A stretch of DNA of 64,000 nt, from positions 37,386,001-37,450,000 of the forward strand of contig NC_043004.1 in the NCBI RefSeq assembly GCF_006345805.1. The letters run 5' to 3'. The translations under genes and the position numbers were made by a program. Shown here piece after piece: positions 1-64,000 of the stretch. The notes under the pieces were generated by a model that made no database searches, was not told where the DNA came from, and saw only the letters and a list, made by a program, of their open reading frames with translations. Origin of the DNA: Octopus sinensis (Eukaryota). The first letter of the stretch is position 1. Each line of letters starts with the position of its first letter.

Positions 1-1175
1 GTTTCTGTGGCTGGATGTCCTTCCTAATGCCAACCACTTTTTTCAGAGTATACTGGTTGCATTTTTTGTGACTCTGGCATTAGCAAGGTTGCCATATAAC
101 TTGCAAGAAAAGAAAGGTTGGAAGGAAAAAGAAAAGGCCTCTTGAAGTAAATTGGGGAAAAGAGAAAAGCAATGGTTCTATGTTGGATGTTGAGAGGTTA
201 CAGTATGATAGAAGAGCAAGCCCAAATGGCTTGTAATAGAGCTACAAGGCCAACCTCACATTGTATAAGGGTGGTGGGAGTAGCTGGAAAGAGGACTAAA
301 GTGGTGGTGGGATACTGGAGCATCTCAAGACACAGTGGATCATGGGGGTGGACAGTGATCCTGCAAGATAGGGGAGTGGACCAAGGGAACTATGATAAAT
401 GGGGTATAGAGAACGATAGCAGTAAGAGAGATATTTACTACATTTTAATTTCTTTCACAAATTACCTGTTTACTTTTAAAGCAGATAAAAATTTATCAGA
501 GACTAAAAGCATGACAAGGATGCATGAGATTCATGGATTGTTTGGCAGGATAGGAGTTGGTCTTTTCTTGTATTTAAGATTACAGATGTTGATTTTCTGG
601 TGGGAAAATGGATTTGAGAAAAAGTTTATAATTTAAAAAGCAGTCAGATGCAAAGAAATGGCTTATGAGAGTTGCTCAATATATAAAATCTACAAAAGCT
701 TTTTTATTTTCATGAAATCTTAAAGAAGAGATGGAGAATGAGAAAGTGAAGTTGATAAGTGTAAAATGTAAATATGTGGTTGATGGGAAAACCTGGGAAT
801 ATAGTTTTATATTGATATGTTCTATAAAATCTAGACAGCATTAATTTTTTTTGGTGCAGGAGGTAGTAAGTGAAATAGTTTAAAGTGGAGAGTGCAAAGT
901 CCATCTAAATAAGATGCAGTGAAGGTTTTGCACAATGTGGAGCTTAGACTGGATTGCTGTTAGTAAGAAGAGATTGTTGTTACTTAATATAGTTTAGGGT
1001 GTTGGTGAAACTGATATATTGCCCCCAGATAAACTGTTATGGCATCTTTGGGCCTTGTAGATTAAAAACAAGTGCTCAGTGTTCAAGTACCACTTCCTTC
1101 TGAGAGAAAGCTAAGTTTCTTTGATATAGTTTAGTAATGCTAAAAAGTGTAGAGCATTTCTTGAAATAATATTAA

Positions 1176-1397
1176 CCCTTTAGCATTTAAACCGGGCATA
1201 TCCGGCCAAAAGTATTCTGCCAGTTTTATGTTCAAACTGGCCAGATCTGGTCTCTCACACCAGCCCTACAATATCGTCTTAAAAATTAACAGCTACCTCA
1301 TCAAAATCTCATGGCTATAAGATAATGCATGATTAGTTCAAAACAATGTGGATAAAAAAAGCATTAATTTTGGCAGAATAATGCGAACACTAAAGGG
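1176..1397. mobile_element. piggyBac-type MITE
   Basis: TTAA|CCCTTTAG ... CTAAAGGG|TTAA: TTAA target duplication with CCC-starting TIRs, no coding capacity. Confidence 0.75.
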
Positions 1398-2049
1398 TTA
1401 ATGTTGCTAGTGTGGAGGGAATATTATATCCCAATAACATTTGTGAGCAATTCATTGATATATCGTAGTGTTGTATTGTTTGGAACTCCATTGGATGGTT
1501 CTCTCAGTTAACAAAAGAGATATACAAGCATTTATAGTCTTTATATACACACATATATGTTTATAGATTGACAGACAGACGGACAGATAGATTGCATTAA
1601 TTTTGTTTTGATACAGTATAATTAACATACAATACTTTCTATTGTATGCTTTTAAATGCTTATCATTTGCTTTTAGTGCAACAAACTTACAACTTACTTA
1701 ACATTCATCAGAAAAGATATTGTTCTTTGATATTCTTATATGACTTATTAAATGACTCTCCACTAATTACATTCAATGCCAGCTGTTGCAACCATGTTTT
1801 CTAAGCCATTGTTTTGTAGTTGAGATTTATTGAATTTAGTCAATTGTTTCTACAATGCCAATAGAAATTCTATTATCTAAACTTTGGTAATAGATTATAT
1901 ACAGAAACCATGTACAGAGATGTCGTCAGGAAGGTGAGAGTAAGCAGTAGGTACAGTAATGGATTTAGAATATCAGCAGGGGTCCATCAGGCTCAGTTCT
2001 CAGTCCTTCCTATTTTAGTTCGCCAAGCAATAAGAGAGGCGATTAAGAT

Positions 2050-3240
2050 GAGTTTTCATAGCTGAATCTGTAGTCGCATTGGAGAAGAAATTCCAGACTT
2101 AGAATAAAACCTGGAATTAGGAGGCCTTAAAGTGGACTTAGGAAAGACTAAGGTTGTAGTAATGAGAAAAGAAGACAGGAGTCTGCTTTCATCAGAGAAT
2201 TGATTATGATTGATATGTAGAAAAGGGGTAGGCAGCAATTCTAAATGGTATGTCCAGTGTAAATTGGGAATATAGTGGGATCACAGGCAGGTTAACAGAG
2301 AAGGTAGACTTTGTATGTGGCTGATACAAATATGAGCACATGGGAAATGGATTCTCTTAAATGCACTGAAGGCTTCCTAGAAATATTTGACAGTTTCTGT
2401 TATCTAGACGACTTCATTAGCAATGGAGGTGAATGTTTCAAAAGTCTTGTAGTCAGAATAAGAATAGAAAAAGTTCAGGGAGTTATTACTTATTTTTGGC
2501 TACAAAGAGTTTCTTTCTCAGAGTGGAATGTAAATTGTATGATGCTTGTGTATAAACTGTGGTGCTGCATGGTAATGCGCCATGAGCCTTGAAAACTTGT
2601 GAGGACAAGGCAGAAAGGAAGCTAAACTAACATTGGTGTACATGAATGATGGAGTACAAATGAGGCAAGAGGACATCTGGATGCAAGAAGTACAAAGGAG
2701 AAAACTTGCCCAAGGTGGGCATGTGATGCATACGGAGGATGACAGTTGTATAAAGAAGTTCAGATTGCTCAAAGTTGATGAAACCTGGTTCTCAAATGGG
2801 GTCCATATAAGATTTTGGGGGGTGCACACAACAAGATAGTCAGTTGGGTATCCAGAGTGGTATTTTAATGGCTCCTGAAAGAAATTTTACTTTAGATGTA
2901 AGCATTGGTATGTATTGCAAGAAAGTTTCTTTCGCTAACATTTTATGTAGTTCAACCTACACAAGTTAATGTGAGAAAAACAAAATAGGAATTTTGAAAG
3001 AAATTTTGGAGTGGGGGGGGTCCATCAAAATAAAATAGTAATCAAAGGGGTCCATAGATAAAAAATGGTTGAGAACCCCTGCTGTAGAAGGAGGAGACCT
3101 AGGAAGATATGGATTGAATTGGTGAAGACTGATCTCAAGATGATGACACAGGACGGATATGGTTAGCAATATGCATCGCTGGAGAAGATTCATTCATCCC
3201 TAAACCATAGCAAAATGAACCTTAAAAACTAACGATAATG
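2050..3240 (+). mobile_element. Degraded RTE LINE 3' fragment interrupted by a probable hAT-type MITE (~2783-3080)
   Basis: Post-RT RTE sequence similar to 6336-7240 and 20820-21660; MITE ends GGTTCTCAA ... TTGAGAACCCCTG. Confidence 0.6.
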
Positions 3241-4024
3241 ATATAAGGTGATGGCAAGGGAAGTATCTATATTTGGGTTTCTTGCCCAGTAGTCCTAGTT
3301 AAGTGTCCATCTGCTACTTCATCTCTCATTCACCTTCTCTTCTATCCTCCATACAATACATCTCATGCAACTAGAAATGATATTTTTCCTATATGACCCA
3401 CCCGTTTCACCAATATTTACTCATCTCTATTCACTGTACAGAGCCACCCATGTAACAAGGATTGTTTTAGACTTAGGTCTATTCAATCCCAACAACCTTA
3501 TCACTTAAGTATTCATTATATTCTTCCATGACTCAATCTTACCATTGGACCTCTCTATCACTATCCATAACATTCACTCTCCTCCAACTAATCACCCTCC
3601 AACACCATTTTAACTATCATTCTCTCACTCCTTCTATTCACCTTCTGAGTCAGTGCCTTGAGAGAACAAACAACCCACAGAATAACGATGACTCTTTACA
3701 CAGTACAAGGCAGTGTCACTAGTGCTGGTGCTATCATAAAACGCTCCCAGTACTACACTCTGTAAAGTGGGTGGTGTTAGGAAGGGTATCCAGCCATAGG
3801 AACCAAGCCAAAAATGAAATGCTCAGGCAAAATCTGGTCCTCTGATCCATCTGGGAGACTGAAGAAGACTTGACAAGATAGTGGTGAGAAACTATCCCAA
3901 GATAATAATCTGATGAAAGAGATGTTGGAGGACCATGTCAACTGGTGATAAGTGATGCTGCAAAAGACCAAGCCCCTAAAATACTGGGGTAGTGATGATA
4001 GCTGGGATATATATATATATATAG

Positions 4025-4055
<31 letters not shown>

Positions 4056-4867
4056 TTACATGCATGGCTGAGCCTTTGCTGACTCACACCCTCACATCCC
4101 TTTTCCTATTCACTCTACCTTCTCATCTCCTTATCTCTTCTACCATGTCACCTGTAATTAAGAGGAAAGCATTCGATCTGTGTGTATCCAATACCTATCA
4201 CCTATCTCTCATATCTTAAGTGATTTGAACTCCATATATTACTGCTTTTTAAACTCAGAATTGTAAACAAGGAACTAGATACCATACATCTAAGCCAGAG
4301 TTCTACCTTCTGTGGCAACTCTACCAATTTAATAACTTTTAGTATTTATTGAATCAACTCCAATGAGATTTGAACTTATAGATGAATACATTATCCAACA
4401 TTTGACTATTTTTGCTGTTCCACTTCCTTCAAATAATAATTCAGATCACTGCTGAAAGAACTCTTGTATATTTGATGATAGATCAAACACTTTTTTTTAT
4501 CAAAAGCCAGGAAAAATCATCACTGCAATTTTTGCTGCTGGTCTAAGACTTATTGCAACAGTCTTTAAGATGGCATTATCAACATGGTAGGTATGAACAC
4601 TGAACAAAGCAGAATGTAAAATCATTTTCCATACACCTTTTGATGATTACTGAGTTGCTTTCGTTATATTATAGAAACAGGTTGCAGAAACTTAGTTTCT
4701 AGAAAGTTCTAGTATAACTTGTTAACAAATATTTCTTTTCAATCAGAGGGCTTTATTTATTCTGTTCATTCTTCAGTATTTCTATTTCAATATCTCAGAT
4801 TTCAGACATATCTAATTGTATTTTTTTATTGTAACTTATTACTAACATATTTTTTAATGTTTTTTAG

Positions 4868-4933
4868 ATTAAACATATGATGGCCTTTATAGAACAAGAG
4901 GCTAATGAAAAGGCTGAAGAAATTGATGTAAAG
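4868..4933 (+). CDS. ATP6V1E1: ATP6V1E exon 2
   Basis: tttttag|ATTAAACAT...GTAAAG|gtcagt; [22 protein letters not shown]. Confidence 0.97.
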
Positions 4934-7900
4934 GTCAGTAAACATTTGAAAAGAATACAAAATTTTTGAAAGTCTTTGATTAAAGAAATTCCTGTTTCAT
5001 GCTTTGGAAATTGTACTTGTTTGGCAAGTGACTGACTTGATATCAAGTGTTGAAAATGAAAGAGTTAGGTTGTGGAATAGTTGGTCATTTAATGCATACA
5101 CCCATGGAATTATATTCCCCTTTAAATCTATCACAGCGGTAATTTATTCTAGCTGTCTTTGAGTCCTTTGATGTGTTTAAGTTTATTCCAGTTCCATTAT
5201 CATTGGATGGTTGTAATTCCATTCATAACTACTGACTCCTAGGTTGTTGCCTTCACATTTATTTCCTGTTTTTCATTCAGTCAGGTGGGAATGAAATGCG
5301 ATAGCATTACTGTGTATTTATAATGAATCAAAGTATGTTTGCAGTATCTGTCTGTAGCATAATGTCTACCTCCAATATAATGTCTTTCTATAAACTATGT
5401 CTGGTATTACATTATTAAGGAACTTATTTATAGTATGTATCCAAAATAGAAACCCATATACATACACAAAATATTATGCAACAGATCTACAGGTGGAAGA
5501 AGCATGTGCACATATTAAGTAGGGTACACTGATGTTTTCCCATTGACAGTTAAGACAAGGCTTGTACTTTAATATGTAGACTGGTTCAGTAACCTCATCC
5601 TAAATCTAGAGCATAAATATTTGTAAATATTCTTTTCTACTCTAGGCATGAGGCCCGAAATTTTTGGAGAGGAGGCCAGTCGATTAGATCAACCAGTTAT
5701 GTACTGGTGCTTAATTTATCGACCCCGAAAGGCAAAGTCGACCTCAGCGGAATTTGAACTCACAACGTAAAGACAGACGAAATGCAACATTTGTAAATAT
5801 TATATAAACACTGAATCAGAGTAATCATGTCAGTGATCAGGTTATGCATCTACAATGAAGACTTCGGACACTTTTATAGTATTGAATTCAAGGCAGGCTG
5901 CCCCTGAGAGCTACTCTATGCTGATGACCTTGCTCTAATAGTCTAAATGTGGAGGCGCAATGGCCCAGTGGTTAGGGCAGCGGACTCGCGGTCATAGGAT
6001 CGCGGTTTCGATTCCCAGACCGGGCGTTGTGTTTATTGAGCGAAAACACCTAAAGCTCCACGAGGTTCCGGCAGGGGATGGTGGTGATCTCTGCTGTACT
6101 CTTTCACTACAACTTTCTCTCACTCTTACTTCCTGTTTCTGTTGTACCTGTATTTCAAAGGGCCGGCCTTGTCACTCTCTGTGTCACGCTGAATATCCCC
6201 GAGAACTACGTTAAGGGTACACGTGTCTGTGGAGTGCTCAGCCACTTACACGTTAATTTCACGAGCAGGCTGTTCCGTTGATTCGGATCAACCGGAACCC
6301 TCGTCGTCGTAACCGACGGAGTGCTTCCAATAGTCGAGTCACTACCACAGCTAGAGATGAGGTTTAGGATGTGGAAGCAAAGTCTAGAATCGAAAGGCCT
6401 TAGGGTTAACCTAGCAAAAACCGAAGTCTTAGTAAGTAGGAGGGCTGACAAATCACAAACCCCTTCAGGTAGATGGCCTTGTTTGATCTGTAGAAAAGGC
6501 ATTGGTAGAAACTCTATACAATGTACCCAGTGTAAGCTATGGACGCATAAAAGGTGCAGCAATATCAAAGGAAGGTTAACTGGGAAGATAGTTTTTGTGT
6601 GTGGCAGATGCACAGGAGCAATAAACACTGAAGATGTACAGAAAACAGATTCCATTACCTGCCAGGGAAAAAGAAACTAGAAGTAGTTGATCCCTTCCAC
6701 TACCTAAGCGACCAAGTCTGTAGTGGGAGTGGTTACTCTGAGAGTGTATCAGCTAGAATAAGAATAGCCTGGGCAAAGTTCAGAGAGCTTCTACCTCTTC
6801 TGGTAACTATGGGCCTCTCGCTCAGAGTGAAAGGTAGACTGTATGATGCATGTGTTCAGACTGTCATGCTACATGGCAGTGAAACATGGGCCATGACTAC
6901 TGATGACATGCATAGGCTTGAAAGAAATGAAGCTAGTATGCTCCGATGGATGTGTAATGTCAGTGTGCATACATGACAGTGTGAGTGCCCTGAGAGAGAT
7001 CGGACATAAGAAGTATCAGATGTAGTGTGCAAGAGAGATGACTGTGCTGGTATGGTTATGTGTTGCGTATGGATGAAGACAGCTGTGGAAGGAACCTGTA
7101 GAAGAGGTAGACCCAGGAAGACATGGGATGAGATGGTGAGGCATGGCCTTCGAACACTGAGCCTCACAGAGACAATGACAGGAGATTGATACCATTGAAG
7201 GTATGCTTTGATTGAGAAGACTCAGCAACTAAAGCTGATGCCAATGTTGCATGTCCGGCCCATTTAAAAGTACCCTTGATGCATTGGGTGATATGATATG
7301 CGTGAGAAGAGCTGTTGTGTCAAGTAAAATCAAAATCACAGCTGTGGCCAGTGCTCCTTGACTGGCTCTCGTTCCTTCTCTAGTTTTAAGTTGGAAAATG
7401 CTCAGAGGATGAAAAATGTAGAGGAAAGAGTGTACATGTTTTGGCTTATTAATGATTTTATAAATGAAAATACATTCCTATGTTTTTGGGTCAAACAACC
7501 AATAAGTCAGCAAGCATGACTGGTTTAGAAGCTCACTTTGCTATCGTGTGATTTCAGGTTCTGTTCCACTCTGTGGTACCTTGAGCAAGTGTATTCTATA
7601 GTCCTTACCCTACCGCCAAACCACTTCCATATCTTATCATCCCTTTCTCAAAATATTTCCATCAATCACCTATTTTCTGTGCCTTCAGCCATTGCTCTCT
7701 CCACCCCATTACATCTTAACACTTCTCTTATATCTGCTGTTATACCCCATTTACCAAAGCTCCTCTGCTTTATGTACTTCTCTCTCACTACTCCTACACC
7801 TTGCACATCATTCTCTTACTCTATGAATTATTTTCCTTCTTCAGTCACTCCTTTCTTTCTCACCTCTATCCCCATCTCTAACCCTCTCGTATTTTCCCTC

Positions 7901-10571
7901 TCATACTCTTATGAAACTCCCACCCCTGTGATCCACTCTCTGAAAATCCTCTCTCATACCCACTTTCTTATATCTTGAGATGCTCTGGCATCCTATCACT
8001 ACCCTGTCTATCTTCTTTCCAATTACCTCCACCCTTGTATAATATAGAGTACCCTAACCAAGAATATAGCATCTTTTGTGCTTTTATCTAGCACAAATCT
8101 GAACTGCATCTCATCTACACTAACTCTCTTCCTAATTAATTAGGATATGACCTTTTCTGTGAGGTCCAGCAATTTGATGCCTCTAATTATTTCTGTCTAA
8201 AGCATCACTTTTGCCTTTGTAGCAGTTGACTATAATGCTGCTACACCAATCATTGGGTATGACTCCTTTGTGGACAACCTAATTTACATGGGTGACTAGG
8301 CCATATCCAACTCCGCCAGATATTTTAAGCATCTCCCGAGAACTTTCCCTTTCTTCATATCCTTAACTGCTTTTTCTACCAAGCTACTGTTAATTCAGAT
8401 AGCTGGTCCCTCAGTTGGGTCTACATTAGGCAGACTCTAACTTCTCCCATGCATTCTCTACATTTAACAGCCTCTCATAATGACATTTCCAAGCCTCTGC
8501 AGGATCACTAACTGCAAGTGAACCATTGTCCATACAGACACACTTCTCTCCTATGACATCTCAATTTCCTCTCACTTTTCTCTGCCTTGATGATGATGAG
8601 ATATATATATCCTAATGTTAAACATGTTATCAGCACCATCTGCTGCTGAGAGAAGTAGAAATATGCAAGGCTTACAAAATAATTATCAAATAATTGTTAG
8701 TGACAGAAGCAAGTATTAATATCGAAAGATAATACTTATCCCCTTTTAAAAGTGGATATTTTGTAGAACACAGAATACTACAATAGTTACCATGAGAAAA
8801 TCTCTCATATGGGCTTTTGGTACATATAAGCATTCTTGTTTACATTGTTAGCAGGAGATAAATCACTTGCCACTGCTGAGATTTATCACATGGTTTCGGC
8901 CTTCTCTGGCCTTGTCAAGGATAGATGCTCAACCGCTGGAAATAGCAGTGGTATCTTTGGGTCTCTTTATATTTATTCAGTATTTTTTCCTTCACAAACA
9001 AAAATTATGAAATCTCAAATTGCATTGAAGGAATACAGCCACTGAGAGAAAATATAATCCATGTAACCATCTTACTTCCTCACATCCAGTGAAATCCAGA
9101 TACAAAAAAAGATCTAACAATATCTGTTATGTCTAAAATGGGAAAGATGTTGAATTGCTGCTTAAGAGTTGAATGATAATCATTGGCAATCTTGGTTTTT
9201 TAAACAAAGGATTTTGTATGAACTTTCTTCTGAAATATGTAATCCTTCATTTGTTTAACATCATTTTAAGGATTGAAAAGTGAATAGGTCAGCACAATAA
9301 CCAGATTGTGTTATTCTTTTAGGGCATTTTCAGAACATTTTGTTATCAACAGACACACACATTTACTGTACAGAATCCAATTTTGTGTACAACATTTTGA
9401 ATTTGCTTTTTCAGGCAGAAGAAGAATTTAATATTGAAAAAGGCCGTTTGGTTCAACAACAAAGAGTAAAGATTCTGGAATATTATGAACGTAAAGAAAA
9501 ACAAGTTGAGCTTCAAAAGAAAATGTATGTTAAATTTCCTTTTTAATGACTTCAACTTGCAAATGTTTTTGACATTAAACAATTAATAAATCTGAGCTTG
9601 CTGCTAGTTGCTGTGTAACTTGTTGATGTCCATAAAAGATTCTTAATTTGTTGAAGTGACATGTCTATGCTGTTGTATTAAAGAAATTCTAGGTTACCTG
9701 TCAATAAATATAATTATTGGTGGTATGTTAAATAGTTGAGAAAAAGGGCTCCTTAATGACATTTTAACCATTTAAGAACATAAAAACTGTTATTCATGGA
9801 TAAGTTACCTTAACGTTACCAAATATCACCACTTTGTTTCTGCAACACTGATTGCTATCTTCTCATGTAAACCAACAACAGCACGCAGCTGCTGGGAATA
9901 TATGTGATTATTAAATACTGATGTAATTCATTAATATAATAACTACACATATATTGATATATTTTTAATTTATAATTTTCAATTACTAATCATTCGAAAA
10001 ATAGATAATGGTAGACCTCACTGTAGCACTAAAATTAACACTTGTCAGTTGCCCAAGTCAACTCAAAGCCTGACTTTCAGCATATAAGGTACAGGGTGTG
10101 GGAAATTTTGATGGTGGGGAAAAAGCTAACTTTATATGCCAGAAAATATGGTACATTGGTATGGTATAATTGTGTATACATTACTTATAGTATTCCATGT
10201 AGTGTGTGTACATACATACATACATATGTTATATATATATACACACGTATATGTATATATATAAAAAAGCGATAAACGTTGCTCTTTTCAAGCCTAGCCA
10301 GGCTCATGGGCCCGGTTTCTATAGTGTATGTGTCCCCCCCCCCCCAGCTGGACAGGACGCCAGTCCATCGCAGTGTTACTCAAACAGGAAGAGAGAGTGA
10401 GAGAAAGCTTTGTTGTGCTAAGTACTGGTTGTCACAAAAGTATTAAAATACATATATACATTCTTTGATAATAATAATAAGAAAATGTTAAAAACAGTTT
10501 ACAAGAAAGTATTTAAGAAAATATTCAACAAAAAGAATTAGGAGTTCATAAAAATCATGTTTGTTTGCTAG

Positions 10572-10626
<55 letters not shown>

Positions 10627-10852
10627 GGTGATATATTTAAGAGTTTACAAAGAATTTGAGAGGAACCAACCTGTCTTCCTAGCATTGTTTGTTAAAAACG
10701 TATTTGAGTACAAATAGAGCTGTCTAACTGTACTTACTCTTCCTTTTGGCTCTCTACTTTTATTTATATATGTATATATTTGTGTGTATATGCGTGTGTG
10801 TGTGTATATGTATGTGTGTATGTGTATATATGTATATGTGTGTGTATATGTA

Positions 10853-10886
<34 letters not shown>

Positions 10887-13800
10887 CACACACACACATG
10901 GCGTTAGGAAGGGCATCCAGCTGTAGAAACACTGCCAGATCAAACTGGAGCCTGGTGCAGCCTCCTGGCTTCCCAGACCCCGGTCGAACCATCCAACCCA
11001 TGCTAATATGGAAAATGGACATTAAACGTTGATGATATATATATATTTGTTGACATATTTTCATGGAAGATTGAGAACAAAGGACATTGTTTACATGCTA
11101 ACCGCTCCCCAGTTGCTTGAAGAGGCTTTTTCCTTTTTCTTTTCCCTTCTGTTTCTTCCTTTTTTTTTTTGCCTTGCAAGTTACCTCACAGCTTTATTAG
11201 TGCCAGTGACACAAAACATATACCCATTACGCTCTGTAAAGTGGTCGGTGTTAGGAAGGGATAAAGAAGCCGTGCCAACACTGGCATTGAAGCTCGATGT
11301 GGCCTAATGGCTTGTCAGATCCTATCAAACCATCGAACCCATGTCAGCATGGAAAAACCTATATTAAATGATGATGGTGGTGGTGGTGGTAGTGATGATG
11401 ATGATGATGCAGAAATTGTTAACGTAACACAATCGAAGCTGTTTAGTATTTGTTGGTATACTTGTGTCACTGTTGTTACTGATCTTTACTGCAACCATCG
11501 AGTGTTGATTGCATCCTTAGTAAAGATCCCTCTTCATATTTCTACATTCAAATTCCGCAATCAATTTAATCTACCCACAAATGTAAACGAAATAAAACCC
11601 ATTATATCATCATCATCATCATCATTTAACGTCCATCATCCATGCTAGCCTGGGTGAGAAGAGTGAATTCAGTATTTCTCATCTTTCTACATAAACCAAT
11701 CATTATTACTACTTTTAATGTTGTGAGTTTATAGGAATGTAGTGCTAGGCTAAATATCTTGTATATTTAAATTCTTGAAGGGTTTGCATTCTTTTTAATT
11801 TCGCTCAAAGCACTAAATACTAGTTACTTAGTGGTTGATTCAACTGGTTAGTTTTAAATTTATGTCAATCTAAGAAATTATTCTTGTTACATTTTTCTCC
11901 TCGAGGACCTAACTTAACATGATGTGCTTCAGATGCTTGCTGTGTTTTGCATCTTCTAATAAGAGTGTAGAAGGATGATGCCTGTACGATTTATTATTTA
12001 CTATCAAGGGAAGGAAATAGAAGTGGTATGGTACTGGATAAAGAATTCACAGTATTTAGTTGTGTCTCTCTATGATCTGAGTTTCATCTTTTGGGCAGAG
12101 GTGTGAATAAATATTTGCAATTAAGTCTTTCACTGAAAAATTTTGTGACTACCTTTATATTAAATTTAGGAATTCTTGTTATTTTCGTATTTTCTCTTTC
12201 TTTTTTCAGCCAAAGCTCAAATCTTTTAAACCAAGCACGTTTGAAAGTCCTCAGAGATCGAGAAGAGCATATAAAAGTAAATAACATTTGATAGTTTACT
12301 TATATTTTTAATTTTTGTATCTTTTATCTTTTATTTGTTTCCATCATTGGACTGTGGCCATGCTGGGGCACTGCTTTGAAAGATTTAATCAAATTAACCT
12401 CAGGACTTTTCTTTAAGTATGGTACTTGTTCTTTCGGTTTCTTTTGTCAAACTAATAAGTTAATGGGAACATAAACAAACCAACACTGGTTATCAAGTAG
12501 CAGCAAGGGACAAACACACACACACACACACACTTATATACAATGGGTATGCACACAATTTCCATCTACCATCGTCACTCACAGGGCATTGGTCATCCCG
12601 GGGCTATAGGAGAAGACACTTGCCCAAGGTGTTGCACAGTGGAACTGAACCCAAAACAATGTGGTTGCAAGGTTCACACAGCCAAGCCAAGCCTGCAGCA
12701 AAGAAAAAACTATTTCAAATTTCTTTACAATTTATTAAATGAAAAAATTGCTTTGCTAAATACATTTGTATGGTAACTTACTCTAAATATAAATAATTAA
12801 GAATAATAGGGAGCTACTTACAAAGAAATAATTTATTAGCTGAGAAATTTTTGTTATTGATATATATTTTGGACATTATTCATTCAGATATCAAAATTTA
12901 TACATAAAAGGTAGAACTCACATTGAACACTCTGTGAACTACTTTGATTAGGTATCTCTAATAACTGACCTTTTAAAATCTAGTCACCCCTCCCACCCTC
13001 ACCCAAAGTCTCTTCATTTTTCTACCACTAAATTCTCTTCATCAATTCCTCTAAAATTAAAGAAATTATTCTGTTCAAGCTTTATCTCTTTACTTTGTTT
13101 TGCTTTCTTTATCTAAATGAGTTTGATGTATAAACTTCAATTTAATTTAGAAATAGAAACCAGAACCTTTTGTGGACATATTTGGGTGGACAACTATACT
13201 GACAAGAACATATGAGATTTAACAAAGTTAAAAGTAAAAATATAAGCTAACGGCCAACAGCCATTTAGTGATACCAGTGCCGGTGGCACATAAGAGAACC
13301 ATCCGAACGTGGCCGTTGCCAGCGCTGCCCCGACTGGCTTCCGTGCCGGTGGCACGTAATAAGCATCATCCGCTTGTGGCCGTTTGCCAGCCTTGTCTGG
13401 CATGTAAAAAGCACCCACTACACTCATGGAGTGGTTGGCGTTAGGAAGGGCATCCAGCCATAGAAACACTGCCAGATCAGACTGGGCCTGGTGCAGCCTT
13501 CTGGCTTCCCAGACACCAGTTGCACCATCCAACCCATGCCAGCATGGAAAGCGGACGCTAAACGATGATGATGATGAAAGCCAAGAAGATTTAGAATAAA
13601 ATTGTGTGATCTAAGAAAACCAGGCCTTATAAAAGATAGTTGTAATTGTATAATTGTTATAATAATGCAGATTGTCTTAAATATTTTCTTTTATTTCTAG
13701 GACGTTTTAGAAGAAGCTCGTCGTCGTCTTGGGCAGGTGACAAATGATAAACACCGTTACAGAGGTATTCTTGAAGGACTCATTACACAGGTAAAAAAGT

Positions 13801-14182
13801 TTTCATCTTAGACAGCAGTATGCTTTAGGGAGGAATTTTGTGACTCGAAATATTTACATAAGAACAATAGAGAAGAGCCTGAAGTAGAGTAGAATAGTAA
13901 ATTATAACAGAATAGATAGATGAATCTACAATTTCTCCCTAGCCATACAGCCTATTCTGCATGGCCAAACCACCTGATCAATCTGAACTAAATTTGGCAT
14001 GAAGGTTTTTCATTACTTGGGGGAGGGGAGTCACTAAATTTTAAACTTTTTTTTTCAAAAACAGAAATGTGTTTTATATACCTGTTGTATATGTTGGTTT
14101 TGTTTTTTCCACTTTAAAGGTAAATGATTCTGATAGAAGTAAACACAATATTGAATAATTCTCTAATATATGTCAACGACCC

Positions 14183-14213
<31 letters not shown>

Positions 14214-17200
14214 GTAAAGATAAACACTTTTAATTGTGATAACGAAACATGAAGTTTAGTCTTACTACCAAAATTCATTTCTCTAAGGAAAAATAAGGGT
14301 GATGATGTCTTCATTCCATCTGATCTACCCTATGAATTTAAACGGCTTCAGTTCCCAGTGAAACTAAGTTTTGCTATGTCCATAAACAACTCTCAAGCAT
14401 AATCTCTCTCAACATTGTTGGACTTAATCTTGCTTCTCTCATGGGCAATTATATGTAGGATGTTTGTGAGTTGGAAGTCCCAAAACTCTTTTTCTTTTGT
14501 ACACCAATTAAAGAACACACTGAAAACATTAGACTGTGATTGATTTCAGGATTTGTTTTAATAACTTTATATTAGCATCATCTGATAGAATTTTTCTGAA
14601 AATATCTTTTTTATCAGAATAAATATATTTACTTCCTTTAACATTCTTTAAACTTCTGAGCAACGCTGGGTGCTCAGGCTAGTACAATATAAAAAAGGCA
14701 AAGGTAGCATCGGAAATATGTCAAGTGCTCTTGCTAGTGGGTTAATTATCACCTCTACTTTAGCTTTATACCACACCCTGCTCTTTCTTTCTCTGGTAAA
14801 CACGGCAAGTGTGAACTGAATGAGTGATGGTAAAATGAATGTAGAATGAAATTTATATGTCTGGCAAACCTTCTTTTCAGATGTAGGATGCTGCCCACCA
14901 TTCTCATATCTCCTCTTGACACCACTTTCTCCCCCTTAGAGTTGGTACACTCAACATTTTGCAGAATTGAAAAGTAGGTCTGATGAGAGAGTTGAGATGC
15001 CGGAGTGAAGGCATGTAGATGTGTGTTGCATCCAAGAGGTAAGGCAAAGGGCAGCTTCTGCTAGGTTCCTTACAGGCAAAGGACATAGGTATGAAATAGT
15101 AATGGGGTTGGTGACATGAGCATACTTTTTTGCTGAGAAATGGGTTAAGGCAATTGAGGTAGACAGAATGTCTGATATGATACCTAAACTTAGACCAGTG
15201 TTGCAAAGTGGAGTAACAATTATTATTTCTGCTTATGCTCCTCAACTGGGGCTGCCAGATGAACAGAAAGATCGATTTTAGGACACCCTTTTGCACACTA
15301 ACTTGTCACAAATGACAGTGACTTCAATGAACATGTTGGACAGCATCCAGGTGGCTTCTGTGGAGTTGGTTCCTGCAATGAGTAGGGAACGAGGCTTCTG
15401 GAGTTCTGTGATGCAAATGACCTTATGATCTGCAATACTAACTTCAGGAAACCAGTCGGTCACCTGTTCACTTATCAATCTGGTGGCCATACAAGCCTGA
15501 TTAACTACATTCTCACCAGAAAGCAGGAAAGATGGCTGCTTGTAAATGCAAATTCCTTCCCAGATGAAGATTACACTCCTCAATATAGGCTAGTTGTTAG
15601 TGACTTCAGATTTCAAGCTAGAAGGATTCCAAGAAACAAAGTACGAATACTTTTTTCACCCCTAAATATTTATAATTGTGTATAAATTCATTAGTTACTA
15701 TAATTTATTAGTTTCTTTTGCATATTCTTAGTTTATGCATGTGTATGCAAATATAATATTGGTATAACCCATTTATGTTCATTAGAAATTAAATAAATAA
15801 ATAATTTTGACATGTACGAATATTTATTTCCCCCCACTGTAATGTGTATGGATGAGGACAGCTGCATGAAGAAGTGCTGAGCTCTAATTGTGAAGGGAAT
15901 CTGTGAAAAGAGTAGACCCAGGAAAATGTGGGACAAGGTGGTGGAATATGATTTTTGGTTGTTGAGCATCACAGGGGCAATGACAGTTAACTGAGACTTC
16001 TGGTGATTTACTATGCTTGAGAAGATGTCACACTCAGTGAATTGTGGTCATTGCTGCCTGTGCCAGTGACACATAAAAGGTACTCATTCTGGTAGCACAT
16101 ACAGAAATCATCCAACACACTTTGTAAAGTAGTTGGTGTTAGGAAGAGCATCCAGCCATAGAAACCAAAGCAAAACAGTCGACTAGAGCCGAGTGCGGTT
16201 TTCTAGCTTGCCAACATGGAAAGTGGACATTAAATGATGATGCACTCATGACAATGTGGGAGGTGGACATTGAACGATGATGATGATGTAGTATATATTG
16301 TCATATGTCAGGATGGTCATTTTATTTTATTTTTCCGAACAAACACATAAACTATATATTCGTTCTTCACTCATTTCTTGTTGTTCTTATTCTATCTTGT
16401 ATCCATTGTCTGGAAATCTTTCCTAAGACATCTGTGACCTCTTCAGTGGTCTTTTCCATCCTCATGTATCCTCCTCCTCCTCCACCCAGTCCATTCCCTC
16501 CTATGATGTGTATCCTGATCTGTGTGTGTGTGTGTGTATATGGGCTTGCCCACTACACTGTTTGTATCTGTGTCCTTTACATAGTCGTTGTTCTTAGTAT
16601 TTGATATGTTGACCACCACCACCACCCTTACATTTTCTCTTCTGTTGCTGCTGTTCTTAACCTTAATTTGATATTGTTCTTGTATCTTTCTGTGTTTGTT
16701 CATGCAGTTGTGGTTGTTGTTTGTGAAGCTACTGTTTGTGTGTATTTGGGTTTGCTTACTATATCGTCTGTATCCATGCACTTCATGTTTTTTATATTTC
16801 TTTTCATAAACATGCATATATACACATAGATATACAGACAGATCATCATCCTTGTTGAAAGAAATACATTAGAAGGTTATGTGACAATCTGCTGCCCTCC
16901 TAAGGCTGGTGACCTTCTCTTATAGGAGAGTCTGTTATCTGTGGTTGGGCCTAGTATGATGTGATCACACTTCTCAATAAAACATTTGAAAGTTTTGTCA
17001 TTAAGTTTCAATTGCATATTTGTGAATTATTCTAATATCCAAAATTTCTATTTTAACATAAATTCTAAATTTTTACATTTCTTATAAAAGCTATTTTCTA
17101 AATGTCAGTTTTTAACACATTTTTTTCAGGCTCTATTCCAACTTCTTGAGACTAATGTAATTATCAAATGCCGTGAACAAGATGTAAATTCAGTCAAGGT

Positions 17201-20200
17201 CAGTTATAGCTTTTCATTCATTTATTTGTTCTCATTAGTGGATGGTACCATGTTTTGTTAATTACAACTATTGCAGTTAATTTATTATTTGATTTTTTTT
17301 TTTATTTTCTTTTGCAACTGTTAGAAATGAAATATTTCTAAAATTTCATTTGTAGGCCTCTATCTCAGTCAAATCTATAATAGACATAAAGGCACCGCAC
17401 TAATTTGATTTCCAATTATTTTACAAAAATAAATTTGGTTCAAAATATTTCCCCTTTCTGATAATGTTTGTTTCTGCTTTGTATAATTCAGATCTTAGGA
17501 ATATCTTGAAAACAGGTAAGGATTAGTGACAGGAAGAGCATCTAGTTATAGAACAATACCTCAGCAATACGTAGCATGGAAAAACAAATGTAAAAGATTA
17601 TGGCAAGCTGGCAAAACCATTAGCACAACAGGTTCAAATTCTTAGCCGCGTTTTGTCCATCTTTAGATTCTGAGTTTTAAAATTCTGCCAAGGTCAATTG
17701 CCATTTATCTTTTTGGAATTAACAGAATAAGTACCAGTTGAGTATTGGGGGTCAGTGTAATGGACTGGCCTACTTCCCTCAAAATGTTAGGCCTTCTGCC
17801 TAGAATAGAAATTGCAGATGTTTAATGAGCAGCTAATTCACAAAAGGTTTTTTTATATATGAATTGCAGAACTGAGAGTCGTATCAGAGTACCATAAGTA
17901 GTTTTAGTTGTATAATAATAATCCTTTCTACTATAAGCACAAGGCCAGAAATTTTTTGTGGGGAGGGGCCAGCCAATTACATGAGCCCCAATACTTGTAC
18001 TTATTTCAACCCCAGAAGGATGAAAGGCAAAATCTGAGCTCAGGACATGAAGATGGATGAAATGATGGTAAGCATTTTGTCTGGCATGCTAATGATTCTG
18101 CCATCCTTGCTGCCTAAATAATAATGGTAATGATTTCAAATTCTGGCACAAGGCCTGCAATTGGGGGCAAGGGTCAAGTCGATTACATCAACCCCAGTAA
18201 TCAACTGTTATTTATTTTATTGACCCCCAAAAGGCTGAAAGGCAAAGTTGATTTCAGTGCATAAGAACGGACAGAACACCACTAAGCATTTTGCTCGGTG
18301 GTGCTAACGATTCTGCCAGCTCTCTGCCTTGATGATGATGATGACAAAAGTGCAATTGGTGCTTTTGTGTGTGTTTTATTTTAAATACCATTAATTCATA
18401 TTGATCACACCATTGTTCTTTGAACATGTATTTTTTCTATTAAAACTTCTTGCTAGCATGGGTTGGTTGGTTTAACCAGGACTGGTAAACCTGGAAGGCT
18501 GCACCGGACTCCAGTCTGATTTGGCATGGTTTTCTGCAACTGGATACCTTTCCTAACACTCACCACTCTGAGAGTGTAATGGGAGCCAATTTGCATGACA
18601 CCAGTTTCTGCCACAACTGCGATTTTACTCGGCTTGATGGGTCTTCTCTAGCACGACATAATGCCAAAGGTCTCAGTCAATTGCCTCCATGAGGCCTAAT
18701 ACTCAAAAGGAGCTCAGCCACTTTGCCTCCGTGGGGCCCAGCGCTCGAAAGGAACTCGGCCACTTTGCCTCCGTGAGGCCCAGCGCTTGAAAGGAACTCG
18801 GCCACTTTGCCTCCATGAGGCCCAGCGCTTGAATTGTGTTCTTTACATGTCACCGGCATGGATGCCAGTTACATGACAACGATTTCACTTGGTTTGATGA
18901 GTCTTCTCAAGCACAGCATATCGCCAAAGATCTTGGTCGCTAGTCATTGCCTTTGTGAGGCTGAAAGTTCAAAGATCATGCTTTACCACTTTGTCCCATG
19001 TTTTTCTGGGTCTACCACTTCATTTCAACTTAGGATTCACTAAACTTATTTTGAGAAACAAAAAAAAAACAATTCCAGCTTCTCTTTTCTTTTTACATTT
19101 TTTTAATTTTTATTTCATTTTCAAGGAAGTTTTACCTCAGTGTCAAGAGAACTTCAAGGCTGCTACTTACAAAGATGTAAAAGTAACTATCAGTACAGAT
19201 AGTTTTCTATCCAGTTCAGTGTAAGTATTTGAATATAATTCAGATTTTATGCTTTTGCATCAAAATCTATTGTCATGGGTTTGAAAGCTTTACATTGCTG
19301 CATCATTCCATTCATCAAGCATTCTGATACGACCCACATACATTTTCATAAATCTTACTTGAAACTTATAGAAATTAAACCATTACCAGCTGAGGATTAT
19401 TTTTCATCCAGCATGTATTAAAGCATTCATATTCCATGTCCAAAACTACATATTCATTCTTTCTCCATATATTGCCTTCAGTCTCCATTCTTTTAATATA
19501 ATGTCATCAGAAATATTTTGTTTTTGGATTTGGTTTGCAAGATTCTTTATATGAGTTCGTGTGTTGAAGCATATTCTGTTGTGTCTGGGGAGAGTCAAAA
19601 CTATTGAAAAGGTTGCAAGACGCAACGAAAATTTTAGGAAAATAAAAATAAGAAAAAAAGTGGAAATTTTACCTGTGTGTGTGTGTGTGTGTTATATTAT
19701 AAGGCACAAAAAGAAAATGACTCTCCCCAGACACAACAGTCGTTAGAAATGTTGTCCTCTCTCGTGTTTTGCTTCATTTTTTTTTTTCTGGAAGTTAGGT
19801 ACATCATTCTGCCCAGTTTAGCATCAGCTCTAGACTCTTATGGTAAGCACTTGGTTCTGGTAGGGGATCCCTGTAACCTCTTGATGCACCATCATCTTCA
19901 ACACTTGACCAAGATGCCAAAATCCAGAACTAAATCCACTGGCCTCTCTCTTTCTTCCATCCCTCCTTTCTCTAACATTCACAGACTTCACTGCAACCCT
20001 GAGCTCACTCACCTCTTATTAATTTGTAAATCTCACATCCTACTCTTCTCCAACCTCCTACATTAATTATGTTGGTCTGATCTTAACTAATTAATTTATA
20101 ATTGTACCACATATAATTAGTATTCTTTTTTTTTTCTTTAGATCTGGTGGAGTGGAAGTCTTTGCCCAACAAGGAAAAATCAAAGTTGTCAATACTTTGG

Positions 20201-22100
20201 ACAAAAGACTTGATCTCATTAGCCAACAGGTAACAGAACTTATTTACTTTACTGCATCACCTGTTTTAGGTTCATTTGTTTTTGTTTTATTGCAACCCTA
20301 TTATACACATAACAAATATGATATCCCTTCATGTGATTTTCTATTTCATATCAAATATTTTGGGAATATGAAATTTTTAACCTGCTTCAGAAAATTAAAA
20401 GAAAGGAAAAAAAAGAAGAATGAGCTATTAATCGTTGGAGCAGAATTTGGCAAGACAAAATGCAGTTTGGCTTCATAGTCAGGCAACTGCAAGAGAAGTA
20501 CTTAGCTAAGAATAAACCATTATACTTGGCATTTGTTGATCTAGAGAAAGCTTTCGATAGAGTACCCTGCTGTGTGATATGGTGGGCTCAAGGTCAGCTG
20601 AATAGTTTGTGAAAGCTGTAATGGTTAGGGTCTGTAAGGTGAGAGAGTTAACAAGTATAGGTGGGGGTTCATCAAGGCTCAGTCCTCAGTCTCCTCCTTT
20701 TCATCATTGTCCTCCAGGCCATAACAGAGGAATTCAAGACCAGCAGCCCCTGGGAACTACTGTATGATGGTGATCTTGCCCTCATAGCAGATTCCATATC
20801 AGAGGTAGTAGAGAAATTCCAGATATGGAAGCAAAACCTGGAATCTAAGGTCCTTAAGGTTAATATATCGAAAAGACTAAGGTCTTAGTAAGAAAGAAAA
20901 CAGGCAGGACCCTACCCACTTCAGGTAGGTGGCCCTGCTCAATTTGTAGGGAAGGTGTAGGCAGGAACTCCATATGGTGTACCCAGTGTAAGGTATGGAC
21001 ACACAAGATGTGCAGAGGGTTAATCAGAAGTTATCAGAGAAAGTACTATTTATATGTGGAAGATACACAGGATCCATAGAAACTACAGATCCTGGGGAAA
21101 TTGATGCTCTCAAATGCCCTGGTGGCTCGTTAGAAGTAGTGGATCATTTTTGCTGCCTAGAAGACCAGATTAGTTGTGGGGAAGGATGCACAGAGAGTGT
21201 AATAGGTTGAATAGGATGGAGGAAATTCAAAGAGCTTTTTACCTCTGTTGGCTATGAGAGGTTTCACTCTTTGAGTGTAAGGAAGATTGTATGACACATG
21301 TATATGGACAGCAATTTTACATGGTAGTGAGATGTGGTTACTGAATGCTGAGGACATGCAAAGTTTGGAGAGGAATGAGGCTAGTATGCTCCACTGGATG
21401 TGTAATGTAAGTGTACCTGTTTGACAGAGTGCAAGTGTTTTGAGAGAGAAGTTAGGCATAAGAGGAATTGGTTGCTGTGTGCAAGAGAGAAGAATGCACT
21501 GGTTCATGTTATGTTGATGGATGCCGACAGTTGCATAAAGAAGTGTCGGTCTCTCAAAGTAGATTGGACACATGGAAGAAGGGAGACCCAGGAAGACATG
21601 GGACAAAGTACTGAAGGATGACCTCAGGACACAGAATTTTTCAAATGAAATGACCAAGGTACCTAATGCCTTGCTGTGCTCAAGAAGATTGTACTCAGTG
21701 TTAACCCCACTAACACCCACCAGGTTTGGCCTGCAAGAGTCCTATGCCGGTGCCACTGTAAAGTGGTTGGGTATTAGGAAGGGCATCCAGCCGTAGAAAC
21801 CATGGCAAATCAGGCTGAGCCTGATACAGCTCTCCATTAAATGACAGTGATGATGGTCAGTGATTGTTGAGATGGAGGTTAGCATTTCACAGTTTTTTTT
21901 ACCTTGGAAAACAAACATTAAATGATGATCTCACACACATAGTATAACTTTTGCATTGACATCACTCTAATTTCTGATGTCTTTTGATTGATATATTTTC
22001 TATTGACCTTTGTTCCCAATATTTTTTCTTCTTTCAGATGTTGCCACAATTGAGAGAAATACTTTTTGGGAAGAATGTTAATCGCAGATTCTTGAATTAG
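4868..22100 (+). CDS. ATP6V1E1: V-type proton ATPase subunit E, spliced CDS, 5'-partial (exons 2-9)
   Basis: Eight GT-AG exons (66,110,67,90,69,95,88,63 nt) join in frame to [92 protein letters not shown]...[49 protein letters not shown], the recognisable V-ATPase E sequence. The first ~11 codons are not in the window. Confidence 0.97.
5880..7375 (+). mobile_element. RTE-clade LINE fragment (RT C-terminal half)
   Basis: [12 protein letters not shown]|[32 protein letters not shown] and [28 protein letters not shown]; frameshifts downstream. Confidence 0.9.
5944..6328 (+). mobile_element. Full-length tRNA-derived SINE (~385 bp)
   Basis: tRNA-like head with A box TGGCCCAGTGG and B-box-like GTTTCGATTCC; 7-bp TSD AATAGTC at 5937-5943 and 6329-6335. 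A related copy lies on - at ~52260-52552. Confidence 0.88.
7990..8560 (-). mobile_element. Degraded RTE LINE fragment
   Basis: Similar to the minus-strand RTE segment at 51440-51760 (GRQ/TD..F..RQLQ and pre-RT region). Confidence 0.55.
9415..9524 (+). CDS. ATP6V1E1: ATP6V1E exon 3
   Basis: ttttcag|GCAGAAGAA...AAGAAAAT|gtatgt; [36 protein letters not shown]. Confidence 0.97.
10760..10898. repeat. Compound (TG)n/(TA)n microsatellite
   Basis: Direct reading; similar tracts at 4007-4050, 10570-10623, 33990-34033 and 59262-59290. Confidence 0.95.
12210..12276 (+). CDS. ATP6V1E1: ATP6V1E exon 4
   Basis: ttttcag|CCAAAGC...ATAAAA|gtaaat; (I)[22 protein letters not shown]. Confidence 0.96.
12330..12690 (-). 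mobile_element. CORE-like SINE
   Basis: Minus strand CACCTTGGGCAAGTGTCTTCTCCTATAGCCCC; homologous copies at ~43080-43450 (+) and ~59760-60120 (+). Confidence 0.65.
13270..13577 (+). mobile_element. RTE 3'-UTR copy with GTGCC-NGT-GGCAC modules and (GAT)n tail
   Basis: Near-identical to 30320-30650; the same tail follows RTE coding ends at 15835-16290 and 21600-21860. Confidence 0.8.
13701..13790 (+). CDS. ATP6V1E1: ATP6V1E exon 5
   Basis: tttctag|GACGTT...ACACAG|gtaaaa; [30 protein letters not shown]. Confidence 0.96.
13905..14683 (+). mobile_element. Non-autonomous Helitron/Helentron-like element (5' end uncertain)
   Basis: 3' hairpin CTGAGC-AACGCTGGGT-GCTCAG (14656-14677) followed by CTAG|T. 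Confidence 0.55.
14930..16290 (+). mobile_element. Internally deleted RTE LINE (AP-endonuclease part plus 3' end)
   Basis: LRVGTLN..., [32 protein letters not shown], then the RTE 3' end and GAT tail. Confidence 0.8.
17130..17198 (+). CDS. ATP6V1E1: ATP6V1E exon 6
   Basis: ttttcag|GCTCTA...GTCAAG|gtcagt; [23 protein letters not shown]. Confidence 0.96.
18450..19030 (-). mobile_element. RTE 3' end with internal 42-bp tandem repeat
   Basis: Minus-strand RTE terminus; three 42-bp units at 18706-18831. Confidence 0.7.
19126..19220 (+). CDS. ATP6V1E1: ATP6V1E exon 7
   Basis: tttcaag|GAAGTT...TTCAGT|gtaagt; [31 protein letters not shown](V). Confidence 0.94.
20142..20229 (+). CDS. ATP6V1E1: ATP6V1E exon 8
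   Basis: tctttag|ATCTGGT...CAACAG|gtaaca; [29 protein letters not shown]. Confidence 0.96.
20475..21860 (+). mobile_element. RTE LINE RT fragment in the last ATP6V1E intron
   Basis: [29 protein letters not shown]; [25 protein letters not shown]; degenerate YDGD catalytic motif. Confidence 0.9.
22038..22100 (+). CDS. ATP6V1E1: ATP6V1E exon 9 (terminal, stop TAG)
   Basis: ctttcag|ATGTTG...AATTAG; [20 protein letters not shown]. Confidence 0.96.
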   Translation: MLPQLREILFGKNVNRRFLN

Positions 22101-22492
22101 TTATCCTTTTAAAGTTAATCGGTTTTTTTTTAATTCTTCAAAGCGTTCCATTGTTTGGGTCATTAGTCAGATGAGACTTTTTTTTTTTTTTTTTACGTGT
22201 AATATAAAGTCTGATTAATTCTAGATCTTACATCTCAAAATTATTAATCATTGTTTTTGAAATTGATTGGATCACATACAATCCTACTTTTAATTCTAGT
22301 TGTGATTTCAATTATAGATTTTTGTTCATTCCAAATTTTATTTTTGATGTAAAATGAAATGTAAAAAGTGAATATTTCTTTCTCCAGTCATTTTCTAGCT
22401 GATTAGCAATAATTACACAGGTGGAATGGTTTCCTGTTTTCTGTAAATTTTGGGTACATTTGAATTCCATTACTTGTTAAATTTGAATATAA

Positions 22493-23605
22493 AATAAATT
22501 CATTAAAATAATATGAATTGTGTTATTTTTTATGAATGGTTAGTTGTCTTTGCTATTTAATTAAAATACTCCTCTCGAAGCTTTTGTGATGTTGCACATA
22601 TGTTGAAAAACATTCATTTTCAAGATAAATACAATAAGTTATTAATACAAAATGCATGTTAGTAAATGAAGTTATATATCAGCATGTAGAAGGCAAACAG
22701 TAGACAGCTGTCAAGGTTAAAATTTTGCTTTTTTTTTTTTAATGTCTTGTTGATGACGAATGTAAAACTACTTTATATAAAGTTTTTATTAGTTTATGAT
22801 CTTGATCAATATACACAGTTGAGTTAAAAAACAAAATTTTGATGCTTGGTTCTATATATTTATTTATAAATATATAAAGAACCTAATGTTAAAATAAATT
22901 GTCTGTTGACCATTGATTTGGAGTAATGTACAACAAGATTTGAAAAACTTGAAATCCAAAATGTCACTCAGGGGTTAGAATTAACAAAACACAATCCCTG
23001 TTTTATTGAGAATGTTTTATTTTTGTTATTTCCAACTTCATATAACTGTTGTACATGAAAAGAATATGATGTCCTAAAATCAAGTCACTATATAGGGAAA
23101 AAAATTATAGTTATTAAGTGTTGCATGGTCAGGTCATCAGTGACTAAACAAGTCCCCCCCATCAGGCTTGCCGGTGGGGGCGGGGGAGTCGGTAGAAAGC
23201 CAGCCTGACAGAAACATATCAAAAGGACGGATGAACCCCAATGTAGGGCCAACAATTATCTAGCAATGATACTGACTTAGTGTCTGATGTGTTGTAAAAT
23301 GAGAATGAGGTATGCCTCTAGAAGGTGTTACCCGAGTACTACAATGGGGCTTGGTAGCTTTTGAAGGAAGCCAGAGTGGCTGTGAGTGTCAAGACAGAGG
23401 TGAAGACCAAAGGAGTCAACCCTTGGCAAAGAAATCAGAACTGACTGATCCAATTCATGCTGAAGAGAGCATGAAGATGTAATGAATGGGCGGTGCATGG
23501 GGCTCTAACCCTCAGCCATTAAACTCAATGACTTAACTAGGTTTTCCCTGTTTATATTAGAAGTAAAAATATAAATGCATTGATTAACTTTATATGTACA
23601 ATAAA
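22493..23605 (+). promoter_or_regulatory. Candidate ATP6V1E polyadenylation signals
   Basis: AATAAA at 22493-22498, 22893-22898 and 23600-23605 in AT-rich sequence after the stop; which one is used cannot be told from sequence. Confidence 0.4.
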
Positions 23606-25432
23606 TTGTATTTGGCTATATTAATGCAATGATAAGAGTAATAGTTAATTTCCTCTTAATATCCTCGTTGAGAAGTATCAATAATTGCAATGATGGTAGG
23701 AGTTCTGTCCACCCCTACCTCTGTTTAGCCCAAATAAACCCTGACCAAGTAGACCTATGATAAAAAAAAAAAGGAGTCCAACTATAACTGTTCCATTATT
23801 CTTTTAAGGCATCTAAGACTCTTCATTGTTATTTAGATATCCAACGTGTCCTTCTTGTAAGATAAGGAAGAATTTGACTATCTGACCCCAAGGCTTCCTT
23901 TTTATCAAAAGAGGCTCCTTACAGCTCATATTGTTAAAATTCTAATACAACCTTATTCCATGACTAGAATAGTTGGACATTGTAAGTTTTAAGACCAGTA
24001 TCTTCAACACAATATTCTGTGTAGGTAGTGACTTTTTTTAAATGAAAACAATAAAAAGAAAGAGTATAAAACAATAGTAACAACAAAATGTAAACATTCA
24101 TAATGTTTGCTTTTCTGCAATGTTGTAAATTATTTAACAATGGAATAAATGAAATATTTTGAAAAGAACAAGATCAATAAATAGGGGAAAATATATCTAA
24201 AAATGAAATAACAATTCTTTTAAATTTCTATTTCCTGACATGAAAATTAGAAATTCTTTTTAGTGTTTGCCTTTTTATCTTGTTCAGTAATTCAAATATA
24301 TTTTAGTTGTATTGAAATTTCTTCGTTTAATATTTTACAGAGAATTTTAATTTCATTACAAACTTGGTGACAATGAGACATTAATTTGAATATAGTATGA
24401 CTAGGAAGTCACAAACAATCAGAAATAAATACACAGCTTAAATAATTTCATACATGTAGATATAGACATGTGTATATGTGTTGTGTATGTATAAATATAT
24501 ACACACATATTTGGAAGAATGTAAAAACCAACTCAATGGCATTACAAAATATTTTGTTCTACGGTTGTTTCCCTGTCGCATGTGAAGACTGTCTACTTTG
24601 AAATATTTACAAAATTCATCATAAGTTATTAAATGAATTTCGTTGAATGTGAAAGTCATTTAATCTGGAATATTTCTGAAATATCTGCTATGGCATTAAA
24701 GTAATAATATTATGCAGTTTAATGACATGTTAAAAAAGTTATCAATCCTGTGGAGATTTTCCAGTGTATAATCTCTTATTCAATACATATTTTATATAAC
24801 TATATACTTACATACATGTGTGTGTGTGTGTGTGTGTATTGTAAAAGTAACTGTTTTTGCCAGCAAAGACTGAACCTTTAAAATCACTTTTCATATTCTT
24901 GGCATTTATAAATTTCACAAACTTATTTAACAGCCAGAATATTATAATGCTGCAGATAAGGTGTAAATTTTCCTGACAAAAAAGTCATAACAATAAATAT
25001 AATAGCAACTTGAAAGAACATCCTTCAAATAATTTTTTATCTCTTCAAATTATAAAACGAGATAAAACAAAAATATAGGTCTAAGTTACAAGCACATTTC
25101 ACAGATTTGTATCTATGAGACAGTACAGTTTACATTAGTTCCCAGAATTATGGACTGCGAAGAATTGCTAATCTGCAATTTCACAAAATTTAAGAAAATC
25201 TCTGGGTAGATTTACTCTGCATTCAGAATATAGACATATATATGGCTGTAGTCATGTATAGCTCAAACTTCAGTCTAATTCAACATTAAAAATTGTAGCT
25301 ATGGAAGTATTCCGATTCCCGTGTAATAATAAAAAATGTAATAAACATCTGCCTACTCTTTTGATTTCGATATCAAAGATAAGAAAAGGAAATGAAAGAA
25401 TTGCTATTCAAACTACCAGAACCAACTTAGTC

Positions 25433-25570
25433 CTAGATAATAGGCCTGCTTGCATAATAAGTGTAGGTCAAATTATAATTCTTGAACATACAAAATTGAT
25501 GATCAAGTCGCATATAGCCAGGAAGTGGTTCATCTTGCAAATCTTTATAGGCGTTTCGAGCATTTGAAGC
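25433..25570 (-). CDS. AMD1: AMD1 terminal exon (stop TAG)
   Basis: ttcctttag|GCTTCA...ATCTAG; ASNARNAYKDLQDEPLPGYMRLDHQFCMFKNYNLTYTYYASRPII*. Confidence 0.92.
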   Translation of the reverse strand, partial: ASNARNAYKDLQDEPLPGYMRLDHQFCMFKNYNLTYTYYASRPII

Positions 25571-28500
25571 CTAAAGGAAGAAAAAATAAAACAAATGTAG
25601 TTTTAAGAAATAAATTCTCTTAAATACTTTCATAATTTATAAATGTGTCAGCTCTCAAATTTAAATAGGAGATTAAGGCATGTACAACTCTGTATGGCAC
25701 ATGAAAACCTTCCATTAAAATTTCATGTTAACTTGCATTTCAAATACCAGCTAAATAATGACAAACTTATGTTATTAAATTCTTCATTATCTTCAAAATT
25801 AACTGGGAAAACTATTTTGACAAAAATATGGAAACAAAAGGATTAATATATTTACAAATAAACATAAATGCTTTGCAAGACTTCAATTCTATCGGAATTT
25901 TTAGAAAAATAGGTAGCAATAAATACAGAATAAATGCCGTTTCCAAGACTGGAAAAATAATGCTTTCTTTTATACAATATGAATTTTTAAAAGAAAAACA
26001 TGTTGAAATTAACAAATTAAAACAAAAAATGTGTTTGAACATTATTTCCTTTCAAAACTTTCAAATTCTTGATACAGATTAATGGGTGTTTTAAGAACAG
26101 CTTGTTTTGATGTCTAAATTGTTTTGTGTGATGCTGAAAATAGTGGGCATGCTTAAATTTTGAACTGGCATTTTGGTAAAAGCACCATCCGTTTGTGGCC
26201 GTTTGCCAGCTCTGTCTGGCACCTGTGCAGGTGGCACGTAAAAACACCCACTACACTCATGGAGTGGTTGGCGTTAGGAAGGGCATCCAGCCGTAGAAAC
26301 ACTGCCAGATCTGACTGGGCCTGATGAAGCCTTCCAGCTTCACAGACCCCAGTTGAACCGTCCAACCCATGCTAGCATGGAAAGCGGACGCTAAATGATG
26401 ATGATGATACCTTGCAAATTATGTTTTTTCAAACAATTTAAAGGCTACGGGAAGTTGTGAATGATTATATTTGTAGGCTGTGTTTTACAACTGTAAAGGC
26501 AGCTTCATAGAGGAAAACTCGAATTGCAATGAGAAGAGCAGAGCTGAAGACAAAGAAAACAAATGCAGCTCAACTGAGTAAAGTTTTCTTGAACTCTAAC
26601 TCTTTGGGTCTTTTTCAAGTTAACAAGTTAGAATGTTTTTGATAAATGGAAGAATGAGAATATAGAGATGAAGCCAATAATATTCAAAAGAGATAGAAGA
26701 ACTGTAATTCACAATGGCTGTAAAGAAAGCTTTTTATCTACACAGTCATACCCACATCTGGGTTTGAATGGAGCAAGCTCAGAGAAGTAGGGAACATTGC
26801 TGTGGCAATAGGAAAGTTACAGTCCATCAGTAACTAATTGTATGTAGTATGTCAGTAATCACTGATCTTTTAATTAGCAGGTGCAAGACTTTCACGAATG
26901 TGATTCAGAATGTTTGGCAGTTGCAACTAAGTCAAAGTATTTTCTGGCACCTGAGAGGAAACCCATCCTTTGCTACATTATAAATCAATGGTTACCATAT
27001 AAGGTCATCAGAGATAGTAAATGCCTAGCAGTGTGAATAGTGAGAAGTCTTCAGTTGTGCTGTATGTGTGCTTTTTTTGACATTTGTGGTGTCTGGTTGT
27101 GGAACAAGACTAGCAAGATCCCTGTAATAGAACATTTTTGAGATCTTAAGTGTGTGTGTTTGGTAGAAGTGTTCACGTGGTGTGTGGGTGATGACTGTGC
27201 AAAAGGTTAAGAAAATGAAGAGTGATGTCTGCAAATGAACAGACTATAAAAGGAAGCACGTGAGAATTCTCTAAAAGTTTGAGTCTGATTATCTTCGTGT
27301 ATGCTCCCTCATGTGGGAGCAGTACTCTATAGAGTACTTATGTGTGCTTTGATTTGTTCAGGTCCTTCATCTTGAAGATGACCACGATTCCACCTCTTGT
27401 ACACCACAGTAACATGAAATGGTACAGCTAGCTGCTTCCATCTGTACGAAACGTGTGTGATGAAACTACAAAAGTAGCAGTATTTCACTGGTGCAAGCCT
27501 GTATGGTACGTCTCCTACTGCAATAGGAACACCGTCATCTGTCTGTGTTTTAAAGAAGTTTCGGTCTTGACTTGCACTGAACTTAGTTAATAGTAAGAGA
27601 GGCCTGCACTTGATGACCAGTCTCGTTCACTCATCCATGACTTCCTGGACCACTGGCAAGATGGCCAAGACCAGCTTGTGCAGTACTGCATATGAGGACC
27701 ATTGTGTCACCAGGCTCTGGAATACATGCCCCACTGTGGTGTTATTGGATATCACTTTCCTGCTCGTTAAAATTTGATCAATGATTGCTGGGATTCCTCG
27801 TGTGTGCTACAAATAACATATAACTCAATACAACCATCTAAATTGTTGGGTTGTTGGTGACCAAACCAGCAACTTTATCAATTCTGTTTGATAAGGAGGA
27901 GAATGAAAAAACAAAACCTGTTAAATGGTGGGTGAACTCAGGAGAGTCAAAGGTCATCTGTTATTGTATGTATATATATCCTTGCTTATGATGCATGCAA
28001 AGATTAGATTTGTGATTTGTAGAGGCTCAACAACTATCTAAGGCTGCTAAAAGAAAGCTAGCCATTGTGATACTGTATTATGCTTATGTGGTTGCCATGA
28101 GATGTTATTGAAGATGAGTGAGTATAAATTGTATGCTGCTAAATCAAGCAGATAGGAAAGAACAGAATAGAAAAAAAATAGGAAGAAAAGTTGTAGGTAT
28201 TGAGAATAACTACTTCAGAGAAAACAGATACGAAACAGAGTCTTTACTCGTGGGAAAGTTGTTTTATAATTATTGCTGATTCAAAACATGATGGAGGTAA
28301 TAGAAATGATGGCTAAACTTCGAAGTATTAAGGAAATTTTCATCAACAATAGAAAGTCCTAGCTGATTCCAAAGAAGAGAGATTATTGAGTAAGAAAGTG
28401 GATTCTATCTAAGAATATATTCTGGAAACTGTCTGGATAATAGCATTAAGGACGTGAAATGTAATAAAAACAAAATCCTTACTTTATTTGCAAAAACCGT

Positions 28501-31500
28501 TAGTAAAAAGTTTCCAGGCTTGAATAGGTCAAGAAGCTTGTTTAGCAGCTCAAAATAAGATTCCTGTAAATAGAAAGACTGAACTAGAAATGCAATATCA
28601 CAAAATGTCTCAATACAGGTAATATAGAAAATATTCTGTCTCCATATGCACACCTGCTTAACATGGAACAAATTAAAATGATTTGATAAATGCGTAGAGA
28701 AACCATTTTTATTCTGGTATATTGAATCCATTAAACTGATAGAGGTTCGATGCATTAATCTGTAATGGTTGGTCGTCTTACCTGTTATGTGAGTTTTGAA
28801 CATTGGCTGAGCCCAGTGCCTTGGTTGAGTATTTTATTGGATTTGGATTGAAGATCCAATCACTTTGCACTTAATACATTCTCAAACAACTAATCCATAG
28901 ACACTCTGGAACTTGCCCATTTTCTATAAATTGGTGTAACAAATCATCTATGAGCAGAGGGGTGAGCAATTTTCATGAAGGGCAAGTCATGTTATTTTCT
29001 TACCAGAGTAAAATTAATATAACAGAGCACATGTAACCATCACCAACCCGAGCTAAAGTTTCCAAACAATGGATGAACTATACAAACACCAGAATTCACG
29101 ATGCTTTATTAAGTCCACTGGACTATTTAACAAAGGAATAAAGTCTCACTGTTATTTTCCAAGTTTGTTTCTTGTATTATTATCACAAGTGAACACACAA
29201 CAGATATAACATAATGGTATGCAAGATTCTGTAGTAAACCAAGGGAGACTTTAGACCACTGCATTAAAAATGTTTGGTGTGAGTTTTAGGGATGCAGTTG
29301 AAATAAGAACATGAAAAGATGAAGGAAATTGTTTAGAATAAGATCTGGAAAGATCCTAAAGTGAGATACAGCAGAAGTGATGAAAACAGTAGGTGGAGTG
29401 TCTTCTGATTGAGGAAGCATCAAAGAAAAATATGTTAAAACAAAGAAGACAGTGACAATGATGATCAAGCAGAGAAAAAGAAGTTTTTTATTTGATAATA
29501 ATGAGCACTCCAATGTGGTCTAGTGGTTAGGATTCCTGGCTTTCACCCAGGCGGCCCGGGTTTGATTCCCGGCATGGGAACGCATTCTTTTTAGCCTTCT
29601 GGCTTCACAGACCCCAGTTGAACCGTCCAACCCATGCTAGAATGGAAAACGGACACTAAACGATGATGATGATGATGATGATGATGATGAAGCAGAAGTG
29701 AAACGCTTGTCGACATTGAGCAAAATTGTTAGAAATTATTTGCGAGTGTTGAGCTTATTTATCAAGTGGAACACTTGGATGCAATATTTAAAATATATGG
29801 ACAAAGGGGCTAGAAGTTGTCAAAGACTAGATCTTGATCCTGAAGAGCTTAGTTTTAAGAATTTAATGAGGAAGATAAATGGGAATGGGTTAGAGAAAAG
29901 TGGCAACAGAAAGTGAAAGAATTACCTCCCAAAGAGATTTGACAGATCATAACAGTTCAAACAGAGCAGAACACGGTTTTTATAGCTGGAAGTTCTTAAT
30001 ACTAAGTTCTTTACAAAGGAATATATTAGGTGCATTTCAGTGTGACACCAGCACTGAATGTTGTGTTGTGGGCAAGACTAGAACAATCTCTCTGTTCCAC
30101 ATTGTCTCCATTCATTTTCTAATCCCTTCACAGAATGTAGTGGATATATTTTATCAGGGTGCCATCTTTAGTTTCTAAGTTGTCTCTACTCAGTCAATAT
30201 AAATGAAACAGGGAGAGTAAATAGAATAAAAAGAGTATTAATGTGAAAGAAAGCAATAAGAGTGGTAGGAGAAAGAGTAATGGAAGAGTGACAGAGTAGG
30301 TATATTATCATAATATTGTGATACCAGTGCCGGTGGTTGTGATACCAGTGCTGGCGGTACGTAAGAGAACCATCCGAACGTGGCCGTTGCCAGCACCGCC
30401 CCGACTGGCCTTGTGCCAGTGGCACGTAAAAAGCACCATCCGATCGTGGCCGTTTGCCAGCCTTGTCTGGCACGTAAAAGGCACCCACTACACTCACGGA
30501 GTGGTTGGCGTTAGGAAGGGCATCCAGCCGTAGAAACATTGCCAGATCAGACTGGGCCTGGTGCAGCCTTCTGGCTTCCCAGACCCCAGTTGAACCGTCC
30601 AACCCATGCTAGCATGGAAAGCGGACGCTAAACAATGATGATGATGATGATTGATGCCATATAATGGTATAGTGTGATATATGCATAAACCGTTAGCAGT
30701 GAAACTGAAAGTGAGAAAGTAGAGCAGAGAATACATCATTCATGACAATTTTGATCATATAAAAAGAAGGGATAAATAATATATACTAATGTCATGCAAG
30801 AAAGAGAAAGAAAATATAAGACATAACATTTTCTTACTTGGGAAACATTAGTTTCGAAACTGACATAAGAGCACTGAGGTTCTGGTGTGACATGAATGGT
30901 AATATAATAACCCTGTAAGTAGAACATGAAAGAGGATAACGTTTATAATCAACATGGGAAAAGCAATTGATTAACAAAATGGAGAGAGGGGGAGGGGGTG
31001 AAATTTTCAGAATTAGGGCTGGTCGAGGAAACAGTGGTTCATTTGGATAAGATAGCAGGAAACAAAACATGAAATGGGATTTTCGAGATTTAGAGCAAGA
31101 TTAAACAGAATTGAATAATTGGATTTCTTAACTTTAACTATAGCACACCCCACTAAATAGACAGGTAAATGAATGACAATAGCAATTATAAAGAGTGCTA
31201 TAGAGTGAAACAGAATCAAACATTTGTATTCTTAACTTTAACTATAACATACAGTATGGAGTAATCAAAAGTTTGTGACAAAAATAGATAAATAAATAAC
31301 AATAGTAATAATTATAATGTGCGATAAAGTGAGAGAGAATTGAACTGAACATAGGGTTAATGTTAAGTTTACTATAACATACGGCATGGAATAAAAGATA
31401 CAGTGAGGGTACATAGATAAATTAACGAATAATAATAGTAATTATAACTTGTGCTGTAAAACAAGGTTTAGATGTGTGCTATGCTGGAAACAAGAGTTGC

Positions 31501-33984
31501 TTATCTGAATATTTTCTCCTTTTCTGACTTCCACTGCATGAGGCAAGATTGTACACAAGAGGTAGGGAATCTGAAGGGAGTTAATTTACACAGGGTGGGA
31601 GAAACGGAAATAATATCCTCGTGTTGGTCAAAGAACAGTGAACAGCAAAGCACTGTGGCTGCCCTATTCCCAAGCAAAAGCCAATGTGGCATAGCCTCAA
31701 ACGAAGCAAGCTACTAAGGAAATGAAATGCATCTCTTAAAAATTAATTTGATCTCAAAAGTTGAATAATATACCACACATGCACACTCCTCAGTCTTTAA
31801 ATGACAATGAATGGATGCGGCAGAAAGAGCTGACTGTTTATGACCCTATCTGCATACAGGAGCTACACTCATAAGTTGAATAGCACCACATCCATTAAAG
31901 GTGAAAATCATGAGAAAATTAGTTATTTATTGAAGTCTATTCATTAAATTAGTTTTTATAATGAGTTGGAAATCATTTACTTTTTATAATCAATAATTAA
32001 TTTATAAAGCTTTAGTCTTTGCTCCTAGGCAGCATTTTCCTTAGAATTGGATAAATAATGATTAATAAGTGTGAAGTTATAAAAATATTCTAATCTTGGA
32101 GTAGAAGTGTTCCTAATAAAAAAAAATTATTTTATGACAGACACATTAAAAAGTTAAAGCAGAATAAAATATTTGGAGAACAAAAAAAAAAAAAAACCCA
32201 TCTGGTAGCTTTGTAAACCTTCAAATCTAAAATTATTGGCTGCCTTATAAGAAATGTGGTTGCTATGGTTACATTAAGGTAGACCATTTGGTATTTTGGT
32301 TCTTTGGGAAAATAAATGATCAGCACATGATAAAAGGGACTTGTATTACCTTTATAAAAGCAGAATAATCCTAGAATACCTCTCTTACTTGGCTTTGAAT
32401 GCCATTAGTGAAGTCTGGTTTGTTGGAGAGCACCATAGCAAATCATAGTTTGGTAATAACATACAGGGTAGTTCTAATTAGATCATCCCTTAGCTAGTAT
32501 AACATCAATGTCACCAGTTCTTTTAGGAACCTCAAATTGGATATTAGTAACATCAATGTCACCAATGTGTAAGGAACTATATATGTAAGGGTACCAATCT
32601 TCTCCTCTGATGAATTAATTAAAAAAAGAAAAGCAAGAAAACTGACAGTCAGGGTTATGAAAGGACTTAAGATGGTTGCACTTTTGGTGCAAGTATGTGT
32701 GTGTGTGTATGTGTGTGGTAAGGACTTGACAAAAGGATCGATTTTTGTGGATGTTTATCATGTATATTCAATGTGGAATTACAAAGAGGACGGCGACCAA
32801 GCAACTCTGTGGATAAAAATATTGATTGTGGTTATTTTGATTTTAACATCTCTGTCACATACCAGAGAAGGAAAATGGAGTTATATGTGACAGTGAAGAC
32901 ATACAAAAGGCAAGGAAGAGAAAAGAGTTTCACATTTGTATATTGCATAGAATCTTGATATTTTTCAAGATATCAAGAAATAAAACTAAAATTTTAGGAA
33001 TAAAAAAAGTACAGATCATTTACCCCTGGCAGTATTCCATTCATGGAATATCCACATGGTTCAAATAAATAGTCATCAATCAGCATATTGGGTAATAGTT
33101 TATCAATACCACACTTCTGAAAAAGATGGAAAAAAAAATTATTATATCCTTTTTAATGATTTAAGAGGACTTTTGCAATGTGGAAACAGGAGCCATGATG
33201 CTGCAATAAGAAGCAGCATATGAAGATAACAAATTATTCTTAAACCAAAGAATAACTTGCAAAAAGGCAGATTGTTACCAGATGAAGGCAAGAGAAATAC
33301 TATCTGATGAGCTTTCACCCAGTTTCTGTCTACCTAATTTCACCCGAGGTCAAGGTGCCACACAGTGGGATTAAAACGGTAATCACCATGTCGTGAAGCA
33401 CACTTCTAAAGCACTGACCATGCTTAAAACTACTTTATTCTTTCACTGGTTTCAGCTATCAGATGGCAGCCATGCTATGAACCAACTTCGAATATTTGAT
33501 TGAATTATATCAAATCTGTTTTTCAGTCTAGTGTTTAGTTTAACCAATCTCTATTTTTGGAACTGCTTAATTACAGGACAAAAACAAGACACAAACAACA
33601 ATGTAAACATAAAAAAGAGACATGGAAACAGGCATGCACACACATATATGTATCCACAGACACACACAAATAAATATATCCATATATACATTATATATAT
33701 ATATACGTTTAAATATTTGTTGTGCAAGATTTTTTATGTGAAGTCGTGTGTTGAAACAGATATTGTTATATTTCGGAATGGTCATTTTGCTAGTTTAGTC
33801 AATAAATAAGAAAGAAGAAAACAAAGGACCACTGATGCGGTCACAGGAGTGTCACGAAAGAACTCTGGCTGAAATAAGATTAAGATTAATGTAAAAAATA
33901 AATAACACTGAAGCAAAATAACACCAAATATATAGTGCGTGTGTTTTTATTGGCTAAACTCGCAAAATGACCATTCCGAAATAT

Positions 33985-34038
<54 letters not shown>

Positions 34039-37000
34039 GGACAACAGGCGTTAAATGATGATGATATATGAAATTATAATGATCAGTTGCTGGTAACAGA
34101 AGTAATCACAGGTAAACAAAAAGTACCAAGTATTAAATATATGACTAATGTAGAATGAAAAGTTAATTTACTTGAGAAAAAAGAAGAAAAAATAATCATT
34201 AATCATTTACTGTTTCATAAATACTCTTTAAATGGTTGGGTAAGATTGAAGCAAAGCTGAAATGCAAATGAAGTCAAAATGAAAAGATGAAAGCAAATAA
34301 TGCTGAAGGTCATAAGCATCAATTTAGAGTTAACATTAATTGATTTTACAACAATTAATTATGGTGAGAGCAAAGACTCATTAGGCATAAATTAAGGACA
34401 TGACATTTTATATGAATGTTTATGCATCGTTCTTTCCATTAGAGGAGATGATTCATGCATACAGAAATGCAGGAGTTTGTTAGTGATTATAGGAAGATGG
34501 CTGGATTGTGAAATGTCTCCAACCCAGTTTGCACAAGTTGCTGCGTTGTTAGCTAATGATTTGGTTGAGAAATATTATGAAATACTTAAATTACAATAAA
34601 AATATTGGGTAGAAGAATGTGAAAGTTTGGAGAGAGTTTTATTAAGAATCTGGTGGGATTTTATGGTGCAAGGTGAAAATGCTTCTTCTTTACTACCAAG
34701 CACGTTTCCTTTCCTATTGTTTTGTATTGGGTCATTATAAAGCAGTTGTCAACAGATTTTATCCTTAGAACTGTCTTTGACCAACACTTCATTATTGAGA
34801 TGTGTGAAAATTTTTTTCTATTAAAACAGTAATTGGGAAAACAAAATGAGAAATGAGGTTGTAAAGGTATTGGTGGTGCTTAGGATGTCTATGCATATAT
34901 ATATAATTTGTGGTACAGGTAATAAAACAAATGAGGTCCAAGATTTTATACAGACAAACACACACACACATATATATATATCTTACGTTGACTGGTACTT
35001 ATTTTTATTAACCCCAAAGAATGAAAAGCAAAGTCGACCTCGGCGGAATTTGAACACAGAACGTAAAGACAGACGAAATACTTATTTCTTTACTACCCAC
35101 AAGGGGCTAAACACAGAAGGGACAAAAAAGGACAGACAAATGGATTAAGTCAATTATATCGACCCCAGTGCATAACTGGTACTTATTTAATCGACCCCAA
35201 AAGGATGAAAGGCAAAGTCGACCTCGGCGGAATTTGAACAAGACAGATGAAATACCACTAAGCATTTTGCCCAGTGTGTTAATGATCCTGCCAGCTTGCC
35301 ACCTTAATATATCATCATCATCATCATCATCATAACAATCACTTTTCTTTGTTTGCATGAGTCAGATGAAATTTGTTGAAGCAGGTTTTCTACATCCAGA
35401 TGACCTTCTTGTTGCCAACCATCACCTGTTTCCAGGTTAGATAATATTTCCCTATTTTCCTAATATGTTCTTGCAGAATATTGAGAATGAATGATACTGC
35501 TTCTGTGGCAGTAACAAACATTTACAACTATACATATATATATTTATATATAAGTTGCATATATGGAGGCCTTAAGGAGAAAATCTTCCCTGAGGAAAGA
35601 CACCAATCGTCTCAAACAAATAAAGAAAAAAACGCAAAAGAAGTGTGCTCTTCAGATGTTATGCACAAGGCAGCAGCTGAGCCAAGAATCTCTTTTGTGC
35701 ATAGTACACTGAAAGATAGGACCTCTCCTCCAAAAGGATGGCTCCCTCAGGGACAGTCCAACTAAGATTAATGAGATACTGAATGACCAGTTCAAAAGTG
35801 TCTTTACCAACCCACTGGAACACAGATAAGTGAACTTCTTTGCCACCTCACCTATAACCAGCGAGGCAGTTACAATGCAATACATTGACATTAATGAAGA
35901 AGATAAACTACTAGCCATAGATGAAGTGGACACAAACTCAACTGCTGGTCTTGATGGTTTCCCAGCAATCCTCCTCAAATCGTATAAGCATGCCCTGGCA
36001 AAACCCCTCCGGATTCTCTTTCAGAGCTTTCTTACAAATGGCAAACTGCCAAGCAAGCTGAAAGAGGGAATAATATGCCTAATCCATAAAGGGCAAAGCA
36101 GAGTAGATGCGAAAAACTATAGGCTTATCTCTCTGACCTCACACATCAGCAAAGTCATGGAACGGATAGTCAGAGGGAAACTAATCGCATTCCTTGAAGA
36201 AAATAACTTGCTGAGTAATACCCAGCATGGTTTTCGACCACGTAGGAGCTGCCTGACCCAGCTCTTACAACATTATGACTGGGTGTTGAGGCAGTTACTC
36301 AACAACTCAAATGTGGACATAATATACCTAGATTTTGCAAAAGCTTTTGACAAAGTGGATCATGGTATGATATGCCACAAAACTGCATGATCTCAGAATA
36401 GCTGGAAAACTTGTAGAGTGGTTACACGACTTTCTGAAAGATAGGAGTCAGGCAGTAGTGGCTAATGGACCTACCTCTATGAACACACAATAGTGAGCGG
36501 TGTTCCACAGGGCACTGTCTTGGGGGGCCACTGCTTTTCATAGTGGCCCTCTCAGATATGCCCTCAATTGCCTGGATAGCCACCCTTGCTAGCTACGCAG
36601 ATGATACGAAAGTCTCGCAGAAAATACAGAACCCCAGCGATGTTTCACACTTGCAGCAGGAGTTGGACTCAATTTACAGATGGGCTGAGGATAATAATAT
36701 GCCGTTTAATGCTGAAAAATTCCAGGCCCTATGCTACCAGCATCCAAAACTGAATATTAAACCTACAGGGTACACCGGTCCACAGGGAATTTCAATCCCA
36801 TAGCCTAAATGAGTGAGGGACCTAGGTATCAACACGAGTGATGATACCTCTTTCCAAGTGCACATTACCAGGATGGTGACAAAGTGCAGACGACTGGCTG
36901 GATGGATGGATCCTAAGAACATTCAGAACCAGAGATAAGGAAACCATGGTGGTCCTCTGGAGGACATTCGTCCTCAGCCACCTGGATTACTGCTCCCAGC

Positions 37001-40000
37001 TATGGTCACCCAACAGTGTAAAATTAACAGCGGACCTTGAAGCAATCCAGAGAAAATTCACAAAGAAGATTGTCTCTTTGCAATAGCTCAGCTACCGGGA
37101 AAAGCTGAAACAACTAAAACTCTACTCCCTGGAGAGAAGGTGGGAGAGGGATGCAGTAATATACATCTGGACCATAACCTTCTCGGCAAGCGCAAGTGAG
37201 ACCATAACCTTGTGGCCTATGCCTGCGGTGTAACCAGTCCACTTATTCGTGCCTTTCCTTCATTGGACACTAAACTCTGCTTCTATTGGCAGTTTCATTT
37301 CCATTCTACACTTGGAAAAACACAAGAACCTTTCTCAATTTGGTCATCTAACCTCTTCCTGAATGGTTTGATTTCCTTAGTTGGTATGCTGCCTGCTTCA
37401 CCATCAGTAATCATAATACTAATACCATGATGATTTCTAAAACTACCCACCACTAGCTTTAATATTCTTGATGCTCACATATGGCAAACTAGCCTAGCAG
37501 CAGCATTTTAAATTCTTACATCAGAGATGTTGTTACTATGTAATTATTGATTGCTTAACTATCTTATTAACTTTTGTATCTTTTGCAACACTCATACACT
37601 TCCTTGCACTAACATATGATGCTTTAGAATTTGCCTCAATGAAAATACAGAGAGTTTGTCCGTAGTTTTACATATGTCCAAAGTTGTTTGCTTTTCAACA
37701 TCATACACTTCAAATAGTTTTGTCATTGCAGCACTTGCCTCTAACTCCCTTATACGTTGCAGTTTTTGATTCACAGACGAGAACACATGCTTCTTCTTCC
37801 GAATTGTTACTATCTCTTGAAAATATAACATACAAGGCTAACATAAATTGGGTTGTCTTCATAGCATGCACTGTCATGTTGTGCCTAATGATCTTCTAGC
37901 ATTGCATAAAATAAGCTCTCTGATCAGTTCAATTAGACTTAATCCTGCAATCTGAATGTGTATTATTAAAATAGAAAACAAATTACATCCATGATGCTGA
38001 AAGATCAGAATCATTGTAAAGAAATTATGTTTCAAGTAATAAGTTTCATGTAGTGTTTATTAGAGGGGTGTGAGGGGGGAAAAGACAATATGGAGAGAGA
38101 AACATGGAGAGGAGAGGATGAATGAATTCATATAGTAGTGAATTAAAGGTCAGTTAGTTTGGGGAAGTTAGAAAAAAGGGTAGACTTGTGAGAAGGGAGT
38201 AAAAGTGAATGATAAATACAATGTGTACCTTCAGTCCTTATTTTTCTTATACTTTGTTTATACTACCATAATACAATTAACTGTGAGATATTTAAGTCTA
38301 AGTACACACCTAAGTCTCATAATAGGAGACAGAAACAGTAACTTCCTATTGTAATGCATATGAGAGCTATGCAAGGTGGGAGATAGTAATGCACATAGCA
38401 AAGAAGGCAGGGGATATATTAGAGCTCGGTTTTTGGCTTCCCCCTGCATTACACTCCTCCAAGCTAGGAAAGAGGTCTTTTAGACAAGATGTCCATATGA
38501 ACTCCTATACACTAATGACCTATAAGTTCTTATAAGTGAATCTGAAGCAGAAAACAAAAAATTCATAACACAGAAAGAAAACCTTGAATTGAGAAGCCTC
38601 AAAGTAAAACTTAGTAAAGAGTAAAGTAAGCAAGCGAGAAGATAAGATTCTGCTATCATAAGAGAAATGCCCTTGCTTAATATGTAGAAAAAAGCAGGTA
38701 GGTATTCTGTTTGGTGTAAACTATGAATGTACAAGAAGTGTAGAGGGGTCACAGTTAACAGAGAAGGCAGACTTCATATGTGGTAGATGCACAGGGGCAA
38801 TAGGTACTGAGAATACATGCAAAGTAGACTCTCTCCAAATGTCTCGATGGTGCTCTAAAGTAGTTGATGCTTTCTGTTACCTAGAAGACCTAATTAGCAA
38901 TCAAAGAGAGTGATCTGAAAGTAGAGTAGCTAGAGTAAGCTCTGGCAAGAACAGTTCAGGAAGTTATTACCTCCATATACAGGAAGCTACATTGGACCAA
39001 TTCTGTAGCATTCCTTTGATGTAACTCGACAAAATCAAAACATTTGACAACATATGACTTTGGGTATTTCCGTGCCAAAATGGGAGGAGGAGAACAAGAA
39101 AGCTGATGGGTTGTGTGTGTGCGTGCTTGTTCTTGTCTGTGTGTGCGTGCGTGCATGATCTTGTCTGTGTGTGTGTGCTTGTTCTTGTCTGTGTGTGTAC
39201 CTGTTCTGTTTTTATGTATTTATGGGTTGTGGTATGTAAATATAACGAAATTATGCCAGCAATGTCTCACTTTAAACTTGAAGAAAAATAGCTTTGTATA
39301 TTTGTTCTTACCTGCACACAGACAAGAACATGCATGCACACACAATAACAAGCACGCACACACACCCCATCAGCTTTCTTCTCCTCCTCTCATTTCGGCA
39401 AATGTCATTTGGCACAAAAATACCCAAAGTCAAATGTTTTGATTGTGTCGAATTATATCAAAGGAATGCCCAATTCTGCTCTATACATTCTCCCATCACA
39501 CACTCCTCCTCTACTTCCTGTCACCACTGTCTGCCTCCTCCTACTCATGCACCTTTTCTCCCACATATCTCGAACCCTTGTCATCACTCAACCTCTTAGT
39601 TTGCATTACCTTCTATATATATATCAGAGTATATTTTTGATTATGTTGCCATGTGTGTGTGTGTGTGCATGTGAGTCTCTCTCTCTCTCTCACACACTGC
39701 ATGAAATCCAAGTTCTGATTTGTTTGTATATTAGAGTTGATTTGATAATCAAAAACCCTTCAAGTGGTGTATATACCAGCCAAGCAAATTATATGCATTA
39801 AAACTTGTTCCAGTGAAGTACAGCAATGCTAAAAGAATTATTAACCGCAGATATGGGAAAATTCTTGTGAAGTGCTGAAATAAAAGGGCTTGAGTAAACA
39901 AATAACTGAGAAACAAAAGGAATCAGCCACTGAAAAGGAAATAAAATACTGCCATGGTGAGAAAGTGGGCAAGAGATCATAAAGACTAATCCAAAAGTTT

Positions 40001-43000
40001 TCTACAACTTTTAAAAGAACCAAACTCTGAGCACTACAACATATGGCCACTGTTTGAAGGAAGCGATTCACTGGTTCTAAATGTTCAGTACACCACTGAT
40101 ACACAAATATCTGAACCCAGAGTTTTTCACAAAAGACGGGGACCTACGTTCAAAAAATTTCAGCCGTCAATGGCATAGGCCTAAAAGAAAGTGATGTAAT
40201 AGCTGCCGTAGACAAAATGAGTATAAATTCAGCGACAGATTCTGATGACTTCCCAACAATTCCTAAAAACATGTCTAAAGAAAAACATTAGGCAAATCAG
40301 TTTAGTTATTTTTCAAATTCTTTCTGAAGACTGGCAAAAATCACCCAAAACCTGAAGAAGGATATACATTCTACCCAGAAAGAAGGAAGTAGAAGAAAAA
40401 ATATTACAGCTCTGTAGAGTGACCCGCTGTTCTCGAGGAGACCTATTGAGTCAAGTACGTCAACACCAACATCAAAATAAAAATCAAGTGGAAATTGTAG
40501 TTAAGACACCTGTGCTGGTGACACGTAAAAAGCACTGTCCGAACATGGCAGATGCCAGCGCCGCCTGACTTGCATCCGTGTCGGTGACACGTAAAAGCAC
40601 CAACTGATCGTGGCCATTTGCCAGCCTCCTCTGTGCCGGTGGCATGTAAAAAAATATCCACTACACTCATGGAGTGGTTAGCGTTAGGAAAGGCATCCAG
40701 CTGTAGAAACACTGCCAAACCAGCCTGGAGCCTGGTGCAGCCTCCATGGCTTACCAGACCCTGGTCAAACCGTCCAACCCATGCTAGCATGGAAAACGGA
40801 CGTTAAATGATGATGATGTATCTTTGTCTCCACACATATCAATGTCATGGAATGTATAATCAAGGAGAATTTGATATTGTTCTTACAGGAAAATGGCCTA
40901 CTGGATAATAACGAGCATGGTTTTGGGTCAAAGCAGAAGCTGCTTCACACAGCTTCTGCTGCATTGCGACTGGGTGCTGCAACAGCTGCTTGACAAATCC
41001 AATGTTGATGTAATACGTGTAGGCTTTACAAAGTCAATCAAGGGACAATACAGACTTTGTAACCTAAGTACAGTCAGAAAACTAGGAGAGTGATACAACT
41101 TCCTGAAAGGCAGAAGTCAGGTTGTTGCAACCAACAGCTGCCTCTCTGCAAAATCAACTGTTTCATGCAGGATACTACAGGGTATGGTCTTAGGGTCACA
41201 TTAATGTTTGTAACAGTGTTATCACATTTATCCTTGGTTGTCAACATAGAACCACACTCACAAACAATGTTGAAAGTACAAACATATCAAAAGATATAAA
41301 AACTCTAAAGGGTGTTAAAAACTTTAGAGAAGGGCCTCAATACTGTTATTAGGGCCGAAGAAAACAAAATGGCATTCAACAGATGCACATTCCATGTGTT
41401 TTGTTACTAGTCCTCCAATACAGAATATAGATACAAAGGACTGGAAGGAAGTCCATAAAACAGAATCAGACACAGCATGGGAACCGTGAATTGTAATGAG
41501 TAACAATACAGCATTCTACATGCACATTTGGAAAATGGTAGAAACATGCACAAAATTCATAGGATGAATTCTGAGAACAATCAGAACAAGAGAATATATT
41601 AGTTCTGTGGTTGACCTTTGTTCTTAGACATATGGTCAGTATATACTGCCAAGCCCAATACTGAACTGGAAGCAAACCAAACAAACCACAGAAAATAGAT
41701 TGATGCCGAAATGCATTTATTGAAAGAATCTTAAAGAATATTATGCAATCATCTATATCTGGGAAATTCTGAAAGGATTGGTGCCAAAAAAGTTTGGCAT
41801 TCAAATTATACAAATATGAAAACATCATGCAATTTCATAACTTCAAAAGTCTTGCCTACTCTTTCTAAAATGAGAACATTGTATTGCAACAGTGTGGGAT
41901 TCGAGGGGCTATGGCTCTTCAATGGTTTCCTGCAAAACACAAGAAGTATGTGAAGAGTGGGTGTTAGCACTTTCAAAATTGCATTAGATATGCAGCAATA
42001 CACAATTCCTGATGAATTTGTATTAAGACAGGTGGCACAACTAACACTGGTAGCATTGAACTCTCATTCGTCATATACTGAGCACAAGGCTCACACATAC
42101 ATCATAACCACACGTTCATGGAAACACATCTACCCTCCAGGTTACACAAACGAAACTTGTAAATATAAACTTTTCAGTCAATAATGAACCTTTTTGCTTT
42201 ACTTTGTCAATGGCAATTTATAATGAAGGTTTTGTATGGTTAAATTCTGAAAGCACATCTTAACCCGGTTTCCAGAAGCTGGCAATTAAGATCAATCAAG
42301 GGATTGGAAAGCAAGTTGTAAACATTGATAAACTGATGTGTTTGTTATTGCAAAGAGCTTTTAGGTTTCTAAGGCAAAAGTTTGGGCAATAAAATTTTAA
42401 GGATGAAGAAAACTGGGAAAATATCTTTTGTCAAATACAAAAAAAAAAGTTGTATATTAGTAAGAAATCTTAGTGTTTTGGTAGTATACCTTCTTTGTGT
42501 TCCTGATATTTCTGCACCCGTTGAATGAGTGTTTTCTGTAATAAATAATGTGCAGTCAGAAGAAGAAGGTAGTGTGGTAGAAGCCTTCTGATCCAACTAC
42601 GGTGCTTGAAATTTTTTGACAAATTAAATATGACAAATTTGTAAGAAAAGTAGTTTCAAGTGAAAATATGAATGCACTGATGATTAAATAAAATATTTTA
42701 TGACAAAAATATAAATTTAGCTTAATTTACTCGACAATATTTCATATGTACTGTCAAGTCAAAAATTCCCGTTTTATACATCTTTTGAGTCTGATCATTG
42801 TCTTAATGTCTCTCTGTCCTTTACTCCATTTCTCAACCTTCTATGGCATTAAGACAAATTGTACCAGGTCACACATATCACAGCAGTACTTAACCAAATC
42901 TGCCTCAATATAAGAAAATATGCAAGTATGTTAAATCCCTTCCCCAGTGAGAGTCAAGTGGTGGAAAGAAGAGAGTCACATTCCATTAGTCCCCAGCCAA

Positions 43001-46000
43001 CAGTGCTACTGTTTGTTTAGACCTTGTGTGATTTATACTCAATTGTTCAGGTTTCAACTCACATCACGGCAGCAACCCAGCATAACCACATAGTTTCAGG
43101 CTCGGTCCTACTGCATGGCACCTTGGGCAAGTACTTTCTGCTATAGTTTTGAGCTGACCAAAGCCTTGTGAGTGGATTTGGTAGGCAAAAACTGTAAACG
43201 TCCATTTCATGCACGTGCATGTGTGTGTGTCTTTGTCTTGACATAAGATAGCTGTAAATGCTTTTCATTGTCACACAAGCAGTGTCATTCATTGCCAATA
43301 TTCTGTGAAAAATATATCTGGCCATGGGGAAATATTACCTTATTTGGAAACAGGTGAGGGTTAGCAATAGAAAGAGCATCCAACTACAGAAAATCTGCCT
43401 CGACAAACTTTGTCCAACCCATACCAGCATGGGAAAGTGGACATTAAAACAATCATATTCATACACACACAGACACACATCCTTGTTATTATCATTGTCT
43501 TTTAACTTGCATGTTTCACGTTGGTGTGGGTTGGACAGGATCTGATGGGTCAAAGGACTGCATCATGCTCTGACAGCTTTGGCAGAGTTTCTATGGTTGG
43601 ATGCCCTTCCTAATGCCAACCACTTTACAGAGCATACTGGATGTTTTTCTCATGGTAGCAGCACTAGTGAGGTCACCTTGAAGCTTCTGAGACTAAGATC
43701 CCCTTCAAGAGAGTAGGGCTACAAAAGAATGGGTTTCTTACTGTAGAAGAGCTCCATAATTACTCAAACTATAAAAAGAGAGGGTGAAAATTACAGGGAA
43801 ATGGGTGCCAGGTGAATATATAAAATGAACAAGCTCTGGAGAGAAAGGTAGGGAAGAGAGTAAATGATGTAGATATTGGGTAAGGTTGAGTAGGTATGTA
43901 ATGAATGGATGAAGAAGAGTAGGGTGGCCGAGCAATGATATGTGCTGTGGGAGACTAAAAGATGACTGACAATATAGAAAAGGGTGAAGAAGAGCAAAAA
44001 AAATAATAATTTAGTGAAGAGGCAGAGGGTGAAATAAAGGGAGATGTGTGGGCAGATAGGTTACAGTGTGACTAGAGAGACAGAAGTAGGAAGTGAGTGA
44101 GATACAGGGAGATAAGGGACAGGTGGGTAAAGAGAGAGAGATAGACAGACACACAGACAGAGATATACAGTGACAAAGTTGATAGGTATGTAAGAGTATA
44201 CTTACACACCTATATATTTATAGTTGAAATTTACAGAAAAACAAAAGACGAAGACAGGTGTATTAGTTTGACACTCTTCAACAGATAGGAACAAAAGGAA
44301 ATAACAAGGAGAGAAAAAAACTTTTGGAGTTAGAGGTATATACATATATAAAAGGGTAGGCTGTAAAGCTTATAGGCTGACTATGAAGGTGTGATGCTAG
44401 AGCTGTGAAACCTTGCCTGCATTAATTTCAACTCTTCTTATTAATAACTGCATTGTTTCTTTCCAGGTAAACTGACATCTGACTGTTCAAAGAAGACTTC
44501 TCTTGAAAAACAATTTGATATTGAGGTGCTACCAAGCAGGAAAACAGGTTTAAACAACAAGGACATTTATCTTGACATGGCTATTAGATTAGGGAATAAT
44601 GCTCCAGCTTTAACAACGGTACAAAAGAGGGTAGTTGAATTTAGGAGGGAAAAGGCAACTCTTGAAATGATCTAGGGTCTGAACGTCCTACAACTGCCAC
44701 CACCAAGGAAAACATTGAGCATTTATTGACTATCTGTAAAAGGGCCACACCATCAATGGAGAATACTTTGCCACCTTGCTGAGGCAGCTACAAAAGGTTA
44801 TCAAGACCAAAGGTCCAGGAAAACTGACAAAAGGGATCTTGTTTCCTCAGGACAATGCCCCAGCACACAGGTCTTTGGTTTCAATGGCTGCTGTGCACAA
44901 CTGTGACTTTGAACTGGTTGACCACCCTCCCTATTCTCTTCATTTGGCCCCATCTCACTATCATATGTTCCCCCAAAGTGAAAAAAACACTTAGCTGAGA
45001 CCAGTATTGCACTGATGATGACATTATATCTGCTGTTGATGAGCTTTTTTTTACCAACAGGATAAAAGCTTCTTCACCAGTGGGATCGAATGGAAGAAGT
45101 GTGTGTGTACCACAAGGGGGACTATATTGAAAAATAATCCTCATTTGGTTAGACTTCATGAGTATTTTGGTCAGCCTATGAACTTTTCAGCTGACCCTCA
45201 TATATACATATACATGTATGCATTGCATACTTGCACATTTAAGCTTTGCTGTTCTATCACTTTATCATTCAATCATTTTATTTCACTTTTACAGAGATAC
45301 ATGTTTATTTTATTATTATAATTTTTTATTTGTTCATTTTTAAAAGACCGCCCACTATTTCTCATTAGTGGATAGTCTTTTAAAAATGAACAAACAGCAA
45401 CATCTATATTCAAAATACTTGCCATAAATTCTACACTCTGCCATAGAGACTTGGCTGCATGATTAACAAAGAGATGTTAAATTTCAAACAGCAATACAAA
45501 ATAATCTCACTTCACTGACATTGGCATCATTTAGTCCAACCACCGCGAGCAGGGGGAAAAAAATATAAAACATTTTCCATCAAATAATGGAAATTTATAG
45601 TAGATGATGATTATTTTCAAATCTCGTATTTCCAGAGATAATCAAACCCACATTTTTCTTACCAGTATTTTTAGTGCACCTTTATAATTTATCCCTCTTT
45701 CTGGCACCACTTTGGGTTTATTTTTTTTTACAAATCCACCCACCCTTTCTGAACCTCTGTCCATGAGTTCTCTTATATTCACCTTCTGACTTGAGGGTAT
45801 GCCCTGACATCTCATGACTACTATCTTTCCTCTCTTTCCAGCTGGGATAACCATGTATCTCCTCTACAGCAAGACACCTGCTTCTGTCCCCCTAACATAC
45901 TTTAGCTTCTCAACACCTGGCACAAAGCAACTTCCCACACTACTCTACTCCCACTCAGTTAAGGGTCAGAGTTACTTGCTCACCTCACTAGTATTAGTAC

Positions 46001-49000
46001 CACAAAAAAAAAAAAAAAGCACTCAATACATTCTGTAAAGTGGTTGGTATTAGTCATCAAGTCATAGAAACCATGCCAAGGTAGACATTCAAGTTCAATG
46101 CAGCCTTCTGACAGGTTGGATTCTGTTGAACTATCCAATCCATACCTGTATATAAAACAGGCATTAAATGATGATGATGATTTTTACATTAATGTGGCTA
46201 GTTACCACAGAACCAGAGTAAACATAACACAGCTGTTGATAACAGCTAAAAATTTAGAAATGCTCAGAGTTGACTCCTTGCATGATTAGCCAGATATTAA
46301 TGTTAGCTAAACTGAAATATTTTCCCTAATAACCATATTTAAGCCTAGCGTGGTTAATTTTGAATATCATACTAGGAAACTACTACATTCTCGGATTGGT
46401 TGGCATTATGAAGGGCATCCAGTTGTAGAAACTTTGCGAGATCAGATTGGAGCCTGGTGCAGCCTTCTTGCTTGCCAACCCTCAGTCAAACCGTCCAACC
46501 CATGCCAGCATGGAAAGCAGATGTATGATGATGATGATGAAACATATTTGGTGAACTATTTTCGACTAATTTGGAGATGCTGAACCTTCCTCAATTCACA
46601 TTTGTTTTTGCTTCCCCGAGTTCAATTTTTGTCTCTGCAACTCATCCCTACTTTTTAATATTTGCCAGATCATAATAACACTCATCAATAGATGTTTTAG
46701 TATCGTAGAAGTTTGACAAATCCTTGGGTTTAATTGGGGCCCTCATTCCAAATACACAATTAATTTTACCTGATAAGCTCCTGTTTTGGAGGTGTACCTT
46801 ATTTCTTTTATACACTGACATATTTGCTCTTTCACTGAAATTAGAGGCCCTTATATTCTACCTTTTTAGAACTTCATATAAAGTGGGTAATCAATGAAAA
46901 ATAGTGTGAGATGAGATGATAAAGAGAATATTAATATATCACAGGATACTAAACCCACATGCTACTAAATCAGTTTATTTTAGCACAAAAGCTTAAAAGG
47001 CATTGAATTAAAGGTTTCTGCTTTGGATATTTATAGAGTAAATTTCCCAAAATTTTAACGTCCACTTTTCCATGCTTTTTCATAGATCAGATGGAATTTA
47101 TTGAGGCAAATTTTCTATAGCTAGATACTCTTCTTATCATCAATCCTCACCTGTATCAAGCAAGGTAATATTTCCCCATGACTGGACAGGTTTTCACAGG
47201 AAATTGGAAACGAAGGATACCTCTTGTATGATGAAGACATTTGCAATTATTGGACAATGTCAAGACAAGGTGATGTAAATACACCCATATGCACATAAAC
47301 ACACACATGAGAGTTACAACCACTGTTGACTAAAGCTCCTTTCCCTAAGAGTGAAAGGCAGATTGTATGATGCATGGTAGGGAGACACAGGCCTTGAATG
47401 CAAAGGATTTGAGAAGACTAGAAAGAAATGAACCGAGCATGCTCCATTGGATATGCAATGTGAGGGTGCATGAACGAATTAGTACAAAGATGCTGTAGTT
47501 GGAACTTGGGAAGAGGAAGACCCAGGAGGATATGGGATGAAATAGCAAAGACTGACCTCAGGACCAAACCTGACAGAAGAGTTGATGAAGAATTGAAATT
47601 TCTGGCAATATGAAGTTCTAAAAAGGACTCATCCTCCTCCACAAAACTGAGTTCTGGAAGTGCTCTTTCATGGTCTCCATCCAAGTTACAATGAATCTCC
47701 CCCTCCTATCATGCTTTATGTCTGCTTCTTACCCCCTTCCCACTCCACACCTACAGACTACCCAACCAAGACATCTGCCTCTCTTGTCCTCCCCTTTGGC
47801 AACTATACCATCTTACTATTCCTGCCACATCCACCACCCACTCTTTTCTGCATCTCCCTATCTTCCCCAGTTTATTGTTCTTATTCATCCACCCTTCAAC
47901 CCAACCCATTTGGCAGACCCCCATCCTCCTTCCTACACAATCTGGCAAACTACCCATCCAACCATGTACTTCTGCTCAGCTTGTGCCTTGTGGGGCCACC
48001 AGGGCACCTCATTGCCATTGTCTATCTCTTGTAACTCCTACAAGTCATTCTCTCTCTCTCTCTCACTTTCCCCTACAAGATGTGAGAAGCCATGCAGATC
48101 CCGCTAATAGAACCTGCTCTGCTACCCAATTCTAATAGTAGTCTCCTAGTCCCCTAACATGAATCAGACCTCCAGGGTTCGGAGCCTTAATACCAATCAG
48201 CCAACCACTTTACAGAGTGTACTGGGTGCAACATCAGCATGAATGCTTTTCATGTGGCACCAGCATCTAGGAGCCCACAAGATCAGGGATGCTCAGCTGG
48301 AGAGAGTAGCAGTCGATAAGCTTGTATGCAAGGGCAACCATACTTTTACCTAGCTTGATGTGTCTTTTCTCATCCTTTCTCACCACTTCTGGGTCTATCT
48401 CTTCCACAGGTTCCCTCTGCAATTTGAAACTGGCACCTCTTGATACAGTTGTGCTCATCTTTACACATCACATGACTGTATCAGCAGTCTTCTCTCTTGC
48501 ATGCTACAACTGATGCTATGTATACTGTTTTTCTCTCAAATCATTAACCTGTTGTATATGCACACTGACATCGCACATTCAGCAAAGCATACTAGCTTCA
48601 TTTCTTTCAATTCTTCACTTACCCTCAGTAGTCACAGTCAATGTCTCACTGCCATGTAGCATAGCTGTTTGTACACAGGCATCATACAATCTGACTTCCA
48701 CTCTGAGGAAGAGGTCCTTTGTTACTAACAGATGTAATAGTTCCCCGAACTTCACCCAGCCTATTCTTATTCTAGCAGCTATGCTTTTGAAACAACCACC
48801 CCAACTACTAACTTGGTTACCTCAGTAACGGAAACTGTCTACTACTTCCAGGGATCCCCCTGGCATATGAGGGAGTCTATCTTTTGTACAATCCTGGTGT
48901 TTAATGTATCTGCACATCTGCCGTCTGTAAAGACTACCTCCTCCGTTAGTCATCCAGTAATACCTATTTCTTTATTACCCACAAGGGGCTAAACACAAAG

Positions 49001-52000
49001 GGGACAAACAAGGACAGACATAGGTATTAAGTCGATTACATCGACCCCAGTGCGTAACTGATACTTAATTTATCGACCCCGAAAGGATGGAAGGCAAAGT
49101 CGACCTCGGCGGAATTTGAACCCACAACGTAACGGCAGACGAAATACCGCTATGCATTTCGCCCAGCGTGCTAACCTTTCTGCCAGCTTGCCGCCTTATA
49201 CTCGTCATCCAGTAATACCACTGCACCTCTTGTGTGTCCACAGCTTGAAACTGGCTACACCTTATTATGTTCACTAATCATTTTGGTTTATTTTTGAATT
49301 ACAAAAATTTCTGTAGATTCTCTTGTACTGATCTATTACCATATAATGATTTTAATAGCATTAATATTGCAGTAATTCTTGTAATATAATAAGACCATTA
49401 ATTAATCAGAAGGCAAAATTGATGCAATTTTTAAAATTGTCTGATTTCAGTACCCAAGGGGTTAAATTAGCATATGAAAATGTATGCTGTATTTTCAAAA
49501 CAAGAGCTGGTAGAGCAAAACTGTCATATTTGGAATCAACAGCACAAATACACCCCAAAATAGGCCTAACTTGCGAAAGTTTGATAGCATATGGCCAGTG
49601 TAATCAAGTTTCTTTCAACAAAGGGCTTTAACAAATATGTGAAAAATTATGAACAAACCTGACTGGCTTCAGAGCCATTAGAACTAGCTTCTTTGGTGAA
49701 GATTTTCATCTTTTCTTGATCCATATTCCACATAAGTAAGTAAAAATGTTAAGGAAAATTTGATAAGAAAAGTAATATTGGAATTTTTTCCTGAATAAAG
49801 AAATGATGACGTATTTTCTGAGAATTTTTTTTCTTTTCATAACAAATACTAACTTGGTGTAGAGAGCTGAATCACAGGCTCAACATCGTTAACAGGTGAA
49901 TGGGAAGGAAAATGTGATAGATGGAAAATGCTGAGATCTAATGATTGAATGTAGCCAGAGCAAAAGTAAACCAAAAAGCTTAATGAGAGGTATGATATAC
50001 CTGTAGAAAAATCAAACAAAAGACGAGAATGGGGGAAGTTCAAGTTTGTGTACTATGAGAACTGATTTCTGATATTTCAAGTACTTAGAGGTGGTTAGCA
50101 GCACAGCCAGGATGTATAGTCAATAGGTATCTGGATCAAGTAGAATTACAGTAATATTAAAAGATTTGGAATAAGAGAGGCTTGATCATTTTGAACAAAA
50201 ATATTGAATTGCTGAAGTTCAATATTTGGAGCTGAGTTTGCTCAGGATTGTTTAGCAGCAACATTTAGCATTGTTTGTGTTATAATGTAAATTGTATAAA
50301 GTATTGTGCTTATTAGAACAATGTCTTCAAAAAAGGTTTGTCAGTGAAGTTTGTAGTTTAGGTTAAGTTAGTAACATATACATTGTGGGTGAAGATGGTT
50401 GTATCTGTAGCTTAGAAGCATTTTCTATATCTTATATACAAAATTTTAATAATAGTTGTTTTTTTTTTTCACATTGCCAACCTATTTTAAATAATAATAA
50501 TATCACTGACCCTTTTTTTTTGCATTGAAATATCATCATCATTAAACATAAGTTATCCATGCTGGTATCGGCTGGACAGTGTGATCAGAGCTGGCAAGCT
50601 GCACCAGACTCCAGTCTGATGTAGTACAGTTTCTACAGCTGGATGCCCCTCCTAATACCAACCCCTTTACAGAGTGTGCAGAGTGCTTTTGCGTGGTACT
50701 GCATGGGCTCTTTTACATGATGCCACACAGATGTTTTTACATGTCGCCGTTTGGGCACTTTTATGTAGCATCATCACGAGTGCTTTACACCAGCAGCAGG
50801 ATTGGTCTTAACATGTCTGCCGCAGAGTACAGGTCTTCTTGATTATAGCAAGGCACCAGGTATCTCAGTCTTTTGTCATCTCACCTGAAAGGTTCATCTT
50901 CAGTACTTCATCTCCTGTCTTCCCAGTCTCCCACTTCCATGTGTTCCACCCACTTTGGGAGATCAGCACATTTTTATGGCGCTGTTGCCATCCATCCACA
51001 TCATGACCAAACTAGTGCAGTCTCCTCTCTTGCAACAAATTCCTCTTATGTCTAACTTCTCTCTCAGAGCACTGACAATCTGTCAAAACATGCACACTTA
51101 CATTATACATCCAGTGGAGCAGACTAGCCTTATTCCTTTCTAACCTTTGCATATTCTCTGCATTCAGAGCCCTTGTCTCAACTATCATGTAGAATTGTTG
51201 TCTGTATACATGCATCATACAATCTTTCTTTCACTCTGAGAAAGAAACCTTTTGTGGCCAACAGAGGTAACAGCTCTCTGCATTTCCTTCATCCTATTCT
51301 TAATCTAGCTATCACACTCTCCATGCATCCTCCCTTTGTACATGGCCTGCACAGCTTTCACCAGTCACTCGTCTATTCCTAGCCTCCTCAGCGCCCACCA
51401 CATCACACAGTGGGGCACTCTATCGAAGGCTGGTTTATTCTTAGCTAAATACTTCTCTTGCAGTTGCCGGACTATGAAGATAACGTCAGTAATACTTCTT
51501 CCCCAGACAAAGCCCAACTACATTTTGTCTAGCTCAATTCTGCTCCAAATTAATTGATGACTCTCTCCATAATTTCCATAATTTTCAGCATCTTGTCCAG
51601 GAAGTTAGATGCCACTATAGTTGCTTCTATCAAATGCATCACCCTTACCCTTGTCATACCTAACAATTACGCTGCTACTCCAGTCACTGGGTATTACACC
51701 TTCCTGAATAACCTGATTAACGATGCAGGTGACCAGCTCAGTCACTTTAATCAAACTCAATATTTCATTGTTACATAGTTTAACTCCCTGAACAATGACT
51801 GGTAAAATCAGTTCAGTAAGATTTGATCTCAGAATGCAACTAAATATCATAAAATATTCTGACATTCATCACTCAGAACAACAATAATGCAAATGAAAAT
51901 CTTCATGCTCTATTTCAAATATTTGCTCCAACCTTCCATTATGTTATCATCATTGAAGCCCAGCATCCCAAACCTAACCTCTCTTTTTCCTGTATATTTG

Positions 52001-53477
52001 GTTTTCCTTTATTGGCCACAAGATTTTTTTTTCACTCAATCAGTATTAAGTATTTCTAATAGCATGACTGTTTTCTACATACACACTGGCCACTGTCTTC
52101 AATGCTCAGTTCCTGTCTTAACATCATCGTTCAACATCTGCCAGTTGAACATCCAAATTGTCGTACGAATCTTTTTGCTTAACTTTTCACCATTTTTTGA
52201 CTTATTTGTTTCTATAAACTCTTCTCTCGGTGCTCCACTGATTATGACAACAAGGGTTCTACTTGATCTGATCAACGGAGCAGTCTGCTCATGAAATTAA
52301 CGTGCAAGGGGTTGAGTATTCCACATACGTGTGTACATTAAACGTAGTTCTCATGGAGATTCAACAGGACACAGGGTGTGACAAAGCTGGCCCCTTTGTA
52401 ATTACAGGTACTACTCATTTTGGCCAGCTGAGTGGAGTGGAACAACATAAAAGTAAAGTGTCTTGCTCAAGGACACAACACAGCCAGGAATTGAACTCAT
52501 GACCTTATGATCGTAAGCTGAATGCCCTAACCACTTAGCCACAGGCCTTCACACAAACTCTTCTCCTAACTCATTAGTTTCTATCATCCTTCTCTGGATT
52601 TAAAATCTGTTCTTCCATAGTTTCGCCAGTTCACTAACCAATTTGTCTTGGCCTTCATACAGTTTGGATTAGTTTCACTCTTGAATATTTAATTCCTGAC
52701 CAAAATTACTTTTCCCACTTCACCTCCATTAGTGGCTTCTTATTTTGTCAAGAAGCCACTTTGCTGGCCACTGCCATGTATATGGCACCCGTGAATCATA
52801 GTTATGGTTGTTGCTGGCGGCATGTAAAAGCACTCATTACACTCTTGGAGTGGTTGGCATTAGGAAGGACATCCAGCTGTAGAAACCATGCCAAACCAGA
52901 CTGGAACCTGGTGCAGTTCTCCAACTCATCAGCTCCAGCCCATGCCATCATGGAGAGCAGACGTTAACTGAGGATGAATTGCCCTGACCTCTTTACACCA
53001 GCCAGCAAGAGATCCTCTCATTGCTTGACTTACTAGAAATAAATCCCTCTTGAATCACCCTACCATAATAAAAAAGAAAGGACACCTTGGATGATAGATA
53101 CACAATGGCTGATAAAAAAAAAAATGTCATGAAAGATGGAATGCTCTTGATCATAAGTCTGTTTGAGCAGGGTTGACCAGGAGTTACACAACAACTATAT
53201 ATATATATAGGAGAAAGGGGTACGTTACACCGCAATAATATATGTATAAAAATTATATATAAAAATTACAAAAGGGGACAAGAAGGCAAACCACACAAAG
53301 AGACGACACAAAAAAACAGACGGGTCATTCGAAGCCTCTAATCTTCAGTCGGGAACCGGATCATCTTAGCAATTTCGGCTGATTAATCCTGATATCGCTC
53401 CGATCCGGCCAGTCCCAAGGAAAAACTAAGCTACGAGCATTAGATTTCTTGGAAAAAGGATCGAATAATTTTTATAC

Positions 53478-53508
<31 letters not shown>

Positions 53509-56500
53509 TATATATATATATGAAGCATATAAAATGCTGGGGTTCAGTCAGTACAGTAGAAAACTTATGACTGCAGAGTATGCCATATTAATTTATTTCC
53601 TATTTTTCTTTGAGTAAGACCATTCTTTCAGTGATAATGGGATTTTTGTCTCTCTTTTACAAATTAATTCATTCGTTTTTGTGATGTTGATACTTAGATC
53701 AAACCACCACTCCAATTCACAGTCAGGCTTTTCCTAACTGTATCATTAAGACAACACTAACCTCTCCTTACTGATTGAATTAAAACTAGAGGATTTATGG
53801 GGTTTTGTGTGTTCTGCTTTTTGTAAAAGACTACATAGATTTTTTATTAGCAATAATTTTAATTGTATGAGAGAATTTCTAATGTCTTCTGTATTTAGTT
53901 GTGATATATTTCAATATTTTGTGCTTAAAATAGCTATCTTATTTTAAGTCTGGTGGTATTTGCTGTGCTTATTTGCAAGAAAAAGATAATATCAACTGCT
54001 AAATGTTTCTTTTGTTTATATTTCATAAGCTAATAAAAAAAACTAGTGGTGTCCAATATGTTTTACTCGAATTGAACGTTATTATTCAACCAGGATGCAA
54101 ACTGTAGCATTTTATATTTAAATCACTTCTTTGAAGATGCTACAATGCCAAAAAGAAATATGAATATAAACAAGGTAGAAATCAATTAATTAACAGTTTA
54201 CCATTTCAACATGTGTGTCAATAAAAAAAAAACATTCAGTCAATTTGAAAAAGTAGATCTTTTTAGGGAATGTAATACCTACAGCTTTCAAATAATATTT
54301 TTGATGATATTTGTCAATATAGTTAAGGATATTTCAAATGTTTGATCAGGTTCTGAAATTTTTTCATCATCCAATGTATACAGATACCTAAACAAAAACA
54401 AAAATTAATTGAATGTAAATTCAGAGAAACATTAATAACAAAGAGAATCTATTGAGGATTTCCAGCAAACACTCCAAAGATAAAACAGGATAAAAAAAGA
54501 AAAAAAACTCTGGACTGCAATGCTACTTTTTTGAAGAATTAATCTGACTATTCATGAATTAATACAATTAACAACTGTGGTTGTAGCTTTTGGATCCAAT
54601 TCATCATACTGCAACAATACAGATCTCACCAGGAGAATCAAGGATTCCATCATTTTCAACTGCATCAGCAACCAAACAGCTTCATTCAATGAACTCAACC
54701 AAAGAGAACCTTAAGCAAATGCAATGACTGAAATTCTAAGGACCCACATCCACCTTAAATTTGATTTTAAAAAATTTTTGTTTGTTTGTTTAGTAGCAGA
54801 GGCAGAGAACTTCATTGAGGAAATCCCAACTATATCCAGCCAGAAGCATCTGGCTTCATCCACCAGTTCCTGCTCCTTATCCACCAGTTCCTACTCCTTA
54901 ATGTTATCACATTCTAGTTATCAACGGTTAGGATTTGCTCCCTTCTAGACCCTTTTTGAGGGCTCAAGATATGTAAACTTTGTGCATTGATTTCACACTT
55001 CCCAGGACAGGTTGCAGGCCCATCACCCATTTTCACAACATTGGATGGAGACTGCAATATACTTTATGGACTGACCCCTCCACCTAATGCTTGAACATGT
55101 CTCTTGTTACCCTGTTTAAAGGACAATCTTGTATGAACACTTTTATTGCCTCTATATTAAATGATGATGATGATGATATTGCAATTTTTAGCGGTCGTAT
55201 TTATGTCATTTACCAATTTGGTAATTTTCTCAAATCAACAAAAACAAGGCTTTTTATCTGAGGTGGCCTTTACTCACCATGTCATAACTACATCACTGGG
55301 TTGTGAGAGTTTTCTTGAGAGATAACAAAGTCACCCAATGCTCCATTTCCCCCAACAGATTACTGTTGATACAGGGTTGCTTATTTGTCCAGTAAGTGCC
55401 TGCTAATCTCATAATTAACCATTATATCTGGTGACCAGATCGCTATCCATCATCTGTGACCTGTCTCTAACAAAGCAGTTCTACAGAGAATTATTTTTAT
55501 AATGAAAGCAGAAATTTGAACAATAAACAAAGTAAAATTTGGATTGGAATAGACTGAAAATGAAGAATCAAGACAGAAATATCCTAACTTCAGAAGACAG
55601 AAGGAAAGTAGAACTTTGCAAACCAATGTCAGTAATAACAGAAGCAAAAAAAAAATTAATTATTTGGCTATAATTGCATTTGTAATGTACTTACCAACAA
55701 TCTTTATTTATTCTTCCTAGAGTGTAGGCAACACCATCTGAATGCAAAGACAAAAATATAAGAAACACTAGGAAAGACCTTAAGTAATGTAACAAAACAT
55801 TGTGTTCCTCCATTCCTAACAAATAGCAACAGTATGAAAATAACAAGAAACAGAACACGACCCTCATCCTCATCATTGTTTAATAACATCCATTTTCCAT
55901 TCTGACATGGGTTGGACGGTTTGACTGGGGACTGGCAAGACAGGAGGCTGCACCAGGTTCCAATCTGATCTGGCAAGGTTTCTACAGCGGGATGCCCTTC
56001 CTAACGCCAACCATTCCGAGAGTGTAGTGAGTGCTTTTTATGTGCCATTGGCATGGGAGCCAGTCAAGCAGCACTGGCATCAGCCACGTCCAGATGGTGC
56101 TTTTTATGTGCCACTGGCATGGGGAGCCAGTTAGGCAGCACTGGTAACAACCCACGCATATATGTATATGCCTATATAGATATTTGTTCATATTTTTTAT
56201 GTATATTAAATAATACGTGTATCATGTTTAATGTATTAATATTAATATTTTTAAAGTTCCTTATAACCTCTGACGAGGCCTATGGTTGTATATATAAGTA
56301 CCCTATTTTTAAATGCCTACAATCTCAGTATGTTCATACCCATAAGCAATAAAAATAAAATTAACTATTTTTAGCCATAGGCTGAAACAGCTGTAAGGAG
56401 TGATTTTAATGATTTCAACAATTTATTTTATATTATGACTTTTATAATTTGTTTTCTTATCTTATATGTATTGAATTATAAGATATATATGCATGCTATT

Positions 56501-56881
56501 GAGGTTCTCATTTTGTTAAATGAATAAATAATCCAACATTATAATATCCAAAAGTTGATGAACAAACTAAATATGTTTCTCCATTTTCTTATTTGTATTA
56601 TATATATATATATATGAAAGAAGGTTTGAAAATGCAATGGAGTTTTAGACATGTTTATTGACTTGACCAGTTTCACTTTTTTGGAAAAAGATTGTCAAAA
56701 GTAAAATGTAAAGCTTTGTTGCGTTAAGTACTGGTTGTCAGAAAAGTATTAAAATACAGTTATACATCCTTTGATAATAAGAAAATGTTAAAAACAGTTT
56801 GCAAGAAAGTAACAATACAAACAAAATAAACCACTCGCAAATACAGCACACACCCAGAAACTACATAAACCATAACCACAC

Positions 56882-56913
<32 letters not shown>

Positions 56914-59257
56914 ATGCATACTCAGGATGTTCAAATGCATACACAGAACCCCTAATACAACACACACACATATATATGCACCCTCACACACACGCACCAC
57001 CAGGACAATTATAACACAACCACTTAGAGACACACACACTAACGTACACACATAACATCTTCACCAACACAAAAAACACACAAACATACACATGCACACA
57101 CACGCGCACGCGCGCGAACAAATGCATACACACACACACAACACTCGGACAAATACTAAAGACACACATACACTTGAAAGGAACTTGGCCACTTTTGCCT
57201 CCGTGGGGCCCAACACTTGAAAGGAACTCAGCCACTTTGCCTCTGTGAAGCCCAATGCGCCAACAGTGCTCTCTAAGTGCTACCAACATCAGTGCCAGTT
57301 ACAAGACACCAAGATCAGCCATGACTAAGATTTCACTTGGCAGTTGTCTCTCTTGCACACCACATCTGATGCCTCTTATGCCTCTACTTTTCTCTTAAGA
57401 TGCTTACACACATTATACACACACTTATGTTCTTTGCATGTCTTCGATGACTGGCGTCCGTGCTAGCAGGATGCAAAGAGCACCATACAAGTGTGATCAT
57501 TGACAGAGCGGCTAACCGGCTTCAGTGCCAGTGGCACTTAAAAGGCACCATTCAAGCATGATCGTTACCAGTATCGCCTTACTGGCACTCGAGCCTCGTG
57601 CTAGTAGAGTATTAAGAGCACCATCCAAGCATGATCATTGCCAGAGCGGTTATCTGGCTTCCATGCCAGTGGCACATAAAAGACACCATTCGAGTGTGAT
57701 CGTTACCTGTGCCAGTGGCATGTGTAAAAGATTCGAGCGAGGTCGTTGCCAGTACCTGACTGGCCCCCGTGCCAGTGGCGCATAAAAAGCACCCACTACA
57801 CTCTGGGAGTGGTTGGCGTTAGGAAGGGCATCCACCTGTTGAAACTGCCAGATCAAGATTGAAGCCTGGTGCAGCCATCTGGTTCGCCAGCCCTCACTCA
57901 AATTGTCCAACCCATGCTAGCATGGAAAGCGGACGTTAACGATGATGATGATGATGTATTTATGGTGGATGCTGATGAGGTGTGTAGACAATACCATGTA
58001 TATGTAGGGGGCTTGTTTTTGGTCAACATGTTCTGTTGGGTTTCTGGTTAACACTGACCCTAGCATGTGTGCATGCAACTGCTTTTACACTTAGTGTAGA
58101 TTTGGGACCAATTTGCATGTATATGACTATGCTTTTTTGTTAAATTATCTAAAATATTACTTACTATTGAATAATTCATCCAAATGACTGACCTATAACA
58201 GAAAAAGAAACAATATATTAACCACATTGGTTTGTTTTTATATATTCATTGTAAGCAATAAACTTCAATGTTTCACAGATATAGAAACATATGCTGACAC
58301 ACACATATTTCAGCATTATCTTTCCTTTACTATCACACACCCATACATTCATACTTGCAATAAAGATAAAGAAGTTAAAATTTAAATCCTTCCCAACAAG
58401 ATAACTCATATGTAATTGCAACCATTCCTCATTACTCATATGATTATTATACCAATTGTTAATTATGAATAATTTTTTTATAATAACTATTATTGATAAT
58501 TAAGTTATATAACTTACTGTTATTGTTAATAATCATGTGGTTATATACACTCTTGGTAGTTACTGAAACAGTTTTAGAAGCTTACAATATCAACAATATT
58601 GCTTGGTTTCTTATTTCTCTTAATGTGAGAGAGAGAAAGAAAGAGAGAGAGAGAGAGATTTCACTGCTTGATGATTTTATATTTTCCTCTTTTCATCCAC
58701 CATTTGTTGGCTAGTATCAGCTTTATTAGTATTAGAATAGTTTACAACTTAATAATACGTTTATGAATTTGTGTTGCAAGACACAAACACAGAGAGATAC
58801 AGGAACTGTAACAAATTTTCGGGTCCTAGGACAGCAGCAGCAGCTCCACTGGCAACTATCATTGCTAGCCTCTCTAGCATGTATATATATATATATATAT
58901 ATATATAAGTATGCCAGGTCATATTTATGAATAAGTATATATGTGTATGTGGATATTTGTATAAGTGTGTGTGTGCGTTTTTGTATCTAAGGTATGAGTG
59001 TATATGTGAGATGTGTATATGTATATATCATCATCATCATCATCATCATTTAAGGTCCATGTTCCATGCTGGCATATGTTGGACAGTTTAACAAGGATCT
59101 AATGTGTCGAAGGATTACATTGTGCTCCAATGTCTGCTTTGGAAGGTTTCAACACCTGGATGTTATTCATGACACCAGCCACTTTATAGCAAGGACTGGA
59201 TGCTAGGTGTGTAATAATTAAATTATATATATATGGTCCTGGGTATGACTTTAAGCA

Positions 59258-59295
<38 letters not shown>

Positions 59296-62200
59296 GGAGA
59301 ATGGAGAGTGTGAACACAGAAAAAACCAATTTATTTATATAACAGTCAATATTAGGTAGGTTGAAGTCCGCTAGAAGAAGTATGTGCAGGCTGTCATCCA
59401 GGTTGGTTAATACTTGTTTCATTTTTCGGAGACTCTCTTCAAATGAATCCCCATGATTTAAAGCATCTGGTGGGCAATATGTAGTAAATATTACAATTTT
59501 CATCTGTTTAATGTGTACCACCAGAGTGTCATAGATTGAGTTTGAGTGTGACAGCAAGACTACAGGTGTTACATCTTCCTGATATATATATATATACACA
59601 CACACACACATACACCTATACTATATAAACACAGTGCTTCCAGAAGTCATTTTTCAGCACAATAGGTAGGTCTTCTCAAGAACCCCATAATATACATATG
59701 CACACAAGCACACACACACACACATATATAAATAAACATATACACACACAGGCAAGGCTAAGTGTGGGTGTGGTTGTATAGTAAGAAGCTGGCCTTCAAA
59801 TCAAACAGTTCCGAGTTTGAGTCCCACTGTGTGGCACCTTGGGCAAATGTCTTGTACTAAAGCCCCAGGCTAAACAAAGCCTCATGAGTGGATTTGGCAG
59901 ATTGAAAATGAAAGAAGCCAATCTCATATGTGTGCGTGCTTGTGCTTTTGTGTATTTATGTTTCCCTGTCTCGATAGTTGTAAAATGAGTGTCACTGTCA
60001 CACATGTAGTGATACTCATTTCCAGTATTCTGCAAGAACAGCTCTGGCCATGAGGAAATATTACCCTGCTCGGGAACGGGTGAAGGTTGGCAACAGGAAG
60101 GGCATCAGCCATGAATGTTAAAATAATGACACACACACACACATTTAGTTTACATATACATATAATATAGGTGTAGTGTTTGTATGTATACATATCTCAC
60201 CATTGCCATGTTTTTTTTTTGTCATTGCCTTTTCTTTCCTCTCAGCTAATCTCATTCGGTGAAAAACAAAGGTACAGCTTCAGGTGTGAATAGTGTAAGG
60301 ATCCTTTTGTCAGAGAAATAAAGTGATTAAAATTGTCACAGGATTGTTAAGCTTTGTCTTACAAAATATGGCAGTGATATTTGTCACTGCATTCGTTCCA
60401 CATGCAGGTCAGACTGATTTTTACAAAATCCCTCTGCAAACAATCTCAATGATAAATGACAAAAACCTTATGTTGTCATGGCTGGTGACTTCAATGGAGA
60501 TGTGTTGAGCAGTGTCCCAATGGGCATAGTTCAGAGATCTATTCCGTTTTTTGGTAACAAAGAGCCATTCCTTCAGAGTGACAGGCAAAGGGTCTATGAT
60601 GCCGGATCCGTTCTCAGACATCATACACTCTGCCCGTCACTCTGAAGGAGAGAGGCCCTGAATACAGACAGCTGCACTACATGGCAGTGAAACAAGGGCT
60701 GTGACTGCAGACGACATGTGAAGGCTTGAAAGAAATGAAGCTAGAAGGCTCTGCTGGATGTGCAATGTCATTAGGCATGTACGACAGAGAGTAAGAGTCT
60801 GTGGAAGAAAACTGGGCATAAGAGGCATCAGATGCAGTGTGCAAGAGAAAAAACTGCATTGATATGATCATGTGATGCATATGAATGAGAAAAGTAGCAT
60901 TAAGTGTCAATCTCTGATTGTGGAGGGAATCTGTGTAAGACGTAAACAGGAAGACAAGGGATAAAGTGGCAAGAAACGATCTTCAGATGTTAAGCCCCAC
61001 AGACGAGTTGACAAGGGACTGAAACTTCTGCTGATTTGCTGTGCTTGAGGAAACACATCAAGCTAAGTACAATTGTGGCTATACAAGCATATCCTTTACA
61101 GCCATGCCCCTCACCCTTCACACACACAGTCTCTCCTCTCAAAACTCCTCTGCAACCCATCTTCCCACCCACATACTCTCCATGCCCCCACATATCTACC
61201 GTACAACTTTACCAGCCACTCCAATATCTCTCACTATCAATTGCTACAGTTACCTCTTCCCCATCTCTGAACACTCTTATGAAACTGCCCAACCTCTACC
61301 AGCAAAGAAGATGGATGTTAAATGTTGATGATAGAAACTAAAACACAGCATTTCTTTAAACCACAAAATTAAAATTGTCAATAAACACAGCAGCACAGTC
61401 AACTTTAGACATGTATCAACATAATAAAAATACAGGCCAATGTATTACAAACAAAAAGTATTGCATAAAAACTTGATGTAAGTTGTTTATGTTAAACAAG
61501 CAAAACAAACAGTTGTACTTCTACTCAGCTTCCAGGCAACACCATGCAACTCTACATTTATTAATTCAGTCAACTTACATAGACTGTAAGAAATGAACAA
61601 GTTCTACAGACTAACTTTCCGAAATAATTTTGACCCTAATTTAGTTTTCATCTTAACACTTTCCATATGGGCATATCCCAACAGATTCATTATCCAGTCT
61701 TTAATTATCTTTGTTTGGAAGTTCATATTTTTCAAAAGAAGATAAAATAACATGTAATAATAATAATGACCTGTTACCCACTATTCTAAACTTTGACCTC
61801 ATGTGCTAATTCAAAGAAGAAAACACAGAAATAGTTTTCTACTGACTTCTTTAGGGTCTAGGAAAAGATTTAAGCTAAGCCCTGCAAACTAACAAAACAG
61901 TATGATGGATTAAGCCCTCGAAAATTAGAGGGCTTTACTAGCAACAAAATGTCAGTGATTGAAAACAAAATGCCAACCAAATAGATTGTAAGCTGACATT
62001 CTACTTACTACTCCAAAATTATACTATATAATCACATTTATACAGTATTTTCAGAAATAACACATTCCTTTGATATTTATTTAGCTAAGGGGGTGAGCTG
62101 GCAGAATCGTTAGCATGCTGGGCAAAATGCTTAGTGGCATTTCATGTGTCTTTACATTCTGAGTTCAAATTCCAACGAAGTCAACTTTACCTTGCACCCT

Positions 62201-62439
62201 TTCAGGTTTGATAAAATAAGTACCACTTATGTACTGGGGTCAATGTAATCGACTTATCTCCTCTTCCAAAATTTGAAATCAGTATTTATTTAGCTAAAAT
62301 CATTAGTTTTCCCAACAAATTTAATTTTTGCCATTCATTACAATTAAATGAAATAATCTTTTACCTCATCTTCAAAGCGTTGATGAATTTCATGTTGTTT
62401 TTCTGGCTGTCTAAATTTCTTTCGAGAATAAAATACATC
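25433..62439 (-). CDS. AMD1: S-adenosylmethionine decarboxylase proenzyme, spliced CDS, 5'-partial
   Basis: Nine exons (75,28,43,55,81,93,75,81,138 nt = 222 aa + stop) join in frame to DVFYSRKKFRQPEKQHEIHQRFEDEVSHLDELFNNGVAYTLGRINKDCWYLYTLDDEKISEPDQTFELLMWNMDQEKMKIF...[66 protein letters not shown]...*. FYSRK, PCGYSMN, TIHVTPE and SYVSFETN are AdoMetDC hallmark motifs. Confidence 0.97.
28483..28563 (-). CDS. AMD1: AMD1 exon (81 nt)
   Basis: tttacag|GAATCT...AATAAA|gtaagg; [27 protein letters not shown]. Confidence 0.95.
29509..29580 (+). tRNA. tRNA-Glu-TTC: tRNA-Glu (anticodon TTC), possibly pseudogene
   Basis: 72-nt cloverleaf: anticodon stem CCTGG/CCAGG with loop CTTTCAC; T stem CCGGG/CCCGG. 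One acceptor-stem mismatch (TCCAATG/CATGGGA) and T-loop TTTGATT instead of TTCGA. TTTTT terminator at 29588-29592. Confidence 0.9.
29593..29690 (+). mobile_element. 5'-truncated RTE 3' tail abutting the tRNA terminator
   Basis: AGCCTTCTGGCTTCACAGACCCCAGTTGAACCGTCCAACCCATGCTAG...(GAT)9, the same tail as the 13270-13577 and 30320-30650 copies. Confidence 0.85.
30320..30650 (+). mobile_element. RTE 3'-UTR copy
   Basis: Modules plus GGTTGGCGTTAGGAAGGGCATCCAGCC plus (GAT)n; 21-bp tandem duplication at the 5' end. Confidence 0.8.
30838..30912 (-). CDS. AMD1: AMD1 exon (75 nt)
   Basis: cttacag|GGTTAT...TCCCAA|gtaaga; [25 protein letters not shown]. Confidence 0.97.
33024..33116 (-). CDS. AMD1: AMD1 exon (93 nt)
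   Basis: tttttcag|AAGTGT...CCAGGG|gtaaat; [31 protein letters not shown]. Confidence 0.97.
34985..35308 (-). mobile_element. tRNA-derived SINE with a nested same-family copy
   Basis: Insert 35082-35239 flanked by AAGACAGA(C/T)GAAATAC at 35066-35081 and 35240-35255. Confidence 0.75.
35565..37170 (+). mobile_element. CR1/L2-type LINE ORF2 fragment (RT)
   Basis: AGLDGFPAILLK, KNYRLISLTSHISKVMERI, QHGFRPRRSCLTQLL, YLDFAKAFDKVDHG, GVPQG, YADDTKV; stops and frameshifts. Confidence 0.92.
37592..37831 (-). mobile_element. Pogo/Tigger transposase N-terminal HTH remnant
   Basis: RKKKHVFSSVNQKLQRIRELEASAAMTKLFEVYDVEKQTTLDICK resembles the pipsqueak/CENP-B HTH of pogo transposases. Confidence 0.65.
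39007..39470. mobile_element. Foldback MITE with long TIRs and 9-bp TSD (Mutator-like)
   Basis: ~165-bp imperfect inverted arms (A/G)GCATTCCTTTGAT...ATCAAAGGAATGCC; TSD CAATTCTG(T/C) at 38998-39006 and 39471-39479. Confidence 0.8.
39790..41620 (+). mobile_element. Highly degraded CR1-type LINE, interrupted by an RTE 3'-UTR copy (~40500-40820)
   Basis: EHGFGQSRSCFTQLLLHCDWVLQQLLDKSNVDVI parallels 36220-36340. Confidence 0.7.
44351..45200 (+). mobile_element. Internally deleted mariner element
   Basis: TA-flanked ~31-bp imperfect TIRs (...ATAGGCTGAC / GTCAGCCTAT...CCCTCA|TA); QDNAPAH and HPPYSLHLAPSHYHMF (decayed YSPDLAPSD). Confidence 0.88.
48965..49203 (-). mobile_element. Full-length tRNA-derived SINE inserted in an RTE fragment
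   Basis: Perfect 16-bp TSD GTCATCCAGTAATACC at 48949-48964 and 49204-49219; B box GTTCAAATTCC. Confidence 0.9.
49659..49739 (-). CDS. AMD1: AMD1 exon (81 nt), preceded by AC acceptor
   Basis: atttttac|TTACTTATG...AGTCAG|gtttgt; LLMWNMDQEKMKIFTKEASSNGSEASQ. Confidence 0.92.
49740..54332 (-). other. U12-type (minor spliceosome) AT-AC intron of AMD1, 4593 bp
   Basis: 5' end ATATCCTTAAC; 3' end TTCCTTAACATTTTTAC| (branch motif at + 49748-49756). No AG at the exon boundary. Removing it restores ...PDQTFE-LLMWNMD in frame. Confidence 0.93.
50830..52290 (-). mobile_element. Degraded RTE LINE inside the U12 intron
   Basis: IVNQVIQEGVIPSDWSSSVIVRYDKGKGDAFDRSNYSGI and an RTE C-terminal segment. Confidence 0.8.
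54333..54387 (-). CDS. AMD1: AMD1 exon (55 nt), followed by U12 donor
   Basis: tttgtttag|GTATCTG...TTTGAA|atatcctt; (W)YLYTLDDEKISEPDQTFE. Confidence 0.94.
55695..55737 (-). CDS. AMD1: AMD1 exon (43 nt)
   Basis: gcattcag|ATGGTG...TGTTG|gtaagt; (N)GVAYTLGRINKDC(W). Confidence 0.94.
56267..56398 (+). ncRNA. Minimal type I hammerhead ribozyme-like motif (Penelope-like element remnant)
   Basis: CTGACGA (56270-56276), 11-bp stem II with 85-nt loop, GAAA (56384-56387), C-AGCT-G stem III, GTA cleavage triplet, 3-bp stem I CCT/AGG. Confidence 0.6.
57460..57955 (+). mobile_element. RTE 3'-UTR copy with an expanded module array
   Basis: About six 45-73 bp GTGC(C/T)AG..AAAA.GCACC modules, then the common tail and (GAT)n; a similar array lies on - at ~62780-63220. 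Confidence 0.75.
58165..58192 (-). CDS. AMD1: AMD1 micro-exon (28 nt)
   Basis: tttctgttatag|GTCAGTCATTTGGATGAATTATTCAATA|gtaagt; VSHLDELFN(N); phases 0 to 1 bridge the flanking exons exactly. Confidence 0.9.
59340..59580 (-). mobile_element. CR1-type AP-endonuclease fragment
   Basis: IVIFTTYCPPD...HILLLADFNLPNID (YRPP...GDFNLP motif). Confidence 0.7.
60180..61010 (+). mobile_element. Rearranged RTE fragments (endonuclease part plus 3' part)
   Basis: VTAFVPHAGQ...AGDFNG-like segment; LHGSET...RLERNEAR-like segment. Confidence 0.7.
62089..62282 (+). mobile_element. tRNA-derived SINE with 15-bp TSD
   Basis: TATTTATTTAGCTAA at 62074-62088 and 62283-62297; same family as 48965-49203. Confidence 0.82.
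62365..62439 (-). CDS. AMD1: AMD1 exon (75 nt)
   Basis: Minus strand tttacag|GATGTA...GATGAG|gtaaaa; DVFYSRKKFRQPEKQHEIHQRFEDE. Confidence 0.95.
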
Positions 62440-63539
62440 CTGTAAAAAAAATTGTCAAGAATTTAATCAACCAAGTTTAGTATTAGTATTCTAATCCTGA
62501 TCTTGTCTATTTATATTTGCTGCCACTACAGTTGCTATGCCAGCTGTAGTAGCCATTTAGAAAATATTTTATGCAAACAAGTGACATAGGAATCATAAAT
62601 ACAAGGGAACTAATATAAAAATTAATGAATATAAATGGCTCAATCAGAAAAACTTCATCAAAATAGCTACTGGACAGGTCATTGCAAATATAAATCATAG
62701 AACATTAATACGGTAAAAAAGTGTCCAAAACTTTGATATAAAACTGACTTTTTTGCTGAGTGCAACAAACCTCACAACACCATCATTTAATGTCCGCTTT
62801 CCATGCTAGCATGGGTTAGACGATTTGACTGAGGACTGGCAAACCAGATGGCTGCACCAGGCTCCAATCTGATCTGGCAGAGTTTCTACACCTGGATGCC
62901 CTTCCTAACGCCAACTACTCCGAGAGTGTAGTGGGTGCTTTTACGTGCCACCGGCACGAGGGCCAGTCAGGCGGTACTGGCAACAGCCATGCTCAAATGG
63001 TGTTTTTTACATGCCACCTGTACAGGAGCTAGTCCAGTGGCACTGGCAATGAACTCACTCTAATGTTTTTTCAAGTACCAGTAAGGCGATGCTAGTAACA
63101 ATCACATTTGAATGGTGCTTTTTACATGTCACCAGCTCGGAAGCCAGTCAGCTGCTCTGGCAACGATCATGCTCAAATGGTGCTCTTAGCGCTCCCACTA
63201 GCATGGTTGCCAGTCATCGAATTTTTAGAAATGTGTCTTCTAAAATTGTTTTGTTTTTTTTAATAAAGAAAGAATAAATTTATAGTCTCTTAAGATTAGT
63301 ACACTACCATAATTTAGCTGATGTGCAATAAGTCATTCTGAAATCTAAAAATATAAACAGTATTTTTATATTTAACAATTGTGAATTTATAGATAGCATG
63401 AAAGAACAAATTGGCAACATATTTTCTCATTAAAAAAAAAAAATTATTCTAAGTGAAAACAGTATTTCACTTTTATTATAATCCAAAGTTATATTTTCTT
63501 TGCAATTTACCTTATTTTCAAGATCTAACACATCAAATG

Positions 63540-64000
63540 ATATAAGAATAAACATCCCTAGAAATGTAACACTAGAGAAATTCTGAGAACTTTCAGAACA
63601 AGGGACCAGGAAACCATGCTGGTCCTATGGAGGACATTTGTCCCCAGCCATTTGGGCTACTACTTTCAGCTGTGATCCCACAGTGTCAAATTAATAATGG
63701 ACCTTGAGACAGTTTAGCAGTGCTACACCAGGAAGATTACATCACTAGAACAGCTGAGGTACTAGGAGACACTAAAACAACTGCAGCTCTGCTCCCTGGA
63801 GCAAAGAGAGGAGAGATATGTGGTGATGTATTTATGGAAGTTCCTAGAGGGGCTGGCACCAGACTTGACATTGAGACTTATGCCAGCCCTGAGCAGGATG
63901 TCAGTAGACTGTTCCAAAGGTCCTACCCCCATCCTGTCTTAGCGTGAGGACCAGGTACTGCAATAGCTTGGGATTCAAAGGCCCACAGTTATTTTTAATA
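63540..64000 (+). mobile_element. CR1-type LINE 3' fragment
   Basis: Aligns by eye to 36900-37150 (GAAACCATG.TGGTCCT.TGGAGGACATT). Confidence 0.7.

Follow-up and report, generated by a model that had tools for sequence, protein, structure and literature searches.

The gene for S-adenosylmethionine decarboxylase (AMD1) in Octopus sinensis contains an intron that begins with AT and ends with AC, in a gene whose other introns follow the GT-AG rule. This raises the question of whether the intron depends on the minor spliceosome, whether it is peculiar to this animal, and whether it might gate polyamine synthesis, as an earlier note on this DNA had proposed. We studied a 64,000-nt stretch of O. 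sinensis chromosome sequence (C8; hereafter the window) that carries AMD1 on its minus strand. Judged from sequence comparisons, the intron (54332-49740) is probably (about 0.93) a genuine U12-dependent AT-AC intron that was already present in ancestral eumetazoans, was cleanly deleted toward jawed vertebrates, and is most likely spliced constitutively.

Structure of the Octopus AMD1 Gene

Spliced mapping of the RefSeq protein XP_029639940.1 onto the window was exact and reproduced the 54333|49739 exon boundaries. The protein is a full open frame of 326 amino acids that matches the Pfam profile PF01536 (SAM_decarbox) over its full length (399.6 bits, profile positions 2-342 of 343). Alignment with the mammalian sequence places the YVLSESS self-processing site, the KTCGTT cysteine, PCGYS, HxTPE, and the acidic PDQTxE motif in the octopus protein; the residues in these motifs presumably have the roles established for human AdoMetDC.

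Read on the minus strand, the coding exons located by this mapping comprise the exon encoding DVFYSRKKFRQPEKQHEIHQRFEDE with GT-AG flanks (62365-62439), a 28-nt mini-exon for VSHLDELFN(N) (58165-58192), the exon (N)GVAYTLGRINKDC(W) (55695-55737), and a 55-nt exon encoding (W)YLYTLDDEKISEPDQTFE that ends in phase 0 on a Glu codon (54333-54387). On the far side of the AT-AC intron lie an 81-nt exon encoding LLMWNMDQEKMKIFTKEASSNGSEASQ and followed by a GT donor (gtttgt; 49659-49739), the exon for KCGIDKLLPNMLIDDYLFEPCGYSMNGILPG (33024-33116), an exon of 25 residues (30838-30912), the exon for ESYFELLNKLLDLFKPGNFLLTVFANK (28483-28563), and the final coding exon with ASNARN...YYASRPII and the stop codon (25433-25570). 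All seven remaining AMD1 introns that are located entirely inside the window possess GT-AG termini. The earlier note had described the other introns traced in both genes that it considered as GT-AG, and our confirmation of this statement extends to these seven introns of AMD1. Translation of the 5' leader of the gene shows short putative upstream ORFs.

An AT-AC Intron with U12-Type Splice Signals

The intron is 4593 nt long, separates the codons of E171 and L172 (phase 0), and starts with ATATCCTTAAC and ends with TTCCTTAACATTTTTAC. On the minus strand, the 55-nt exon and its borders read ...tttag|GTATCTG...CCTGATCAAACATTTGAA|atatccttaactat..., and the acceptor of the 81-nt exon reads ...aaattttccttaacatttttac|TTACTTATGTGGAATATG.... 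The first eight nucleotides of the intron (54325-54332) form the U12-type 5' splice site ATATCCTT, an 8/8 match; the wider donor context, GAA|ATATCCTTAACT at 54332-54321, conforms to /[AG]TATCCTT. U12-type introns should possess a TCCTTAAC-like box roughly 10-15 nt upstream of their 3' splice site. Such a box is present as TTCCTTAAC (49748-49756), a 9/9 match to the U12 branch-point sequence, and its two A residues are separated from the 3' splice site by 11 and 10 nt. The intron terminates in AC (49740-49741) and possesses no AG at this position. AT-AC termini and both U12 boxes occur together in the same intron, and the existence of a minus-strand AT-AC intron of the U12 type in AMD1, which the earlier note had read from the DNA, is borne out by its exact boundaries, its donor, its branch site, and the mapping of the RefSeq protein.

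Short motifs of this kind also occur by chance. On both strands of the window (128 kb), ATATCCTT was found six times against 3.4 expected occurrences, and TCCTTAAC-N6-12-AC was found four times against 0.77 expected. Since both U12 signals of the AMD1 intron fall exactly at the two borders across which a conserved reading frame continues, their presence there is not a chance event. A second copy of ATATCCTTAAC (8357, plus strand) adjoins no recognizable exon and was dismissed as a chance occurrence. The interior of the AMD1 intron contains degraded ORF fragments of a LINE-like reverse transcriptase, which may account for its length.

The genome of O. sinensis provides the RNAs needed to process such an intron. 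Each of the four minor snRNAs scored above its Rfam gathering threshold: U12 (full-length) with 126.6 bits, U11 with 94.5 bits, U4atac with 83.8 bits, and U6atac, which is present in many copies, with 96.9 bits for the best one. Their recognition motifs (GAGUAAGGAAAAU, AAAAGGG, and AAGGAGAGA) are intact. By analogy with characterized U12 introns, the U11/U12 di-snRNP would jointly recognize ATATCCTT as the donor and TTCCTTAAC as the branch site; U4atac/U6atac.U5 would join next, and the intron would be excised so that PDQTFE becomes connected to LLMW.

The reading frame leaves little room for other boundaries. Read-through of the donor leads to an in-frame TGA after 14 codons, and a TAA is in frame three codons upstream of the acceptor. 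Because of these stops on both sides, no nearby GT-AG choice preserves the PDQTFE-LLMW connection, and since a retained intron would terminate translation at the TGA, production of the enzyme would of necessity require an active minor spliceosome. Evidence that the 54333|49739 junction is used in mRNA is indirect, coming from gene models, protein conservation, and a homologous transcript. The junction is contained in both RefSeq models (X1 and X2) of O. sinensis AMD1 and is likewise part of the NCBI gene models of O. vulgaris, O. bimaculoides, and Argonauta. A cDNA lacking the FE-LL junction would, according to the earlier note, speak against the intron. We found a Logan contig of 1372 nt encoding a cephalopod-like homologue of 321 amino acids (72% identity) that reads through PDQTFELLMW uninterrupted; as it is too short to accommodate the introns, it is presumably a cDNA.

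The residue in front of the donor (E171 in the octopus) corresponds in the alignment to E178 of mammalian AdoMetDC, in agreement with the earlier identification of the last codon before the donor as the Glu of PDQTFE. Glu178 is a putrescine-site residue of the human enzyme; a literature search for a paper documenting this role returned none that was relevant. We see no mechanism by which the proximity of the intron to this residue would matter for splicing.

Conservation of the Intron Among Animals and Its Loss in Jawed Vertebrates

We compared the structures of AMD1 genes from 10 species, among them seven non-vertebrate orthologues. Deuterostomes were represented solely by two gnathostomes, the marsupial Antechinus and the shark Mustelus, and arthropods solely by the horseshoe crab Limulus. 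At the same phase-0 site, directly after PDQT[FLI]E, an AT-AC intron was found in Liolophura, Haliotis, Mytilus, Owenia, Tubulanus, and Nematostella, and the intron that Limulus possesses at this site has AT-AA termini. The donor starts with ATATC in each of the seven non-vertebrate orthologues (chiton, abalone, mussel, annelid, nemertean, horseshoe crab, and Nematostella); it reads ATATCC in Liolophura, Haliotis, Mytilus, Tubulanus, and Nematostella, and ATATCT in Owenia. A TCCTTRAC-like motif is positioned 8-9 nt from the 3' end in the six species with AT-AC termini, and the Limulus intron likewise possesses a TCCTTRAC-like branch site. Position and phase are thus identical across four mollusc classes, one annelid, one nemertean, one horseshoe crab, and one cnidarian. 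The remaining AMD1 introns of the 10 species are GT-AG without exception (87/87); an alternative GT-AC intron in Haliotis proved to be an alignment ambiguity beside a normal GT-AG junction.

A scan of metagenomic sequences for PDQTxE followed by RTATCC yielded 64 matches. Forty-three of these were AMD1 exons, all with an intron starting with ATATCC, a count to be read with the fact that the pattern required RTATCC and was blind to AMD1 genes without a U12 donor. Wherever the next exon was located on the same contig, the intron ended with AC before [LI]LM (12/12).

The intron is absent from Antechinus and Mustelus, in which the coding region of both octopus exons forms a single exon of 145 nt, just as the earlier note had stated for the human gene. 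Vertebrate AMD1, with nine coding exons, encodes the same enzyme with a PDQTLE motif and shares six of its eight intron positions and phases with the octopus gene (R|, L|S, before xFFYSRK, N|G, W as TG|G, and Q|S). In contrast to the octopus gene, it possesses one 145-nt exon in place of exons of 55 and 81 nt, and it lacks, besides the U12 intron, the two introns that follow FEDE and ETNVSQ in the octopus. Since the same intron is found in a cnidarian, molluscs, an annelid, a nemertean, and a horseshoe crab, the sequence comparison identifies it as ancestral among eumetazoans and jawed vertebrates as the lineage that changed. The alignment of intron positions across molluscs, annelids, cnidarians, and vertebrates, which had been suggested to separate loss from gain, hence speaks for ancestral presence and loss in jawed vertebrates. 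The intron can no longer be viewed as peculiar to this animal, given that all seven non-vertebrate orthologues carry it at the same site with U12 signals. It had been foreseen that such orthologues would render the intron real without making it novel, and with the U12-class intron present in them and the junction already annotated, this is what we found.

These comparisons also bear on two readings that would remove the intron from the minor class or from the animal altogether. AT-AC introns of the major-spliceosome class have a GTRAGT-like donor with an A at +1 and lack the TCCTTAAC box. The termini by themselves are no proof of U12 dependence, and U2-type AT-AC introns do exist, as one report states (PMC1557818); the octopus intron nevertheless departs from this class in its ATATCCTT donor, in the perfect TTCCTTAAC that precedes its 3' end by 10-11 nt, and in the missing AG, and donor and branch box are both conserved across phyla. 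We consider a U2-dependent intron very improbable. It is less probable still that the exons are not joined in vivo, through an error of annotation or assembly, or that the locus is a pseudogene. NCBI models are indeed predictions, yet the 326-codon frame is intact and scores 399.6 bits against PF01536, the same exon structure recurs in independent assemblies of seven distant animals, and a homologous transcript contig is contiguous across the junction.

Is the AMD1 Intron a Regulatory Valve?

With a U12-dependent intron as the preferred reading, it can be asked whether slow or conditional U12 splicing, governed for instance by the abundance of U6atac, sets the level of AMD1 mRNA and hence of dcSAM, spermidine, and spermine. 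Such a selected valve would act in the octopus and other non-vertebrate animals and would be added to translational control. The site has retained its U12 signals since before the cnidarian-bilaterian split while neighboring introns were gained and lost, and since retention leads to a premature stop after 14 codons, output must follow the efficiency of minor splicing. Some U12 introns are slower to splice, according to one report (PMC4066798). The octopus intron resembles the rate-limiting minor introns of mammals, with their slow U12 splicing and U6atac-limited expression, in being a single U12 intron in a gene at a metabolic control point whose retention introduces a premature stop; this likeness is conceptual only, an analogy. 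Against a valve stands the finding that recognition of AT-AC introns by the major spliceosome is poor and that they resist conversion (PMC7367187), so that their persistence is explicable without selection. A pan-eukaryotic survey likewise argues that much of the persistence of minor introns is neutral (PMC10639083). Jawed vertebrates do without the intron, and our literature searches found no paper linking AMD1/SamDC to minor splicing or polyamines to a minor intron. Conservation by itself does not show that minor splicing gates polyamine synthesis, and we regard a valve as unlikely. Slightly more doubtful again is the broader scenario that selection held the intron for more than 600 million years to tie dcSAM and polyamine output to the minor spliceosome in non-vertebrates, and that jawed vertebrates dropped it when AMD1 had come under other layers of control. 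Constitutive splicing of the AMD1 minor intron appears most likely to us.

Relation to Catalogued Minor Introns

Octopus AMD1 shares its donor, its branch site, and its terminal AC with catalogued U12-type AT-AC introns (U12DB, IAOD/intronIC, Larue & Roy 2023, introns.info). As in catalogued cases, a single U12 intron resides among GT-AG introns at a deeply conserved site in a genome with the four minor snRNAs. It differs from U12 introns in general in being in phase 0, which is under-represented among them (PMC7367187, PMC10639083). O. sinensis was included in the pan-eukaryotic minor-intron survey (PMC10639083), and the octopus intron is in itself an ordinary, already annotated U12 intron. 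Our literature searches found no paper naming AMD1 as a minor-intron gene, and AMD1 is not mentioned in a paper on insect U12 introns. Since the intron is absent from jawed vertebrates, lists of minor introns based on vertebrates would miss AMD1. With this rate-controlling enzyme of polyamine synthesis, a further gene joins those whose ancestral minor intron persists in most animal phyla, jawed vertebrates excepted. Nematostella and bivalves, which are amenable to experiments, are among the animals that possess the same intron, and it offers a clean, testable case of whether deep conservation of U12 introns reflects regulation or the mere difficulty of converting AT-AC introns.

Dicyemid-Like Contigs in the Octopus Assembly

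Two unplaced contigs of the octopus assembly (C8318 and C6303) carry genes with introns of 21-35 nt and most likely represent DNA of a dicyemid parasite; the apparent presence of such contigs in an octopus assembly at chromosome level concerns all of its users. On C8318, outside the window, lies a second AMD1 copy with eight GT-AG introns of 23-35 nt, mostly at ancestral positions, which resemble the ultra-short introns of Dicyema japonicum (PMC6736024, PMC13644364). We considered whether this copy might be a processed pseudogene proving the spliced junction and rejected this idea: it is an intact, divergent gene with introns of its own. As the gene of another organism, it is uninformative on the octopus mRNA. 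Exactly at the site of the octopus U12 intron, it possesses a 24-nt intron whose donor is GTAATC, which ends with CAG, and which is not U12-like.

Identification of an AT-AC intron in AMD1

The database protein that best matches the gene on the minus strand is the S-adenosylmethionine decarboxylase proenzyme 1, isoform X1, of O. sinensis (XP_029639940.1). A tblastn search with a mammalian AMD1 probe located eight exons, spanning window positions 62.4 to 25.4 kb, and exact mapping of XP_029639940.1 added a 28-nt mini-exon, giving nine exons and eight introns; the gene has three further coding exons past the end of the window. Seven of these introns are GT-AG introns, in agreement with the earlier note. 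The sole AT-AC intron (54332-49740; 4593 nt) is positioned in phase 0 between E171 and L172. It follows a 55-nt exon (54387-54333, minus strand) whose 3' end reads ...CCT GAT CAA ACA TTT GAA, then ATATCCTTAACT, and the next coding exon (49739-49659, minus strand) starts with TTA CTT ATG TGG, preceded by ...AAATTTTCCTTAACATTTTTAC.

Isoform X2 (297 aa) of O. sinensis and O. vulgaris leaves out the 29-residue second exon, which is located outside the window between positions 37452686 and 37474795 of contig C8 and stops just short of the LSESS self-processing site. Short upstream open reading frames, e.g., MKFIQQRSV*, are present about 100 nt 5' of the AMD1 ATG (C8:37470000-37479999); they may belong to the 5' leader or be related to the uORF of vertebrate AMD1.

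Signals and class of the intron

U12-dependent AT-AC introns are defined by a consensus donor, a branch box near the 3' end and a terminal AC, while the rare U2-type AT-AC class possesses a GTRAGT-like donor and no branch box. The donor of the octopus intron fully matches the U12 consensus /ATATCCTT, its branch box TTCCTTAAC is perfect, with adenosines 11 and 10 nt from the terminal AC, and there is no AG at its 3' end. These signals are the opposite of those of the U2-type class, which is very unlikely here; together with the exact protein mapping, they confirm the U12-type AT-AC intron that the earlier note had proposed from the sequence. The frequency of ATATCCTT in the window is near expectation (6 vs. 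3.4 expected), and TCCTTAAC-N6-12-AC is rare (4 matches vs. 0.77 expected); two of the four matches represent the AMD1 acceptor, and a third arises because TCCTTAAC is contained in the donor. The donor and branch motifs are found exactly at both boundaries demanded by the reading frame, and chance is excluded. A second ATATCCTTAAC...AC string at 8357-8379 (plus strand) combines a U12 donor-like with a branch-box-like motif; no recognizable exon edge is present there, and this string is probably a chance occurrence.

Reading through the donor yields ISLTILTNIIKNII and then a TGA codon, and an in-frame TAA is encountered three codons upstream when one reads back from the acceptor. We found no GT or AG within reach that could join PDQTFE to LLMW, a peptide that is kept in every AMD1 examined. 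The AT-AC junction is already present in the RefSeq models, as both X1 and X2 include it, and the models of O. bimaculoides, O. vulgaris, and Argonauta hians fall into the same 90% cluster as the O. sinensis protein. One Logan contig of 1372 nt encodes, without interruption, a 321-aa homologue that is 72% identical and presumably stems from another cephalopod; this homologue reads EPDQTFELLMWDM across the junction. Since a gene spanning tens of kilobases cannot fit on 1372 nt, this contig presumably represents a transcript. The models and the contig thus lend indirect support to use of the junction in mRNA.

The last codon before the donor specifies E171, and the aligned PDQTLE of a mammalian AMD1 sequence (99% human) places this Glu at residue 178. 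E178, together with D174 and E256, is part of the putrescine-activation site of human AdoMetDC; our literature search found no open paper on E178 as a putrescine-site residue. The adjacency pointed out in the earlier note is hence borne out by the alignment. However, the position of an intron is not known to affect what a residue does, and the phase-0 site is merely an inherited one.

Evolutionary history of the intron

To trace the intron in orthologues, we retrieved annotated genes and used a script to place every protein on its own locus by exact mapping and to list all protein-consistent junctions. The orthologous introns share a phase-0 site after PDQT[FLI]E. They were found in the chiton Liolophura (GAA/atatccttatga...gcccttgactgtcagcac/; 224 nt), the abalone Haliotis (atatcctttaag...taccttaaccacatccac/; 906 nt), the mussel Mytilus (atatccttaaaa...ttccttaacctatgaac/; 1565 nt), the annelid Owenia (atatcttttctg...ctccttgacctttgaac/; 336 nt), the nemertean Tubulanus (atatcctttgat...ccccttaacctgcaaac/; 223 nt), the horseshoe crab Limulus (atatccttttat...tttcctaaactaagtcaa/; AT-AA; 1952 nt), and the cnidarian Nematostella (GAG/atatccttacca...ctccttgacgttcacac/; 347 nt). 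The remaining AMD1 introns mapped in the ten species, 87 in total, are all GT-AG introns. Non-canonical at its AT-AA termini, the Limulus polyphemus intron (positions 13937-15888 of its AMD1 locus) has a normal donor, ATATCCTT, along with the box TTTCCTAAAC.

A metagenome scan for CCN GAY CAR ACN NTN GAR followed by RTATCC returned 64 loci, 43 of which are AMD1 exons (...YL[FY]T...PDQTLE; 20 distinct sequences). The intron starts with ATATCC in 43 of 43, though the pattern permitted GTATCC. In all 12 distinct sequences with the next exon on the contig, AC before [LI]LM ends the intron; this search required a TCCTTRAY-like box in the final 24 nt and did not require the AC.

The same protein-to-locus mapping detected no intron at this site in the marsupial Antechinus and the shark Mustelus; both possess a single 145-nt exon extending from a split W codon (phase 2) to ...VTR (phase 0), which matches the single 145-nt exon given for human AMD1 in the earlier note. 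In the animals sampled, the U12 intron has retained its class in at least five phyla, and it is older than the cnidarian-bilaterian split. It was lost by exact deletion in jawed vertebrates, Antechinus and Mustelus being the deuterostomes sampled.

Minor-spliceosome machinery and probable splicing of the intron

The O. sinensis assembly (2.72 Gb; 13,516 contigs) contains a full-length U12 snRNA (126.6 bits), as well as U11 (94.5 bits) and U4atac (83.8 bits) snRNAs. U11, U12, and U4atac have 2-5 matches each, whereas U6atac has at least 43 above the gathering threshold on many chromosomes (best, 96.9 bits), which may represent multiple genes or retro-pseudogenes. The recognition segments are intact in the alignments (U12 AUGAGUAAGGAAAAUAAC, U11 5' AAAAGGG, U6atac AAAGGAGAGA). 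By analogy with the known workings of the minor spliceosome, donor and branch box would be recognized cooperatively by the U11/U12 di-snRNP, and the intron would be removed after catalysis with U4atac/U6atac.U5. What the data show of this pathway is the intron's signals, genes for the snRNAs, a junction that is conserved, and a premature stop codon upon retention.

Translation of an unspliced transcript would stop 14 residues beyond E171, so that minor splicing is necessarily required for AMD1 output. One might envision that this dependence is exploited for control, with the intron serving as a regulatory valve. However, slow splicing has been documented for some U12 introns only (PMC4066798), and the major spliceosome does not readily adopt AT-AC introns (PMC7367187), which by itself favors their persistence. 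We therefore regard a regulatory valve as unlikely and a constitutive ancestral minor intron as the far better reading (probability about 0.93).

Literature searches found no published link of AMD1, SamDC, AdoMetDC, or polyamines to U12 introns or minor splicing. The minor introns of O. sinensis have been classified genome-wide in a survey that has a public database (PMC10639083). AMD1 is best viewed as a newly named case of a well-known intron type, one that vertebrate-based minor-intron gene lists would lack. Its phase-0 position is a small curiosity, phase 0 being the less common phase among U12 introns (PMC7367187, PMC10639083).

Contigs with ultra-short introns in the octopus assembly

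The only other AMD1 match in the assembly resides on the unplaced contig C8318 (429 kb; GC about 0.35). This divergent gene (about 195480-196466) encodes a complete 329-aa AdoMetDC (PF01536, 299 bits) that is intact after removal of eight GT-AG introns of 25, 23, 26, 27, 24, 35, 23, and 26 nt, the majority at ancestral positions. Beside it lies an RFC-like AAA+ gene with 23-26-nt introns (about 7400-8300 of C8318:196501-206500, minus strand), and an ABC1-kinase gene on the unplaced contig C6303 (959 kb) has 21-31-nt introns (within C6303:321001-331000). Introns under 30 nt are known among animals only from Dicyema and myxobolid myxozoans (PMC13644364); dicyemids inhabit cephalopod kidneys, and D. 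japonicum was collected from O. sinensis itself (PMC6736024). The most likely source of both contigs is therefore a dicyemid whose DNA was assembled together with that of the octopus host. A divergent U12 snRNA candidate on C6303 (331719-331846; 56 bits, above the gathering score) possesses intact branch-site-binding AUGAGUAAGGAAAAUAAC and Sm-site sequences, which hints that the presumed dicyemid retains at least part of the minor spliceosome.

On the minus strand of the C8318 AMD1 gene, a 24-nt GTAATC...CAG element (GTAATCATTGTGTTTATGCCACAG) separates the codons for ...PEDTTLE and VLMVGL..., exactly at the phase-0 site that the U12 AT-AC intron occupies in octopus and in seven further animals. 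The element resembles an ultra-short intron of the major type; we infer its removal from position and termini only, because its 24 nt are in frame and stop-free. U12-to-U2 conversion, or replacement by a major-type intron, in this lineage would fit.

Surroundings of the intron

The interior of the octopus AT-AC intron holds only degraded reverse-transcriptase fragments; no tandem repeats or Rfam matches were found within it. A tRNA-Glu(UUC) gene (anticodon TTC; 29509-29581, plus strand; Rfam, 58.6 bits) sits in the AMD1 intron between the exons at 30838 and 28563, on the strand opposite to AMD1. The left 25 kb of the window contain LINE reverse-transcriptase debris and exons of a second gene, that for the V-type ATPase subunit E (PF01991; about 9400-9540, 12200-12290, and 20100-20200, plus strand).
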